Positions 1-57,715 of a stretch of 57,715 bases of DNA are shown piece after piece. A model generated the notes under the pieces. The model did no database searches, had not been told where the DNA came from, and worked only from the letters and a program-made list of their open reading frames with translations. The position numbers and the translations under genes were made by a program. Numbering within the stretch: the stretch's first letter is position 1; the number at the start of each line of letters is the position of its first letter. This DNA is from Candidatus Elulimicrobium sp. (GTDB taxonomy: Bacteria > Omnitrophota > Gorgyraeia > Zapsychrales > Fredricksoniimonadaceae): the NCBI GenBank assembly GCA_020720365.1, contig DYOU01000007.1, positions 1 to 57,715 on the forward strand, given 5' to 3'.

Positions 1-182
1 AAATGACATCATAAAGTCATGTGAATTCGTTCCCCGTAGTGAAGGATGCCCGAACGACAGATTATCTTCCTCATTGCAAGCAATGATTTATTCAATAATT
101 GACAGTAATCATAACAACCTATTTTTTTTCAAGAAGTCCTGGAGATGCTTGTATTTCCTCTTTGTTATAATATAATTTTTAA

Positions 183-1706
183 ATGATTAGGAGACAAAGA
201 ATGAATATATTGGTTTTAGAGCGTTTTAAGATGGGGTTTTGTATCTTTTCTTTGGGAATTTGCGCAACTGCATTGATATTGTGGATTACCCATTCTGATG
301 GGCTTGTCACAAGCTGGGATTCGGCGGCGTATTATCAGGGTGCGCAATCGCTGAATAATGGGGAAGGTTTTATGATTTATTCCAAGTATGGAACGCTTGT
401 GCCTTTGACAGGGCATCCTCCGGGATATAGCATGATTCTTTCTGTTGGAAAGTCTTTTGGTAAGGATATTCCGGAGTGGGCCAGGATTGTGAACGCTGCT
501 TTGTTCGGGATGAATATTGCTTTGATCGCTCTTTTTGGATCTTATGTGACTAGGCGTATGGTTGGGGGGCTTGTTGGCGGTGGCCTGGCTTTGTTTTTTT
601 CCTGTCTTCTTGAAAATCATGTTGGTGCTACCTCAGAGGGGTTGTTTATTTTCTTTTTGATTATTTGGTTGTGGTTGATGATCGCTTATGTTCAAAGTTC
701 TCGGGCAGGCTTGTTGATCGCCGCGACGATGCTGGCAAGCTTAGCTTGTATGACCAGGTATGCTGGCATTTCCGTTGTATTGGCAGGTGGTATGAGTATC
801 GGGTTTCTTACACAGAAATCACAGAGGCAGCGAATGGTTGCCGTGGTTATATACAGTGTTCTTTCTTTAGCTATGCCTGTAGTGTGGGTTATCAGGAATT
901 TTAAAGTAGACGGACATCCTGCTGGATTTACGACAGGTATTTCTTTACAAGCGCTGGATAGTTTGATCAGGGGCATTTCAGCGGTGTATGATTACTTTCT
1001 GCCATTCAATATGCCTTTGAGGTTTCAGACTATTGTTGTTTTAGTTGTTATGGTGGCAGGGATTATAGGGATACGGCGTGCTCTGCAGTCTAGAATATCC
1101 GCTCAGAATGATACTGTGATGGCGGGATGGCGCGTGACAGGGCTGTTTTGTGCAGCGTATCTTTTTACAGTGGTAATAGCTGCGTTGATAAGTAAAGGTG
1201 AGGTTTCGCTTATTGCGCGGATTCTTTTGCCATTGCCAGTTGCTGTGATTATGCTAATGCCAACGATTTTAGTGGGACGTAAGAGGCTGGAGGTGTTAGG
1301 GATCAGCACATTCGTTTTGATTTGTTTTATGGGATTGATGGCTTTAAGGACGGGTTTTAAGAGTGTGGAGCTTTACAAAAGCGGAGTGCTGTCGCATGAA
1401 GGGTCAGACTTTATAAAGAGGCTTAAGGCGATTCCTGAAAAGAGTTTTGTTTATACGGATGATATGCGCAGGTTTTATTTAGATACGGGTCGGGCACCTG
1501 TTGAGATTCCATCGAGATTGCGTGATGCATCATATTTCTTGCCTTTAGAATTGGCGCGTAAGCGGTTTCTGGATCAGAGCGCTGTTGTTGTTATTTATAA
1601 AGAGAAGAAATTTGATCCTCATGAGGTATGGAAGAATTTGGTACAGTTGGTTGATCTTAAACAGACTTTCAGTGATGGTTATAGTGGTATTTATGTTGTT
1701 CAGTAG
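183..1706 (+). CDS. Polytopic membrane glycosyltransferase-like protein (GT-C fold, ArnT/PMT family)
   Basis: 507 aa with many hydrophobic helices. An early acidic motif (SWDSAAY), a HPPGY loop, SEGLF and TRYAG segments are typical of GT39/GT83-like proteins. Confidence 0.65.
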   Translation: MIRRQRMNILVLERFKMGFCIFSLGICATALILWITHSDGLVTSWDSAAYYQGAQSLNNGEGFMIYSKYGTLVPLTGHPPGYSMILSVGKSFGKDIPEWARIVNAALFGMNIALIALFGSYVTRRMVGGLVGGGLALFFSCLLENHVGATSEGLFIFFLIIWLWLMIAYVQSSRAGLLIAATMLASLACMTRYAGISVVLAGGMSIGFLTQKSQRQRMVAVVIYSVLSLAMPVVWVIRNFKVDGHPAGFTTGISLQALDSLIRGISAVYDYFLPFNMPLRFQTIVVLVVMVAGIIGIRRALQSRISAQNDTVMAGWRVTGLFCAAYLFTVVIAALISKGEVSLIARILLPLPVAVIMLMPTILVGRKRLEVLGISTFVLICFMGLMALRTGFKSVELYKSGVLSHEGSDFIKRLKAIPEKSFVYTDDMRRFYLDTGRAPVEIPSRLRDASYFLPLELARKRFLDQSAVVVIYKEKKFDPHEVWKNLVQLVDLKQTFSDGYSGIYVVQ

Positions 1707-1822
1707 ACAGGAGATGTTTGGCACATCTTTTTGATGAGGTATTGGTTTGTGATGTGCATTTTTGTTTTTGTTCTTCGACTGCACTAAATGTTAGTTCTCT
1801 CATGGAGGGATGGAAGTTCAGC

Positions 1823-1867
1823 TTGACAAAGTTATTTTCGCAGTTATTATTAACATATGTCAATAAT
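1823..1867 (+). promoter_or_regulatory. Sigma70-type promoter with overlapping 22-bp palindromic operator
   Basis: TTGACA (1823-1828), 16 nt, TATTAT (1845-1850). ATTATTAACAT/ATGTCAATAAT at 1846-1867 is a palindrome with one mismatch, just upstream of a DUF134 gene. Confidence 0.6.
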
Positions 1868-1883
1868 GAAATAAAAGGTTGTT

Positions 1884-2204
1884 ATGGTAAGACCGTGCAA
1901 AAAACGAAATGTATGCTTGAAACTAAAAGCGGGATACTTTCGTCCTGAAGAGTTTTCAGGTTCTGGATTGAAGGAAGTTGTTCTGGAGGTGGATGAGATC
2001 GAGGCCATCAGACTTGCTGATTTTAACGGTGAGTATCAGGTTGTCGCTGCGAAGAAAATGGGTGTTTCGCGTTCGACTTTTAGCAATATTATCAACCGTG
2101 CTCATCAAAAGGTTGCGGAAGCTTTTATTCGGGGGCTGGCGATCCGGATCAATTGTTCTAAATTTATGAAAAGAGTTCAGAGTAGAGAAGCTGGAGGCGG
2201 GTAA
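1884..2204 (+). CDS. DUF134 domain DNA-binding protein
   Basis: N-terminus RPCKKRNV, YFRP, DEIEAIRLAD, and HTH QVVAAKKMGVSRSTF..A..KVAEA. Confidence 0.9.
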   Translation: MVRPCKKRNVCLKLKAGYFRPEEFSGSGLKEVVLEVDEIEAIRLADFNGEYQVVAAKKMGVSRSTFSNIINRAHQKVAEAFIRGLAIRINCSKFMKRVQSREAGGG

Positions 2205-2316
2205 AGATATCCGGTTTGATCGGGATCTTCTGTCTTAGTTGAAGTCGGTAGTATTAATGGTGCTTTTACGTTTTCTGTTTTAGCCGAGAAGTTTTTAAGA
2301 AAAAAGGAGAGTTAGA

Positions 2317-3282
2317 ATGACGGTATTGAAAGAAACCAACAGGTTAAAGAATTTTCCTATCAGCTTTTATGCTGTTGTTTTAGGGTTGATTGGCTATACT
2401 CTCGCCATTTTGAAAGCCGAGGTTGTTTTTCATTTCCCTCATTATTATCATATTCTTTTGGGAGGAACGATAGCTGTTTTTGGTCTTATAACGGTTATTT
2501 ATTTATATAAAATTCTTAATTTCCCCGATGAGTTAAGAAAAGAACTAGATCATCCCATAAAAATTAATTTTTTCCCGATATTGGCAAAGATTCTTCTGGT
2601 GGCCAGCATTATCTTTTTATCGATCGATCTTGGTGTGTCGAAAGCTTTATGGGGAATCGGGGCCGTCTTGCAGTTGGTTGCTTCACTTGCGGTGTTATCG
2701 ATATGGTTTCGGCATACCAAATTTCAATATCATCATCTTAATCCATCGTGGTTCATTCCGATTGTCGGGAATGTGATCGTCCCTATTGCCGGGGTCGCTC
2801 ATGGTTTTCATGAAGTTTCCTGGTTTTTCTTCAGTATTGGGCTCTTTATGTGGCTCTCACTGTTTGTTATTGTGCTTAACAGGATTATTTTTCATGAGCC
2901 GATGCATGAGAAGATGATCCCAACATTATTTATTCTTTTTGCGCCTCCGGCTATTGCGTTTATTGCGTATGTGAAGTTAACCGGATCTCTTGATCCGTTC
3001 GGAAAGGTTCTGTATTACATTTCTTTCTTCCTGTTGTTGTTTGTTTTTTGTCAGGCAAGAATGTTTTCCAAGATTAAATTCTATTTGTCCTGGTGGGCGT
3101 ATTCATTTCCTATGTCTGCGATGACAATCGCGACTATATTGATGTATGAAAAGACCAATTTCTGGTTTTTTGAAGCAGTGGCATTAGTCCTTCTTTTTTT
3201 CTTGACAATGATCGTCGTTTATCTTTCTTTGCGAACAGTAAGAGAGATTTCAAATAAAACGTTGTGTGTTGAAGAAAGTTAA
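2317..3282 (+). CDS. SLAC1/TehA (TDT family) anion channel
   Basis: About 10 TM helices with ELDHPIKINFFP, PSWFIPIVGN and FYLSWWAYSFP motifs. RBS AAGGAG upstream. Confidence 0.9.
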   Translation: MTVLKETNRLKNFPISFYAVVLGLIGYTLAILKAEVVFHFPHYYHILLGGTIAVFGLITVIYLYKILNFPDELRKELDHPIKINFFPILAKILLVASIIFLSIDLGVSKALWGIGAVLQLVASLAVLSIWFRHTKFQYHHLNPSWFIPIVGNVIVPIAGVAHGFHEVSWFFFSIGLFMWLSLFVIVLNRIIFHEPMHEKMIPTLFILFAPPAIAFIAYVKLTGSLDPFGKVLYYISFFLLLFVFCQARMFSKIKFYLSWWAYSFPMSAMTIATILMYEKTNFWFFEAVALVLLFFLTMIVVYLSLRTVREISNKTLCVEES

Positions 3283-3293
3283 AGGAGGTCGTG

Positions 3294-3653
3294 ATGAATG
3301 TAGCAGTGATCGGGGCATCCAATAAGCCTCAACGCTATTCTTATCAGGCAATGATGCTTTTAAAGGAGAAAGGGCATAAGGTTTTTCCTGTGCATCCGAA
3401 TATCAGGGAAATTGAAGGTGTTGTGGTGTATAAAACTATTCAAGATATTCCCGATATGGTTGATACTGTCACGATGTATGTTGGAGAGGGAACTTCGAAC
3501 GACATGATAGACGATATTTTGAAGAAAACATCTCGAAGGATCATTTTTAATCCTGGGGCGGAGAATGCGATCTTAAGGGATCGGGCGAAAGATCGCGGTA
3601 TTGAAGTTTTGGACGCGTGTACACTTGTTTTGCTGAGGACGGGACATTTTTAA
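3294..3653 (+). CDS. CoA-binding protein (YccU-like)
   Basis: VAVIGASNKPQRYS, VFPVHP, VDTVTMYV, IIFNPGAEN and ACTLVLL motifs. RBS AGGAGG. Confidence 0.9.
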   Translation: MNVAVIGASNKPQRYSYQAMMLLKEKGHKVFPVHPNIREIEGVVVYKTIQDIPDMVDTVTMYVGEGTSNDMIDDILKKTSRRIIFNPGAENAILRDRAKDRGIEVLDACTLVLLRTGHF

Positions 3654-3775
3654 CCTGATTGTGTATTCAGGGAAGCCGTAAAAGCGGGATGTGTTTTTTA
3701 TAGTATGTTTTTTACGGAGTTGTATAGGAAGCCTTTTAGATGTTTATGTTCGGAATGGCAAGTTAAGGAGAGAAT

Positions 3776-4120
3776 ATGTTAAATACCAAATTGAAGCATT
3801 TGACGAGTCGACAAGACCTTGATGATCTTTTGAAGGTTAGTAAGAACGTGATGGTTTGCTGCGGACGCATGGGGCCTATGTGTATTCCTGTGTATCGTGT
3901 GATGGAGAAGTTGCAAGCCCGATATTCTCATGTTGCTTTCAGGGATATGGAATTTGATATATCTGCAGCCGATTGTATAAGAGGTCTTCCCGAGTGTGCT
4001 TCGTTTATGGGTTTGCCGTTTACGGTTTATTTCAAGGATGGAAAGGTTGTTAAGGCCACGAGCAGTATACAAAATGAGAAACAGGTCGTTGCTGTATTGG
4101 ATGCGGTATTCAAAGAATAG
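3776..4120 (+). CDS. Thioredoxin-fold protein with atypical active site
   Basis: CCGRMGPMC in place of WCGPC. Trx-like C-terminal motif GLPFTVYFKDGKVV with cis-Pro. Confidence 0.75.
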   Translation: MLNTKLKHLTSRQDLDDLLKVSKNVMVCCGRMGPMCIPVYRVMEKLQARYSHVAFRDMEFDISAADCIRGLPECASFMGLPFTVYFKDGKVVKATSSIQNEKQVVAVLDAVFKE

Positions 4121-4270
4121 TTGATGGTATAAAGACGGATTTTTTGATCATTGGCTTTGGTCCTGCCGGTTTTCACGGTATTAAATTCTTTATAAAATTT
4201 ATTTCTATATTATAGTATGTCAATGTTCTTCTGAGCGGTTCATTTAAACCAGCAAAGGATACGTCTTGTA

Positions 4271-5917
4271 ATGAAAAAATTACGCCTCGAACGCCACGGC
4301 ATTACACAGTATGATGAGATCTTTTATAATTTATCTTACGAGGAATTGCTGAAGCATGAGACTGATCCCGCTACTTCGGCCAATGAACGGGGCACTATAA
4401 CCTCTTCCGGGGCAGTCGCTATTGATACCGGCAAATATACGGGTCGTTCGCCCAAAGATAAATATATTGTTTCAGAGGAGACGTCCCGGGATAAGATCTG
4501 GTGGGGTGTTGGCGCGGTTGTCCCGATTACAAATAATTCTGATAATCAGCAGATTTCAGAGGAAACGTGGTATTACCTGAAAGATCTCAGCCTTAATCGT
4601 TTGAATGGGAAGAAACTGTATGTCACAGATGCGTTCTGCGGCGCTAATGCCGATTCCCGTATTCGAGTGCGGCTGGTGACGGAAATTGCCTGGAAAGCTC
4701 ATTTCTTCAAGAATATGTTTATTCGTCCAACGGAAGAAGAGCTTGAAGCTTTTGTTCCTGACTGGACTATTCTGGACGCCTGTAAGGTGACCTGTCCGCA
4801 TCCTCATCGGCATAATTTACGGACAGAGGTCTTTATTGCGTTTAATATGATGGAGCGGATGACTTTGATCGGCGGGACATGGTACGGCGGGGAGATCAAG
4901 AAGGGCGTATTTTCGGTCATGAATTATTTTCTTCCTTTGAAAGGGATAGGCTCTTTTCATTGTTCAGCGAATATGGGCAAGAAAGGAGATACGGCGATCT
5001 TCTTTGGCTTGTCGGGCACAGGGAAAACGACGTTATCGGCGGATCCTAAGCGGTTGTTGATCGGTGATGATGAGCATGGCTGGGATCATGACGGTGTGTT
5101 TAATCTTGAAGGCGGCTGTTATGCCAAGTGTATTGATCTTTCCGCTGAAAAAGAGCCGGATATATTCCGTGCGATCCGTCAGGACACCTTGTTGGAGAAT
5201 GTGGTATTCGACAGTAAGGGGGTTGTGGATTATGCTTCTGACAAGAAGACCGAGAATACCCGCGCGTCGTATCCGATCTATCATATCGATAATATTGTTC
5301 GCCCTGTATCGCGCGGCGGGCATGCCAACAAGATTATTTTTCTGACTTGCGATGCTTACGGGGTTTTACCGCCTGTATCCAAATTAAGCAGTGATCAGGC
5401 CATGTATCATTTTTTAAGCGGGTATACGGCTAAGGTTGCGGGGACTGAGTTAGGCGTTACTGAACCCAAGGCCACATTCTCAACCTGCTTTGGCCAGGCT
5501 TTCCTGCTTTTACATCCGACTAGGTATGCCAAGATCCTTGGTGAATTGATGGATAAGCACGGAGCGCATGCGTATTTGGTCAATACCGGTTGGGTGCGAG
5601 GGAAATATGGCGTTGGCCAGCGAATGGACCTGCCCAGTACGCGCAAGATCATAGATGCTGTTCTTGACGGGTCACTGGAGAAGGCGGAGTTTGAGACTCT
5701 GCCGATCTTTAATCTGCAGATACCTAAAGCTGTCGCTGGTGTGGACAGTGCGATCCTTAATCCCCGTAATGTTTGGAAAGACAAGTCGGAATACGATAAA
5801 GCCTGTTATAATTTGGCAGAGATGTTTATTGCTCATTTTAATAATTTTACGGATACGGAGAAAGGAAGGCATCTGGTCGATGCAGGTCCGCAATTGAGTG
5901 CCGAGATACGTGATTAA
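4271..5917 (+). CDS. pckA: Phosphoenolpyruvate carboxykinase (ATP)
   Basis: [26 protein letters not shown], Walker [31 protein letters not shown] and TENTR. Confidence 0.97.
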
Positions 5918-5938
5918 GCCTTGAGGAGATGCTTTATT

Positions 5939-6709
5939 ATGGATATATTATCAGCAGTTATTCTTGGAATTGTCGAAGGTGTTACGGAATTCCTTCCGGT
6001 ATCTTCGACGGGGCATATGATCTTGACGGGTAAGCTCCTGGGATTGCCTGATATCGATTTTCTTAAAAGTTTTGAGATCGTTGTCCAGCTGGGAGCGATC
6101 CTGGCTGTAGTTGCCTTGTACGCGCGGTCGTTGCTTGTAAAGCCTATGGTTTTACTTAAGGTGGCGGTGGCCTTTCTTCCTACCGCAGTCATCGGTTTCT
6201 TTTCTTACAAGATCCTGAAAAGTTTCCTTCTGGGAAGTACGCAGGTTGTTCTTTGGTCGCTGCTGCTTGGGGGTGTGTTTTTGATCATTTTTGAATTGTT
6301 GTATAAAAAACCTAAGAATGAGGGAAATATTGATCAGGTCACAGTACGGCAGGCCTTTGTGATCGGGGCCTTTCAGTCGCTGGCGATTATTCCCGGTGTT
6401 TCCCGTTCAGCGGCAACGATCATTGGAGGTCTTTTCCTTGGATTGGGCCGAACAACAGCCGCTGAGTTCTCTTTTCTTTTGGCTATTCCCACCATGGGGG
6501 CCGCAGTAGCTTTGGACCTGTCAAAGAATGCGATGGTCTTTACATGGAATGACATAGTGGCTTTGACGGTTGGATTTTTTGTTTCATTTGTCGTTGCTAT
6601 TTTGGTTATTAAAGTCTTTATGCGGTATTTACAGCAGAATAATTTTATATCTTTTGGTATTTACCGTGTTGTATTGGCATTGGTGTTATTGTTTATTTGG
6701 CAGGTGTAA
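5939..6709 (+). CDS. uppP: Undecaprenyl-diphosphate phosphatase
   Basis: GIVEGVTEFLPVSSTGH, QLGAILAV, PGVSRSAATI and AEFSFLLAIP. ATG at 5939 follows GAGGAG. Confidence 0.96.
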   Translation: MDILSAVILGIVEGVTEFLPVSSTGHMILTGKLLGLPDIDFLKSFEIVVQLGAILAVVALYARSLLVKPMVLLKVAVAFLPTAVIGFFSYKILKSFLLGSTQVVLWSLLLGGVFLIIFELLYKKPKNEGNIDQVTVRQAFVIGAFQSLAIIPGVSRSAATIIGGLFLGLGRTTAAEFSFLLAIPTMGAAVALDLSKNAMVFTWNDIVALTVGFFVSFVVAILVIKVFMRYLQQNNFISFGIYRVVLALVLLFIWQV

Positions 6710-6889
6710 CTACGCCTGGAGGATGGTAGGGATGATCAAGGCACGTAACGAACGAAAGGGTAAACTTATGAACTGGTTGTTTGTTGGTCTGTCTGAGCCT
6801 TTCTTTTGTAGCAACTGCCGCGACCGCTCGCCGTCTTCCACCGTGTTCTTCTTTTAAAAGAATGCGTAAATTAAAAAAAAGGAGAAATT

Positions 6890-7273
6890 GTGATGAGTAC
6901 GATGACGGGTTTGATGATGGTGTGCGTGATGGCAGGAGTGATTCTTGTGGGGTGTGCGCAAAAGACTGTTGCAGATAATGCGACGCAGGTTATTGAACAG
7001 TCCAAGGCTCAGGGGCCGGTGGAAGCTCAGGCTAATTTCCTGATGGAACAGGCCAATGCGTTAGTCTCTAGTAAGAACTACCAGGAAGCGATGAATGTGG
7101 CTCATTATGTGATCGCTAATTTTAAGGACAAAGCGCCTGAAGCTCAAAAATTACTCCAGGATATTCAGGTCAATGTTCAGCAGATGTTTCAGGAAAAGAT
7201 GGGAACTGTCAAAAAAGACGTGGGTGCTGCCGCTAAAGATCTCAATAAGACACTCGGTTCTTTTGGGAAATAA
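6890..7273 (+). CDS. Hypothetical helical lipoprotein
   Basis: Lipobox ILVG-C after a hydrophobic leader, followed by a helical, TPR-like body. RBS AAGGAG. Confidence 0.7.
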   Translation: MMSTMTGLMMVCVMAGVILVGCAQKTVADNATQVIEQSKAQGPVEAQANFLMEQANALVSSKNYQEAMNVAHYVIANFKDKAPEAQKLLQDIQVNVQQMFQEKMGTVKKDVGAAAKDLNKTLGSFGK

Positions 7274-7330
7274 GGTTTGTTAATTCCAGGAATGAATAGT
7301 ATTTCTAAACTGTAAAAAGGAGAGGAAGGT

Positions 7331-8080
7331 ATGCATCGGATGATAAAGAAAATATTAGGTGTATGTTTCTTTATTTTTTTAAGTGTGGGGATACTGGAGG
7401 GGAATGCGTATGCCGCTGAAGGCCAGTGGATAGGGAATGTCTTTGCCGGGTATGATCAGAGCAACGGGAACACGAAGAAGGGTGCGGCAACACTTTCAGC
7501 GCAGGCTGAAAAGAAAGTTGGAGTGAATGCTTTTTTGTTGAAAGGGAATACATCTTACTCATCGACGAACAGTAAGATGGATGGCCAGAAATGGGATGCT
7601 TTGGGTAAATATTCTTATAATTTTGGTCATGAGAATAAATGGTTTAATTTTTATCAGATCTCTGCGGATCATGATCGCTTCTCTGACATCAAATACAGAC
7701 TTACTCCGAGTATCGGTATTGGTTATCATATCGCGGCTTCTGATGAGTGGGCCTGGGATGCTGACGCGGGTTTGGGTTACAGGATCACCCGTCATAATGT
7801 TAATAAAGCCAAGGATGATGAAGTCTTGACAGGTTTGTTACATACGTTTATGAAAAAGAGTATTTTTGAAAAGTCCTATCTTTCAGAAGATCTCACGGTT
7901 TATCCGGGGTTTGAGAGTGATGCGGGTGTTCTTGTGCGTTCGGAGACAGTATTTACCAATCCGCTGTCAGCCAAGATGGATCTTCAGCTGAAGTATATTG
8001 TGGATCATGACACTGAAGCGGCAGAAGGAAAGAAAAAGACCGATACGCGTTTTATCGCCGGTTTGAAATATAACTTTTAA
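7331..8080 (+). CDS. DUF481/YdiY-family outer-membrane beta-barrel
   Basis: Signal peptide, W.G....GY.QSNGNT, DHDRFSDIKYRL..SIGIGY, and C-terminal aromatic BAM signal GLKYNF. Confidence 0.85.
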   Translation: MHRMIKKILGVCFFIFLSVGILEGNAYAAEGQWIGNVFAGYDQSNGNTKKGAATLSAQAEKKVGVNAFLLKGNTSYSSTNSKMDGQKWDALGKYSYNFGHENKWFNFYQISADHDRFSDIKYRLTPSIGIGYHIAASDEWAWDADAGLGYRITRHNVNKAKDDEVLTGLLHTFMKKSIFEKSYLSEDLTVYPGFESDAGVLVRSETVFTNPLSAKMDLQLKYIVDHDTEAAEGKKKTDTRFIAGLKYNF

Positions 8081-8101
8081 TGACTTTCAGGGAGATTAGT
8101 T

Positions 8102-8503
8102 ATGACCATCATTCAGGAATTTAAAGCGTTTGCTTTACGCGGCAATATTATCGATATGGCTGTGGGTATTATTATTGGAGCAGGGTTCGGGAAGATCGTC
8201 GACTCTGCGGTGAAAGATATTTTAATGCCGCCGCTTGGTTATATTGTTGGCGGTATTGATTTCAGTAATCTGGAGATCGTTCTTCGAAGTGCTGGTTTAA
8301 CAACTCCAGCGGTAACGATCAAATACGGTTTGTTCCTGAACGCTATGATAAGTTTCACGATCGTGGCGTTTGCTGTATTCATGCTGATCCGCGGGATCAG
8401 TGCTTTACAGAAGAAAGAAACGGCGGCGCCGAGTGTTCCGCCTCAGCCGAGTAACCAGGAGATCCTTCTGGCTGAAATCCGGGACCTGTTAAAGAGAAAA
8501 TAA
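8102..8503 (+). CDS. mscL: Large-conductance mechanosensitive channel
   Basis: EFKAFALRGNIIDMAVGIIIG, IKYGLFL and EILLAEIRDLLK. Confidence 0.97.
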   Translation: MTIIQEFKAFALRGNIIDMAVGIIIGAGFGKIVDSAVKDILMPPLGYIVGGIDFSNLEIVLRSAGLTTPAVTIKYGLFLNAMISFTIVAFAVFMLIRGISALQKKETAAPSVPPQPSNQEILLAEIRDLLKRK

Positions 8504-8526
8504 TTGTTCAAGTGGATCATGAGGAA

Positions 8527-8565
8527 GCCTCTGCCGAATCAGTATCGGCAGAGGTTTTTTATTTT
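8527..8565 (+). terminator. Intrinsic terminator after mscL
   Basis: Stem GCCTCTGCCGA/TCGGCAGAGGT followed by a T-rich tail. Confidence 0.9.
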
Positions 8566-8658
8566 CCTCCTTCTTTCTTGAACTTAATAATGTAAAATAG
8601 CGGGTAGATATAAAGAATTAAAATAAGATATTTAAGGTTTTCATTAAGGGAGTCAGGA

Positions 8659-9345
8659 ATGAGTTTGGATCAATGTGTGCGGGGAGTGGCAGATAAAAAT
8701 ATACTTGTTTCGGATTTTGATGGCACGATCACCCTGTTTGATTTTTATGATTTGATGTGCCGTGAGTTTCCGGAGATCCTGCGTTTAGGCGCATGGGAGA
8801 AATATGAGGCGGGAGAGATTACGCATTTTGAAGCTTTAAGGAGGATGTTCGCTGCGCTGCGGACACAAGAGACAACGTTGTTAAATATTATTGTGCGTAT
8901 GGAGCTGGAACCTCGTATGGGAGCAGCGGTTTCTGCATTGAACCATGCGGGGTGGGAGGTGATTGTGGCGTCAGCTGGCTGTGCCTGGTATATAGAAAAA
9001 CTGCTTGCTCAGGCAGGGGTATCGATCAGTGTTCATGCGAATCCAGGGCGTTTTTCTGCGGACAGGGGTTTGGAAATGTCTTTGCCTAGCGGCTCGCCTT
9101 TTTTATCTCCGGAGCTTGGGATTAATAAAGTAGCTGTTGTGCGAGATGCGCTGCATCGGTCGAGCCGGGTGGCTTTTGCCGGTGATGGTCGGCCGGATCT
9201 TGCGCCAGCTCTTTTAGTACAGCCGGAACTGCGCTTTGCCAAGGGGTGGTTAGCCAAGAAATTGACAGAGATCGGCGAAGATTTTCAGCGCTTTGACCGG
9301 TGGGTTGAGGTTGCTGAAGCATTGACCGGTAAGGAGTTGCCATGA
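8659..9345 (+). CDS. HAD-IB phosphatase, MtnX-like
   Basis: Motif I SDFDGTIT, motif II VASAG, GINK and motif IV AGDGRPD. Confidence 0.85.
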   Translation: MSLDQCVRGVADKNILVSDFDGTITLFDFYDLMCREFPEILRLGAWEKYEAGEITHFEALRRMFAALRTQETTLLNIIVRMELEPRMGAAVSALNHAGWEVIVASAGCAWYIEKLLAQAGVSISVHANPGRFSADRGLEMSLPSGSPFLSPELGINKVAVVRDALHRSSRVAFAGDGRPDLAPALLVQPELRFAKGWLAKKLTEIGEDFQRFDRWVEVAEALTGKELP

Positions 9346-10388
9346 TAAGGACGTCAATTACGATACCGACATTGGTGCGGATCAAAGCAGGGGCTTTGGA
9401 TCGTCTTGGTTTGTATGTGGTCCGGGGGCAGTTTAAATCTGTGACTTTATTGTATAGCCAGGCATTGGATAATATGCTTGTGGCGCGAATGGATCAGTCT
9501 ATGGCAGGGCAAGGGATTAAAGTCCTTCAGCGGATTGAAGTGGGTTCGTCAAGTTTTGAACATGCGCATGAAGTGTTTCATGCATTGCCGCGGGATACCG
9601 ATGTGATCATAGGGTTTGGTGGGGGGAAGGCGCTTGATGTCGCTAAATATGTGGCGTTTCTGGCGCGGCTTTCGTATATCGCTGTTCCCACATCATTATC
9701 GAATGATGGCTTTTGCAGTCCACAATCCAGCCTTGAATTCAAGGGGATCAGGCGGTCATTCCCGGCGGCAATGCCGTATGGTGTTGTTGTTGATATCGAG
9801 GTGGCGTTGAATGCGCCGAGGATCCTGTGGCTTTCCGGTATTGGAGATATCGTTTCAAAAATAACGGCTGTTTATGATTGGAAGCTTTCTTTTAAAGTAA
9901 AAGGAACTCAAGTCGATGATTTTGCGGCCCTGCTTTCGGATGCGACTGTTTTTCAGCTGATGGCTAAACCCGACAGGGATCTTGATGGTATGCGTTTATT
10001 GGCTACGGCACTGATGTTGAACGGGATCGCCATGGAAATCTGCGGATCGTCGCGTCCGGCAAGTGGCAGCGAACATTTGATCTCACATGCGCTGGATCTG
10101 GTGAGCAAACGGCCGCGCTTGCATGGATTGCAGGTGGGAGTGGCCACTTATATGGTCAGCCAGTTACAGGGACGAGGTTCTCAGCGTATCGCTAACCTGT
10201 TTGATCAAACAGGTTTTTGGGATGCGATCCGTCAGGATCCGTTCGATCGGGATGAATGGATCGAAGCTATTAAGCAAGCTCCGTTGGTCAAATGTAATTT
10301 CATATCTATACTTTCAGAGCAAGATCATACTGAAGATCTGGTGAAGATTTTGGATGTTGATCCATATTTGAAAGGAGTATTCCGTTGA
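9342..10388 (+). CDS. sn-glycerol-1-phosphate dehydrogenase-like enzyme (EgsA/AraM family)
   Basis: GGGKALDVAK, PTSLSNDGFCSP, GIGDIVSK..A..DW, SSRPASGSEHLISHALD and HGLQVG metal-binding motifs. Overlaps the HAD gene stop (ATGA). Confidence 0.8.
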   Translation: MIRTSITIPTLVRIKAGALDRLGLYVVRGQFKSVTLLYSQALDNMLVARMDQSMAGQGIKVLQRIEVGSSSFEHAHEVFHALPRDTDVIIGFGGGKALDVAKYVAFLARLSYIAVPTSLSNDGFCSPQSSLEFKGIRRSFPAAMPYGVVVDIEVALNAPRILWLSGIGDIVSKITAVYDWKLSFKVKGTQVDDFAALLSDATVFQLMAKPDRDLDGMRLLATALMLNGIAMEICGSSRPASGSEHLISHALDLVSKRPRLHGLQVGVATYMVSQLQGRGSQRIANLFDQTGFWDAIRQDPFDRDEWIEAIKQAPLVKCNFISILSEQDHTEDLVKILDVDPYLKGVFR

Positions 10389-13300
10389 GATCTTTAGCTA
10401 TTCACAGTTTTTTGTCTCGTTGGGATCGTTCTAATATTTTATTTTTTTCAATACTCTTGATTTGTTTGTTGGGGCCGGTATTGGTTATTGTGTCATTGAT
10501 ATATTCTCAGGTTCGGGAGGAGACGAAGAATTCTTATGTGTCTGAAAGGCAGAATAATATCGACATATTGGGGGTATTGTTGGGAGAGAGGATAGAAAAG
10601 ATCAGGGATATTGGTATTTCTTTGGCTACAAGTCCGGTGGTGGTGAAAAATATTAAAGAAGATAAGTGGGAGGAGGCTCTTTCAGCCGTTGTTGATGTTA
10701 AAAAGGTAGCTGCTTCGATCAAGCGTATTCTTTTGGTAGATACAACATCGAAGATTATGGCAGATACGGAGAAGCTTGATAATGCCATTGGGACATCGAG
10801 GGGGGAAACAGATTGGTATAAAGGAGTAAGCCGGACGTGGGAACCATATGTTTCAGAGGTTGTCTATCGTTTTGCTATTCCTCGGGTAAATGTAGTGAAT
10901 GTTGTTATACCTGTTTTGAGCGGATCTTCCCTGGATGGCGACCGAACTGGTCCATTGAAGGATGGAGAGAGGGTTATTGGGCTTATTGTGTTACAGCTGA
11001 TGCTTGAACAATTTTCGGATATTGCTCAAAGTGCTTATAAAAGATTTTATGAAGGTGAGTTGCTGGTGGTGGATCAGAATGGTCATTTGATTTACAGTTC
11101 AATCCGGAAAATGACGGGAGTTTTGATAGATCTGTCTTCAGATAGATATGTTAGCCAGGTGATGAAAGAGATAAAAGGAAGTTCGTCAGGTTCATTAAAG
11201 AAGCGGATTGGCAGTGATCTGGTATTAGCGCAAAAGGTAAAGAAATATAACTGGCACATTATTTTGATTGAGCCGTTCGCAAACATTGAGGCCATGCTTG
11301 ATCAGCGAATACATATGTTTTACTGCCTGATCTTTGGGGGTATGGTTGTTTATGTTCTTATGGTGCTGGTTGTCATGATATTATTATTTGTGACACGTCG
11401 GAGTAATCGTTTATTAAATACCGAGCGGGAGAATCTGCAGAAGATATTTGATGTGGTTCAGGTCGGGTTAATTCTTGTCGGAGAGAAATGTGAGGTGCGG
11501 AGATTTAATCGTGCTTTGGAAAACATGATTCATCGTCCTTTGATTCTTTCAAAAGGGCTTCGGATTGGTGAAATATTATGTGGTGTGAAGTCGGCGGATC
11601 TGGATTCTCCTTGTGGAGAAGCACCTCGTTGCGTCGATTGTCGTATTAACAGCATAATTGTTCAAACATTAAAGAGTGGGACAATTTCTCAGCGTCATGA
11701 GGTTTGTAAGGATATTATGGTCGATAGCCAGATTCAGGAGCGTTGGTTTCTGGTGCAGGCAGCGCCTATGGATATGGGGAGTGAACAACAGGTTCTTCTT
11801 TCGCTGATAGATATTTCGGAGAGTAAGGAAACAGAGCGGGTTGTACGTCTGGCCCAGGAGCAGGTCCTTAAGAGTGAGGCCTGGTGGAGGTCTCTGATTC
11901 AAGAGGTTCCGGCGGTTGCTTTTGTCCTTGAGAAGGAAGGAGTCGTGCGATCGGTGAACAGGTCTTTTGCCGGGATAGCGGTAGAAGAATTGGTGGGGAA
12001 TCCTGTGGACAGGTTCCTGGACGTTAAGCAGGGAGAGGCTTGGGTGCAAGGTTTAAAGGCTGTTTTTGAAAACAAGGAATCTGTTATTTTTGAATCTTCT
12101 GTCCGGACATCCTTGGGGGATGTGGTCTGGTATGAGAATCATATCGGGCCGATTGAAGCAGAGAAAGAATATGTTGGGGCATTATGCCTGTCTTTTGATA
12201 TTACGCAACGTAAGCACAGTGAATCACTCTTGCTTAAAATGTCGTTGGCGGTTAAATACAGCCCGGTTGCAGTGGTTATTACGGATCGTCGGGGCAGGGT
12301 TGAATATGTAAATGCCAGATTTACAGCATCAACAGGGTACAGGATGGATGAGGTGAATGGGCAGGTTTTGCGTATTCTGCGTGAAGGGGAGCTGTCTGAT
12401 GATCGTCGTCAAGATCTTTTGAAGAAAGTATATTCAGGCCAGGAATGGAAGGGTGAATTTGTTGAAAGGACCAAGGAAGGTGTTGAATTGTTTGAAATGG
12501 TCACGGTATCGCCAGTTATGGATACGACGGAAAAAGTGACGCATTTTATTGTGCTTAAAGAAGATATTACAGAACACTATTTGTTACAAAAGCAGAAGGA
12601 AAAAGATCTGCTCTTTTTGAAAGGATTTTTGGATGCGATACCGAACCCGGTATTTTACAAGAATCGTGCGGGTGTATATTTGAGCTGTAACAGATCTTTT
12701 GAAGAATATTATGGTAAATCACGAGCAGAGATCATTGGCCGGACTGTTTATGATATTGCTCCAAAAGCAATGGCGGATGTTTATCATGCGCATGATGAGA
12801 AAGCATTTCTTGAAGGGACGGGAAGTTCTTATGAGGCCAAGGTGCGGTATTGTGATGGTACTGATCATGATGTGATGTTCTTTAAATCTATTTTGCATGA
12901 CCAGGAAGGAAAGATCAGCGGACTTGTTGGCGTTATGCTGGATATTACAGAGCGCAAGGGCATGGAAGAAGATTTGCGTAATAGTGAAGAGCAGTTGATG
13001 AAAGCGTTGGAAGAGGTGAAATCTTTTAATATGCAGCTTGAAAATACCCAGGATATGCTGGTTCAACAGGAGAAGCTTGCGGCGATCGGTTTCTTGGCGG
13101 CGGGAGTTGCCCATGAGATCAATAATCCTTTAGGTTTTGTGAATGGGAATTTGCAGTCCTTGGGGGAGTATTCCAATGCCTTGATTGAGGCAGTAGGGTT
13201 AATAATACCGGTATTTGAAGCGGTGGATTCGGGTGATATGGGCAGGATCTCCCAGGCCAAGGAAAAATTGGCAGAGGTATGGGAGAAACGCTCGGTGGAT

Positions 13301-14638
13301 TATATTCTGAAAGACATCAAAGGGCTTTTGGCCGAGAGCCAGGAAGGGATAGACCGTATTAAAACGATCGTTCTGGGGCTTAAGAATTTTTCCCGGACTG
13401 ATGGCGGTGAAATGGTGATGACGAATATCAATGAATTGATCGATAGCATGGTAACGATTGTCTGGAGTGAGTTGAAGTATCATGTGGAATTGATTCGAGA
13501 GTATGGATCTATCCCATTGATACCTTGTAATTCGCAACAGTTGGGGCAGGTGTTTGTTAATTTGCTGGTGAACGCCTCTCAAGCGATCAAAGAACACGGG
13601 GTGATCACATTGCGTACGTTCTTTCGGGATGGCGGGCTTGTGGTTGAGGTCAAGGATACGGGTTGTGGTATACCAGAAGCTATTCGCACCAAGATATTTG
13701 ATCCATTTTTTACAACTAAAGAACCAGGAAAGGGGACTGGCCTGGGGTTAAGCATCAGTTATGATATTGTCAAGAAGCACGGCGGGCATATTGATGTTCA
13801 AAGCCGGATCGGAGAAGGTACAACGTTTTCAGTTATTATTCCTGTTCGGCAGACAGAACCGATTCAGAAAAGAGGAGAAGGTATGATAAAGAAAGCATTG
13901 TGTTTAGGGATTATGGGTGTGTGTCTGGCCGCTGGCGCGGCTTTCGCTGAGGAAGTGCGGATCGGAGCAGGCGCTGCGGCGACAGAAAATATTTTCAAGA
14001 AGATACAAGCTCCATTCGAACAGGCAACAGGAGTTACTTTATTTATTGAATCGAGCGGCCCGATAGATGGTTTCAAGAAGATGGATGCCGGCGGTTTGGC
14101 TGCTGTTGTGGCAGGAGTTGAGTTTAATGAGTGGATCGCTATGTTGGAGAAAGACGGTTATAAGGTAGCCGATAAGGCGGCTTATGTACAGCAGGTGATC
14201 GGTAAGGATATTATCAAGGTTATTGTGAATAAGGAAATCGCTGTGGCCAGTCTTTCTAAAGAACAGTTGAAGGGTGTTTTTACCGGAAAGATCACGAATT
14301 GGAGTGAGCTTGGCGGACTTGACATGGAGATCGGGGTTATTTTTGCTGAACAGATCCAGGGAACGCAGAATATGGTCAAGAAAGTTGTGATGGATGGGGA
14401 AGAATATACAGGAGACCGGATCGAAGTAGCAACGGCTGATGATGTAAAGAAAAAGGTTGTTGAGACTCCGGGTTCTATTGGCCTTGTACCGCAGTCTTTG
14501 GCTGATGAGGCTGTAACGGTGCCGGCGATCCCTGAGATCGGACGTACGATCATTCTTGCGACCAAAGGGGTTCCGAATCCCGCTGTGCAGAAAGTGTTGG
14601 ATTATATCAAGGGAGATGGCCAGGCTTTGATCAAGTAA
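10385..14638 (+). CDS. Sensor histidine kinase (TM-dCache-TM, about 4 PAS, HisKA, HATPase) reading in-frame into a periplasmic binding protein
   Basis: [12 protein letters not shown]-box, [11 protein letters not shown]-box, [14 protein letters not shown] and GTGLGLS. There is no stop before the binding-protein sequence starting at 13883. Confidence 0.85.
13883..14638 (+). CDS. Periplasmic substrate-binding protein (PBP_like_2/PstS-like), probable internal start
   Basis: RBS AGAGGAG at 13871-13877, ATG at 13883, signal peptide [44 protein letters not shown] is a PstS-like motif. Confidence 0.75.
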   Translation: MIKKALCLGIMGVCLAAGAAFAEEVRIGAGAAATENIFKKIQAPFEQATGVTLFIESSGPIDGFKKMDAGGLAAVVAGVEFNEWIAMLEKDGYKVADKAAYVQQVIGKDIIKVIVNKEIAVASLSKEQLKGVFTGKITNWSELGGLDMEIGVIFAEQIQGTQNMVKKVVMDGEEYTGDRIEVATADDVKKKVVETPGSIGLVPQSLADEAVTVPAIPEIGRTIILATKGVPNPAVQKVLDYIKGDGQALIK

Positions 14639-14658
14639 GAATAGCGTAAGTTATTGAA

Positions 14659-14689
14659 CCTTGTGATCGCAGGGTCACAAGGGGTTTTT
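14659..14689 (+). terminator. Intrinsic terminator after the binding-protein sequence
   Basis: Stem CCTTGTGATC/GGTCACAAGG followed by GGTTTTT. Confidence 0.6.
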
Positions 14690-14710
14690 ACTCCAATTGA
14701 AGGGTGCTTT

Positions 14711-15094
14711 GTGAAAAAAATTCTTGTTGTTGATGATAATGCCGTGAATCGTCAATTGATCCTTGAGGTATTAAGAGAACATGCGGAGTGTGTTGAGGCG
14801 GTAGATGGCGTGGAGGCTTTTGAGAAATACCAGGAGTCTGCGGATTCGTATGACCTGGCACTACTTGATATTGCGATGCCGAGGATGGATGGGATTGAAT
14901 TATTGAGGCAGATCCGCAGGTATGAAGAACAGCGTCAGGTTTTGCCAGCGGATCGCTTGCCGGTTATTCTGGTGACGGCTTTCCCGGATCGTGTTCCTGA
15001 AGGCATGGAAGAGGGGGCGATTGATTATTTGGTTAAACCTCTCTTTTCCCGGATACTGATCGTTAAGGTGGAAGAACATTCAAAAAAACGTTAA
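14711..15094 (+). CDS. Single-domain response regulator (CheY-like)
   Basis: GTG start, KKILVVDDN, LLDIAMPRMDG, LVTA and DYLVKP. Confidence 0.9.
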   Translation: MKKILVVDDNAVNRQLILEVLREHAECVEAVDGVEAFEKYQESADSYDLALLDIAMPRMDGIELLRQIRRYEEQRQVLPADRLPVILVTAFPDRVPEGMEEGAIDYLVKPLFSRILIVKVEEHSKKR

Positions 15095-15234
15095 CGTATT
15101 TGTTCAGCCTTCTTAAGAAATCGTGTATAATCGCATTTGTACTTTTTCTATATAATTTGGATATTATAATCTGTTTTTGATAGAATGTTTTTAGATTTCA
15201 ATCTTAAACCGATCATAAATAGAAAAAATAGATT

Positions 15235-16887
15235 ATGTCTGAAAATAAAGTAATGAAATTGGGTGAAGTTCTTCTGGAAGAAGGCTTGGTCACTCATCAG
15301 CAGTTGATGCACGTGCTACAGTTGCAAAAAGGAAATCCCCGCAAGATAGGGGAGATATTTGTTGATGAAGGGATCATTACGGATCAGCAGTTGTCGCAGG
15401 TTCTCGCCCGGATCTTTCAGCTTCCTTTTGTTTCTTTAACGGATATTACTATTGACGATAAGGTTCTCGGGCTTGTTGCTTTTGATGTTCTTAAGCGGAA
15501 CAAGATGCTCCCGTTCGAACTGAATGGTACTTCCCTGAAAGTCGCTACCAGTAATCCTTTGGATGTTACCGCTTTGCAAGAGATCCAGTATATGAGCGGG
15601 TTCCAGGTTAATCCTGTTGTGGCCGGAGCGAAGGATATCAAGGATAATCTTGACAAGTACTCGTCGGCGATAACCGCGGCGGCCGCGATCAAGATCGGGA
15701 TCGATTCTTCTGTGGATGCCACGCCGATCATCAAGCTGGTGGAGTCTCTCATCGGACGGGCGATCAAAGAACGCGCTTCGGATATCCACCTTGAACCACT
15801 GGCATCGGTTATGCGCGTACGCTTTCGTATTGACGGTGTCCTTTATGAAAAGACGCCGATCGCCAAGAATCTTGAGCGTAAAGTCCTTTCTCGTATCAAG
15901 ATCCTGTCGGGGATGGATGTGGCGGATTCCCGCCGGCCTCAGGATGGGCGTTTGTCGATGCCAGCCCAGTTTTCCGAATATGATCTGCGTGTTTCCACTC
16001 TTCCGGATATTATGGGTGAGAATATGGCCTTGCGTATCCTGGACAAATCATTCACCAAATTCTCTTTTGATACGCTCGGGATGAGCGAGGCGGAAGTAGA
16101 GATTATTCAGAAGATCATTAAACGGCCTTACGGGATCATTCTGGTCACCGGGCCGACAGGCGCGGGTAAGACGACGACCCTTTATTCAATGTTGAACGGC
16201 CTGAATACTCCCACAAGAAATATTATTACCGTTGAAGATCCTGTTGAGTACAAGCTTGCCGGGATCAGCCAGACCGCGATCAATGTGCGGTCAGGGTATA
16301 CTTTTGCAACGGCTATACGCCATATGTTGCGGCATGATCCGAATGTTATTATGATCGGGGAGATCAGGGATCAGGAGACAGCGGATATCGCTATTCGTGC
16401 GGCTTTAACCGGGCATTTGGTCCTATCTACCTTGCATACCAATACAGCGGCGGGCGCTATCATGCGCCTGCTCGATATGGGGATCGAGCCGTTTTTGATA
16501 CAATCATCGATCATTGCCGTTATTGCCCAGAGGCTTGTGCGCCGTTTATGCCCTCATTGCAAGAAAGAATATGTGGTCTCTCCGGAAGTGCGCGAACGAA
16601 TCGCACAGGATTGTCCTGTGCCGGAAGAGCTCAAGTTGGCCGAGCCAGTGGGCTGTGATCAGTGTGTTTCTACCGGCTATATGGGACGGAAGGCTGTTTA
16701 CGAATTGCTTCAGGTGAATGAGGGTATTCGTAATTTGATCCTCAAGTCTCCCAGTGAACATGATATTTCACAGGCAGCGCGTGCGCAGGGTATGAAGACA
16801 TTACGTCAGGCGGGCCTTGCGAAGGCGGTTGATCTTACGACTTCATTAGCCGAGGTCATGGGTATAACATTTATGGAAGGTGATTAA
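15235..16887 (+). CDS. pilB: Type IV pilus assembly ATPase PilB/GspE with MshEN-like N-domain
   Basis: ASDIHLEP, RPQDGR, Walker A GPTGAGKTTT, TVEDPVEY, RHDPNVIMIGEIRD, LTGHLVLSTLHTN and CPHC..CDQC zinc motif. Confidence 0.92.
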   Translation: MSENKVMKLGEVLLEEGLVTHQQLMHVLQLQKGNPRKIGEIFVDEGIITDQQLSQVLARIFQLPFVSLTDITIDDKVLGLVAFDVLKRNKMLPFELNGTSLKVATSNPLDVTALQEIQYMSGFQVNPVVAGAKDIKDNLDKYSSAITAAAAIKIGIDSSVDATPIIKLVESLIGRAIKERASDIHLEPLASVMRVRFRIDGVLYEKTPIAKNLERKVLSRIKILSGMDVADSRRPQDGRLSMPAQFSEYDLRVSTLPDIMGENMALRILDKSFTKFSFDTLGMSEAEVEIIQKIIKRPYGIILVTGPTGAGKTTTLYSMLNGLNTPTRNIITVEDPVEYKLAGISQTAINVRSGYTFATAIRHMLRHDPNVIMIGEIRDQETADIAIRAALTGHLVLSTLHTNTAAGAIMRLLDMGIEPFLIQSSIIAVIAQRLVRRLCPHCKKEYVVSPEVRERIAQDCPVPEELKLAEPVGCDQCVSTGYMGRKAVYELLQVNEGIRNLILKSPSEHDISQAARAQGMKTLRQAGLAKAVDLTTSLAEVMGITFMEGD

Positions 16888-16888
16888 A

Positions 16889-18094
16889 ATGGCATATTTT
16901 ATTATTCATGTCAAAGATGATAATGGCCGGAATCTTCAGGCGGTAATTGAAGCCAAAGACAAGAATGAAGCCAAGCAAAAGGTCCGGAACGAGAATTATT
17001 TTTTTATTTCGGCAGAACCTTGCAAGAAGGATGCGGTTTTTTCAAGGAGTGTGCCTTTTAAAAGCCTGGCCATGTTTACGCATCGGTTAATGTCCATGCT
17101 CGAGACGGGTATTCCGATCCTGGCGGCCATGAATATTCTCTGGCGTCAGACGGAAGATACCACGATCCAGCTGGTTGTCAGTCATCTGAAGCTCCAGCTG
17201 GAAGAGGGGGCTTCCATATCGGCAGCCATGGATGATTTTCCGAAGATCTTTCCGCCTGTTTATCGTTCTTTAATGAGGGTTGGTGAGATGGGGGGGTCGC
17301 TGGTGCCTATCTTGCGTAAATTATCTGAATATCTGGACTACCAGTCGAAAGTGATTGAACGTACCAAACGGGCCACGATGTATCCGACTTTTGTGATCGG
17401 GTTCGCTCTCGTTGTGATCATTGCGATGTTTGCGTTCGTTGTGCCTACATTTCAGAAGGTTTTGTTCAAGTTGAATGTGCCTCTGCCGATGGTGACCAAG
17501 ATCGTCCTTATTTTTTCCAGTATGATCCGTTCGCCGTGGTTCATTATTGGGTTTCCGCTTGTGCTGATCATTGGGTATAAAGTATTCACGGAATGCAAGA
17601 AGGATAAGCGGATGGGGCTGGCGATTGACCGTATGATCTTCAAGCTGCCGTATTTTGGCGAGATCCTTTATCTTTTTTCCCTGAACCATGTTATTCGTTC
17701 TTTAAGTATTCTTTTGGGAGCGGGTGTACCGATCATGGACAGTTTTGACCTGGCGAGTGCAACGGCCGCGAACAAGGTCACAACAGCTGAGATGACTTCA
17801 GTCAAGACCCAGCTGGAACAGGGGAGGTCTTTATATGATTCCTTCCGCAGTATTAAAGAGTTTCCTGTCATGTTGGTGGAAATGATCGGTATTGGTGAAT
17901 CAAGCGGTCTCTTGGTTAATGTATTAGAGAAGGTAACTAAACACTTTGATGAAGAGGTGGATTACCAGATCAACCGCTTTTTGACGATCCTGGAGCCTGC
18001 GCTAACGATCTTTGTAGGGGTGATCGTTGTGGTGACACTTCTGGCGATCTACCTTCCGATCGTGAGTATCTGGCAGGGGTTGATGAATAGATAG
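16889..18094 (+). CDS. pilC: Type IV pilus platform protein PilC/GspF
   Basis: Two GspF repeats (GEMGGSL, GESSGLL), YPTFV, FVVPTF and LEPAL..YLPI. Confidence 0.92.
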   Translation: MAYFIIHVKDDNGRNLQAVIEAKDKNEAKQKVRNENYFFISAEPCKKDAVFSRSVPFKSLAMFTHRLMSMLETGIPILAAMNILWRQTEDTTIQLVVSHLKLQLEEGASISAAMDDFPKIFPPVYRSLMRVGEMGGSLVPILRKLSEYLDYQSKVIERTKRATMYPTFVIGFALVVIIAMFAFVVPTFQKVLFKLNVPLPMVTKIVLIFSSMIRSPWFIIGFPLVLIIGYKVFTECKKDKRMGLAIDRMIFKLPYFGEILYLFSLNHVIRSLSILLGAGVPIMDSFDLASATAANKVTTAEMTSVKTQLEQGRSLYDSFRSIKEFPVMLVEMIGIGESSGLLVNVLEKVTKHFDEEVDYQINRFLTILEPALTIFVGVIVVVTLLAIYLPIVSIWQGLMNR

Positions 18095-18128
18095 TAAATA
18101 GATAATAATTGTTTGGTTGCTTTAAGAG

Positions 18129-18157
18129 AAAGCGGGGGTGAATACCCTCGCTTTTTT
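18129..18157 (+). terminator. Intrinsic terminator after pilC
   Basis: Stem AAAGCGGGGGT/ACCCTCGCTTT plus T-tail. Confidence 0.8.
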
Positions 18158-18313
18158 AATTTTTTCAATATTAAAGTAACTTTTTTAAAAATAATTCTCC
18201 AGTTTCTCGCATTTTGTTTTTTAAAACAACACCATTATTTCTTATCCACTTACATTTTGTGCTTTATTATGCACAATTCAGGGAAACGGTTTCTTCCCTG
18301 AAGGCCTCCTCAC

Positions 18314-18341
18314 TTGCTTTATGACGATCCTCGTATATACT
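18314..18341 (+). promoter_or_regulatory. Putative sigma70 promoter of the major pilin
   Basis: TTGCTT, 16 nt, TATACT, about 60 nt upstream of an AGGAGG-led ATG. Confidence 0.5.
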
Positions 18342-18401
18342 TTCCATAAGGCTTCCCCATTGAGTGTGGTGAGGCATGCTAACAATAACTAGGAGGTTGA
18401 T

Positions 18402-18776
18402 ATGGGAAAAGTTTTAAAGAAAGGTTTTACATTGGTAGAAATTCTGATCGTATTGGTGGTTATCGGGATCATCCTTGCTGTGGTGCTTCCTAATACGTTG
18501 AGAGCTATTGAAACAGCTAACGTGCGTGATTCAGCGGCAACATTAAGGTCTATTGATACAGCCATTAATGTTTGTTATGCGCAGACGCGTGTATGGGGAT
18601 CATGTGATTCGATTGCGGAATTAACGGGTGCAGTTCCGCCTTACCTGGATGCATTGCAATCGCCTAATGATCCTTTCGGTGTACCGTATGCGCTTCAGGC
18701 GACGGTTTCCGGTGGTTGGGAATCGATTAAAATTACACATTTTCCACTTTGGCCGGCACTGGATCCACATCTTTAA
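18402..18776 (+). CDS. Type IV prepilin, probable major pilin
   Basis: KKG|FTLVE class III signal with Glu5 and a hydrophobic helix, a Cys pair and DPFG. It has its own promoter and a strong RBS. Confidence 0.85.
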   Translation: MGKVLKKGFTLVEILIVLVVIGIILAVVLPNTLRAIETANVRDSAATLRSIDTAINVCYAQTRVWGSCDSIAELTGAVPPYLDALQSPNDPFGVPYALQATVSGGWESIKITHFPLWPALDPHL

Positions 18777-18799
18777 TAATGGAGTTGAACCTGTTGGTT

Positions 18800-18825
18800 C
18801 GGAGGGTGCTTGAGGGCACCCTCCG
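18800..18825 (+). promoter_or_regulatory. GC-rich stem-loop between pilin and pilMN
   Basis: CGGAGGGTGC/GCACCCTCCG perfect 10-bp stem with no U-tail. Confidence 0.6.
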
Positions 18826-18866
18826 GACAGCGGGAAAGATCATTAACCTACTGAAAAGAAGACGAT

Positions 18867-20366
18867 ATGGCTCAAAGTTATTTATCACTAGAGATCACAG
18901 CATTACGCCTCCGGTTCATGCTTGTAGATGGGGATCGCCGGGAGTGCAAGGTCCTTGCCTTCGGGGAAGTACCTTATGTGATGAATGTGAACGCGGCAGG
19001 TGAACTGACCCAGGCGATCCAGGGGATCATGGCAGGGGAAGGCATGAAGCCGAAACGGCTCTTCGTTAGTATGTGCGGCCATGAGAATTTTATTCGTCAG
19101 CTGGTTATCCCGAAAATGGCGGCGAAAGACCAGGATGATGTTATTAGAGGAGAGATCGAGATATTCCCCGGCTTTAGTCAGCGTTCATTTGATCATATTT
19201 ACCGGGTTTCTCCATTCTCCGATGAGAAAAATAATGCCGTCTTTGCGGCAGTTGAGTCAACGTTGTTGAGGTATGTTTTTACGGAATGTCAAAAAGTTGG
19301 CCTTCCTTTTGAACATTTGGAAGTGGCTCCGTTGAACCTTAAAGAGCTTGTTCCATTATTGCAGGCGGATAAAGATAATCAGGGGTTTCTGGTGATCGAC
19401 GATAATATCAGCTATCTGATGGTTGCGGGGGCGGGGACATACCGTCTCATCTATCAGGCAGGGATAGGGCTTGAGATGTTATATCCTGATCAGAAAGGGA
19501 TATTGAGTGAAAGGAATGTGTCAAGTTTGAGCGGAGAATTACAGCGGGCCCTTAAATCATATCTTTTTCAGAACCGTGAAGAAAAAGTTAGCAAAATATG
19601 GCTGGTTTGGAATCGTCAGAATGGCGCTGATCTGATTAAAGCGTTCTCAGGGCAGTTTGAAGCGCCTGTTGAAGCGCTCAGCCTTGATAAGCTTTCCATG
19701 TTTAAAGTAGAGGCAGCTGAACCGGCGGCGAACCCTATGCATTCCCTGTTAGCTGTGCCGCTCGTGATCTTCCTGAGCCGGATCAAGGCGCAGTTTCCGC
19801 TGGATCATTTTTGCCGGCAGTTAAATGTGAAAGAATACGCGATGCGACTCCTTCTGACAGCGCTTGTTGTAGTGGGACTGATCGGGGCTGTTATTTTATA
19901 TAAATCTTTCGAGTTCTATCAGAAGACCGTTGCGGTGACCTTGCAGACAGAGGGCCTTGAGAATGAGATCGCTGACCTGAATAATACGAATGCCGATCTG
20001 CGTCGGGAGCACGAGGAGTATTTACGTATCCGTGAAGGCTTGTTGACACAGGCGAATCTGGTCAAAACACTGAACCGTGTGTCCTGGTCGGAAGTCCTTT
20101 CCCTGGTGGCTGAAGAGATGCCCAAGAATATGAGGCTGACTTCCTTCAAGTTCAAAGAGTCAGGAGAAGTAGGGTTCATCGGTGAGTCGCTCGAGATCGA
20201 AACAGTGGCCGAGCTTATTCGCCGGGTCGATCGCTCTTCTATCCTGGAGAATGGGAAGTTCGATTTCTTAAGGGAGAAATCCATTGAAGACGAGAAGCTC
20301 TTTACTTTCGGTATCCTGGCCAATTTAAAGTCTAATGATGATGGTCTTAATAAAGGAAAGCCATGA
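18867..20366 (+). CDS. PilM-PilN fusion
   Basis: Actin-like PilM N-part (LSLEI, FIRQLVIPKM, LEVAP, LVIDD), one TM helix, a coiled coil, then PilN-like WSEVLSLVAEEMPKNMRLTSF. Confidence 0.8.
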   Translation: MAQSYLSLEITALRLRFMLVDGDRRECKVLAFGEVPYVMNVNAAGELTQAIQGIMAGEGMKPKRLFVSMCGHENFIRQLVIPKMAAKDQDDVIRGEIEIFPGFSQRSFDHIYRVSPFSDEKNNAVFAAVESTLLRYVFTECQKVGLPFEHLEVAPLNLKELVPLLQADKDNQGFLVIDDNISYLMVAGAGTYRLIYQAGIGLEMLYPDQKGILSERNVSSLSGELQRALKSYLFQNREEKVSKIWLVWNRQNGADLIKAFSGQFEAPVEALSLDKLSMFKVEAAEPAANPMHSLLAVPLVIFLSRIKAQFPLDHFCRQLNVKEYAMRLLLTALVVVGLIGAVILYKSFEFYQKTVAVTLQTEGLENEIADLNNTNADLRREHEEYLRIREGLLTQANLVKTLNRVSWSEVLSLVAEEMPKNMRLTSFKFKESGEVGFIGESLEIETVAELIRRVDRSSILENGKFDFLREKSIEDEKLFTFGILANLKSNDDGLNKGKP

Positions 20367-20995
20367 ATCTGACACTTATTCGCAATAGTCTGATCGCCTT
20401 GAGCGTAGTCATCCTGCTGGTACTGTGGGCTGTTATGATCTCCCAGTATAATGACTATGATAAAGCCAGTGACGGATTTGAACAGAAGAAAGCCGATCTT
20501 AATGTCAAGAAGATCGAGATCGAGACGCTTAAGAAGGCTTTGGAGAAGTTCAAGGCTGAGAAAGAGGAGTTTTCCAAACTGCTTTTCAATGAGCGGGATG
20601 TGCCGGCATTTCTTGATCAGATCTCTCAATATGCCAAAGAGGCGGAGATCAAGATCGTTGATATGAAAACACAGCAGTTCTATGAGGTGCAGGTCAATAA
20701 AGAGGTCGCGCAGGAAGCCCGCGTAGAGCGCCGGCTGGCGAACCAGATTGAAGCCCAGAAAAAGAGCGATGCGCTCCGCAGCGCTCAGACACTTTCAGCT
20801 ATGCCGATCCAGATCAGGGTGAAGGGCAGTTACGCGTCATTTGTCGGATTCCTTGATCATCTGCAGGAATATAAACAGTTGATCAATATTGCCAATGTTG
20901 AAATCAAGGCGGGGAATGAATATCCTGTGCTGGATTGTGAGTTTGTGATCAGGATATATACCTTAAAAACAACACAAGAGTTAATACGCAAATGA
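20363..20995 (+). CDS. pilO: Type IV pilus alignment protein PilO
   Basis: N-terminal TM, coiled coil, ERDVPAFLDQIS and MPIQIRVKGSYASFVGFL. Confidence 0.85.
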   Translation: MNLTLIRNSLIALSVVILLVLWAVMISQYNDYDKASDGFEQKKADLNVKKIEIETLKKALEKFKAEKEEFSKLLFNERDVPAFLDQISQYAKEAEIKIVDMKTQQFYEVQVNKEVAQEARVERRLANQIEAQKKSDALRSAQTLSAMPIQIRVKGSYASFVGFLDHLQEYKQLINIANVEIKAGNEYPVLDCEFVIRIYTLKTTQELIRK

Positions 20996-21462
20996 AAATA
21001 ATGACTTGGTTAACCATAGGGTTTGTGACACTCTCGCTGACAGGCTGTGAACAGATGCGCGACGTTCAGCGGCTGTTTAAAAAGAGTAAGGTGCCGCAGG
21101 CGGAGGCTCAAACAGCAGCTGTTATTAATCATGAGGATGAAGTGCGGCTGGCCGAGGTAGTCCTGAAGCCAAAACAGCGCAAGCTTTCGGTCAAATCAGA
21201 TCCGTTTCAGCCTTTGGCTTTGTCCGGTCTTGGCGCCGAGAACGGGCTGGGTGGTGTTGGGGCTGTTCTTTCGACGATCAAATATGTCGGGATGATGAAG
21301 ATGGGAACGGAATCCTCGGTCCTGATCCAGACAGCTAAAGGCAGTAATGTTTACAAGCTTAACGATGAAGTTGAGTATATGCGCATTAGCGAGATTAACG
21401 CTGAATTTATAACTCTCACAAAAGATGGAAAAACGTTCCAACTAAAAAGAGGTGCACCATGA
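20992..21462 (+). CDS. PilP-like lipoprotein
   Basis: Lipobox LTG-C, SDPFQP motif and IKYVGMM beta domain. Lies between pilO and the secretin. Confidence 0.75.
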   Translation: MKIMTWLTIGFVTLSLTGCEQMRDVQRLFKKSKVPQAEAQTAAVINHEDEVRLAEVVLKPKQRKLSVKSDPFQPLALSGLGAENGLGGVGAVLSTIKYVGMMKMGTESSVLIQTAKGSNVYKLNDEVEYMRISEINAEFITLTKDGKTFQLKRGAP

Positions 21463-22874
21463 GATTCAAGAACTTTATTGGTATTCTTTTCGCGGCAGTT
21501 CTGGCTTTGGGATTTTATCCTCCTGGCGAGGCAAGTGCGTTGGATGATCCCATGAAGGTGGAATCAGCCACGGTTTTGTCCAGGAATCTGACGATTGACA
21601 GGGCCATGGCAGAAGCTCGGAAGGCGGACCTTGACTCCAGGACCGCTAATCAGGTGCCGTTGAAAGAGGTTATACTGAAGCCTGCCAGCCTGACGGATTC
21701 CGAGATCATTGAAAGTCTGATGAGCTCGGATATGCAGAAGGCCAAGGTCGACTTTGAATTCGCAAAAATGACCTTGAATGATGTGTTTATGACGGTTGGA
21801 AAAGTCAGTAATCTGAATATCATGCTGGACCCGGACATTAAGGCTCTGGTCGCGGATATTCATTTAAAACAGGTCTCTTTAAAAGAAGCGATGCTTTTGA
21901 TCGGGAATGCGCACAGTTTGGCTTTTCGCCGCATTGAAGGGTCTATTTATGTAACGACGAAAGAAAAGATCAAGCAGCAGTCCACGTTTTCCCAGGTGAT
22001 CAAACTGCGGAATGTGAAGGCGGCTCAAGCGAAGTTAATGATAACTGATATTATCAAAACAGTAAACGTGAGCGAAGATATCAATAGCGTGATCGTCGTT
22101 GGCCAGCCGGATGAGATCGCCAGGGTTGAAAGTGTAATAAAAGAGATTGACTGTCCTCAGCCGCAGGTTATTCTGGAAGCAAAGATCATTGAAGTAAACA
22201 AGGATGCGCTGAAAGATTTTGGTATTGACTGGTCGAGTCAGGTTACGGTTAATTATCAGGAGACAGGTCGTCCGATAACGATAGCGGATCAGGCCGTATC
22301 CGGTGCGGAGGATGTTCTTCAGATCGGGTCTTTTGTTCGTTCACCTTTGTCATTTGCGTCTGCAATCAAGATGCTGGAAACACAGAATAAGGCGAAAGTT
22401 CTTTCGAATCCGCGGGTATCGACAATGAATGACAAGGAAGCCGAGATATTTGTCGGCGACCGTATCCCGTATACAGTTACCACGATCTCGGGTGGTGTGG
22501 CTACAACAGACGTGCGTTTTGAAGAGCCTGGTATCCGCCTGAAGATCACTCCTTCGTTCATCGATGGAGAGTTTGTGGTGATCAAGGTTGAGCCTGAGGT
22601 CAGCTTTATATTCAGCTGGCGCGGCCCGGATAATCAGTATCCCTGGATCAAGAAACGCCAGGCTACCGCGTTTGTTCGTGTGCGGAATAATGAACCCTTC
22701 GTTCTTGGCGGATTGTTGAATGAGGAAGACAAGAAGAACCTGTTCAAGGTGCCGGTACTTGGGAACATTCCGCTGCTGGGGAATTTGTTCACCCATGAGT
22801 CGCATACAGTAACGAATACAGAACTGATCATTACGATTACGCCGACGGTTGTTCAGGATAGCGCCGGCAAGTAG
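21459..22874 (+). CDS. pilQ: Secretin PilQ/GspD
   Basis: STN-like and N3 domains, QVILEAKIIEV, LSNPRVSTMNDKEAEIFVG, GIRLKITP and VPVLGNIPLLGNLF. Confidence 0.92.
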   Translation: MRFKNFIGILFAAVLALGFYPPGEASALDDPMKVESATVLSRNLTIDRAMAEARKADLDSRTANQVPLKEVILKPASLTDSEIIESLMSSDMQKAKVDFEFAKMTLNDVFMTVGKVSNLNIMLDPDIKALVADIHLKQVSLKEAMLLIGNAHSLAFRRIEGSIYVTTKEKIKQQSTFSQVIKLRNVKAAQAKLMITDIIKTVNVSEDINSVIVVGQPDEIARVESVIKEIDCPQPQVILEAKIIEVNKDALKDFGIDWSSQVTVNYQETGRPITIADQAVSGAEDVLQIGSFVRSPLSFASAIKMLETQNKAKVLSNPRVSTMNDKEAEIFVGDRIPYTVTTISGGVATTDVRFEEPGIRLKITPSFIDGEFVVIKVEPEVSFIFSWRGPDNQYPWIKKRQATAFVRVRNNEPFVLGGLLNEEDKKNLFKVPVLGNIPLLGNLFTHESHTVTNTELIITITPTVVQDSAGK

Positions 22875-22955
22875 GAGAAGAGCTAATTCGTACGGCAGAC
22901 AGGGGAGGATCCCGCTATTTTGATCTGCCCCTGATCTGCATTGAGAGGAGAGAGT

Positions 22956-25091
22956 ATGATAAACAGACTTAAGCGTCAGGGCGGGTTTACATTGATCGAG
23001 CTGATGGTCAGTTCAGTCATCGTTACTATTTTAGGTATGACATCGTGGTATGCCGCGAATACCCTGATCGTGGCGAATGATATTGTTCATAACAGTATCA
23101 CGGCTGTTAATCTTCAGCGCAAGAGCCAGGAAGAAATTCGCCGGGTGATCCGTTCGGGGAATAATTATGATATTTTAGGGACTTTGGGCATATGTGATTT
23201 TTCCGCAGTCAATATCTGCGGCTTTGAGGGGGATCTCTCAACTTCTTTCCCTGGGTTTTCCCGTACAATGACAGTTACGAATGAAGCCGGTAGTTCGGAG
23301 TTTAAACGTGTAGTGGTGACGGTGACCTGGAATGAGCTTGGGAAAATAAGGATCTCTAATACGGTAGAGTTGTTATCACGCCCGCCGCAGCCTATGCCGG
23401 GGAATTTGATCGGAAAAGTCACGGATAGTACAACGGGCAATAATCTGGGAAGTGTGGATATCACGGCTTCTTTGGTTTCAGCGCCCGGAACGTTACAGGT
23501 AGTGTCAACATTGCAGGATATTTTAGGTAAGCTGGCGAATTATACGTTTGCGAATGCGGCGGGACAGTCTCAGATGACTACAGGTAACTGGAATATTTCG
23601 GCGAAACGTAATGGGTATCAGAATTATGTTGGCCCGGCGCCGGTAGTGATCAGCGCTAATATAGAGACTCAATTTGACTTTGCCATGATCCCTGTGCCTG
23701 ACAATGCGACGATCACGGTTACTTGGCCATCTGGCGTTGGTCTGCCATATACGCCTAAAGGAACGGTTGCTCTTTACAAGAAGGGCTCTCTTCAGACGCA
23801 ATCGAACGCTAATTTTACAGGAAGCCATATTTTCACGGTTCAGTTTATAGATACCAATCCGCAGTGCTTTACTGTCGCAACAAATACGGACATCTGGAAA
23901 AACGGTTTTGTCGGAAACTTTACATGTTCTTCACCGCCGATGACCCAGGATTCGCGCGGCTGGTCCTCTGCTGTTGTTCGGGCGGATAATAGTCTGGTAT
24001 GCGGGAATCCCTGGGTTGGGAATGCGACTTCAGACAGGATCTGTGTTAATCCGGGAGATGCGATCACGGTGGCTCTTCCGGTGGTTCCGGTCGCGACAAC
24101 CAATCTGACGGGAGAGGTCAAGGATTCAAATAATCTTGCGATCGCGGGGGCCAGTCTGGTTATTCGCTGGCATGATAACGGGGAGTATCCGTGGACAGGG
24201 AAAGCCTTAGCGGTGACAACGGATTCGGCGGGGAAGTATGCCGCAACAGTTCCTGCGGAGCAGAACTTTTTTAATGATGCAAATGGTTTTTATATCAGAA
24301 CATACGCCAGTGCCTCTGTTCCGATGTTACAGTGTTGTAATATAAGCGGGACGGTGCAAGCTTCACCAGGTATGATTCGTGTTGGCCCTTTGACCGCGGG
24401 AGTGAATAAGGTACAGGATTATGTGATTGATACAACGCCTCAAACGCAAACATGTGGAGGGGCGAACGGGCTGGTGATAGACGGCAGTACTCTGAGCGGG
24501 CTGTCTGGCGCAAAAGTTGGGCTGTCAGGGTCGAAGGATACAGATGCGATCGGTAATTATCAATTCCAGTGCCCTGATTTAACTTTGATGAGTGTTCCGG
24601 CAAAGGCGTATTATCTGAATACGACCAAGGCAAATTATTATGATTTCACGACGAAAGGCAATAATTATTATACTCAGGTCGGTACGGGGAAAGTGATCGT
24701 TAATAAGGATGTTGGCAACATTATGCCTAATGTCGAGCTATGGCCAAAAGGTGTTGGGACACTGAATGTGAATGTTGTGGGGCCAGGTGGTTCTTCTCAG
24801 ATTCAGGGCGCAACGGTCAGCCTGGTTGGAACAGCTTCGCCAGCTCCGGTATTGAGTGCCCCAGCGCCGATAGTGACAGGTGCCAATGGCCTGGCGGTAT
24901 TCAATGCTCTTCTGGAAACATGGCCGCCGCCGTCTGTCGTGGGGAATGTGAAATATCAACAGACCGTGAGTGATTATACGATCACAGTGAACCATCCGTC
25001 GTATGAGACTGCGGTTGTCGGGAATGTGAAGCTTGATCGGAATCAAACACTCACACAAACGATCAACTTGATCTTGAAAGCTGGTATGTGA
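22956..25091 (+). CDS. Large modular minor pilin (PilV-like N-terminus plus several carboxypeptidase-regulatory-like beta-sandwich domains)
   Basis: QGG|FTLIE, KRVVVTVTW pilin segment, repeated G.V.D....+.G..V domains and many Cys. ATG at 22956 follows GAGAGGAG. Confidence 0.8.
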   Translation: MINRLKRQGGFTLIELMVSSVIVTILGMTSWYAANTLIVANDIVHNSITAVNLQRKSQEEIRRVIRSGNNYDILGTLGICDFSAVNICGFEGDLSTSFPGFSRTMTVTNEAGSSEFKRVVVTVTWNELGKIRISNTVELLSRPPQPMPGNLIGKVTDSTTGNNLGSVDITASLVSAPGTLQVVSTLQDILGKLANYTFANAAGQSQMTTGNWNISAKRNGYQNYVGPAPVVISANIETQFDFAMIPVPDNATITVTWPSGVGLPYTPKGTVALYKKGSLQTQSNANFTGSHIFTVQFIDTNPQCFTVATNTDIWKNGFVGNFTCSSPPMTQDSRGWSSAVVRADNSLVCGNPWVGNATSDRICVNPGDAITVALPVVPVATTNLTGEVKDSNNLAIAGASLVIRWHDNGEYPWTGKALAVTTDSAGKYAATVPAEQNFFNDANGFYIRTYASASVPMLQCCNISGTVQASPGMIRVGPLTAGVNKVQDYVIDTTPQTQTCGGANGLVIDGSTLSGLSGAKVGLSGSKDTDAIGNYQFQCPDLTLMSVPAKAYYLNTTKANYYDFTTKGNNYYTQVGTGKVIVNKDVGNIMPNVELWPKGVGTLNVNVVGPGGSSQIQGATVSLVGTASPAPVLSAPAPIVTGANGLAVFNALLETWPPPSVVGNVKYQQTVSDYTITVNHPSYETAVVGNVKLDRNQTLTQTINLILKAGM

Positions 25092-25555
25092 TGAGACGAC
25101 CGGCCTCTGGTTTTACGTTGGTGGAGTTGTTGACCGTGGTAGTGATCCTCGGGATACTGATCTCGTTCTTTTATACGACATTCTTTTCCAGTTGGGCAGA
25201 GATGGATAATTACGCGACACGCTCAAACCTGTGGCAGGATATGAACAGGGTGATGGATAAGGTGACCGTGCAGGCGCGTCAAGCCAAGGGTATTACTGTC
25301 GCGTCAGATGGCAGGTCAGTGGTGCTCGTTGATTCGTTTGGTTCTAATTTTGCTACATTTGCTTTCAATGTGGCAGGAGAGCTGACTCTGACACAGCCAG
25401 GTTCAGTGGAACTTCTGACAGATCGGGTTGATGTGGGTTTGTCATCGTTCAGCAAGAATAGTGAAGCTTTAGTGGTAAAAATGGTTTTGGCGGATATGCT
25501 AGCTATGAGGAGGGTTCAAATTGAGACAACAACAGAAGTATTCCCTCGGAATTAA
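25088..25555 (+). CDS. Minor pilin (PilW-like)
   Basis: ASG|FTLVE class III signal and C-terminal T.V.PRN motif. Confidence 0.8.
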   Translation: MMRRPASGFTLVELLTVVVILGILISFFYTTFFSSWAEMDNYATRSNLWQDMNRVMDKVTVQARQAKGITVASDGRSVVLVDSFGSNFATFAFNVAGELTLTQPGSVELLTDRVDVGLSSFSKNSEALVVKMVLADMLAMRRVQIETTTEVFPRN

Positions 25556-26744
25556 TAACAAGGGCGTTACCTTGCTGGCCAGTGTTGTAATGACGGTCTT
25601 CCTGGGCCTTATGATCGGAGTTGCTTTCCGTGGCATGAATATGGAAATGCAGGAAGGTGCCTCGAGAGAGGTTTCTCAGGAGTCGTTTAATAATGCCGAA
25701 GCCGGACTGGAATATGCGATCTTTATGCTCCGGCAGGATGAAACCTGGAGTCCTGCAGCGCCATTATCCGTTCAGGTTCTTATTGACCCGTTAGCTCCGG
25801 TCGTCCCTGCGAACATTCAGGGGACCTATACCGTCAGTGTTGCGCCTGCGCTGCCATTTAATGGTTGGCCTTCGGTGTGGGTAACCTCTCAAGGAGTTGA
25901 TCGTGATGGAAAAAATCCCAGGACTATTCTTGCCCAGGTGATCGTTCAAAGCCCTGCAAAGTTTCTGGTGTCGTCTTTGGGTGATATCACAATTCGCAGT
26001 GGTGCTAATTATGGCGGAGACTTTTTGGCGCGTGACATTGATTTTCAGGTTGATACATCCCTGGCTTTAGGTTCTTCTCAGCGTAATATCAATATTATCG
26101 GAAAAGTTTCCTATATGCGCAATTTGTTAAGTAATGTGAATCTGATGAATCCGGCATTGGGTGTTTCGATCACGGGCGGTACGCAGTCATCCCCCGGAGT
26201 TACATTTACAGGGATCGATAAAACGTATTATAAATTACTTGCGCAAACGCAAGGCAGTTACCACGGTGCCAGTAAGACCATATCCGGAAGTCTGGATTGT
26301 ACAACTCTGGGGGCAGTGAATGGAGTGGTCTTTGTAGAGGGTGATCTGCATATTTCAGGAACTTTTGCAGAGAGCCTGACGTTTATTGCAACGGGCGATA
26401 TTTATATAGATGATGATCTTCAGAGGGATGCAACAGTGATCCCTGCACCCCAGGTCGGGCTTTTGGCGGTTAATAATGTGATTATTCCCAGTACAGCTCC
26501 AGCGACCCTTGATCTGGAAGCGTTTGTTCTGGCAGATGGAGGGATTTTTACGGCTGACAAGACGGTAGCCAAGGGAACATTGAATTTTACCGGAGCGATC
26601 GCTGTGCGCGGACGCGTAGGGGGATCAGCGATTGACCTGAACGCTTTTGCGACGCGTAATTACAACTATAATGCGGCGTTCGTTAATAATACGATACCCT
26701 TTCTCTCCTCTATGGCCAATGTTGTTGGCTGGAGCGAGATTTGA
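25521..26744 (+). CDS. Minor pilin, PilX/GspK-like
   Basis: NKG|VTLLA without Glu5, S...AEAGLEYA PilX motif and C-terminal WSEI. The start codon is uncertain. Confidence 0.75.
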   Translation: MRQQQKYSLGINNKGVTLLASVVMTVFLGLMIGVAFRGMNMEMQEGASREVSQESFNNAEAGLEYAIFMLRQDETWSPAAPLSVQVLIDPLAPVVPANIQGTYTVSVAPALPFNGWPSVWVTSQGVDRDGKNPRTILAQVIVQSPAKFLVSSLGDITIRSGANYGGDFLARDIDFQVDTSLALGSSQRNINIIGKVSYMRNLLSNVNLMNPALGVSITGGTQSSPGVTFTGIDKTYYKLLAQTQGSYHGASKTISGSLDCTTLGAVNGVVFVEGDLHISGTFAESLTFIATGDIYIDDDLQRDATVIPAPQVGLLAVNNVIIPSTAPATLDLEAFVLADGGIFTADKTVAKGTLNFTGAIAVRGRVGGSAIDLNAFATRNYNYNAAFVNNTIPFLSSMANVVGWSEI

Positions 26745-26779
26745 TCGAGAATGAATGAACACATGACGTACTGTTTTTC

Positions 26780-27388
26780 ATGAATCATCCTGCCTTTACA
26801 CAATTAAGACGTCAGATCGATCAGGCGATTACTTTTCATGACCTTGATCATGCCAGGTGTTTGGCAGCAGAAGGCATAACCCTGGCCCAGGGGTTGCAAT
26901 GTCCATCGGAAGTTCTTTATTTTCAGGCACAGCAGGCGATCACTTTTGAGCGTTTTACAGAGGCCATAGATTTGTTAAGTCAGGCCCTTGTGTTGAATCC
27001 ATCAGATGGGGCGGCGTATAACGATATTGCTTTATGTATGGTTGATACAGGCCATATTGAAGGAGTCATGGAATATTTTGATCAGGGGATCGCTGTTGAG
27101 CCCGATTATGCAACTATTCATCATAATAAGGGTTGGTTTCTTAATAAGCTCGGACGGCCGACAGAGGCGATCATTTGTTTTGAGCAGGCGCTAGCATATG
27201 AACCTCAGCGTGTGGTGACGTGGGAGAATATGGGGGATGCTTATGAGGAACAAGGATATATTCAGGAGGCTTTAGCGGCGTACCGGTATGCCTTATTTTT
27301 TTTAGGGGATAGAGATCGAGAGATCGGGGCTCAACTGTGGGGAGAGATCAAAAGATTGGAATTAATGAAACTTCCGACACTATTTTAG
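26780..27388 (+). CDS. Tetratricopeptide repeat protein
   Basis: Repeated A..L.P....AY/NKG/NMG TPR patterns. Confidence 0.85.
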   Translation: MNHPAFTQLRRQIDQAITFHDLDHARCLAAEGITLAQGLQCPSEVLYFQAQQAITFERFTEAIDLLSQALVLNPSDGAAYNDIALCMVDTGHIEGVMEYFDQGIAVEPDYATIHHNKGWFLNKLGRPTEAIICFEQALAYEPQRVVTWENMGDAYEEQGYIQEALAAYRYALFFLGDRDREIGAQLWGEIKRLELMKLPTLF

Positions 27389-27488
27389 TGTCTAAGTCTT
27401 TGAGGGCTTGAGGATCACTGAAACAGGGGCGTGCCCCGTTAAAAGGATAAAAGGCAGGATAAATCAATAAGGATGGTGGTATGGTGGT

Positions 27489-27788
27489 ATGCGGGTAGGC
27501 TAGATTGTTGTATTAGCAGGGATGTGTGTTTCTTTGGTTGTTGGTGGAGCTACTTTAGCGAAAGCTCAGGATGCGGCGGCTAAGGTGAAAGAGGGAATGG
27601 CGATGTTGAAGGAAAAGACATTAGCTGTTGGGGCTCCAAAGCTGGATGCGGATTCTCTGTATTTTGGTGATGTAGAGATGAATGGGAATTTTGACATTCT
27701 TGGAAGTCAGTATGAGGCTGGTTATGAGCCGATCAAGGATTCCAGCGATGCTGTGATTGGCGTGTTTTATGCTGGTTTTAAACTGTAA
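27489..27788 (+). pseudogene. Degraded secreted Cache 3/Cache 2-type sensor protein
   Basis: ATG CGG GTA GGC TAG places an in-frame stop at 27501 in the signal peptide. LYFG..MNGNFD joins directly to ILG.QYEAGYEPIKD..VIGVFYAG, so the domain core appears to be missing. Confidence 0.6.
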
Positions 27789-27830
27789 GAATTAGAAGAA
27801 ATTATTTTGTATTGTTATGGCAGGAGGTTT

Positions 27831-28739
27831 ATGGGGCATCATAGTCATCAACATGGAATAGTATCAGGAAAAGAAAGCCGATTGATTGTATCGATTATTC
27901 TTAATTTCTGTATTACAACGATTCAGGTGGTTGGAGGGATCCTTTCAGGCAGCCTTGCGCTTCTTTCCGATGCATTGCATAATTTCAGTGATGCCGTTTC
28001 GTTGGTGGTCAGTTTTATTGCGGTGCGATTGTCCAAACGTCTTCATACGGAAACGAGTACTTTTGGTTATAAAAGAGCCGAGATCCTGGCGGCTTTATTT
28101 AATGCAACAACGTTGATCATTGTGGCTTTCTTTCTCTTTAAAGAGGCGGTTTATCGCTTCAGCACTCCATCGGGTATTGATAGCCTCTTGATGATAGCGG
28201 TGGCGGGGATGGGTTTGGTGGTGAACGTTGTTTCGGCGATCCTTCTCAAAGGAGATTCCGGTCACGACATGAATATACGCTCGGCCTATAGGCATCTTTT
28301 TTCAGATGCACTGTCTTCCGCGGCTGTTATGGCGGGAGGTCTTTGTATCTTTTTATTCAAAGTTTACTGGATTGATCCTGTGCTGACGATTGGTATCGGC
28401 CTTTATGTGCTGAAAGGCGGTTTTGATCTGATCGGGGATAGTATCCATATATTGATGCAGAATACTCCCAAAGGCCTTGATGTTAAAGATATTCAAAGAG
28501 AGATAGAGCAGGTTGACGGGGTTAAGAGTATACATCATGTTCATGTCTGGGCCGTTACCGAGAGGGACATTTATTTTGAAGCTCATGTGAATTTGAAGGA
28601 TGATATGCGTTTGAGTGAAAGCGGGGAGGTAAAATCCAGGATAGAGGAAATTTTATTTCATTCATTTATGATCGGGCATGTCACTCTTCAGTTTGAATAT
28701 GAAGGATGTCTTGAAGATGGATTGATAAAAAATCATTAA
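27831..28739 (+). CDS. Cation diffusion facilitator (CzcD/ZitB-like)
   Basis: His-rich N-terminus, SLALLSDALHNFSD, TFGYKRAEILAA, HLFSD, IHHVHVW and HVTLQFE. Confidence 0.93.
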   Translation: MGHHSHQHGIVSGKESRLIVSIILNFCITTIQVVGGILSGSLALLSDALHNFSDAVSLVVSFIAVRLSKRLHTETSTFGYKRAEILAALFNATTLIIVAFFLFKEAVYRFSTPSGIDSLLMIAVAGMGLVVNVVSAILLKGDSGHDMNIRSAYRHLFSDALSSAAVMAGGLCIFLFKVYWIDPVLTIGIGLYVLKGGFDLIGDSIHILMQNTPKGLDVKDIQREIEQVDGVKSIHHVHVWAVTERDIYFEAHVNLKDDMRLSESGEVKSRIEEILFHSFMIGHVTLQFEYEGCLEDGLIKNH

Positions 28740-28866
28740 GTAAGAATTGTTAAAAAGTTCACAGGGATCTAGCGGTGTGATTAAAATTTATTAATTTACA
28801 GTTCTTCTCTGTTAGCATAAACTATAAGCTTCAGGAAATAATTATAATGTATATCAGAGGATCATT

Positions 28867-29214
28867 ATGGAAGAAAAACGAAAGAGCACGCGATATAAGA
28901 AGCCTTATATTGTCAAGTTTGGATTAAAGGATAACGTACATAAACCATTTGATGTGTCGCAATTGTATGATATCAGTAAAGGCGGGTTAAAATTTATTTC
29001 GCATCAGAATTATGGTTCAGGAACAAAGATTGTTTTTTATATCAGGTTTCCTTTCTTGTATCCTCATGAAACGATCGTGGAGGGTGAGATCGTCGCGAAT
29101 CAGGAAGCGTTCATGGGCAAGATGTATAAGATAGGAGCCAAGTTTGTGAATATTACAGCAGAGATCGCGGCTGTCCTGGAGCAGATGGATCAGATAAATC
29201 AGAAGAATCCATAA
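28867..29214 (+). CDS. Stand-alone PilZ domain protein
   Basis: RKSTR (RxxxR) and DISKGG (DxSxxG) c-di-GMP motifs. Confidence 0.88.
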   Translation: MEEKRKSTRYKKPYIVKFGLKDNVHKPFDVSQLYDISKGGLKFISHQNYGSGTKIVFYIRFPFLYPHETIVEGEIVANQEAFMGKMYKIGAKFVNITAEIAAVLEQMDQINQKNP

Positions 29215-29227
29215 GGGGTTCCACGTT

Positions 29228-30862
29228 ATGGTTAAAAGAATTTTTAGGTTGGTCCTCAAGATTATTTTGGGGACTTTTCTTTTTTACTTGTTTCTGGGGT
29301 TTATTGTGATCCCGATCGTCCTGAAATGGGGGATAGAGAGCCAGGCGTCCAAGATCCTGAAGGCGGTTGTTCTGGTGCGTTCGGTGAGTGTTAATCCGAT
29401 CATGTTGAGTGCCGGGATGAATGATTTTGAAGTTAAAGATGTAGACAAGCAGGTCCTGGTCGGTTTTGAAAAGTTAACATTTGATATCAGTTTTCTTTCT
29501 CTTTTTAAGAAAAGCTGTCGTATAGAATCTGTGCGGCTGGATGGATTAAGGGTGAATGTACGCTTGTTAGCAGGGAATCGGGTTAATTTAATGGATCTTG
29601 TTCCAGCGCCTTCATCCGCTCCTACGCTGCTTGAGCCGCAAGCAGTACCTTCCGGGGCTCTGGCTGATGCCTCGGAATGGCCGTTGGTTGTTGTGGATAG
29701 CGTATCGGTGAGACGCTCTCAGGTTTATTTTTCAGATGAAACGGTTACCCCTCGGTTTAAAACGACATTGGGAGATATTGATATTCAGTTGACGGGCCTG
29801 TCTACCGATCCTCAGAGCAGCTCAAAGCTTGTTTTTAAGGGAAAGCTGGATGAGAAAGGGTTGATCGCTCTTGAGGCCCAGATGAAGCCGTTCGCTCAGC
29901 CGCTTGATCTGGAGGCGGCGGTATCTTTAAATAATTATGCGTTAACAATATTGTCGCCTTATGTTGAGAAGTATACAGGCCGCAAGCTTGATGATGGCAA
30001 GTTTGATCTGAAGATGGATTATCGGATCGCTGGAAACAAGTTGACCGCTAGCCATAAGATTTTGATTCAGCATTTTACTTTTGGTCAGAAAATAGAAAGT
30101 AAAGATGCTCTTGTTCTGCCTTTCGGGCTTGCTTTGGCTTTACTGGAAGATTCGAATGGACAGATCAAGATTGCTTTGCCGGTGACGGGAGATATGTGTG
30201 ATCCGGAATTCAAATATTGGCCTTTGGTCGGACAAGTTGTAAAGAATTTCTTTTTTAAGGTTGTCACAAAGCCGTTTGCTTTTCTTGGATCGATGATGGG
30301 GAGTGAAAACGGTACGGATGAGCTGGGGTATGTTCGTTTTATTCCTGGCAGGGCAGATATGGCTGATGCGGAGGAAGAAAAATTGGTCACGATCGTGAAA
30401 GGGTTGAAAGAACGCCACAGGCTTCGCCTGCAAGTCCAAGGTAGTTATGATCCGGATACGGATTGGAAGGCGATCAAGGCCGCAACTTTGTTAAAAGATT
30501 ATAATGAGCTTAAACGAGAATCATCTGGTTCTGAAATGAACATCTATGAACAGTTGTATCAGCGGAGTTTTGGTGTCCGGGATCTTTGGGTAGTAACAAA
30601 GAAGTGCAAGCGTCGTGACGGCAGTTACGATGAGGAGAAAGTGGTAGAGGAGCTGAAGCGTCAGTTGATCGAGAATGCGCCTGCGGATCAAGCCGCCATG
30701 GAGGCTTTAGCGGCCGCGCGGGCCAAGCAGGTGTATGAGGCTGTCTTGTCTTTAGGGCTTGATCCTGAAAGGGTGAGTACCGCTCCTGGTCATGCTGTGC
30801 AAGGTAGTATGGGATTCGTGCCTTTGGAGTTCACCTTGACTGTTTTTGACAGTCAATCATGA
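29228..30862 (+). CDS. DUF748 (AsmA-like) protein with C-terminal OmpA-like domain
   Basis: N-terminal TM, LSPYVEKY, LPFGLALALLEDSNG.I...LPVTGD..DPEF, VTKPFAFLG, F.PG and LAAARA. Confidence 0.85.
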   Translation: MVKRIFRLVLKIILGTFLFYLFLGFIVIPIVLKWGIESQASKILKAVVLVRSVSVNPIMLSAGMNDFEVKDVDKQVLVGFEKLTFDISFLSLFKKSCRIESVRLDGLRVNVRLLAGNRVNLMDLVPAPSSAPTLLEPQAVPSGALADASEWPLVVVDSVSVRRSQVYFSDETVTPRFKTTLGDIDIQLTGLSTDPQSSSKLVFKGKLDEKGLIALEAQMKPFAQPLDLEAAVSLNNYALTILSPYVEKYTGRKLDDGKFDLKMDYRIAGNKLTASHKILIQHFTFGQKIESKDALVLPFGLALALLEDSNGQIKIALPVTGDMCDPEFKYWPLVGQVVKNFFFKVVTKPFAFLGSMMGSENGTDELGYVRFIPGRADMADAEEEKLVTIVKGLKERHRLRLQVQGSYDPDTDWKAIKAATLLKDYNELKRESSGSEMNIYEQLYQRSFGVRDLWVVTKKCKRRDGSYDEEKVVEELKRQLIENAPADQAAMEALAAARAKQVYEAVLSLGLDPERVSTAPGHAVQGSMGFVPLEFTLTVFDSQS

Positions 30863-32076
30863 CCCGTCGCTCGCTGGCGGGGATATTCGGCGGAGGGTTG
30901 TTCGCCGTTGTTTTTCTTACAAGTTTTTTTCTGGCAGCCCAAAAGCCATTTTGGCTTGACGAACATTATTCATTGACCAAAGCCATTCTCGGGTATTCCT
31001 ATAGTCAAATTTGGCGGGGTCAATTGACAAAGGAGGGGAATAACTCGCCTTTCTTTTATGTGACTCAAAAATGGTTATGTGACCTTGTTTCGTATAGCCC
31101 TGCCAGCCTTCAGGCGTTAAAGGGCAGAGCCGTCCGGGCGAAAGAGCCAGGGACTTCCAGAGTTGTTAATGCCTGGATCTTTCCAGAAATTATTTTTTAT
31201 TATGATCCCTTCTCAACGTCTTATTTGCGTTTGATCTCTATTTTCTTTATGGCTTTAGCTCCTTCGGTATTGTTTTATTATTTTGCAAGGCGTTATTCTT
31301 TATGGTGGGGGAGTTATGCTTTTCTTCTATGCGTTTCTTCCTGGTTTTTCTGGTGGTATGGCCTTGAGGCAAGGCCGTATATTCATGTATTGGCCTTGAC
31401 TGTGTTGCAAATGATCCTTGCTCTGGAATTGCTGAGAGGTTCGTATCGAACAAAAATTTTATGGGTACTTTTGGGAGGGGTTAACATCCTGTTAGCCTTG
31501 ACAGCATCAACGAGTGCGATTCAGATCCTGGTGATAGCCTGTTTTCTGCTATGGGCCAAGCCTGCGTATTTGAGTTTTAGCAGGATGATAGTTGTGTTTA
31601 TCGTTCCGAGCTTGATCATTGTGTATTACTATTACTGGGTTATAAAGTTGAACTGCGGTTTTCATCAGCCTTTGCATAAATATTTTCTTGCAGTCATGCC
31701 GGTTGAGATACTGGCTATCATGGGGCTGTCAGCGTTGACGTTTCTTTGGGATCAAAAGCCTTTTTCAGAGGAGGATCTGACAGCGGGAGGCTTGTTAATG
31801 GTGACGGCAGGGATAGCGGCGTTGTATATGACTTGCCTGTTGTATTTTTATTTTGTTCAGCCTCCAGAGGGTAAGCGGTGGGCGTATTTTTATGAGCGTT
31901 ATCTTATTGCCCTGGTTCCTGTTGGGGTTATCGCCATGACAGTTTTGAGCCGGCAGTTGCTCCGGGTTGTCCGGTTGGGGTGGGTCCAGACGGGGTTGAT
32001 CGTTCTGTTTGTCTTGATCGTGATCGTGCGTTTATGGATTACGTATCAAAGAGTTCATTATTGGATTGGTTTCTGA
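30859..32076 (+). CDS. Membrane GT-C (GT39-like) glycosyltransferase-like protein
   Basis: FWLDE, N.PFFY, LRLIS, EARPY and ERYLI motifs with many TM helices. Confidence 0.75.
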   Translation: MTRRSLAGIFGGGLFAVVFLTSFFLAAQKPFWLDEHYSLTKAILGYSYSQIWRGQLTKEGNNSPFFYVTQKWLCDLVSYSPASLQALKGRAVRAKEPGTSRVVNAWIFPEIIFYYDPFSTSYLRLISIFFMALAPSVLFYYFARRYSLWWGSYAFLLCVSSWFFWWYGLEARPYIHVLALTVLQMILALELLRGSYRTKILWVLLGGVNILLALTASTSAIQILVIACFLLWAKPAYLSFSRMIVVFIVPSLIIVYYYYWVIKLNCGFHQPLHKYFLAVMPVEILAIMGLSALTFLWDQKPFSEEDLTAGGLLMVTAGIAALYMTCLLYFYFVQPPEGKRWAYFYERYLIALVPVGVIAMTVLSRQLLRVVRLGWVQTGLIVLFVLIVIVRLWITYQRVHYWIGF

Positions 32077-32203
32077 TATAACAGGAAGTGAGCGTGAGTC
32101 TATTGAGCAATTTATTTTAGAAAGATTAATCGTGATATCAACTTGCGATTATGATATATTCTCTCCTGTATTCTTGTTTTGAAAAAATGAAAGGGGAGAG
32201 TTT

Positions 32204-33247
32204 ATGATGGATATGTTGTCAGACTTTTTTAACTTGAGATGGGGGAATTTTAATATGGATAAGCGATCGGTTGTGGCAGTCGGGATGATCGGGGTCATGT
32301 TGGTGGCTTTCTGGATGTTTGTCGGAATTGTGGATATTAAACCAACAGAGGTTGGGGTGGAAGTTGACAAGGTTCAGGGGAGGGTCATTGAAATGCCCCG
32401 GGGTGTCGGGTATCAGATCTTTAACAAGGTATCGACGGATATTATTGTTTATCATGTGGCCGCCCGTTCTTTCCCCGGCGATGTCATGAAGAATGAGAAT
32501 TCGGATACGTATACGCTTGACCTGAAGACCAATGATGGGCAGAAGATCAAGGTTGATCTGACAGTTCTTTACGCGCTGAAAGCGAATGAAGTCCCTGCTT
32601 TGCATCAGTCGATCGGTTTTAATTATGAGGATCAGATCCTGTTGCCGCAGATCCGATCTGAAGCGCGGATCGCGATCGGCAGTTATGCCGCTGAGGAAAT
32701 TTATAGCGGTAAAGTACGTGATGTGATCCAGAAAGAGATCGCAACGCGTTTGCAAAATGCTGTGGCCAAGTTCCCTGCCATTCAAATTCAGGATGCCTTG
32801 ATCCGTGATTTTGCGTTCAGCGCGGAGTTTGAACGGGCGATTGAGCAGAAAAAGCTTGCGGCTCAGCAGGTAGAGATCAACAAGAATCGGGCGTTGGCTC
32901 AAGAGCAGGAAGCTAATCGTCAGGAAGCTGAAGCTCGTGGAGGAAAATTGAAAGCGATCCAGGAAGCCGAAGGCCGCGCGCAGTCGGCGAAGATCGAGGC
33001 GGATGCCGAGCGTTATAAATTGGAACAGGAAGCTACGGGTAAGCTGGCGATCTACAAAGCAGATGCCGAAGGCAAGCGGCTTCAGGCAGAAGCTTTAGGC
33101 GGCGGACAGAATGTAGTGGCGTTAAAGTTCGCAGAGAATATTCCGGATAAATTTCGTGTATTCGCTATTCCCGTTGGACAAAATTCAACCAGCTTAATGG
33201 ACCTGAACGGGATGTTTAAGGGCATGTTCTCAGGGGCGCAGGAATAA
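32204..33247 (+). CDS. SPFH/prohibitin (band 7) family protein
   Basis: N-terminal TM, LKTNDGQKIKVDLTVLY, IRDFAFSAEFERAIEQK and an Ala/Glu coiled coil. Alternative start at 32255. Confidence 0.9.
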   Translation: MMDMLSDFFNLRWGNFNMDKRSVVAVGMIGVMLVAFWMFVGIVDIKPTEVGVEVDKVQGRVIEMPRGVGYQIFNKVSTDIIVYHVAARSFPGDVMKNENSDTYTLDLKTNDGQKIKVDLTVLYALKANEVPALHQSIGFNYEDQILLPQIRSEARIAIGSYAAEEIYSGKVRDVIQKEIATRLQNAVAKFPAIQIQDALIRDFAFSAEFERAIEQKKLAAQQVEINKNRALAQEQEANRQEAEARGGKLKAIQEAEGRAQSAKIEADAERYKLEQEATGKLAIYKADAEGKRLQAEALGGGQNVVALKFAENIPDKFRVFAIPVGQNSTSLMDLNGMFKGMFSGAQE

Positions 33248-33256
33248 GGAGGGGAT

Positions 33257-33358
33257 ATGATAGCATTTTTGGAAACGGCTGTTCTGATCCAGGCGATCAT
33301 TATTGGGTTCTTGTTATTTAAAGTCCTGGATCTGCAGAAGAAGAAAGACGAGCAGTAA
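33257..33358 (+). CDS. 33-aa single-TM small protein (not in ORF track)
   Basis: AAGGAGG RBS before ATG. MIAFLETAVLIQAIIIGFLLFKVLDLQKKKDEQ fills the gap between the SPFH gene and mnmD. Confidence 0.7.
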   Translation: MIAFLETAVLIQAIIIGFLLFKVLDLQKKKDEQ

Positions 33359-33363
33359 TTGTA

Positions 33364-34083
33364 ATGTCAGCACCGATCGTGTGGGATGAGCAGGGCATGC
33401 CTCATTCGGTTGCGTTTGACGACAAATATTTTTGCAAGGATAGTGGTTATGAAGAGGCCATTTATGTGGCCTGTCAGGGGAATCATTTACGTGAGCGTTT
33501 TTCCGGGCTTGATCCGGATGTGCGGGGAATATTTACAATAATCGAGACCGGTTTTGGGACTGGTCTCGATTTTTGTTGTGTATGGCAGTTATGGGATGAA
33601 TGTGCCCCGAAAACATGGGGCCTTCATTTTATATCTGTTGAATTCGCCCCTCTCTCGGCAGAAGATATGGCTCGGGCATTAAGTCTTTGGGCCTGCCTGT
33701 CCCCGTATAAAGAAAAATTGCTTCAGGAGTATAGATCGGCATCAGGAGGGATCGGAGAATTTTCTTTCGAGGCCGGCCGCGTGCGGTTAACGTTGGTTTT
33801 TGAACATGTTATAGATGCGTTGAGAATAATCCGGGATAGAGGTTTCTCGCCCGACGGAGCAGATGCCTTGCTGCTAGATGGCTTTGCTCCCTCCAAGAAT
33901 CCGGAGATGTGGTCGGATGCTGTATTCGCAGGAGTACGGGCATTGAGCCGGCCGGGCACAACATTGTCAACATTTACGGTCGCTGGCTTTGTCCGCCGCG
34001 GCCTTGCGGCTCAGGGCTTTGAAGTGACGAGGATCACGGGCCATGGGGTAAAGAAGAATGTTTTAACAGGGGTTCTGGTATAA
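33364..34083 (+). CDS. mnmD: tRNA mnm5s2U34 methyltransferase domain (MnmC N-terminal half only)
   Basis: P.S..FDD.YF, ETGFGTGL, LHFISVE, LDGFAPSKNPEMWS and TFTVAGFVRRGL. It ends before the FAD-oxidase half. Confidence 0.88.
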   Translation: MSAPIVWDEQGMPHSVAFDDKYFCKDSGYEEAIYVACQGNHLRERFSGLDPDVRGIFTIIETGFGTGLDFCCVWQLWDECAPKTWGLHFISVEFAPLSAEDMARALSLWACLSPYKEKLLQEYRSASGGIGEFSFEAGRVRLTLVFEHVIDALRIIRDRGFSPDGADALLLDGFAPSKNPEMWSDAVFAGVRALSRPGTTLSTFTVAGFVRRGLAAQGFEVTRITGHGVKKNVLTGVLV

Positions 34084-34118
34084 AATTCTTTTATCATGAC
34101 CCAGGGGCATTGTAACGT

Positions 34119-35852
34119 ATGAAACATGTGAAAGAAAATCAACTTGGGAGTTTAATGTTTTTAGCAGGGATCGCCGGTATTGTTTTATTAAGGCTGGTGA
34201 TATGGAAGTTTTTTTCAGGTGCCGAGACAATGGTTAAGGAGGACCTGAGCAATCTGATCGTGGCTTTCTTACAATTTTCGGCGGCGGCAGGTTTTATTGT
34301 TTACGCCTATCGACAACGCAGGGGTGTGTGGACGACCGGATTTGAATGGCCGTTGGGTTTGATGGCGGCGGCTTCTTTAGGGACTTTTTTTTATACATTA
34401 GATTTCTCGATGTCGCTGCGTTGGTGGCTTGCCTTGGCAGGAAGTATGGCGATGTTTTATGTATTGACACATACGTTGCAGGATCTTCAGCGGGTTAAAT
34501 GGTTCTTGTATTTTATTCTGGCCTGTGCCTGTCTGACGGCTTTCTTAGGTATTCAGGAGTTTTTTATGTTGTCTGCCCGCCAGCCTCAGCCTGGAGATGT
34601 GGATATAGCCAAGTACAATACCAGTTTTTATTATATTCTTGTTAATCGTCGGGTAACTTCTTTTCTGGGATGGCCGAACTCATTGGCGGGATATTTGTTG
34701 TTGATCTTTCCTTTTGCGGGCCTTTCTATTTTTATGGTTCGTCAGGTGTGGTTGAAATGTTTGCTGGGGGTGATATTTGCGGTTCTGGCAGGTGGCTTGC
34801 TGGTGACTTTTTCTTTTCTGGGGTGGCTGAGCCTCTTGTGTTCAACAGTGATTATTCTTCCGCTTGTCTTCAAGCGTCTTTTACCTCAAATGAATACGCA
34901 TTTAAAGGCTGTAGCGGTTGTTTTCGTTGGTATTCTGGCGATTTCTTTTCTGCTGGTTATTCTTCGTAAGGATTTCGCGGGGTCAATGCAGCCACGGATA
35001 GAATATTATATTCAGGCATGGGAATTGTTGAAGGCACAGCCTTGGGTTGGGTATGGATATGGGGCTTTTGGTATTGCGGCAAGGCCTATGGTGGAAACAG
35101 TGAATGGTTTTACCAATTATGTTCATAATTCTTTTTTGCAATGGTGGGTTGAGTGCGGGCTCCTTGGTCTGGCAGGTATTCTTTCTTTGATAGGCGTTTA
35201 CATTACCGCGGCACGCAGGATCCTTTTGCATTTTAAAGAAGGGGAAGGTAGTTTTGTTGCGATCGCGGTGGTATGGGGGATGTCGGCATTCCTGGTGGAT
35301 AATTTATTCAGTTTCACATTTATCAAACCTAATATTGCCGTGCATGGCTGGGCCATGATGGCGGTCTTTGCGGCGCTTTACCGGCAAACCTTGAAGCCGT
35401 CAGCGGGAGCTTTAGGGATTATTTCCGCAGGAGTTGGGTTTTCTTTGTGCATTGTTTCATTACTTGTGACCGGGGTTTTGATGGCGGCGCTTTTTTTTCT
35501 GCATTATGGAATGACCTCATTTCGAAACGGAGATATTGATGCGGCAGGCCGTGCCTTTGTGAGTGGTTCGTTGATCGACCGCTGGTCGTCTGCATATCCT
35601 TCAGCCGCGGGAGATGCCGCGATCAGGGTCTATCAGATGAGTGGAAGAGAATCGCATCTTCGTCTGGCAGAAGAGAATTTTCTGGAAGCCGTCCGCCGAG
35701 AGCCTTTGCAGTATGGTCCGCATCTTGTGCTGAGCCGTATTTATACGGCTTTAGGAGAGACAGATAAGGCATTAGCGTATGCGCGTGAATCCAAACGGTT
35801 ATCGCCGTATGAATATAACCGGGATATGTCACTGATCATGCCAAAGCACTGA
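34119..35852 (+). CDS. O-antigen ligase/oligosaccharyltransferase-like membrane protein with C-terminal TPR
   Basis: R..S.LGWPNSLAGYL, LLVTFS, PWVGYGYG.F and HNSFLQWWVECGLLG (Wzy_C pattern), plus a TPR-like tail. Confidence 0.85.
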   Translation: MKHVKENQLGSLMFLAGIAGIVLLRLVIWKFFSGAETMVKEDLSNLIVAFLQFSAAAGFIVYAYRQRRGVWTTGFEWPLGLMAAASLGTFFYTLDFSMSLRWWLALAGSMAMFYVLTHTLQDLQRVKWFLYFILACACLTAFLGIQEFFMLSARQPQPGDVDIAKYNTSFYYILVNRRVTSFLGWPNSLAGYLLLIFPFAGLSIFMVRQVWLKCLLGVIFAVLAGGLLVTFSFLGWLSLLCSTVIILPLVFKRLLPQMNTHLKAVAVVFVGILAISFLLVILRKDFAGSMQPRIEYYIQAWELLKAQPWVGYGYGAFGIAARPMVETVNGFTNYVHNSFLQWWVECGLLGLAGILSLIGVYITAARRILLHFKEGEGSFVAIAVVWGMSAFLVDNLFSFTFIKPNIAVHGWAMMAVFAALYRQTLKPSAGALGIISAGVGFSLCIVSLLVTGVLMAALFFLHYGMTSFRNGDIDAAGRAFVSGSLIDRWSSAYPSAAGDAAIRVYQMSGRESHLRLAEENFLEAVRREPLQYGPHLVLSRIYTALGETDKALAYARESKRLSPYEYNRDMSLIMPKH

Positions 35853-35892
35853 CTCTTGCCTTTTTTCGTTTCATAGTTAATACTTTATTATT

Positions 35893-37905
35893 ATGACGAT
35901 CTATTCAATGATCATTCAGAGTATGCGTTGTATTGTGGCAGGTGTATGTATGATGAGTGCGCTTGTGATGAGTATTCCCGCAAAGGGTTGGGCTGCGTCT
36001 GGGCCTTATGCGGCGATGGAGCTTCCCGTTCCTGGCCAAATGATGTCACTGAGTTCTAGCACCGATCCCGTCAGGCTTGAAGGGGTCAGGGTATACAGCC
36101 AAGAGCCTTTTCGTTTTGACTTTATTGTGAATAGAGGCCAGGCTGGTGAGGATGTTCGTCAGGAGAGCGAGCGCCTGATCCGGTATTTTCTAGCGGCCTT
36201 GACGGTTCCCGAGGAGGATCTTTGGGTCAACTTATCTCCATTTGAAGAAAACCGCATTATTCCGGAAAAGTTTGGGCAGACAGAGCTGGGCCGGGATCTC
36301 TTATCAGAAGACTATGTACTTAAACAGGTGGCTTCTTCGTTAGTCTATCCTGATGGGGCTGTGGGCAGGGTTTTTTGGAAGAAAGTGTATGCGTTAGCTG
36401 CGGAGAAGTTTGGGATTGATCGCACTGATATTCCGCTAGATGCATTAACTAAAGTATGGATCGTGCCTTCTCAAGCACTTATTTATGAAGATCCAGGAAC
36501 GTCTACGGCATATATTCTTGAATCACGTATGAAAGTGATGCTTGAGAGTGATCATCAGGCTCAAAAGGGAGGGACGGAGAATTCTTCATACATGAGTTCA
36601 GTGGAGTTGGCGAACAAAGATCCGTTGCAGGGAATATCAGAGCAGGTGATCCGTTCGGTTATTATTCCTTTGCTTGAACAAGAGGTGAATGAAGGGGCTC
36701 ATTTCAGTCGTTTACGTCAGGCGTATCAATCTTTGATCCTGGCGGCATGGTATAAACGGAAAGTGAAGGCAAGCCTTTTGGCTTCTGTCTATGTGGATCA
36801 GCGAAGGGTGAAGGGAATAGAGACCGGGGAACCTTTGGCATCGGCGAGAATTTATGAACAGTATCGTCAAGCTTTTCGGCAAGGTGTTTTTAATATTATT
36901 CGGGAAGAACGTATCGGAGAAGAGGAAGATTTTATTGCGCGTAAATATTTTTCCGGTGGGCTGGAGATGGGGGTTGATACAGTAATTCAGATTACCGGTT
37001 TTCAGGATCCAGCCATGGCAGCAGTATTTCGGGAAAGATATGCTTTGCCTGGAGGTGATCAGCGGGTGATTGTTTCGGCGGTGCTAGATCCGGAATTTGA
37101 GGGACAGAGAGAATTGATAAATAGTTCACAACCTGTTGCGGCGATTGATAATGCAATGAAGACTGTGCCGGATCTGTTTAACATGCTTTATAAAGAGGTC
37201 AGTTTTCGTCCGTTATCTCTTGCTGATGCGGAAGCATTACCGATTGAAGACAGCCTCAGCTTTGTGGATCATCCGATATTTAACCCATCAGGTGTGAGTG
37301 TGGTTGCTTTGTATGGAAGGAGTGTATTAAGAAAGACAGATGCTATCTTGCAGGGAGTGGCGATCGTCAGGCAGAGTGACTTCAGGTACAGCGTAGGACG
37401 GAATGATGTGCAAGCCTTCTTGCAGGTTTTCCGATTCGAGAAGACAGATATATTTAAAGAGGCTTTATTGGCCAGGGTTTTGAATGAATTGCGGATGGGG
37501 CGATCTAATCTGCAGGCGTGGAAGTATTTATTAGCTGTTGCCCCCGATAACAAGGAGGCTTTGGAGTTCTTTTTTAAGGCAGGGTTTGTGCTTTTGGCAA
37601 AGAAATTTGATAGTGGCTCAGAGGATCCGGACTATTATGTGATCACGGTCCAACGGGCCGAAGTTTTTGTGAAACGGGTGATGAAGAGCCGATGGTATCC
37701 GGATGATGCTCAAACCGCTAATACGGGTGGTATTGATATGCGTGATGAGCAGATGGTACTTCAGGTTCAGGGGGTTCCATCTTCTGCCGAAGTTTCAACA
37801 GCGAAATTTATTGATCCTTCCGCGTATATGAACGTTCCGGGATTCTCTGTGAGGATCATTGATTTAAAGGATTCAAAGTTCTGTCCCTTGACAGGATGTC
37901 ATTAA
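35893..37905 (+). CDS. Secreted modular protein: conserved-looking N-domain, GNAT-like cargo, GGID tail
   Basis: Signal peptide, block PFRFDFIV..LIRYFLAALTVPEEDLWVNLSP..GRDLLSEDYVLKQ..VWIVP..RKYFSGG, D-x-A-M/Q linkers, L.V...N..A..FF.KAGF and TGGIDM. Confidence 0.7.
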   Translation: MTIYSMIIQSMRCIVAGVCMMSALVMSIPAKGWAASGPYAAMELPVPGQMMSLSSSTDPVRLEGVRVYSQEPFRFDFIVNRGQAGEDVRQESERLIRYFLAALTVPEEDLWVNLSPFEENRIIPEKFGQTELGRDLLSEDYVLKQVASSLVYPDGAVGRVFWKKVYALAAEKFGIDRTDIPLDALTKVWIVPSQALIYEDPGTSTAYILESRMKVMLESDHQAQKGGTENSSYMSSVELANKDPLQGISEQVIRSVIIPLLEQEVNEGAHFSRLRQAYQSLILAAWYKRKVKASLLASVYVDQRRVKGIETGEPLASARIYEQYRQAFRQGVFNIIREERIGEEEDFIARKYFSGGLEMGVDTVIQITGFQDPAMAAVFRERYALPGGDQRVIVSAVLDPEFEGQRELINSSQPVAAIDNAMKTVPDLFNMLYKEVSFRPLSLADAEALPIEDSLSFVDHPIFNPSGVSVVALYGRSVLRKTDAILQGVAIVRQSDFRYSVGRNDVQAFLQVFRFEKTDIFKEALLARVLNELRMGRSNLQAWKYLLAVAPDNKEALEFFFKAGFVLLAKKFDSGSEDPDYYVITVQRAEVFVKRVMKSRWYPDDAQTANTGGIDMRDEQMVLQVQGVPSSAEVSTAKFIDPSAYMNVPGFSVRIIDLKDSKFCPLTGCH

Positions 37906-37915
37906 ATGTTATACT
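37888..37915 (+). promoter_or_regulatory. Sigma70 promoter of the fimbrial-like operon
   Basis: TTGACA, 16 nt, TATACT with an extended -10 TG. Confidence 0.7.
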
Positions 37916-37950
37916 TCGCATATCCTCTTTATTAATGTTTTTATAGATAA

Positions 37951-39318
37951 ATGACTAAAAAAACACAAACCTTTTTTCTCACCATTCTTTTATTTTTTAT
38001 ACCGCAGGCATGTTTTGCGGCGATAAGCCTAAGTGTTAATCCTGTTGATGGAAGCAACACCCTGCGTTTCAGGCCTTCTGTAGGCGGCATGGAAGATAGA
38101 AAAGAGATCCGTATTCGAGTTAATTCAACGGGAGGTACTCGTTACCAGGTTTTTCAGCGTTTAATGGAACCTCTGGTGAATGAAAAAGGTGAGACCTTGG
38201 ATATTCAGGTATTACAGACAGCGACAACCGGTAATTCGAATGCTTCCGGAACGCTGTATATGCAAAATATTGATCGGATGAGTATGGGAGAGCAGCTTTT
38301 ATATACATCAGGGCAGAATGGCGACAGTGATTCTTTTACGGTTGCTTATGCGGTTGATGCTGGAGTTGTGGATCGGAGCGGTATTTTTTGTGGTCGGGTT
38401 GTTTTTACGGTGCGGGCTATAGGAGAAGCGTCTCAGGAGCAGACATCGGTTAATATCATGATAGAAACGCTTTCTGTATGGAAAGCCGAGGTGGCCGGCG
38501 GCCGGAATAAGGGGTTGGTTCGGGTAAAAGATACAGATGTGACGGATCAGAGTGCTGATTTTGTTAAAGTATCATTTGCCGGTAGTTCTCATCAGGAAGT
38601 TCGTATTTATCAAGAGGTTTTTTCATTGCCGGAAGATGCTCAGGCCAATGAAATGAAAGAAGATGTTTTAAGGTTTTCAGTTGGAGCCAATGACGAGAAG
38701 GGTGTTCGGGCGGCAGGGGTTTCTTCGTTGGGCAGGGACAGCGTTCTTTTATATGCCGGCCAGGCTCAGGAGAATGATATCATCATCCGGTTCTTTGTGG
38801 ATCCGAAGGTTATTGCCCTTCAGGATGCAGGAACGTATTTTGGTAAGGTTAAGTATATTGTCGAGACCAATGATAAAAGGCAAGAGTTCCAGGTTGACCT
38901 GGAATGTGAGGTTCAGCCTGTTTTTACCGTTGATGTTATCCTGCCTCCGGAAGGCGTAAGTTTTAAAAATATTTTACCGAATGCACCGCCTTCGGAGCAT
39001 GAAGTTGTAGTTACAGTTCGCTCCAATCTTCATCGTCCCTATCAGATCCTGCAGGATATGCAGGCTCCGATGGTGAATGAAAAAGGCGAGGCTTTAAAGA
39101 AAGAATATTTTTCCATGAAAGTCGATCTTTCCGGGATGAAGGGCAAGACAAAGTTCACTGATTTTACGCCGATGGAAACCGGAGAATATACCATTTTCTC
39201 ATCGGATAATCAGGGCACAGCGGGTACCTTCAGGGTGATTTATCAGCTGCAGGGGTACCCTCAGATGAGCGGAGGCAATTATGCGGCTCCGATACGTTTT
39301 TCGTTGAATCAAAACTAG
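37951..39318 (+). CDS. Secreted triple-repeat beta-sandwich protein (putative minor/tip fimbrial subunit)
   Basis: Signal peptide, internal repeats YQVFQRLMEPLVNEKGETL / YQILQDMQAPMVNEKGEAL, and three terminal-strand motifs (GIFCGRVVF, GTYFGKVKY, GNYAAPIRF). Confidence 0.6.
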   Translation: MTKKTQTFFLTILLFFIPQACFAAISLSVNPVDGSNTLRFRPSVGGMEDRKEIRIRVNSTGGTRYQVFQRLMEPLVNEKGETLDIQVLQTATTGNSNASGTLYMQNIDRMSMGEQLLYTSGQNGDSDSFTVAYAVDAGVVDRSGIFCGRVVFTVRAIGEASQEQTSVNIMIETLSVWKAEVAGGRNKGLVRVKDTDVTDQSADFVKVSFAGSSHQEVRIYQEVFSLPEDAQANEMKEDVLRFSVGANDEKGVRAAGVSSLGRDSVLLYAGQAQENDIIIRFFVDPKVIALQDAGTYFGKVKYIVETNDKRQEFQVDLECEVQPVFTVDVILPPEGVSFKNILPNAPPSEHEVVVTVRSNLHRPYQILQDMQAPMVNEKGEALKKEYFSMKVDLSGMKGKTKFTDFTPMETGEYTIFSSDNQGTAGTFRVIYQLQGYPQMSGGNYAAPIRFSLNQN

Positions 39319-39343
39319 GTTAAACAAAAAAAAGGAGAGATGC

Positions 39344-39964
39344 ATGAAAACAAGGGCAAGTGTTATGATGGCAGCGGCTATTCTGCTCGCGCAGTCTGGC
39401 TCGTTATGGGCACAAACGGTTTTTACGATCACAGCAGCAGTTCCTGCGGCTACGAGTGTAAGCATCGCAGCATCAAGTATCACAGGAACGACATGGTCGA
39501 CTGCAGGTACAGCTTTAACCTTCGGAACGTTGACGTTTGATTCCAGTATTCCTACGGGATCAACCAAACCGTTGAACATTTGGCGTGCGCCGAATTATTT
39601 TGCTATTGATATTTCCAATAATGGCGGTGGCAGCCCGAGCGCATCTTTTACTTATACGGAAGGGTCCAAACCAACAGGACAGGTGCACGGCTTGGGGTAT
39701 AAAGGTACGATCGACTTCAAGAGGGTTACAATTAATACGGCTGGTGTTACGACTGATAATGTTATCACAGGGCATACCAAAAAAGCGTTGAGGGATATCA
39801 CTGTTACAGAGAGTATTTCTTCTTCTTTGACCGCGGGTGGTTGGTTAAGGGCTTATATTGGTCTTGCGGATGGCGCGACAGGAACTCCTGGTGAGCCTTT
39901 CGGTGCTACAGACTTACAGGGTAACTATACAGGAACATTGACGATCACAGCGACAACGATCTGA
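39344..39964 (+). CDS. Putative major fimbrial subunit (chaperone-usher/Csu-like)
   Basis: Signal peptide, alternating N-terminal strand VFTITAAVP, LTFG, Thr/Gly-rich body and C-terminal GNYTGTLTITAT. Strong RBS. Confidence 0.65.
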   Translation: MKTRASVMMAAAILLAQSGSLWAQTVFTITAAVPAATSVSIAASSITGTTWSTAGTALTFGTLTFDSSIPTGSTKPLNIWRAPNYFAIDISNNGGGSPSASFTYTEGSKPTGQVHGLGYKGTIDFKRVTINTAGVTTDNVITGHTKKALRDITVTESISSSLTAGGWLRAYIGLADGATGTPGEPFGATDLQGNYTGTLTITATTI

Positions 39965-39989
39965 TTATTAATGAATATTTGATGCTGAT

Positions 39990-40790
39990 ATGAGAAAACA
40001 AATAATATTTATTATGTTTTTTTGCATCGTCCTTGCCGGACCGGCCATGGCCCAATTCTTCATAGAAGAAGGAAAGGTTGTCTTGTCCGTGTCCGGCGGG
40101 GAACGCATCAATAAATCAGTTATTATTAATAATACAACAGCCAATGATCTGGATGTGCGCGTTTATTGGGAAGATTTTCAGTATGAACCGCCTTATGATG
40201 GCTCAAAGAAGTTCTTTCCTGCCGGGACAATAGAGGGCTCTGCCAGCAGCTGGATCCAGTATGTCCCGCAAGAGTTCAGATTGCCAGCTTTTGGCAAACA
40301 AAAGATTGATTATACACTGAGTGTACCGGATGATATTCAAGGAGGGCATTATGGTGTGCTTTTCTTTGAACGTTTGGGAGATGCGGCTGAAGGCCGTGCC
40401 GCTGTCAAGATCGTAACACGCCTAGGTTGTTTGTTCTTTATTGAAGCCAAAGACAAGACCAAGAGTGCGGAGCTGCAAAACATTAAATTTGAAGGTAATG
40501 ACCTTACAGGATCTTTCGCGAATAACAGTAATGTGGTGTTGATACCTCATACGACATATTACATTATGGATGAAAGCGGACTTGTCGCTGATCGCGGAGA
40601 AGTGGCGAAACTTTATGTTACGCCTGGAGCGGTAGCCTTCTGGAGGGTTTCATTGCCGAAGGATCTGGCCGCAGGGCGATATACATTTTTCCTGAACGCA
40701 GATCTTGAAGATGGAGATCTGGTGGTCAAAGAGATCACCTTTCAAAAAGATTTATCCGGAGGCCTGGTGGTCGAAAAAGTGCAGGATTAA
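39990..40790 (+). CDS. Periplasmic fimbrial chaperone-like protein (PapD/DUF916-like)
   Basis: I.N.T....V.V..ED, SASSWI...P..F.LP, VP....GGHYGVLFFE, second domain N.SNV...P and GRY. Confidence 0.7.
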   Translation: MRKQIIFIMFFCIVLAGPAMAQFFIEEGKVVLSVSGGERINKSVIINNTTANDLDVRVYWEDFQYEPPYDGSKKFFPAGTIEGSASSWIQYVPQEFRLPAFGKQKIDYTLSVPDDIQGGHYGVLFFERLGDAAEGRAAVKIVTRLGCLFFIEAKDKTKSAELQNIKFEGNDLTGSFANNSNVVLIPHTTYYIMDESGLVADRGEVAKLYVTPGAVAFWRVSLPKDLAAGRYTFFLNADLEDGDLVVKEITFQKDLSGGLVVEKVQD

Positions 40791-40831
40791 CCTTTGCATA
40801 ACCATCAATCCCGCTGACCGGACAACAGCTT

Positions 40832-43681
40832 ATGATCTTAAGACGAGCGTTATGTTTAATGATGGCGGCCTTTTTGATGTTATGGGCCTTTCCCTCTTTC
40901 GCTGAAGATCCGTATCTTTCCTATGAACAGTATTTGAATGAGGGTGTTCAAGCTTTTAAGAATCGCGATGATCAGGCTGCCTTGGATTATTTCCATCGGG
41001 CGCATCTTTTATATCCTTCAGCAGAAGAGCCGCTGCAATATATTAATCTGATCAAGCGTACTCAGGATGAACGGCTTCAGGTAATGGGTGTTCCTTTAGA
41101 GCCCGATCATCCAGAGGCGCGAGAAAAAGTTATCCAGGCGACTCTTGATCAGTTTGTCGGCCGTGCTCAGAAGCCATTAGCCATAACGCAACAACCTCTC
41201 CTTGAGAAAAAAGTAGAGCAGCCATTGCCTGCCAGGAAAGTGACAGCTTTGCCTGCTCTTTCCGCAACACAGGTAGTCAGTCATTCTTCTGCTATAAGAA
41301 AAACGAATGATGTGCTTTCATTGGATGATGTCGTGGCCTCCAGCCAGGACAGACCGTCGATCCGTATTGTTTTTGGTTCTTCGGTTATTGTAGAGGGAAG
41401 GAATCTGCAGCGGTTTCTGGCTGTTAATCCTGAGGCACTGAATGTTAAGCCGGCAGGGAGGGATCAGATCATTATTGAGGCTAAACATTGGGGAAGCTCA
41501 TTCTTACATATTTGGGATGAACGTGGGCGTACGACGGTGTATGTTGAGGTGATGCTTCCGGCGGCATCGAATGAATTTGTTTCTGCACAATCAGCTGCTG
41601 TGGAACATGCGCCTCCATTTCGTATGAATTATGCGTTGGATAACAGCTCTTTTTATTATGGACCGGATCTGGGTGGATTACGCCGCAGGAGTTTGAATGT
41701 TCAGGAAACGTTTGGACTGACAGGGGAGACGCCATACGGCCTTTTGGATACGTCTTTAGTTGCGACCGGATTTAATCCGGTCCTTGAGATCCCCAATTAT
41801 ACATTGGGGCTTTCGCATGTTCCGATGCCGGGGACGAGCGACCTTAATCTTCGGGTGTTTGACGGGTATCGATTCTTGTCGCCGTTGACGATGGTGGGGA
41901 CACGTTTGAAAGGAGCTTTTGCGGATGTTGTTTCTTTGAATAATATTCTGGCTGTTTCAGTCAGTCATGGGGCGCAAATGGGGTCTTTTAATTATTTACC
42001 AGGCGGCGGGTCGACAACAAAAGATTCGTTTATTGATGCGGTGCGAGTTTCACTTTTTCCGGGCAATACGACGCATGAATATTCGATCAATTTTGCGCAA
42101 GGCAGCGGCAGTGAGCGTGATGAATATTTAACAAAGAAGGTGTATTCGATCGAGGGCAGGCAGAAGTTGGGGCCTGTTGATCTGAATGCTGAGCTGGCTC
42201 GGGATGATGAGAATACTGCTTCATTGGCAGGAGCCCAATGGTTGAATGGGGCGCTCAGGCAGCGGTTGAGCTTCAGGGAGATCAACAAGGATTTTACAAC
42301 GATCGTTTCGTCTCCGTCTAATCAAGGTGAGATCGGTGGTACCTGGACGACGAGTGGAGAGTGGGACAGGCTTTCCATGGATACGTATGTTGATGTATAT
42401 AAAGACAGAATATTCCCCAATGAACAGGATCCTGAGGCGTTAAATCTTGATTCGAATGTTCATACACGGATACCATTTGGAGAAAAATATGCGGTTGATG
42501 CGGCGGTGCGGTACGTACATACGCCAGGAGAAATGTCACCGAGAAGATATGCGAGCGTTGATGGCCGTTTGACACGAGAGCTTCCGGTATGGGGAGGTCG
42601 TAAGGGAAGTGTTTATGTAGGGGGAGTGGATCAGCGAAGCCGGTTTTCGTTTGCCTCGGAATCAGAATACGACCGCGAAGCTGTTTCGGCGGGAGTTCAG
42701 GTGCCGTTGACGAGATCATTATCTGGTTATTTAAATTATGAATATTCATGGCTGCATGAAAAGTTTTCGCTTGAGGATTACAATCCTTCGGTGATGAATG
42801 CGGGGTTATCTTACAGTAAGCAGCTGACCAACAAGCTTTCAGGAAATTTAGGCTTAATGTATCGTGATGAAGAGAATGTTGAGGGGCGTAATAGTTTTTT
42901 GGCCGGGGAGGACAGTGTATCAGCCTCTGCCGGGCTATCGTATAATCCCAAGACCGATGTGAATTTTTTCTGTGATTCGCGTTTAAGGAATGTCCTGGCG
43001 CAAATTCCCGATAATCCTTCTTATAATGACCTGGATGTCCGTTTTGGTATGCGGATGGCATTCGGATTGGGCTTTTCACTGGATTCTGAAGGTATTGTGA
43101 CGGGTTTTGTCTTTAAGGATCGGGATGGGAATAAGAAATTTGATCCACAGGACACGAATGTTTTGGGAGATGAGGGGCTTGCAGGGATCAAGGTCAAGAT
43201 CGGCGATAAAGAGGCGGTGACCGATGAACGCGGTTGGTATCGACTGGCGATCCGCGGTAAAAAAGTTATCGTTACACCGGTGCTCGAGAGTTTACCGACA
43301 GGGTTTGTTTTTTCAACGCCAAGTTTCGCGAAATTGGAGCTTCGTCAGGGGCAGACCAGCCGGGTAGATTTTGGCTTAACGAGTCAATCGGGTGTGTATG
43401 GCGTGGCGTTCGTGGATCGAAATGGAAACGGAATCCCTGATCAGGGTGATCGTTTTGTGAGCCGGGTGAAAGTTCTTTTAGATGGGAAAGGGGCTCAGGT
43501 CACCGATGGCCGTGGAGCGTATTTCTTCAAGAATATCGCCAAGGGCAAGCACACGTTAACGATCGATATGAAAGATCTTCCAGCTGAGTTTATTCCGCTT
43601 GTAAAATTAAAGAATTCTGTGGATGTAGTTGAAGGAACGACCTATGTTTTTCATATTCCGTTGAAAGCCAAGGCGGAATAA
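40832..43681 (+). CDS. Usher-like outer-membrane protein (TPR + pilus-secretin N-domain + beta-barrel + two SdrD-B-like domains)
   Basis: N-terminal TPR, GSS....LQRFLAVNPE......IIIEAKHWGSSFLHIWD, a long amphipathic beta region, and GFVFKDRDGN and GVAFVDRNGNG repeats. Confidence 0.65.
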   Translation: MILRRALCLMMAAFLMLWAFPSFAEDPYLSYEQYLNEGVQAFKNRDDQAALDYFHRAHLLYPSAEEPLQYINLIKRTQDERLQVMGVPLEPDHPEAREKVIQATLDQFVGRAQKPLAITQQPLLEKKVEQPLPARKVTALPALSATQVVSHSSAIRKTNDVLSLDDVVASSQDRPSIRIVFGSSVIVEGRNLQRFLAVNPEALNVKPAGRDQIIIEAKHWGSSFLHIWDERGRTTVYVEVMLPAASNEFVSAQSAAVEHAPPFRMNYALDNSSFYYGPDLGGLRRRSLNVQETFGLTGETPYGLLDTSLVATGFNPVLEIPNYTLGLSHVPMPGTSDLNLRVFDGYRFLSPLTMVGTRLKGAFADVVSLNNILAVSVSHGAQMGSFNYLPGGGSTTKDSFIDAVRVSLFPGNTTHEYSINFAQGSGSERDEYLTKKVYSIEGRQKLGPVDLNAELARDDENTASLAGAQWLNGALRQRLSFREINKDFTTIVSSPSNQGEIGGTWTTSGEWDRLSMDTYVDVYKDRIFPNEQDPEALNLDSNVHTRIPFGEKYAVDAAVRYVHTPGEMSPRRYASVDGRLTRELPVWGGRKGSVYVGGVDQRSRFSFASESEYDREAVSAGVQVPLTRSLSGYLNYEYSWLHEKFSLEDYNPSVMNAGLSYSKQLTNKLSGNLGLMYRDEENVEGRNSFLAGEDSVSASAGLSYNPKTDVNFFCDSRLRNVLAQIPDNPSYNDLDVRFGMRMAFGLGFSLDSEGIVTGFVFKDRDGNKKFDPQDTNVLGDEGLAGIKVKIGDKEAVTDERGWYRLAIRGKKVIVTPVLESLPTGFVFSTPSFAKLELRQGQTSRVDFGLTSQSGVYGVAFVDRNGNGIPDQGDRFVSRVKVLLDGKGAQVTDGRGAYFFKNIAKGKHTLTIDMKDLPAEFIPLVKLKNSVDVVEGTTYVFHIPLKAKAE

Positions 43682-43686
43682 TCGTT

Positions 43687-43917
43687 TTATAAAACCACAA
43701 TAGATCTTACTGTAACCACTTCCTGATTGCGGACCATCTGCTGCTCCTGGACTATTCCTGATTCATTGAATACTTGCTGGTTTTGATCTGCCGCAGGCAT
43801 TTGAATTAAAGCAGGAACGGTAACCGATAAATTGAAGACCATGGATTCAGCCCAGGCAGAGCCCGCTTGTGCCAAGATGAGAACAGTCAGGATTGTTAAT
43901 GTCAGATGTTTTTTCAT
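43687..43917 (-). CDS. Small secreted protein resembling the N-terminus of the fimbrial subunit
   Basis: RBS AAGGGGG, 23-aa signal peptide ending LAQAGSAWA, mature ESMVFNLSVTVPA. Lies downstream of a riboswitch. Confidence 0.8.
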   Translation of the reverse strand: MKKHLTLTILTVLILAQAGSAWAESMVFNLSVTVPALIQMPAADQNQQVFNESGIVQEQQMVRNQEVVTVRSIVVL

Positions 43918-43966
43918 TGTCGCCCCCTTGTTTAAGGTAAGACGACTTGAAAGAGATGGAAGGACA

Positions 43967-43997
43967 CAAAAAAGAAAGCTAGCGTGCGGTTAGCTTC
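43967..43997 (-). terminator. Riboswitch expression-platform terminator
   Basis: On the minus strand, AAGCTA-ACCGCACGC-TAGCTT is followed by TCTTTTTT. The left arm overlaps the aptamer 3' end. Confidence 0.7.
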
Positions 43998-44090
43998 GGC
44001 AACCTGACGACCATTCCCTTATCATAATGATAAGGGGTTAGGCTCACGGCTTTGCGTCCTACTCTTTCAAGTAGTTTGCCTTTTTCGACT
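43995..44090 (-). ncRNA. Cyclic di-GMP-I (GEMM-I) riboswitch
   Basis: The minus strand reads AGUCGAAAAAGGCAAACUACUUGAAAGAGUAGGACGCAAAGCCGUGAGCCUAA-(CCCUUAUC hairpin)-AUGGUCGUCAGGUUGCCGAA. This matches the GGCAAAC / GAAA tetraloop / GGACGCAAAG / CCUAA..AUGG receptor / GUUGCCG consensus. Confidence 0.93.
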
Positions 44091-44119
44091 ATAAAGAACA
44101 ATTTCCTTCCCCGATTTAA

Positions 44120-44149
44120 AGCATAACATATTCCGGTTCGCATTGCCAA
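44120..44149 (-). promoter_or_regulatory. Putative promoter for the riboswitch-led gene
   Basis: Minus strand TTGGCA, 18 nt, TATGCT with extended -10 TG, about 30 nt before the aptamer. Confidence 0.5.
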
Positions 44150-44318
44150 GATTGGCTAGGGAAAACAACCTTTCTTGATTTCGCCCTAAGTACGAATGAA
44201 CCATTTTTCTCTTGAAAAGTCAGGGGTAATTGATCGAATCGTGGTATTATTGCGGAGCCTTAATGTTCGTTAAGGGGTGGACATTGGTTGTGTTAAATTT
44301 TATTCTTAGGAAAATAAA

Positions 44319-45914
44319 ATGAATGATTCAATGAAGGAAGAAATAGCGCGCCGCCGGACATTCGCGATCATTTCGCACCCGGACGCAGGAAAAACAACAT
44401 TAACCGAAAAGCTTTTGCTTTACGGCGGAGCTTTGGATCTGGCCGGTTCGGTTACGGCGAAAAAGAAACAGAGAGAGACGGCATCCGATTGGATGGAGCT
44501 TGAAAAGAAGCGAGGGATCTCGATATCATCCACAGTTTTACAATTTGATTATGAGGGGTATCGGTTGAACTTATTGGATACTCCGGGACATAAGGATTTT
44601 TCTGAAGACACCTATCGCGTGCTTATGGCGGTGGACGCGGTTGTGATGGTGATTGATGCCGGTAAAGGGATTGAAAGTCAGACACGCAAGCTTTTTGAGA
44701 TCTGCCGTAAACGTGGTATTCCGATCTTTACGTTTATGAATAAACTCGACAGGCCTTCGATGTCGGCGCTGGAGTTGATCGATCAGCTTGAAAAAGTGCT
44801 TAATTTGCATGCTTTCCCCGTTAATTGGCCTTTGGGGAACGGCCCGGATTTCAAAGGCATTTATGACCGGGTGAAGAAAGAAGTGCATCTTTTTGAGAGA
44901 GTCCCCGGCGGGGCTTATCGTGCGCCTGTTTCTGTGCATGATCTTGGAGAGCCCTTTGTGAAGGGGCTTTTGTCCGAGGGTACTTACCGGGAAGTGGTTG
45001 AGGAACTTGAAATGCTTGACGGAGCGCATGGCGGGTTTGATCTAAATGAGGTCATGCAGGGGCGGACGACTCCGGTATTTTTTGGCAGTGCTGCCAATAA
45101 CTTTGGCGTGGAGTTTTTGTTGAATGGATTTCTCGAGCATTCGGCTCCGCCGGCACCAAGAAAAACGAAGAATGGGCTTATCCCGTTAGATCATCCTGAT
45201 TTTTCGGCGTTCATTTTTAAAGTTCAGTCCAATATGAATCCTCAACACAGGGACAGGGTGGTATTTGCCAGGGTCTGTTCAGGACGGTTTGTGCGTGATA
45301 TGAAAGTGTTCCATCATCGGTCAAAGAAGGAAGTGAGGTTATCAGATTCATATAATCTTTTTGGACGTGATCGGGAAGTCATTAATGAAGCATATCCGGG
45401 AGATATTATCGGGTTTGTTACAAAACTGGATTACAGGATCGGGGATACGATCAGCACTGATCCGAGCTTGTTTTTTGAAGAGATCCCTCGTTTTGCCCCG
45501 GAATGTTTTGCGTTTCTTCATAATTCAGCGGCTTCTACCTACAAGCCCTTTAGGAAAGGTTTGGACCATTTATTGGCAGAAGATATCGTTCAATCATTTA
45601 CGATGACCGGTTTCCGGAATAATATTCCACTCTTGGGAGCGGTCGGGCCTTTGCAATTTGAGGTGCTTCAGTATCGTTTAAAAGATGAGTATGGCGGTGA
45701 ATCGCGGCTGGAAACGCAACCGTGGAAACTTTTACGCTGGGTTGCGCCTCCCTTTAATGATGAAGAATTAAAGAATTCATTATCCCAGGAAGCGGCTTTG
45801 GCCAAGGATGATCAGGGACGTACGGTCATTCTTTTTGCCAGTGATTGGTCGCTCAAGTATTATTCAGGGAGGTATCCAGCGATAAAATTGTTGGATTCTC
45901 CTTCGTTTAAGTAG
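44319..45914 (+). CDS. prfC: Peptide chain release factor 3
   Basis: RRRTFAIISHPDAGKTTLTEKLLL, SDWMELEKKRGISI, DTPGHKDFSEDTYR, NKLD and GAVGPLQFEV. Confidence 0.97.
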   Translation: MNDSMKEEIARRRTFAIISHPDAGKTTLTEKLLLYGGALDLAGSVTAKKKQRETASDWMELEKKRGISISSTVLQFDYEGYRLNLLDTPGHKDFSEDTYRVLMAVDAVVMVIDAGKGIESQTRKLFEICRKRGIPIFTFMNKLDRPSMSALELIDQLEKVLNLHAFPVNWPLGNGPDFKGIYDRVKKEVHLFERVPGGAYRAPVSVHDLGEPFVKGLLSEGTYREVVEELEMLDGAHGGFDLNEVMQGRTTPVFFGSAANNFGVEFLLNGFLEHSAPPAPRKTKNGLIPLDHPDFSAFIFKVQSNMNPQHRDRVVFARVCSGRFVRDMKVFHHRSKKEVRLSDSYNLFGRDREVINEAYPGDIIGFVTKLDYRIGDTISTDPSLFFEEIPRFAPECFAFLHNSAASTYKPFRKGLDHLLAEDIVQSFTMTGFRNNIPLLGAVGPLQFEVLQYRLKDEYGGESRLETQPWKLLRWVAPPFNDEELKNSLSQEAALAKDDQGRTVILFASDWSLKYYSGRYPAIKLLDSPSFK

Positions 45915-46027
45915 TTGGAATTATGTTTATTGGGAGGTCGTTCTGGTGGAAATTCAGACATTATCAGGGGAAGGATCAAGAATCCTTTCCTTCAGGTTAA
46001 TTCTGAATGAATAATATTCGTAATTTG

Positions 46028-46057
46028 TTGACATATATAGCGTTCCGGGAGTATAGT
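46028..46057 (+). promoter_or_regulatory. Putative sigma70 promoter of the chemosensory cluster
   Basis: TTGACA, 18 nt, TATAGT. Confidence 0.55.
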
Positions 46058-46094
46058 CACAAACAGTAGTATTATTTTGAAAGGCGGGTATTGA

Positions 46095-47018
46095 ATGAGC
46101 TCTGAGCATCGTTCCAACATTCTTCTTGAAGCTCAAACCAGTGAGCTGGAGATCGTTGAATTCTCTGTAGGGGAAGCGGTGTACGGTATTAATGTGGCCA
46201 AGGTGAAAGAGATCATTAAGGCCAGTTTAACGCTTGTTCAGGTGCCTGATGCTCATCCGTCGATTGCGGGTGCCATTAATTTGCGCGGTGCTATTATTCC
46301 AGTTGTAGACCTGTCCCATCATTTAAAGATAAAAACAATCGCAGACCTTAAAAAGAGCCGGATCATTATTGCCGAGTTTAATCGTATTGTATTGGGATTT
46401 TTAGTGAGCGGTGTGGCCCGAATTCACCGGATCTCTTGGAAATCGGTTGAAGTGCCGTCTCAAATGCTGGTTACAACGGAAGGTTATGCTTCAGGGATTG
46501 TTCGAATTGAAAAGAAAGTTATTTTTCTTCTGGATTTTGAAAAGATTGCATTCCATATTAATCCGAATGTTCATATCCTTTCTCCGAAAGGAGGGGAGTA
46601 TGGCGGGTCTTCTGTTGACCGCGGGTCAAAGCGGATCCTGGTGGTCGATGATTCGGATCTGGTGCGTAAGCTGATCGTGGGGCATTTGAATTCGGCAGGG
46701 TATCAAACGGATACCGCTACAAATGGGGTAGAGGCATTGGATAAACTACAAACCTTCGCCGGACGTTCTGATTTTACGTCGATCGATCAGTTTTATCATT
46801 TGATGGTAACGGATATTGAAATGCCTCAGATGGATGGACTTCATCTGATCAAAAAGGTGAAAGAAGATGTCAAATTGCGAAACTTGCCGTGTATTGCTTT
46901 TTCGTCAATTATGTCGAAAGAAATGATCCGTCAATGTCAGTCTTGTGGAGCTGATGGAGAAATATCCAAGCCTGAGATCGCAGAACTGGTCGGACTTGTG
47001 GATGCGAAGGCGTTATAA
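46095..47018 (+). CDS. cheV: Chemotaxis protein CheV (CheW + receiver)
   Basis: ILLE...ELEIVEF, YGINVAKVKEI, LRG.IIPVVDL and receiver VDDS..VTDIEMPQMDG..FSS..SKP. Confidence 0.92.
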   Translation: MSSEHRSNILLEAQTSELEIVEFSVGEAVYGINVAKVKEIIKASLTLVQVPDAHPSIAGAINLRGAIIPVVDLSHHLKIKTIADLKKSRIIIAEFNRIVLGFLVSGVARIHRISWKSVEVPSQMLVTTEGYASGIVRIEKKVIFLLDFEKIAFHINPNVHILSPKGGEYGGSSVDRGSKRILVVDDSDLVRKLIVGHLNSAGYQTDTATNGVEALDKLQTFAGRSDFTSIDQFYHLMVTDIEMPQMDGLHLIKKVKEDVKLRNLPCIAFSSIMSKEMIRQCQSCGADGEISKPEIAELVGLVDAKAL

Positions 47019-47068
47019 ATTTTGCCTCAAATGGATTTTTTTAATAACAGATGAACAGAGGGGGTAGC

Positions 47069-48760
47069 ATGCTGGATAATATTCAAATAGGGGTAAAGCT
47101 TATCGCAGGTTTTTTGTTAGTGGCCTTGATTGCGCTTTGTGTGGGTGTCATCGGTTATTATGGAATGTCCGTTATTTCTAATCAGTTAAAGTTTGTTGGC
47201 ATTGACAAAGTTTCTGACATTGAGGCATTGGGGGATTTGAATGAACAGCAAATGGCAATACGAGTAGGAACATTGAGTGTTTATCAGTATGAATTTAAAG
47301 ACAGCGCTCAGGAAGATTTTCGCAGAATTATCGAGGCTCGTCAGGAGAGTTGGAAGATTGTTGATGATGCCTGGAAGCGGTTGATTGAAGTCCCCAGAGA
47401 CGATCAGAAGGAACGGGATTTGATCCAGCGATTAAAAGGTGAATATGAAGCGTGGCGGGCTGCTTATGTAAGGCTTGACGCGAGTATTCTTGAATTGACA
47501 TCAACCACCGCTGATAATAAAAAGGCTGTTTTTGAGAAATACCGTTTGCAGGTCAAGGAAATGATCCATTTGTCGGAGGCCATGGGGAAGACTTTGGATG
47601 AGGTAACAGTGAATAATGCAGCAGCGACAAAGAATCTGGTTGAAAAAAATCTTGCGGCGATGGTTCGGTTGAAGTTGATTCTTGTGGTTTCCATTATTAT
47701 GGGGCTATTTTTGTCAATTATGTTTGGTTTTTATTTCAGTGGATCTATTACGGGTCCTATGGCTTCGAGCGTGAGGGTGATGGAGTCAATGGCCGGTGGA
47801 GATTTAACGCAGAGGCTGGATATGAATCGTGCGGATGAAATTGGTGTGATGGCAAAAACAATGGATACTTTTTCTGACAAGTTATCCAGTATGATGGGAC
47901 AGATCAGTTTGAATGCGGATCAGCTTTTGGGGGCGACCCATGAAGTATCTTCGAGCTCTCAGCAGATCGCTGACGGGGCTCAACAGCAGTCAGCTTCGTT
48001 TGAAGAGTTGTCTTCTTCAGTACAGGCGAATGCCGAAAATGCCCGGAGTGCGAATGGGATCGCCCAGGACGCGTCCAAGGAAGCTCAGGAAGCGGGTCAG
48101 GCTATGGACAATACAGTAGAGGCTATCAGCGGTATTGAGAAGGGTTCAAAGCAGATGGCAGATGCTGTTGAATTGATCACGGATATCGCGGATCAGACGA
48201 ATCTTTTAGCGTTGAATGCGGCTATTGAAGCGGCGCGTGCCGGTGAGCATGGCAAGGGCTTCGCGGTTGTCGCGGATGAAGTCCGTCAGCTGGCTGAGCG
48301 CAGTTCTACATCGGCTAAAGAGATCCAGAATCTGATCAAGGATAATTTGAGGCAGGTTGAGAATGGTGTCAAGATCTCAAAAGAAGCCGGAGCGAAGACT
48401 AAAAATATTTCTGTCAGTATCAAGAAGATCGCTGAACAGTTGATCGCTGTAGCTAATGCTACTCAGGAGCAGGCCGCGGCCATGGAAGAAAATACATCTA
48501 TTACAGAATCCAACGCGTCTGCCGCTGAACAGCTGGCATCTGCCTCTGAACAGATGACGTCCCAGGCGGAAGGTTTGCGTAACCTTGTAGCGCAGTTCAG
48601 GACCAATTCCTCGGGTGCATCTTTTCATGCGGCTCCGGCGGTTGAAAAACGTACGAGTCATTCGACTCCTGTGAAGAAAACAGCCCCTGTGGTTAAGAAG
48701 AGCGGGAGGCCTATAGAGAGATCGGGTAGTAATAAAGAAGAAGGCTTAAGGATCGGATAA
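47069..48760 (+). CDS. Methyl-accepting chemotaxis protein (4HB sensor, HAMP)
   Basis: Two TM helices, GDLTQR..DEIG HAMP and [34 protein letters not shown]. Confidence 0.95.
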
Positions 48761-48779
48761 TCGTATTGAGGGAGGGAGC

Positions 48780-49169
48780 ATGGAACGTCGTCAATACATG
48801 AGGGTAAGCGGGAAGCATCTGGTGCGGCATGAGCAGTTCACTATCCCGAGGGGTACGGAGGTTCGGGAAAACAGGGCCAAAAATATCAGTGCGAACGGAC
48901 TTTTGTTTGAGTCATCCGTAAAATATAATATGGGTGTTATTCTTCGGCTGGAGCTTCTGGTCATGGGGATTAACAAGTTCAAGACAGAATTCTATAAACA
49001 TGAACGGCTTTCTAATACAGAGCCGTTCATTGTTTTAGGGAAAGTGGTCCGTGTAGAAATGGTCTATGAGGGGCTTTATGATATTGGGGTGAGTTTAGTG
49101 GGATTGGATTATTTATTCCAGAAGGCTCTCACAAAATATATTGATCATCAATTAAATCAGAATCCCTGA
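48780..49169 (+). CDS. PilZ domain protein
   Basis: ERRQYMR, NISANG, GKVVRV and YDIGV. Confidence 0.85.
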   Translation: MERRQYMRVSGKHLVRHEQFTIPRGTEVRENRAKNISANGLLFESSVKYNMGVILRLELLVMGINKFKTEFYKHERLSNTEPFIVLGKVVRVEMVYEGLYDIGVSLVGLDYLFQKALTKYIDHQLNQNP

Positions 49170-49179
49170 GGGTTGGTTT

Positions 49180-49983
49180 ATGAGTGAGCAAGCGATAGAC
49201 AAGAAAAATGGGCCGGAAGGCAGCTTTGATCGTGTTATTCAGTTGATCAGCGAGTGTGTTGTGATCAAAGCCCAGTTACAGCAGTTCATGAGTGACCTGG
49301 ATGGGGAGAAACAGAAATCACGCGCAGTCACTTTAAAAATGAACGAGATCGTTCAAGGTCTTCAGAATGTCCAGAAGGGTGTGGATATTCAAAAGATTTT
49401 AGGGCTGGTGCTGAAGGATTCGGAGGGTTTATATGAAGTCCTTCATTCAAGTCGTTTAGGACCGGTGATCGTCTCTATGGATGAAGCTGTGGCCCGCTTC
49501 AGTAAGGTAATGGGGGATCTTCAGCATGAGTTGGTGACTATGGATCTTGGGGCATCGGCTATTTCTATTATGCAGGTGCTTTTGGTCAAGATCGATGGTG
49601 AGATCTATGCTATTCCGATCGAGGCGGTGTTGGAGATATTCAAGGTGAAAAAGAATGATATTCATTCTGTAGACGGAAATGACACGGTTTCCTTGCGCGG
49701 GCATGCGTTGGGTGTGGTAAATGTCGGACAGGTTTTAGGAATGCCGAATGCCAAAACGAAAGACCTGGTAGACCGTAAGGTGGTTGTTATTACGGATTCG
49801 GCACAACAAATCGGTGTGATCGTGGATGAATTGTTGGGAGAGGAAAGTGTGGTCTTCAAGGATCTTCCTGTGCAGTTAAGGGGGATGAAAGGGCTTCGCG
49901 GGGCATCTATTTTAGGCGATGGGCGTGTGGGACTTATCATTGATTCGGCCATGCTGATCAGTATGGCTGGCGGCAAGGAGTGA
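49180..49983 (+). CDS. Truncated CheA-like protein (P3 dimerisation + P5 only)
   Basis: FDRVIQLISECVVIKAQL..FSKVMGDLQHELVTM (P3-like) joins to ISIMQVLLVK..YAIP..GASILGDGRVGLIID (P5). No HPt or ATPase motifs. Confidence 0.8.
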   Translation: MSEQAIDKKNGPEGSFDRVIQLISECVVIKAQLQQFMSDLDGEKQKSRAVTLKMNEIVQGLQNVQKGVDIQKILGLVLKDSEGLYEVLHSSRLGPVIVSMDEAVARFSKVMGDLQHELVTMDLGASAISIMQVLLVKIDGEIYAIPIEAVLEIFKVKKNDIHSVDGNDTVSLRGHALGVVNVGQVLGMPNAKTKDLVDRKVVVITDSAQQIGVIVDELLGEESVVFKDLPVQLRGMKGLRGASILGDGRVGLIIDSAMLISMAGGKE

Positions 49984-49985
49984 CC

Positions 49986-50489
49986 ATGGCGACAGGTATA
50001 TCAGGGGTCTCAAAAGAGAATTCGATCGAGATTGTTCAGTTCGTTTGCTTTAAATTGGCGAATGAGGAATACGGGATCGATATTAACTGTGTGCAGGAAG
50101 TCCTTCGGCCGCAACAGATCACGCCTATGCCGCAAATGCCGGATTTTGTTTTAGGTGTGATGAACATTCGAGGGATCGTTGTGCCGGTATTTGATCTGCG
50201 TAGAAAATTGCATCTGGCGATGAAAGAGCTGGATGATTACAGCCGGATCATCCTGATCCAGTTAAACGGGGTCATGGGCAGTTATCTGGTTGATGAAGTG
50301 CTGGACAACATCAAGCTGGATGGATCCAAGATCGATCCAACGCCGGATGTTAAAATGTCGATCGCCAGGGATTGTGTGCGCGGGCTGGGAATGGTGGATA
50401 AACGTATCATTGTGATCATTGATCATCAGACAGTTGATGCATCTATATTAAAAGATATTCAGGAAAAACTGGTTTCTAAGCGGGGATGA
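49986..50489 (+). CDS. cheW: Chemotaxis protein CheW
   Basis: QFVCFKLANEEYGIDI..VQEV and GVMNIRG.VVPVFDLR. Confidence 0.92.
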   Translation: MATGISGVSKENSIEIVQFVCFKLANEEYGIDINCVQEVLRPQQITPMPQMPDFVLGVMNIRGIVVPVFDLRRKLHLAMKELDDYSRIILIQLNGVMGSYLVDEVLDNIKLDGSKIDPTPDVKMSIARDCVRGLGMVDKRIIVIIDHQTVDASILKDIQEKLVSKRG

Positions 50490-50493
50490 ATGT

Positions 50494-50964
50494 ATGGAAG
50501 ATCAGGACAAGTTCTTTCATCTGGTAACATTTGAAATGAACAAGGAAATGTTTGCGATCCCGATCATGAATATTCAGGAGATCATTCGCTGGACGGCCGT
50601 TGTTCCGATCCCGCAGTCTCCGGATTTCGTTGAAGGCGTGATTAATTTACGCAGTAAAGTGATCCCTGTAGTCAGTTTACAGAAGAGGTTTGCTTCCGCT
50701 TCTTTGAAAGGGGCGGTCGATGACAAGACGCGTATTGTGATCGCTGAATTTGGAGAGTTGGTCGTGGGTTTTATTGTGGACAGCGTGCACGAGGTGCTGA
50801 GGATCGATCGAAAGAATTTTGAGCCGACACCGGATATCGCTGTTGTGGCTGACCGCAGATGCGTGAAAGGGATCGTTAAGCAGGACAAAAGCATGATCAT
50901 GGTCCTTGACCTGGAGGGCATGTTCTCCAAGGACGAAGCGGATATCCTCAAAGACGCCCGTTAG
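50494..50964 (+). CDS. cheW: Chemotaxis protein CheW
   Basis: LVTFEM..E.FAIPI..IQEI, EGVINLRSKVIPVV and GFIVDSV.EV. Confidence 0.92.
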   Translation: MEDQDKFFHLVTFEMNKEMFAIPIMNIQEIIRWTAVVPIPQSPDFVEGVINLRSKVIPVVSLQKRFASASLKGAVDDKTRIVIAEFGELVVGFIVDSVHEVLRIDRKNFEPTPDIAVVADRRCVKGIVKQDKSMIMVLDLEGMFSKDEADILKDAR

Positions 50965-51035
50965 CCCTTCAAAATTCTCTTGCGCCTCAATAAATAATTG
51001 TTATTATACGTACAATTAATGACTGAGGCTTATCC

Positions 51036-51665
51036 ATGTTAAGCTCTATCCAGGGCTTTCTTCAACGTTTGGCGGGATTCCCACTTCAAGGCTCATTGCG
51101 ACATAAAGCCTTTCAGGTGATCTCCATTTATCGTTCTTTGGATCAGGCGTCCGGTCTTTTTAAGGTTCAATCCGGGCTTCATTGCCCGTCTCATTGTGGC
51201 GCGTGTTGTTTTAGTTCAACAGTTGAGTGCAGTGAACTGGAAATGTTGCCGTTGGCTTTTGAACTTGTGCGTTTGTCTCAGGCCGATGAGTGGTACGCTC
51301 GGGCGGGGTTAAACGATAGTGTAGGCCGCTGTGCTTTTTATACATCACAGGACGGTAATGGTCGGTGTCATTTTTATGCCTATCGTCCTTTGGTGTGTCG
51401 CTTATTTGGTTATGCCGGGAATAATGATAAATATGGCCGATTACGTTTGATCACATGCAGGGTGCTAAAAGAAGACTATTCGGATCAGACAGAAGCTGTA
51501 TTGGAAAAGGTTTATAAGGGGGAGTTGATCCCGCCGGTCATGTCTGATCTGGTGATGCGGGTTTCATCGGTGGACCCTTGGATGTCACGGGAGATCCAGC
51601 CGATTAATTTGGCGTTCAGGAAAGCGCTTGAACGGGTGTTGTTAAACAATAAGTTTGTCCGTTAA
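51036..51665 (+). CDS. YkgJ/FliB-family cysteine-cluster (CxxCxxCC-type) protein
   Basis: CPSHCGACC, CAFY and CHFYAYRPLVCRLFG. Confidence 0.88.
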   Translation: MLSSIQGFLQRLAGFPLQGSLRHKAFQVISIYRSLDQASGLFKVQSGLHCPSHCGACCFSSTVECSELEMLPLAFELVRLSQADEWYARAGLNDSVGRCAFYTSQDGNGRCHFYAYRPLVCRLFGYAGNNDKYGRLRLITCRVLKEDYSDQTEAVLEKVYKGELIPPVMSDLVMRVSSVDPWMSREIQPINLAFRKALERVLLNNKFVR

Positions 51666-51680
51666 AGGAAATGAGAGTCT

Positions 51681-53432
51681 ATGCCGTCTTACCATATGAT
51701 CGATAATAAAATTATTATTCAGATGCATGAGAATATCTGCGATACAGCAGCCGAGATCCTTGATAGTGATCTTTTTAATGGGATCGTGACCGCCGCTTTT
51801 CAGAAATTGAGCCGGAGGAATTCTATTTTACTGGATGTATTCAGCCGTAGGGATGTTGGCCCGCAAGAGATCCGGGAGTTTATTGAAACATTAAAACTTT
51901 TGATCAAGATGCCGACCGCGCAGGCCCGGCAGGCTTCAGCTTCAGCCGATACTCTATTGAGAAATGTTTCTCATTTTAATGATCTTATTGAATATTTATA
52001 TAATTTCTGGCGCAGTTTTGACCGGTTTATTATTACGGATCAGAAGCAGTGTCAGGACTGTGATAAGAAACCTTATCGCACTTTTAATTTAACGATCGGT
52101 CATTTGACCAATCTGATCCGTGGAATGTACCGGGATATCCAGGAAAATGTTACCGGTCAACATCCGCGCATTTATCGTCAGGTAGCGGCGGGCGGTGAAG
52201 TCGCGACGATCGCTGTCAAGCAATCCGTTCCTCTGCCGCCAGAATATGCCGAGTTGAACAAGATCCCTATGATCCGTCAGATGCTTCTTTATCCTCCGTT
52301 GATCCTTCAGCCGTCAATGAATAAACGGACCGGGCGGATCGAGCCGGTAGGAGAAAGCCCTATCAAAGGTTTAACTTTTCATTCAGCTGACTGGTTATGC
52401 TATCCGGCGAAAGTAGGAGAGCTTGTTATTTTGGTATATTTTCATAATGCTTATGCCGAGTTAGGGCATTCGTTGTGTAATTTGTTTGAGATGGCAAGTG
52501 ATGAAGATCTGAAGCGTCAGCCTGATGGGGTGTATGCTTATGGCGTTCCGCCGGAATCATTAGATCGGTTCAAGAGCGGGCAGGTGTTTTATGATGATCA
52601 GCAGAATAATATTCTTGTTGCGGCGATCCCTTTGAAGTTGGAGTTCGGATATTTTGGTTATGTAAAGAAAATGATCCTGACGTTACATAACGTGATTATG
52701 ATGAAGCGCGGGCGGCTGCCTTTTCATGGGGCGATGGTGCGTTTGATCCTGAAAGGGGATATTGACCGCAATCTTTTATTTATTGGTGATACCGGGGCGG
52801 GAAAATCCGAGACGCTTGAAGCCCTGCGCGGGATCGGGGGAGATGTTATTCAGGATCTCATTATTATTGCCGACGACATGGGGTCTATTCAGTTGGAGAG
52901 TAATGGAGATGTGCTTGGTTATGGAACCGAGATCGGGGCATTCTTGCGCCTGGATGACCTTCAGCCTGGATATGCTCTGGGCCAGATTGATCGTGCGATC
53001 ATTATGAGCGCGAATCAGGTGAATGCCCGGATCATTATCCCTGTGACGACTTTTGAGAATATCATTAAGGGGCAAAAGATCGATTTTGTCTTGTACGCCA
53101 ACAATTATGACGGTATCGACGATGATCATCCGATCCTTGAAAGATTCAAGACTCCGGAGGCGGCTATGGCTGTTTTTCGTGAAGGAACGGCGATGAGCAA
53201 AGGGACCACAACGTCAACGGGGTTGAATCATTCGTATTATGCGAATGTATTCGGACCGGCTCAGTTCAAGGAAATGCATGAACCTTTGGCGAAGAAGTAT
53301 TTCGAAGCTTTTTTTAACAAGAATATTTTCGTAGGGCAGATGCGCAGTCGTTTGGGTCTTGAAGGTTGGGAGCGTAAAGGCCCTGAGGAAGCGGCCAAAG
53401 AACTTTTACGTGTTATTCAGAACAAGGTTTGA
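51681..53432 (+). CDS. Divergent PEP-carboxykinase-like P-loop protein
   Basis: YFGYVKKM, LPFHGAMV, GDTGAGKSETLE and IIADDMG parallel the PEPCK K/H/Walker A/DD motifs. The N-terminal region differs from PckA. Confidence 0.7.
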   Translation: MPSYHMIDNKIIIQMHENICDTAAEILDSDLFNGIVTAAFQKLSRRNSILLDVFSRRDVGPQEIREFIETLKLLIKMPTAQARQASASADTLLRNVSHFNDLIEYLYNFWRSFDRFIITDQKQCQDCDKKPYRTFNLTIGHLTNLIRGMYRDIQENVTGQHPRIYRQVAAGGEVATIAVKQSVPLPPEYAELNKIPMIRQMLLYPPLILQPSMNKRTGRIEPVGESPIKGLTFHSADWLCYPAKVGELVILVYFHNAYAELGHSLCNLFEMASDEDLKRQPDGVYAYGVPPESLDRFKSGQVFYDDQQNNILVAAIPLKLEFGYFGYVKKMILTLHNVIMMKRGRLPFHGAMVRLILKGDIDRNLLFIGDTGAGKSETLEALRGIGGDVIQDLIIIADDMGSIQLESNGDVLGYGTEIGAFLRLDDLQPGYALGQIDRAIIMSANQVNARIIIPVTTFENIIKGQKIDFVLYANNYDGIDDDHPILERFKTPEAAMAVFREGTAMSKGTTTSTGLNHSYYANVFGPAQFKEMHEPLAKKYFEAFFNKNIFVGQMRSRLGLEGWERKGPEEAAKELLRVIQNKV

Positions 53433-53447
53433 TCAAGGAATGATCAT

Positions 53448-54818
53448 TTGAAAAAAAAAGCGGCTATTTTTTGTTGTTGTATTATTGTTTTGGCTGTTGG
53501 TAGTATTTGTTTTAATAATGGTTTTCCTCGATGGAGCTGGCAGGGCCATAGACGGCCAGTGGATATTAACTTTCATTTTGATCCTGATTCAGTCAATGAA
53601 TGTGTTGTCAAAGCGGGTGGACGGACGATAGAGATGAAACGCGTCTCAGGCCGTTGGCTGGCCGCTCATCTTTTTGATGGCATTCCGATAGATCAATCTT
53701 TTATCCCGAATTATCTTTCTTCTTTAAAACAGGTTAAACTGACAGAATTTTCTGACAGTGTTCATTTTGATCCAGCCTTCGGCTTACAGGTTAAGGCGGA
53801 TGTGGAAATGATCCTTTCTGGTGAAGGAACGGTACAGGAACATCTTGTTTTTTCCTTCAAGGATGTTGAGCCTGGAAAAGTTTTTATTTATCGGCAGGGG
53901 GTTCCGGGAGTATTTCTTTGTGATGAGAATATTTTGCATTCTTTCGGTGTCGGAGCTGGCCGTTTAAATGGGTTAAGCGTGGATCCCTGGCTGGACAAGA
54001 GGCCTGCGGATATCGACGTTTCAGCTGTGGCGGCACTCATTATTCGGGAGAAGGGAAAGGTTCATGCAAACCTTAGAAGAGATGCTGTTGACCATAGGTG
54101 GCATTTTGCGAAAGGATATTTGTATGCGGTTGATATTCAGCGTGTGCAGAGTTATGTGCAGATGGTCAATGGCTTGCAGGGGATAGAGCTTGTTCCGGCA
54201 CAGGACGTAGCGTGGACGCCTAAAGATTGGACGTTGACACTGACGTTTAATAATGGCACGGCGACCGTATTACGGCGGGTTCAGGACGATCAGGAGAATT
54301 TTTATTTGCATGCCGAAGGGCGCCCTTTTGCGGTCAAGGTTTCTGCGAATCATTTTCATGCGTTTGATCATAATGACGGATCTTTCTTTGCGGATAATCC
54401 TTTGGGGATTGATCATGGCCTTCTGAGGGATATCCGGTTTAATCGAGTGAAGGCGAAGGTCAAGGGCCTGGTCTCTCGGGAAGCAGAAGGCAGTATCTGG
54501 AAGAATTCCAGGAAAGAAGTTGTGGGACTTGATGCTATTGTTGAGTTTATTGAGGCTGTTAAGAACCTTCGGTTGAAGACGGTTGTTCAGCCATTGAAGC
54601 GAACTGCGGAAATAATGAGCGTTGCTTTTCGTCAAGGGAATATCTGGCGCGAACTTCGTTTGCGTGATTCTTTAATCTTACCGGATAAGGACGTCTGCTA
54701 TCCGGTTTCTTTTGATCAAGACCCGAAAACCTATTGTTTGGATTCTGTTCATGCCGGCAGGCTGGTGGCGGGTATATCTGCTTTAGTGCCAGCAAAGCCG
54801 CAAGCTGAGCTCCCGTAA
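53448..54818 (+). CDS. DUF4340-like periplasmic repeat protein
   Basis: N-terminal anchor, repeated W......D....L..L..L modules, FGL and PWLDK. TTG start. Confidence 0.6.
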   Translation: MKKKAAIFCCCIIVLAVGSICFNNGFPRWSWQGHRRPVDINFHFDPDSVNECVVKAGGRTIEMKRVSGRWLAAHLFDGIPIDQSFIPNYLSSLKQVKLTEFSDSVHFDPAFGLQVKADVEMILSGEGTVQEHLVFSFKDVEPGKVFIYRQGVPGVFLCDENILHSFGVGAGRLNGLSVDPWLDKRPADIDVSAVAALIIREKGKVHANLRRDAVDHRWHFAKGYLYAVDIQRVQSYVQMVNGLQGIELVPAQDVAWTPKDWTLTLTFNNGTATVLRRVQDDQENFYLHAEGRPFAVKVSANHFHAFDHNDGSFFADNPLGIDHGLLRDIRFNRVKAKVKGLVSREAEGSIWKNSRKEVVGLDAIVEFIEAVKNLRLKTVVQPLKRTAEIMSVAFRQGNIWRELRLRDSLILPDKDVCYPVSFDQDPKTYCLDSVHAGRLVAGISALVPAKPQAELP

Positions 54819-54936
54819 TGATTGTAAATGCGCGCGGCGGCGTGTTACGCTCAGGGGATACTGGAGGTTCTTATCAAGACGGTGAAGCAGCAGGTTTTAT
54901 TGGCTTGTGTGGAGCAAAGGATCAGGCAGAGTTGAT

Positions 54937-55617
54937 ATGTTATTCCTGAAATTTATTCTTGCTTTTTGCAGCTTGTCGTATGAATTGATCCTGGCGCAGG
55001 GACTGGCGGCTTTTTTGGATAATACAGTATTGCGTTATTCAACGACGATTGGGCTGTATATGTTCATGATGGGGTTGGGTTCATTGGCGTCGGTGAAGAC
55101 GGATATACGTCGTCCGGCGATCTCGCTCTGGCAGACGGAGATCCTTCTGACATTAACAGGTGCGGCTGGAGTTGCCAGTTTTTTTATTTTTTCTGGCTGG
55201 GAAGCAGACATCTGGTTAATGATGACCTGGTCCTATTTTCTGGTAGCCTTGATCGGTTTTCTGACCGGACTGGAGTTGCCGCTCATGTTGATGATGGCGA
55301 CTGGGGACGAGAGGGGTCACCAACGGGTTATTTCAAGAGAGAGCCTGATCGCGGTTGATTATATAGGCTCTTTTGCGGCAGCGCTTGTTTTTGTGATCTG
55401 CTTTTACCCCTGGGCGGGGTTGATCCGCTCGGTGATGGCGGTTGCCTTTCTTAACGCTTTGGCAGCGGTATTTATTTCCAGCCGTTGGCGTGAAGATTTC
55501 GGGGAAGAAAAGCATATGGTCTGTCTGGCGTCACTGGTACTTTCTGGTGGAGCCTTCGCCTTATTATTGTTAAGCGGTTCATTGGAAACGTTGTTATTGA
55601 TGGTCTATGCGGGGTAA
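54937..55617 (+). CDS. Stand-alone membrane domain of the membrane-fused spermidine synthase family
   Basis: FCSLSYEL, YSTTIGLYMFMMGLGS, IGFLTGLELPL, DYIGS and FLNA. No catalytic domain. Confidence 0.8.
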   Translation: MLFLKFILAFCSLSYELILAQGLAAFLDNTVLRYSTTIGLYMFMMGLGSLASVKTDIRRPAISLWQTEILLTLTGAAGVASFFIFSGWEADIWLMMTWSYFLVALIGFLTGLELPLMLMMATGDERGHQRVISRESLIAVDYIGSFAAALVFVICFYPWAGLIRSVMAVAFLNALAAVFISSRWREDFGEEKHMVCLASLVLSGGAFALLLLSGSLETLLLMVYAG

Positions 55618-55624
55618 ACGTTGA

Positions 55625-55993
55625 ATGGATAGTAAAGAGCACTCTTTTGGTCAGCATTATCTGGTGGAATTTATCGATTGTCCGGCGGATAAATTGTGTT
55701 ATGTGGCTGATATCGAGCGATGCCTGCTTGAAGCGGCCCGTTTGAGCGGAGCTACGATATTGGAGTCGTTCTTTCATCAATTTGAACCGCAAGGTGTGAC
55801 AGGGGTTATTTTTATTGCGGAGTCACATTTTTCGATCCATACCTGGCCGGAATCGGGGTATGCCGCCTTTGATGTGTTGACCTGCGGTCATTCCATGATC
55901 CCTTCAAAAGCCATCGAGTATTTAAAACAGGAGTTACAGCCTTTGCGTGTGGAGGAGAGGGTTTTTACGCGCGGGTTTAACAGGTTAAAGTGA
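55625..55993 (+). CDS. speD: S-adenosylmethionine decarboxylase proenzyme
   Basis: GQHYLVE, HQFEPQGVTG, cleavage site AE|SHFSIHTWPE and DVLTCG. Confidence 0.95.
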   Translation: MDSKEHSFGQHYLVEFIDCPADKLCYVADIERCLLEAARLSGATILESFFHQFEPQGVTGVIFIAESHFSIHTWPESGYAAFDVLTCGHSMIPSKAIEYLKQELQPLRVEERVFTRGFNRLK

Positions 55994-57715
55994 ATGCGTA
56001 TAATTTATATTTTTAGTTTTATGTTAGCCTTCTGCGCATTGTTATATGAGTTGTTGATAGCGCGTGTAGTGTCATTGTGGGCGGTCAACAATGGCATTTG
56101 GTATGCGATGGCTGTGGGGATCTTTATTGGAGGGATGGGGGTTGGCGCATGGTTGAGCAACCGATGGGGTAAGGAAGATCAGATTTGGCAGAAGCTGCTG
56201 AGTGTTGAATGTTGGCTGTCTATTGTTGGTGGATTTTCGGTTCTTGGGATTTATTCAGTAGCATTAGTTTCGCTCTTTTGGGAGGTACAGGGGCATGTCA
56301 TTGCGGCGAAGATGCTTTTCTTCGGGGGGGCTTTTATAACGGCTTCAGCCGTTGGTATTTGTGCTGGTATGGAATTGCCTTTATTGTTGGCCATGGCCGA
56401 TAAAACGGCAGGAGGGTCGTCTCATAAAAGGGTGGCGAAGGTGCTATTGATGGATTATGCCGGGGCATTGGCGGCGGGGTTAATTTTTGCTCTATGGATC
56501 ATCCCTGTGATGAGCGTTATGTCGGCCGTGATCCTGGTAGGGATATTGAATGCCGCTGTCGCGGGGGGCGTGGCCTATTATTACGGGGGTGTATCAGATA
56601 GAATGAAAGCTGGTCTTTTGCTGTTGGGCCTCAGTATTTTTCTGGTTTTATCTCCCTGGTTGGATGAGTATTTTATAGCGAAGTATTACTTTAGTTTTCA
56701 AGATGAGGTTTCTTTCGGTAGTTTTTTTAAGCCAAAGGATTATCCTGGAAGAGTTGAACGGATCCGATCGGCGTATCAGCAGATCGATCTTGTTACGGCG
56801 GATGATATTGGCCCGGAAGCCAGGGGGCTGTCGGCGGCATATATCCAACCTGTGGTTGACGATAACAAGGGGCTGGAAGGGACGGTCCTGTTCTTGAATA
56901 ATGATTTCCAGTTCGCTGTTTCTTTTGAACGTATTTATCATGAAGCGTTTGTGCATATTCCCATGTCTGTTCTGGAGGTTTTGCCGGGCAGGGTATTGAT
57001 CCTGGGGGGAGGGGATGGATTGTTGTTGAGAGAGGTCTTGAAATATCCTGAAGTACGAGAAGTGGTATTGGTGGATATTGACCCTAAAGTGATCGATATG
57101 TTCAGAAACAAGAAGTCGTTGGCCCAATTGAATGATCATGCGTTCCAGGATCCTCGCGTGCGCGTGATCGTTGCAGATGCGTATCAGTATGCACGTCGGT
57201 CCAGCGAGATGTTTGATATGGTTTTTTGTGATTTTCCGAATCCAGATGATTACGACCTTGCCAAACTTTACAGCCGTGAGTTTTATGTCTTTGTCCGCTC
57301 ACGCCTTAAAGAGAATGGCCTATTAGTGATCGATGCCCCAGGACTTGAAAGTGTGGAACAGGGGCGTGAGGCTGAACGCACAATAGGAAAGGTACTTGGG
57401 AGTACTCTTTATGCGTCAGGCTTTAAAGCGATCAGGCCTTTCTTTTCGCGCCTTGAGGAGAATAATCCGACAGCCTTGAAAGCTTTAGGTGAAGATGCCT
57501 CTATGCTAAGGGGTTATCTGGAAGGATTACGATCGGGCTTCATTATGGCGTGCGTCAACCAGTGTTCTTTTACAGCAAAACCGTTGCAGGTCCAGGGCCT
57601 TCGGGTGATGAATGATGAGAGAGTTAGGCTCGGGCTGAATGAGGGGGACTCTTTAATGGGGCTTATTGAAGGATCATCGGTGAACTCAATTGTGCGTCCA
57701 TTATTTCCTTTGAAG
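55994..57715 (+). CDS. speE: Membrane-fused spermidine synthase, running off the window end
   Basis: Manual translation from ATG 55994 gives a TM domain (FCALLYEL, GMELPL, DYAGA), then SAYQQIDL, LFLNNDFQF, YHEAFVH, VLILGGGDG, VDIDP and DFPNP. No stop was seen before 57715, and it is absent from the ORF track. Confidence 0.9.
   Translation, partial: MRIIYIFSFMLAFCALLYELLIARVVSLWAVNNGIWYAMAVGIFIGGMGVGAWLSNRWGKEDQIWQKLLSVECWLSIVGGFSVLGIYSVALVSLFWEVQGHVIAAKMLFFGGAFITASAVGICAGMELPLLLAMADKTAGGSSHKRVAKVLLMDYAGALAAGLIFALWIIPVMSVMSAVILVGILNAAVAGGVAYYYGGVSDRMKAGLLLLGLSIFLVLSPWLDEYFIAKYYFSFQDEVSFGSFFKPKDYPGRVERIRSAYQQIDLVTADDIGPEARGLSAAYIQPVVDDNKGLEGTVLFLNNDFQFAVSFERIYHEAFVHIPMSVLEVLPGRVLILGGGDGLLLREVLKYPEVREVVLVDIDPKVIDMFRNKKSLAQLNDHAFQDPRVRVIVADAYQYARRSSEMFDMVFCDFPNPDDYDLAKLYSREFYVFVRSRLKENGLLVIDAPGLESVEQGREAERTIGKVLGSTLYASGFKAIRPFFSRLEENNPTALKALGEDASMLRGYLEGLRSGFIMACVNQCSFTAKPLQVQGLRVMNDERVRLGLNEGDSLMGLIEGSSVNSIVRPLFPLK

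Follow-up and report, generated by a model that had tools for sequence, protein, structure and literature searches.

A conserved Omnitrophota gene cassette that most likely encodes a divergent chaperone-usher-like fibre system, with a convergent c-di-GMP-I riboswitch

Four closely packed genes for secreted proteins in the genome of Candidatus Elulimicrobium sp. (Omnitrophota) raise the question of what their products assemble, and whether they amount to a chaperone-usher pilus built from parts that lie outside the described families. Chaperone-usher pili are a textbook Gram-negative machine, and the Omnitrophota are uncultured, often ultra-small and possibly host-dependent bacteria. The window, by which we mean the whole stretch of DNA that was analysed, comprises positions 1..57,715 of the forward strand of contig DYOU01000007.1 (assembly GCA_020720365.1; 57,715 nucleotides). 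The plus-strand features from which the argument starts are as follows.

37888..37915, plus strand: sigma-70-type promoter-like site (TTGACA and TATACT on either side of a 16-nt spacer, the -10 preceded by TG)
37951..39318, plus strand: gene A, 455 aa, secreted, three homologous pilin-like domains of ~140 aa
39344..39964, plus strand: gene B, 206 aa, secreted, Thr/Gly-rich, cysteine-free
39990..40790, plus strand: gene C, 266 aa, periplasmic, two Ig-like domains, no membrane anchor
40832..43681, plus strand: gene D, 949 aa, outer-membrane protein, beta-rich

An initial annotation had described a strong promoter followed by four closely spaced genes for secreted proteins, and this layout was recovered. 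The open reading frames of A, B, C and D lie downstream of the promoter-like site with intergenic gaps of 25, 25 and 41 nt, and each product carries a Sec-type signal peptide at its N-terminus (read by eye); with the convergent gene E, presented below, signal peptides are found on all five proteins. The promoter-like site agrees with the consensus at 11 of 12 positions and ranked top of the 16 sites in 37500-44500, a region that gave a mean of 10.9 promoter-like sites when shuffled. It overlaps the stop of the upstream ORF, and A starts 35 nt further on. In a scan run without a shuffle control, which covered the window and 29 loci, 18 of the 30 sequences had, upstream of A, a site matching at least 10 of 12 positions.

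A search for related loci with an alignment of 8 D sequences provided 41 loci for comparison. All four families A–D were present in 31 of them, the remainder being eight loci truncated by contig ends and two variants, and the order A-B-C-D was kept in 30 of the 41, a recurrence because of which we regard the arrangement as beyond chance. None of the genes flanking the cassette in the window was conserved alongside it in the related loci compared. Upstream of the cassette the window also holds a Wzy_C/TPR gene. Together with gene E and one riboswitch, A–D form a discrete conserved cassette. Matches to a profile of C were present in 150 of 401 Omnitrophota genomes; among high-quality genomes the figure was 138 of 340, and by genus 120 of 281.

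The first protein had been read as a triple-repeat beta protein, and pairwise hhalign comparison of the segments of A confirmed the repeats (probability 99.5, 99.4 and 98.3 %; E 3.6e-22, 1.9e-21 and 1.1e-14). Every A domain has the terminal strand G-x-[YF]-x-x-x-hydrophobic-x-hydrophobic; the terminal-strand motif is common to B and each A repeat, and the second repeat matches the B profile (E 1.5e-4, probability 52 %). Found in 31 of the 41 loci, A gave no match in Pfam or NCBIfam scans, and we propose that it is a tip or adaptor subunit.

Gene B is proposed to encode the major fibre subunit. As described in the initial annotation, it is Thr/Gly-rich and cysteine-free (19.7 % Thr, 12.6 % Gly and no Cys in the mature protein) and ends in G-N-Y-T-G-T-L-T-I-T-A-T, in which Gly193 and Tyr195 are invariant and Gly197 nearly so among 34 family members. 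The conserved motifs of the family are L-x-F-G and the C-terminal strand G-x-Y-x-G-T-L-T-x-T-A-T, and a conserved N-terminal strand of the type F-x-V-S-A-T-V-P stands immediately past the signal peptide. Judged by these motifs, B may have an Ig fold that is incomplete, and may supply a donor strand. Additional B paralogues occur in five loci (L010, L012, L026, L038 and L042). No match to B was found in Pfam or NCBIfam scans, the 34 B-family members matched no pilin family in Pfam (SCPU, PF05229, in 0 of 34), and the B-family profile gave chance-level matches only against PDB sequences (E 0.25 and 1.7). The WxL domain (PF13731) was matched by 0 of 34 members at E 10 or better, a search in which the HMMER filters discard most weak matches. 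Against 5.8 billion proteins the B-family profile retrieved 20 relatives, all of them unnamed or from Omnitrophota and without Pfam domains. The initial annotation had taken a terminal strand of the G-x-Y-x-G type as a mark of archaic and alternative chaperone-usher subunits; the one pointer that way is a language-model lead, the Atlas neighbour clusters containing SCPU in 15 % of members for B (score 0.96) and in 25 % for A (score 0.91).

The structure model of C (pLDDT 92.6, pTM 0.81) consists of two beta-sandwich domains with the two-domain chaperone fold of PapD and WxLIP, in agreement with the two-domain chaperone-like protein of the initial annotation, and contains a conserved strand-loop-strand hairpin at 119-153, the loop of which (129-143) is modelled with low confidence. 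The top Foldseek match was the Enterococcus WxLIP pilus chaperone (E 2.5e-12), which also ranked first in a VIA-align comparison with 48,161 chains (Z 15.9, 227 residues aligned). Chaperones of chaperone-usher systems followed, with CfaA at Z 13.6 (rmsd 4.7, 198 residues aligned), YadV at 12.8, SafB and FimC at 12.4, CupB2 at 12.0, PapD at 11.6, EcpB at 11.5, and FaeE and CsuC at 10.9.

Sequence comparisons pointed in a similar direction. The commonest Pfam match of the C family was PF06030 (WxLIP_PGBD), found in 46 of 138 members with a best value of 1.1e-06, and six of the 138 matched PF11797 (WxLIP_HBD) at E 0.01 or better. PapD_N (PF00345) was absent among the 25 Pfam families listed for C members in the sets of 28 and 138 members. 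The C protein of the window itself had no Pfam or NCBIfam match, and none to PF06030, PF11797 or PapD_N even at E 1; the kinship of the C family to WxLIP is a sub-threshold one and no membership. A profile of C matched the PDB sequence of the EcpB chaperone best (E 0.01), across the hairpin. Searches with the C family gave 10,227 matches at E 0.001 or better; among the matches listed were close Omnitrophota-type relatives only, and two matches were annotated at source as PapD-type chaperones. A C-terminal hydrophobic anchor was absent in 137 of 138 members; the remaining member has a 19-residue hydrophobic window within its last 60 residues, which is non-terminal. Members also match the generic Ig-like domains fn3_5 (36 of 138) and LacZ_4 (10 of 138). 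A generic Ig-domain reading of C (fn3_5, LacZ_4, NPCBM_assoc) was considered, and we judged these matches to be fold-level similarity of one domain; the whole-length structural matches of C are pilus chaperones and the glycosidase matches span a single domain. By fold and sequence, then, C is nearer to the Gram-positive WxLIP proteins (DUF916/DUF3324) than to PapD-family chaperones, and we propose that it is a periplasmic chaperone.

Complex prediction for C with B gave a score of 0.56 (runs 0.19, 0.56 and 0.59) against 0.00 for the best of three controls, and speaks weakly for a C-B complex. Of 157 solved complexes 116 reached the mark used, as did 2 of 215 mismatched pairs; 18 of the 157 complexes and both passing mismatches did so with scores of 0.60 or under. 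The runs share at least 34 % of their contacts, and the partner pLDDT is at least 78.

The fourth protein had been called a 949-aa beta-rich outer-membrane protein, and its AlphaFold2 model indeed contains a barrel. The domains of D, in residues of the protein, are these.

27-109, after the signal peptide: TPR-like helices
111-157: disordered linker
160-241: T2SS-T3SS_pil_N beta domain (Pfam)
264-745: 26 consecutive barrel strands (model)
753-851 and 854-946: two C-terminal beta-sandwich domains (model)

The model has a pLDDT of 85.4 and a pTM of 0.60, so that the packing of the domains is uncertain. FimD and PapC had Foldseek ranks 1-12 to themselves (E 1.5e-18 to 1.2e-13, over 770-850 aligned columns); barrels of transporter type began at E 3.4e-08. 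VIA-align superposed model residues 258-947 on PapC 139-808 (Z 16.6, rmsd 16.7, 500 residues aligned), and its PapC and FimD (Z 16.4) alignments cover the barrel and both C-terminal domains. The top row in VIA-align was MtrB (6r2q_B; Z 17.8, 426 residues aligned, rmsd 5.5) and ordinary porins reached Z 15-16, the barrels being tied within ~2 Z units with the ushers not separated from them. Because VIA-align scores the D barrel alike for MtrB, porins and ushers, the usher signal rests on the Foldseek ranking and the C-terminal domains. With its barrel and, behind it, two C-terminal domains, the model of D is laid out like an usher, and we propose that D is one.

In sequence searches, D had no match to PF00577 (Usher) at E 1 or better, and a search of the whole genome for this family gave none at E 0.01 or better, the controls in E. 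coli and Deinococcus being positive; D also weakly matches TIGR03016, a PEP-CTERM-associated outer-membrane family (E 0.0039). Ushers such as PapC and FimD carry a plug domain inserted between barrel strands. A DSSP assignment of the D model found no plug insert, the longest gap between strands being ~15 residues, and the barrel is predicted to be plug-less because no loop among its 26 strands is long enough. The large barrel with a plug that the initial annotation had anticipated was therefore found as regards the barrel and not the plug. Its suggestion of an architecture unlike PapC/FimD holds for the 26 strands, the lack of a plug and the N-terminal TPR-like segment with T2SS-T3SS_pil_N; it does not hold for the barrel and the two C-terminal domains, which come in the same order as in those ushers.

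The unit of four genes at 37888..43681 is real but had been closed too early, as a fifth gene and a riboswitch had been overlooked on the minus strand at 43687-44090. These belong to the conserved unit, and the features in this region are the following.

43687..43917, minus strand: gene E, 76 aa, secreted mini-protein; convergent with D, 5 nt between the two stop codons
43918..43994, minus strand: expression platform, from the aptamer to the start of E
43995..44090, minus strand: c-di-GMP-I riboswitch aptamer (RF01051), 78.6 bits against a gathering threshold of 35, E 8e-14
44120..44149, minus strand: candidate promoter of the riboswitch-E transcript (TTGGCA, 18-nt spacer, TATGCT, with TG)

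An E-like ORF was found in 34 of the 41 loci; one locus (L019) has no E despite 1.2 kb of DNA 3' of D. The protein, which has no Pfam match, combines a B-like signal peptide with a mature N-terminal strand of the type S-F-x-L-S-V-T-[IV]-P, followed by a linker of polar character and, at the C-terminus, a conserved strand-turn-strand; the mature peptide is ~53 residues long and lacks a pilin body. Over a short stretch of 17 residues, the N-terminus of mature E can be aligned in register with that of mature B (E 0.0029, hhalign probability 10.7 %), and the E HMM matches on B proteins are partly signal peptide. These features suggest that E may be a donor-strand-only cap, terminator or anchor of the fibre. 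In 25 of 33 sequences the D and E stop codons are separated by at most 15 nt or overlap, five of them overlapping, and the transcripts of D and E must therefore overlap; no plus-strand terminator was called between the two genes.

The c-di-GMP-I (GEMM-I) class often controls genes for adhesion, pili and motility. The aptamer matches the covariance model over its full length (positions 1-87 of 87), and 28 of the 41 loci have a riboswitch placed likewise, convergent with D and on its 3' side. The variant c-di-GMP-I-GGC (RF03167) was found in four loci (L017, L040, L043 and L045), and six loci (L015, L020, L027, L037, L041 and L045) have E and no riboswitch 3' of D at the Rfam threshold. In single-sequence folds of the expression platform, a hairpin pairs the purine-rich ribosome-binding stretch directly 5' of the E ATG, and a U-rich tract of the platform can pair with the aptamer core. 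Most close loci have similar hairpins that sequester the Shine-Dalgarno sequence; three loci (L028, L029 and L048) have terminator-like ones. The candidate promoter is a weak consensus match (9 of 12 positions). The genome contains five GGDEF matches.

Taken together, the cassette most likely encodes a divergent chaperone-usher-like fibre system, as would be expected from the matches of D to FimD and PapC, which are its best in Foldseek, and from the PapD-like fold of C. The same two observations speak for the core proposal of the initial annotation, a non-canonical chaperone-usher-type fimbria; it had staked that reading on a barrel in D and on joint conservation of the four genes, and a barrel is predicted and A–D are conserved together. 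More specifically, we think it probable that the products of the locus, lineage-specific parts of one machine, build a surface fibre through donor-strand complementation and exchange, with E as a c-di-GMP-controlled cap. The promoter at 37888 would drive A-B-C-D as a single transcript. Soluble periplasmic C would hold B and A, with its hairpin 119-153 inserted beside their C-terminal G-x-Y-x-G strand; the periplasmic domains of D would dock the C-subunit complexes, and the fibre would be threaded through the 26-strand barrel. B subunits would be joined head to tail via their N-terminal strand, with A, as three tandem B-like domains, placed at the tip or as an adaptor. E, which offers a donor-type N-terminal strand without an acceptor body and stands under riboswitch control, would cap the last subunit, and it is therefore proposed that c-di-GMP sets the termination, length or anchoring of the fibre. 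Given that E and D meet at their 3' ends, the E transcript would also reach into the end of D as antisense RNA.

A different account keeps the same fibre machine and changes the part played by E. Rather than ending the fibre, E might act as a competitive periplasmic inhibitor that blocks subunit grooves, as a gate of the D barrel, or at the RNA level, where convergent transcription into D under riboswitch control would damp the operon, possibilities that we hold to be unlikely. A gate would suit the plug-less barrel of D, yet a mature peptide of ~53 residues is small for 26 strands. Damping at the RNA level would suit the overlapping transcripts that follow from the spacing of the D and E stops (15 nt or less, or overlapping, in 25 of 33) and the lack of a called plus-strand terminator between the genes; against it, the signal peptide and the N- and C-terminal motifs of E are conserved across 34 loci, and a peptide conserved as a protein is therefore not merely an antisense spacer. 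The conserved C-terminal strand-turn-strand, which would be superfluous for a simple donor peptide, also favours a function other than termination.

It is very unlikely, in our view, that A–D build no polymeric fibre at all and instead display surface proteins or an envelope layer, with D as a general large-pore or polysaccharide/PEP-CTERM-type exporter and C as an Ig-fold binding protein. MtrB, AlgE and the Occ porins do match the D barrel just as well (Z 15-18) and D has its weak TIGR03016 match (E 0.0039), but the top Foldseek block of D consists of ushers exclusively. Likewise, C-family members match fn3_5 (36 of 138) and LacZ_4 (10 of 138), whereas C matches pilus chaperones over its whole length and glycosidases over one domain, and the Wzy_C/TPR gene upstream in the window would fit an exporter, but genes of polysaccharide type next to the cassette are not conserved along with it. 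Such a reading also leaves the terminal-strand motifs common to A, B and E unexplained, and in some loci the subunit paralogues are multiplied, as pilins are. MtrB has 26 strands, as does D in the model, and 6r2q_B gave the best VIA-align row (Z 17.8), so that D could be taken for the MtrB-like sheath of an extracellular electron conduit. We consider this extremely improbable: the barrel Z values are tied within ~2 units, the CxxCH haem motif is absent from A, C and D, B has no cysteine of any kind, and the cassette has no conserved cytochrome gene as a neighbour. An MtrB-type conduit was rejected on the lack of haem motifs in A–D. The chaperone-usher-like fibre machine with E as its cap remains our preferred reading.

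A bolder extension of that reading, which we put forward tentatively and regard as possible though doubtful, is that pili built by donor-strand exchange have a third lineage, represented by the cassette and native to the diderm Omnitrophota. In it, a WxLIP-type chaperone would work with a plug-less usher-like pore of no sequence kinship to ushers, and a riboswitch-gated peptide, nearly a donor strand only, would end or anchor fibre growth. If true, E would make the first case of a pilus terminator that a second messenger controls directly through RNA. WxLIP-type (DUF916-like) chaperones were previously reported solely from Gram-positive bacteria, and a Gram-positive-looking chaperone beside an usher-like pore in 150 of 401 Omnitrophota genomes bears on the relation of both pathways. 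It also shows that whole lineages are missed by threshold-based Pfam screens. A c-di-GMP-tuned adhesive fibre would bear on how Omnitrophota attach; the words usher, fimbria and c-di-GMP were absent from the two Omnitrophota surveys searched. A mini-subunit preceded by a riboswitch offers a simple testable hypothesis, second-messenger control of pilus termination.

Among known systems, the chaperone-usher pili (Fim, Pap, CFA/I, Caf1 and Csu) share the operon logic of subunits, a two-domain periplasmic chaperone and a large outer-membrane protein. The likeness extends to the fold of C (Z 10.9-13.6), to the barrel and two C-terminal beta-sandwich domains of D, and to the conserved C-terminal and N-terminal strands of the A/B subunits. 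However, the cassette has no matches to PF00577, to pilin families or, among the families listed, to PF00345. In D, the TPR-like segment and T2SS-T3SS_pil_N replace the usher N-terminal domain, and the barrel is 26-stranded and plug-less in the model. The cassette also differs in opening with the three-domain tandem subunit A and in including the convergent, riboswitch-controlled mini-subunit E.

The Elr/WxL pilus of Enterococcus offers the best structural match of C, WxLIP, and PF06030 is the commonest Pfam match in the C family. According to the preprint that described this DUF916-type chaperone pilus in October 2026, the chaperone ElrE (DUF916/DUF3324) primes WxL pilins by donor-strand complementation (10.64898/2026.10.17.759780; PDB 9i1y, 9i25), and pilins there are assembled by chaperone-primed donor-strand exchange, a further likeness to our proposal. 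The preprint reports the system as confined to Bacillota and a small Actinomycetota satellite, in a screen of 4,698 genera at Pfam gathering thresholds, and gives a C-terminal membrane helix for 96.7 % of WxL chaperones (10.64898/2026.10.17.759780). In contrast, C is soluble and has no C-terminal membrane helix, B has no WxL domain match, and an unsystematic look noticed no anchor of the sortase type. The Omnitrophota cassette also provides an outer-membrane usher-like partner, D, which has no counterpart in the Gram-positive system.

In its proposed role, E resembles terminators of the PapH type, which are final strand-donating subunits that cannot be extended. PapH is a full-size pilin with the block within its own groove, whereas E has ~53 mature residues and no pilin body and is transcribed separately and convergently behind a riboswitch. 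A full-text literature search joining c-di-GMP riboswitch with chaperone-usher returned, in the portion of the literature it reached, general reviews only. Among c-di-GMP-I riboswitches, the one described here has a full-length aptamer and differs in what it precedes, a tiny convergent gene that abuts a chaperone-usher-like operon.

The operon consists of four plus-strand genes, A to D, which together with a convergent fifth gene, E, and a c-di-GMP-I riboswitch make up the cassette:

37888-37915, plus strand, promoter-like site (TTGACA, 16-nt spacer, TATACT, with TG before TATACT)
37951-39318, plus strand, ORF of 455 aa (A, proposed tip or adaptor)
39344-39964, plus strand, ORF of 206 aa (B, proposed major subunit)
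39990-40790, plus strand, ORF of 266 aa (C, proposed chaperone)
40832-43681, plus strand, ORF of 949 aa (D, proposed usher)
43917-43687, minus strand, ORF of 76 aa (E), starting 77 bases downstream of the aptamer
44090-43995, minus strand, full-length c-di-GMP-I aptamer (Rfam, 78.6 bits against a gathering threshold of 35, E-value 8e-14)

The promoter-like site matches 11 of 12 consensus positions and scored highest in the 7 kb scanned, in keeping with the strong promoter of the initial annotation. The four closely spaced genes for secreted proteins described there are likewise present, with gaps of 25, 25 and 41 nt and, by eye, a Sec-type signal peptide at the start of each. That four-gene account omitted E and the riboswitch. 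Scanning the whole window against Rfam yielded this aptamer and nothing else; D and prfC, between which it sits, are separated by 637 nt. The stop of E is 5 nt from that of D. Across the window (57,715 bases, 40-50% G+C), all ORFs of at least 150 aa that are not nested in a larger one are on the plus strand. GC skew is positive throughout (0.13-0.32), and few units, E and its riboswitch among them, are encoded on the minus strand. The stretch is contained in 12 sequencing runs, with no RNA runs listed among them.

D homologues bear Candidatus Omnitrophota names, and a pattern scan with one genome per species retrieved 41 loci, nearly all from Omnitrophota MAGs, with one labelled Eisenbacteria and several carrying generic Planctomycetes labels. 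These loci are kin, so that counts among them are not independent events, and the catalogue, built with tblastn and HMMs from our own alignments, in part re-detects its seeds, which match by construction. All four families were found in 31/41 loci and the order A-B-C-D in 30/41, the synteny that the initial annotation had proposed checking. Eight loci are truncated at a contig end (L020, L023, L024, L031, L035, L037, L044 and L046) and two are variants (L047 and L049). Additional B paralogues occur in L010, L012, L026 (three B genes ahead of A), L038 and L042. In L038, the 521-aa product of a gene upstream of A (2861-4426) terminates like a B protein and is probably a fused or extended subunit. 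In L021 (9926-12285), the D homologue is represented by two ORFs, of 190 and 655 aa, that overlap, owing either to a frameshift or to faulty assembly. The C-family profile matched 150/401 sampled Omnitrophota genomes, 138/340 high-quality genomes and 120/281 genera.

The flanking genes of the window (a 670-aa secreted protein, a Wzy_C/TPR gene and prfC) are not co-conserved with the cassette in the other loci. The first two lie directly upstream of the operon, within 34119-37905; the secreted protein has no Pfam matches, and the other encodes a 577-aa O-antigen-ligase-like membrane protein with a C-terminal TPR. Pilin O-glycosyltransferases are found among Wzy_C/TPR proteins, and Thr and Ser are abundant in B.

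The model of C (pLDDT 92.6, pTM 0.81) comprises two beta-sandwich domains, and confidence drops only in the loop (129-143) that joins strand 119-128 to strand 144-153. Foldseek ranked WxLIP of Enterococcus faecium 1-3 (9i1y, 9i25; E-value 2.5e-12), followed by CfaA, Caf1M, CsuC, FimC, PapD and EcpB. An unbiased VIA-align search of 48,161 chains likewise gave WxLIP (Z 15.9, 227 residues aligned) ahead of CfaA (13.6), YadV (12.8), SafB (12.4), FimC (12.4), CupB2 (12.0), PapD (11.6), EcpB (11.5), FaeE (10.9) and CsuC (10.9), while glycosidase and MSP matches span a single domain. The two-domain chaperone-like protein of the initial annotation was thus recovered as a model, and CsuC, which that annotation listed for comparison, was matched, but WxLIP came first. 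Against PDB sequences, the best match of the C-family profile was the EcpB chaperone (E-value 0.01), exactly over the conserved hairpin. Among 138 diverse C members, the commonest Pfam match was WxLIP_PGBD (46/138, best E-value 1.1e-06), with WxLIP_HBD in 6; PapD_N was not among the 25 families listed, and the window's own C matched neither WxLIP family at E-value <=1. C has no C-terminal membrane anchor; a hydrophobic window within the final 60 residues was seen in only 1/138 members, where it is not terminal. As modelled, C has the fold of a pilus chaperone and most resembles those of Gram-positive bacteria.

D matched in Pfam only SdrD_B (859-912, E-value 5.6e-08), T2SS-T3SS_pil_N (176-235, E-value 1.4e-05) and, weakly, TPR, and the Usher profile found nothing in the whole genome although its controls were positive. 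The AlphaFold2 model from a 41-sequence alignment (pLDDT 85.4, pTM 0.60) has the following parts:

27-109, helices
111-157, disordered linker
160-241, beta domain, about the size of a plug
264-745, 26 consecutive strands with gaps of at most about 15 residues
753-851 and 854-946, two beta-sandwich domains

In Foldseek against the PDB, FimD and PapC took ranks 1-12 (E-value 1.5e-18 to 1.2e-13, over 770-850 aligned columns), and a barrel of the transporter type first appeared after the ushers, at 3.4e-08; SdrD is among the matches because of the C-terminal domains. VIA-align did not discriminate between barrel types: MtrB scored Z 17.8 (426 residues, model 260-744), PapC 16.6 (500 residues, 258-947), FimD 16.4 (504 residues, 263-945) and porins 15-16 (250-300 residues, barrel only). 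No haem motifs were found in A, C or D, which argues against D being an MtrB-like conduit, the rival reading of this protein. Only the usher alignments run through both C-terminal domains, which gives D the usher order barrel-CTD1-CTD2. The beta-rich protein with a large barrel envisaged in the initial annotation was thus predicted, but the plug insert expected with it is absent from the model. Its description as unlike PapC/FimD holds for strand number, N-terminal module and the missing plug insert, but not for domain order, which is shared. On this model D resembles an usher, although its sequence does not place it among the ushers.

A and B agree with their original descriptions, as a triple-repeat protein and as a cysteine-free, Thr/Gly-rich subunit. 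Profile comparison shows the three ~140-aa segments of A to be homologous (hhalign probability 99.5, 99.4 and 98.3%), and mature B contains 19.7% Thr, 12.6% Gly and no Cys. B had no matches in Pfam, NCBIfam or PDB sequences, and its profile search retrieved 20 relatives, all close. The family conserves a strand that immediately follows the signal peptide (F-x-V-S-A-T-V-P type), the motif L-x-F-G and a C-terminal strand, G-x-Y-x-G-T-L-T-x-T-A-T, the last being best conserved, with Gly193 and Tyr195 invariant in 34 sequences. In each repeat of A, the first strand resembles that of B, alternating in hydrophobicity and closing with Pro, and the last is of the form G-x-[YF]-x-x-x-hydrophobic. Since the second repeat also aligned weakly with the B profile (E-value 1.5e-4, probability 52%), A reads as three putative B-like domains in tandem. 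Among otherwise unnamed clusters, a language-model Atlas lists as neighbours one with 25% SCPU members for A (score 0.91) and one with 15% for B (score 0.96), which at most points towards archaic pilins. Complex prediction for mature C and B scored 0.56 (runs 0.19, 0.56 and 0.59; best of three controls 0.00), with contact agreement between runs of at least 34% and partner pLDDT of at least 78. The mark is reached by 116/157 solved complexes and 2/215 mismatched pairs, and at scores <=0.60 by just 18/157 solved complexes and both passing mismatches, so that support for this pair is weak.

The signal peptide and mature N-terminal strand of E mimic those of B, and are followed by a polar Gln-rich linker and a conserved C-terminal strand-turn-strand. 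With signal peptides removed, the two profiles aligned solely over the first 17 mature residues, in register (E-value 0.0029, probability 10.7%). An E HMM found a convergent E-like ORF after D in 34/41 loci; in five of the seven others no downstream DNA is available, leaving L019 and L049 as true misses. In 28/41 loci (9/9, 6/7, 4/8, 6/7 and 3/10 by batch) the aptamer is likewise placed 3' of D in convergent orientation, and in L049 it is located elsewhere. The c-di-GMP-I-GGC variant (RF03167) outscores RF01051 in L017, L040, L043 and L045; in L045 the aptamer lies on the operon strand (8014-8098, plus) ahead of the B-like gene. In most E leaders a hairpin pairs the ribosome-binding site, and terminator-like hairpins occur in some. 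Between E and D, L045 (12664-13218, minus) and L047 (6923-7450, minus) carry a full single-domain A-like gene of 175-184 aa. An extra ORF of 79-81 aa, Lys/Glu-rich and without a signal peptide, lies between riboswitch and E in three more distant loci (L040, 13137-13376; L042, 9793-10038; L043, 13400-13639; minus strand).

The genome has five GGDEF matches. A second, weaker c-di-GMP-I aptamer (38.1 bits; contig C53, 10719-10791, L051) precedes a 102-aa Cys-rich cytoplasmic ORF. The window also holds a type IV pilus or T2SS-like cluster (15235-27388) with a T2SSE ATPase carrying MshEN, a c-di-GMP-binding module, together with T2SSF, PilN-like and PilO-like proteins, a secretin, a TPR protein and two prepilin-type proteins with N_methyl matches, the longer having 716 aa; the organism thus has another fibre system, unrelated to the cassette and 10 kb upstream of it. 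Elsewhere are a chemotaxis cluster (46095-50964; a CheV-type CheW-receiver protein, an MCP and three more CheW-domain proteins) and a 1,417-aa sensor histidine kinase (10385-14638; dCache, several PAS, HATPase_c and a C-terminal PBP-like domain).

What our analyses show is the cassette with its riboswitch, the signal peptides of the encoded proteins and the modelled folds of C and D; functional proposals draw on sequence, predicted structures and synteny. The cassette probably builds a fibre, in which C would hold A and B by strand complementation, D would recruit the C-subunit complexes and extrude the fibre, B would polymerise via its N-terminal strand, and A would be the tip or adaptor. A rival reading of the cassette is a non-polymeric surface-export system. 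Because E has a donor-type strand and no acceptor body, it would cap the proximal end of the fibre, terminating or anchoring it under c-di-GMP control, although we regard a terminator role as rather doubtful. E may instead serve as an inhibitor, as a gate or as an antisense device. In 25/33 sequences the stops of D and E are <=15 nt apart or overlapping (5 overlap), so the two transcripts must overlap, and convergent transcription into D might add a second control layer to the proposed fibre.

Titles and abstracts of full-text matches for Omnitrophota with usher held nothing relevant, and the listing for c-di-GMP riboswitch with chaperone-usher comprised reviews only. The main text of a 2023 Omnitrophota survey (PMC10066038) lacks the words usher, fimbria, c-di-GMP and chaperone, and that of a 2026 complete-genome Omnitrophota preprint lacks usher, fimbria, c-di-GMP and riboswitch. 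In the Elr/WxL pilus of Enterococcus, the WxLIP-type chaperone ElrE is reported to prime WxL pilins by donor-strand complementation, and the WxL system to be confined to Bacillota (10.64898/2026.10.17.759780). That screen used Pfam gathering thresholds, which the Omnitrophota C proteins would escape. Compared with chaperone-usher pili, the cassette would work alike, but it fails the usher, PapD and SCPU sequence tests and D lacks a plug; compared with the WxL/Elr pilus, it fails the WxLIP and WxL sequence tests and C lacks the WxLIP membrane anchor. We therefore file it under none of these families. On a bolder reading, the cassette would connect chaperone-usher assembly with the WxL pathway of Gram-positive bacteria, adding a riboswitch-gated donor-strand terminator.

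Follow-up and report, generated by a model that had tools for sequence, protein, structure and literature searches.

The kinase CheA is known as a 'structural staple' of the receptor-array baseplate, in which ParP and CheV are further parts that are not kinases (PMC7534058). The domains P1, P3, P4 and P5 make up its core, and HATPase_c was present in every CheA homologue surveyed (Berry et al. 2023, PMC10782961). The same paper describes two unusual forms from R. sphaeroides: CheA3, which does not bind ATP, is in arrays through P5 and has P1 and P5 with degenerate P3 and P4 in a long linker, and CheA4, which lacks P1. In T. denticola, structure 6Y1Y is an isolated P3 in which about 50 extra residues join the canonical helices and prolong the coiled coil (Muok et al. 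2020, PMC7666581). Two architectures that lack HATPase_c, CheA.XI and CheA.XII, are called 'split' CheAs in a preprint confined to architectures represented by at least 40 sequences (Vass et al., bioRxiv 10.1101/2022.05.07.491035). Outside CheA itself, ParP of Vibrio, CheV and the multi-domain CheW.II/III proteins combine a CheW-like domain in the baseplate with a second structural or tethering part (PMC7534058; bioRxiv 10.1101/2022.05.07.491037), a plan that the protein studied here would share. We found no description of a natural protein made of P3 and P5 only in the literature searched; a rare type combining H-kinase_dim and CheW may be among the architectures of Vass et al., beyond the portion of that preprint available.

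The window analysed here is a stretch of 57,715 nucleotides from a contig of Candidatus Elulimicrobium sp. (Omnitrophota), and positions 49180-49983 of it encode a P3-P5 derivative of CheA without a catalytic or phosphotransfer domain. Set beside the CheA kinases of T. maritima (delta-289, 1B3Q/3JA6) and E. coli (6S1K), the protein has the P3 helices and P5 in the same order, and its P5 finds its best match in CheA P5 by both sequence and fold; it differs in having no P1, P2 or P4, and therefore no autophosphorylation and no phosphotransfer, and in having about seven residues in place of the L3 and L4 linkers. As in T. denticola CheA, extra residues extend the coiled coil of the hairpin, but there the long P3 lies within a full kinase and here within a kinase-less protein, at 23% identity. 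Like R. sphaeroides CheA3, the window protein is a natural member of the CheA lineage that would not bind ATP and would dock through P5; CheA3, however, keeps P1 as a phospho-acceptor for CheA4, whereas the window protein has no Hpt and takes no part in phosphotransfer. ParP is different in both parts, with a CheW-like domain of a type other than P5 and a second domain that binds ParC, in contrast to the CheA P3 and CheA-type P5 joined here. The definition of Berry et al. 2023 excludes the window protein from the CheAs, since it lacks two of the four core domains.

The gene is a single uninterrupted open frame on the forward strand that encodes 267 amino acids, the stop codon being included in its coordinates (Table 1). 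Pfam assigns a CheW-like domain to residues 132-261 (81.9 bits) and, as a borderline match, H-kinase_dim to residues 17-67 (23.9 bits against a cut-off of 23), and it finds no HATPase_c, Hpt or P2 in the protein. An earlier sequence-only reading had described an unbroken frame in which CheA dimerisation helices are joined through a short DLGASA linker to a CheA-type P5, with P1, P2 and P4 missing, and had proposed a scan for H-kinase_dim and CheW without HATPase_c or Hpt; the scan returns that pattern, with a borderline score for H-kinase_dim, and the linker lies at residues 122-127. NCBIfam matches are confined to the last 130-140 positions of CheA models, and the NCBIfam CheW model is matched by both neighbouring CheWs, not by the P3-P5 protein. 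A stand-alone CheW was considered as an identity for the product and is ruled out by the P5-type domain and the 125-residue P3 in front of it. With regard to the features of a CheA kinase, P1 (Hpt with its phosphorylatable histidine) is absent, the protein beginning about 12 residues ahead of P3 helix 1; P3 (H-kinase_dim) is present by sequence and predicted fold; P4 (HATPase_c with N, G1, F and G2 boxes) is absent, with about 183 P4 columns gapped in all 16 P3-P5 proteins that we collected; and a C-terminal P5 of CheA type is present. The gene follows the stop codon of the PilZ gene by way of GAGGG and an ATG at 49180. At its other end, AAGGAG (49975-49980) precedes the TGA stop (49981-49983), and cheW-a begins either at the ATG at 49986, with AAGGAG 6 nt before it, or at a GTG at 49980 that overlaps the stop of the P3-P5 gene; the tight coupling to cheW suggested earlier is borne out by either start.

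Table 1. Features of the P3-P5 gene and its cluster, in positions of the window.
Feature	Position	Strand	Basis
cheV (CheW-like + receiver), first cluster gene	46095..47018	+	Pfam CheW 110.5 bits, Response_reg 69.8 bits
Methyl-accepting chemotaxis protein (4HB sensor, HAMP, MCP signalling domain)	47051..48760	+	Pfam
Small PilZ-domain protein, putative c-di-GMP receptor	48780..49169	+	Pfam PilZ 22.8 bits (cut-off 22.5)
P3-P5 protein (kinase-less CheA derivative)	49180..49983	+	Pfam, NCBIfam, PDB profile, alignment, AF2, Foldseek
Elongated P3 dimerisation hairpin, residues 13-121	49216..49542	+	Profile to 1B3Q/6Y1Y, AF2, Foldseek, lineage alignment
Linker, residues 122-128 (DLGASAI region)	49543..49563	+	Site of P4 and L3/L4 linkers in CheAs
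CheA-type P5 (CheW-like), residues 129-263	49564..49968	+	Pfam CheW 81.9 bits, PDB profile E 7e-32, Foldseek
cheW-a, translationally coupled to the P3-P5 gene	49986..50489	+	Pfam CheW 110.7 bits
cheW-b, second divergent CheW	50494..50964	+	Pfam CheW 129.8 bits

We take the N-terminal half to be P3 despite its weak Pfam score because four results agree, namely two profile alignments, colinearity with the CheAs of the lineage, and the predicted fold. A 10-member family profile searched against PDB sequences aligned with T. maritima CheA (1B3Q/3JA6, delta-289) in three pieces, with positions 11-40 on P3 helix 1, 98-125 on P3 helix 2 and 129-261 on P5 (E 7e-32), 184 P4 residues being skipped. The same profile aligned over positions 13-125 with the elongated P3 of T. 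denticola (6Y1Y_A, E 9e-5). In a 61-row alignment the protein is colinear with same-lineage CheAs along the entire long P3, and the lineage CheAs share its long insertion: the canonical P3 helices lie at about residues 13-40 and 98-121, and a tip insertion of about 57 residues prolongs the coiled coil between them. The AF2 model made from this alignment (mean pLDDT 89.6) consists of a helical hairpin at residues 13-121, with helices at 13-65, 70-89 and 93-121 (pLDDT 80-95), and a beta domain at 129-263; it supersedes a model from a 10-row alignment, which had a mean pLDDT of 52 and stayed below 50 in the P5 part. Searched with Foldseek, the N-terminal part of the model matched 6y1y_B (E 2e-3, probability 1.00, 23% identity). 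The identification of CheA dimerisation helices and a CheA-type P5 thus rests on agreement between profile alignment, 61-row alignment, AF2 and Foldseek. In its residues the window P3 has diverged considerably. It keeps 7 of 23 columns conserved in lineage CheAs, and its identity to the P3 of the full CheA found elsewhere in the genome is 14% (about 20% in the canonical helices), compared with 22-66% (median 37%) between P3 domains of the lineage CheAs. The window hairpin may pair unlike a canonical P3, or may have another partner. A homodimer complex prediction with two copies and the 61-row alignment scored 0.36 against a mark of 0.42, with controls at 0.00, and we give it no weight for or against dimerisation.

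P3 and P5 are joined by about seven residues (MDLGASA) in place of the whole P4 domain. In the 61-row alignment the window sequence runs from '...ELVTMDL' into 'GASAISIMQVL' where the CheAs have '...QTRM', then P4, then 'PLTLAIIQAL', and the approximately 183 P4 columns of the CheAs fall between window residues 123 and 124; over the linker (residues 122-128) the pLDDT of the AF2 model drops to 68. The P5 that follows is of CheA type by structure as well. The best Foldseek match was the CheA P5 4jpb_A (E 3.5e-15, rmsd 1.5 A, 34% identity, target-normalised TM 0.92); CheA P5 chains scored between 1e-12 and 1e-15 at 30-34% identity, and CheW chains ranked lower (E 1e-9 to 6e-7, 17-24% identity). 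Among 45 lineage CheAs, 62 P5 columns are conserved at a level of 80% or more, and the window protein retains 40 of them; mean retention of these columns is 69% for its own subgroup of P3-P5 proteins and 87% for the second. All 16 P3-P5 proteins have lost 'IPLTL', the segment by which P4 passes into P5 in the CheAs. Given this retention and this loss, the docking domain looks functional and the elements that couple P5 to the kinase domain are gone.

The P3-P5 gene lies in a cluster, 46095-50964, with the order cheV-mcp-pilZ-P3P5-cheW-cheW, all on the forward strand with gaps of 2-32 nt. The operon had looked intact to the sequence-only reading, a description that does not hold, since Pfam finds no kinase, CheY, CheB or CheR in the cluster, which is an accessory scaffold and receptor module rather than a full pathway. 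When the window proteins are compared with those of the main che operon on contig C47, identity is 65% for CheV, 48% for CheW (cheW-a) and 39% for the PilZ protein; cheW-a also shares 52% identity with CheW1 of a related cluster (L016). With these paralogues of the C47 CheV, CheW and PilZ, the window holds a second set of scaffold parts. The second CheW, cheW-b, is 33% identical to cheW-a. The PilZ protein, whose Pfam match is barely above the cut-off, has RRQYMR at residues 3-8 and NISANG at residues 35-40, which may be the c-di-GMP binding motifs RxxxR and (D/N)xSxxG. A promoter-like site with an 11/12 match lies ahead of cheV at 46028-46057, and we treat it as a lead only; neither promoter-like sites (9 against 9.4 expected) nor terminator-like sites (6 against 5.2 expected) exceed chance. 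A second P3-P5 copy on contig C58 of the same genome is truncated after about 56 residues and lies beside a serine recombinase gene; the MCP encoded upstream of it is 65% identical to the window MCP.

Could the short gene be a product of assembly, as a misassembly at the junction had been raised as one way in which the earlier reading might fail? We compared the contigs of other public assemblies (Logan contigs) with 48700-50600. Three of them have contigs that run through the P3/P5 junction, at about 49540-49570: X1 (record 4, 48866-50600), X2 (record 6, 49139-49931) and X3 (record 9, 49275-49931). These contigs show 0-1 differences and are free of indels and joints; X1 is possibly the source sample, X3 comes from the same study as X1, and X2 names no study. 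Nor is the architecture confined to this contig. We collected 16 proteins that share it, 236-291 aa long and falling into about five clusters at 50% identity. Seven proteins of 264-291 aa, with 41-66% identity and at least 93% query coverage, were among the best 120 of 145 matches (E <=0.001). Full-length matches occur in 2 of 40 related genomes (G012 and G019), and in the nine other related genomes with a match the matching part was the P5 of a long CheA frame only, one such frame being cut by a contig end and having a G2 box. In a library of 1.84 billion representatives, five of the 150 best matches are short P3-P5 proteins (P0001, P0123, P0124, P0125, P0158), and the other matches listed, longer proteins or fragments, align best over their P5. 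Lastly, 93 frames with a P5-type match were counted in 91 loci taken from contigs of genomes and metagenomes: six are P3-P5 genes (L017, L022, L023, L025, L096, L097), in 79 P5 is preceded by more than 200 residues, six are truncated at contig ends, one is a CheW and one a frameshifted CheA. The four named records among the six P3-P5 loci are all Omnitrophota MAGs.

Both halves of the P3-P5 proteins are under purifying selection. By the Nei-Gojobori method, omega is 0.046 for the pair L096/L097 (23 synonymous versus 4 non-synonymous differences) and 0.079 for L005/L022 (N-terminal half 0.094, C-terminal half 0.066), more distant pairs being saturated at synonymous sites. Orthologues that share the deletion under purifying selection, for which a search had been advised, therefore exist. 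A full-length cheA at this place in close relatives, together with a deletion unique to the window gene, had been named as an outcome that would refute the reading. Four genomes of the same genus (completeness 93, 74, 92 and 86%) have no cheA at the locus; the whole cluster is missing from them, and none of the four yields a full-length match to the P3-P5 protein. Apart from a single stretch of 75 nt and the conserved tip of the MCP, they have no DNA match to 46095-50964. Both flanking genes, prfC and a gene for a 583-aa protein, were matched in three of the genomes, where 12-19 kb separate them and their strands differ. The absence of the cluster from these four genomes indicates that it is accessory within the genus and that its function is dispensable.

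The suggestion that a full CheA might be encoded elsewhere in the genome proved correct. In the assembly of 198 contigs (85.7% complete), contig C47 carries a complete che operon, cheX-REC-cheW-cheV-pilZ-cheR-cheB-cheA-cheD-cheC-cheY, whose CheA has 970 aa with two Hpt stretches, P2, an equally elongated P3, P4 and P5. The genome encodes four MCPs, and their cytoplasmic domains align without one indel and have identical tips. A different length class for the local MCP, which we had suspected from Pfam envelope lengths, is rejected by this indel-free alignment. Receptors of equal length share one array, according to a review on V. cholerae (PMC7534058), and with identical tips and cytoplasmic domains of equal length there would be no receptor barrier to the P3-P5 protein joining the array of the full CheA. 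A search of this 85.7%-complete genome for the flagellar markers FliG_C, Flagellin_N and FHIPEP yielded none of them, and 10 T2SSE-type ATPase genes score above the family cut-off. The surroundings of P3-P5 genes in other genomes resemble those in the window: the order is cheV-pilZ-mcp-P3P5 at L022 and cheV-mcp-P3P5-tetR, with no PilZ gene, in G019; a PilZ gene stands directly upstream of the P3-P5 gene at L096 and L097; and at L025 cheW-P3P5-mcp, with a short MCP, ends a full che operon with an 888-aa CheA. The recurring link with an MCP and CheV or CheW points to baseplate partners.

With respect to origins, a P5 tree (80 rows, 141 columns, built by a quick method) splits the 16 P3-P5 proteins into two groups. 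One has 11 members including the window protein (SH-aLRT 91) and adjoins P0009 and P0154 (SH-aLRT 80); the other consists of P0121, P0122, P0124, L022 and L025 (SH-aLRT 100) and adjoins the C47 CheA together with P0127 (SH-aLRT 87). The unconstrained tree implies two architecture changes, and the AU test does not reject a single clade (p 0.389); the common CheV-MCP context favours a single origin of the architecture. Omnitrophota also encode paralogues of 372-465 aa that lack P1 and in several of which the P4 motifs have decayed. In P0009, 'EPLIMMVEDAIVNG' stands in place of the CheA motif 'DPLTHMIRNAxDHG', there is no G2 box and the N box has decayed; P0135, P0140 and P0154 have no Pfam match to HATPase_c; and P0010 and P0141 keep all four P4 boxes. 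A 421-aa frame at L016, an Omnitrophota MAG locus, has the same Pfam scores as P0009 and lies in a cluster with the order mcp-cheW-cheW-pilZ-mcp-X, which is built from the same parts as the window cluster. The P1-less paralogues P0009, P0135, P0140 and P0154 resemble the window protein in having the long P3 typical of the lineage and the same type of P5, and are unlike it in that 180-220 residues remain at the former site of P4. We found no description of P1-less Omnitrophota CheA paralogues with decayed P4 in the literature searched. These forms suggest a series, its order being our inference, in which P1 was the first part to go from a cheA paralogue of an accessory cluster, followed by catalytic residues and finally by all of P4; on the simplest reading, P3 and P5 were under selection throughout this stepwise loss of catalysis.

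The reading that we favour, with a probability of roughly 0.6, is that the window gene encodes a kinase-free 'staple' of the baseplate, a P3-mediated dimer whose P5 domains sit at CheA positions in the rings, and which adds links or recruits its MCP and dilutes the kinase. The protein would dimerise through P3; the two P5 domains of the dimer, beside the co-encoded CheV and two CheWs, would take up places in the P5/CheW rings beneath the receptor tips; and the dimer would bridge adjacent receptor trimers in the manner of a CheA dimer that has no kinase, as a 'staple without an engine'. It would share arrays with the full CheA of the other contig, where we infer an effect on signalling: structural links would be added or the neighbouring MCP recruited, and the number of kinases per receptor would fall. 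The same parts could be put to a different use. Autophosphorylation of E. coli CheA runs in trans, and if it does so here, a window P3 that paired with the P3 of the full CheA would give a heterodimer with P4 and P1 on one subunit, each P3-P5 subunit thereby silencing one kinase subunit that is kept in the array. The sequence-only reading had placed such a dominant-negative partner beside the scaffold, and the genome does encode a full CheA whose P3 is just as elongated. Proteins of the second subgroup fit the part better, since the P3 of P0121, L022, L025 and others is 32-41% identical to that of the C47 CheA (45-65% in helix 1), within the CheA-to-CheA range, and the L025 gene shares one operon with a full cheA. 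In the window copy P3 identity (14%, about 20% in the helices) falls below both the median (37%) and the minimum (22%) among CheAs, the many replaced core positions (7 of 23 kept) look like insulation from CheA, and the gene has a CheV, CheW and MCP set of its own beside it in place of cheA. We therefore consider the dominant-negative role unlikely here, and as judged from sequence it is more plausible for the second subgroup than for the window copy, for which the evidence leans to a scaffold because its P3 identity to the resident CheA lies outside the 22-66% range.

That same divergence of the P3 core would also suit a localisation or recruiting adaptor in the manner of ParP, for which ParP is the precedent (PMC7534058), with P5 in the baseplate and the hairpin binding some partner other than itself, such as the PilZ protein, an anchor at the pole or pilus machinery. 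A PilZ gene stands directly upstream in the window and at L096/L097 and is also present at L022 and L016, and the genome combines 10 T2SSE-type ATPase genes with flagellar markers that were not found. Against this, the hairpin is still colinear with P3 and with the 6Y1Y dimerisation domain, the main operon has a PilZ gene without any P3-P5 gene, and G019 has a P3-P5 gene without a PilZ gene, and we hold the adaptor to be decidedly improbable. There is very little reason to regard the gene as a functionless, decaying remnant of a duplicated cheA or as an assembly artefact that lost P4. The absence of the cluster from same-genus genomes would agree with a remnant, as would the C58 copy, which is truly truncated (about 56 residues) near a serine recombinase gene; omega, however, is 0.046 (L096/L097) and 0.079 (L005/L022) and low in both halves of the latter pair, length is conserved over 16 proteins in about five clusters at 50% identity, and the X1, X2 and X3 contigs cross the junction without indels.

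Beyond the kinase-free staple, we can offer a wider and doubtful picture of a c-di-GMP-responsive, kinase-free 'core unit' within the CheA lattice of Omnitrophota. In it, P3-P5 dimers, their own CheV, two CheWs and MCP, and the PilZ protein as c-di-GMP receptor would be the parts; the P3-P5 protein would set the number of kinases per receptor or turn array patches off on c-di-GMP; and dead heterodimers with CheA would form where P3 is still CheA-like. If this is true, full CheA, P1-less CheA, pseudokinase and P3-P5 protein are a natural dissection of the structural versus the catalytic role.

Altogether, CheA carries out catalysis and staples the lattice, two roles that are hard to part experimentally since both are lost together with CheA. 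A selected, naturally occurring protein that has only the stapling parts, P3 and P5, suggests that the structural job is valuable by itself, and it is a ready reagent for testing kinase density against lattice connectivity and cooperativity. The related pseudokinase forms supply an evolutionary path to it. The link with PilZ, in a genome where flagellar markers were not found, hints at arrays that serve non-flagellar outputs. In uncultured organisms, the P3-P5 protein thus represents a clean natural separation of the structural from the catalytic role of CheA, with an evolutionary series behind it.

The genome from which the window derives, G000, carries a second gene for a kinase-less CheA derivative with P3 and P5, on contig C58, which is truncated and belongs to the P3-P5 subgroup other than that of the window copy. 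Its first 56 residues share 79% identity with P0121, a member of that other subgroup, and the sequence is divergent beyond this point. It is adjoined by a gene for a large serine recombinase, part of which is masked.

Other reading frames related to P3 or CheA were also seen. At the P3-P5 locus of the related genome G012 (L005), an ORF directly upstream of the P3-P5 gene (L005:2-340), which is truncated at the contig start, likewise opens with residues resembling a P3 helix (LLRVRSQYAQL...) and may be a remnant of a further gene containing P3. The P3-P5 gene is followed by a transposase-like ORF. On a metagenome contig (L102:3028-4400), the P3 and P4-P5 parts of a cheA lie in different, overlapping frames, the result of a frameshift or else of an error in the sequence.

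Omnitrophota-like lineages are also the source of P1-less CheA paralogues in which the P4 motifs are decayed or unrecognisable, i.e. pseudokinases, namely the L016 ORF, P0135, P0140, P0154, P0156 and P0167. The L016 ORF lies in a cluster of the order mcp-cheW-cheW-pilZ-mcp-X, where X is the CheA-derived gene.

Features discussed in the text, with their coordinates
Feature	Coordinates	Strand	Remarks
Truncated second P3-P5 gene, 104-aa ORF	L002:1330-1644	(-)	G000 contig C58, after an MCP
P1-less CheA paralogue, 421-aa ORF	L016:7152-8417		Pfam scores identical to those of P0009, another P1-less paralogue
T2SSE-type ATPase gene, one of 10 in G000	window 15712-16860		Above family cut-off
583-aa protein	window 51681-53432		Weak PEPCK-like match, nothing else

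Within the window, the PEPCK-like match of the 583-aa protein has E values of 0.0099 (Pfam) and 1.5e-4 (NCBIfam), and its gene is conserved in each of the four same-genus genomes, with 72-74% identity at the DNA level. Over positions 1-56000 all 2-kb bins have a positive GC skew (0.13-0.32), and cumulative skew rises steadily along this stretch.

All four G000 MCPs (the window MCP, with its C-terminus at 48740-48760, and those on contigs C58, C111 and C185) end in E-x-LRI(G/V/S/A), preceded by a basic, low-complexity tail. This ending is shared by the MCPs of locus L022 and related genome G019, and may serve to tether an adaptation enzyme or some other partner. With regard to output, a search of the whole G000 genome (85.7% complete) gave no match to FliG_C, Flagellin_N or FHIPEP, whereas ten T2SSE-type (PilB/PilT-like) ATPase genes score above the family cut-off; flagella may not be what the chemosensory system of this organism drives.
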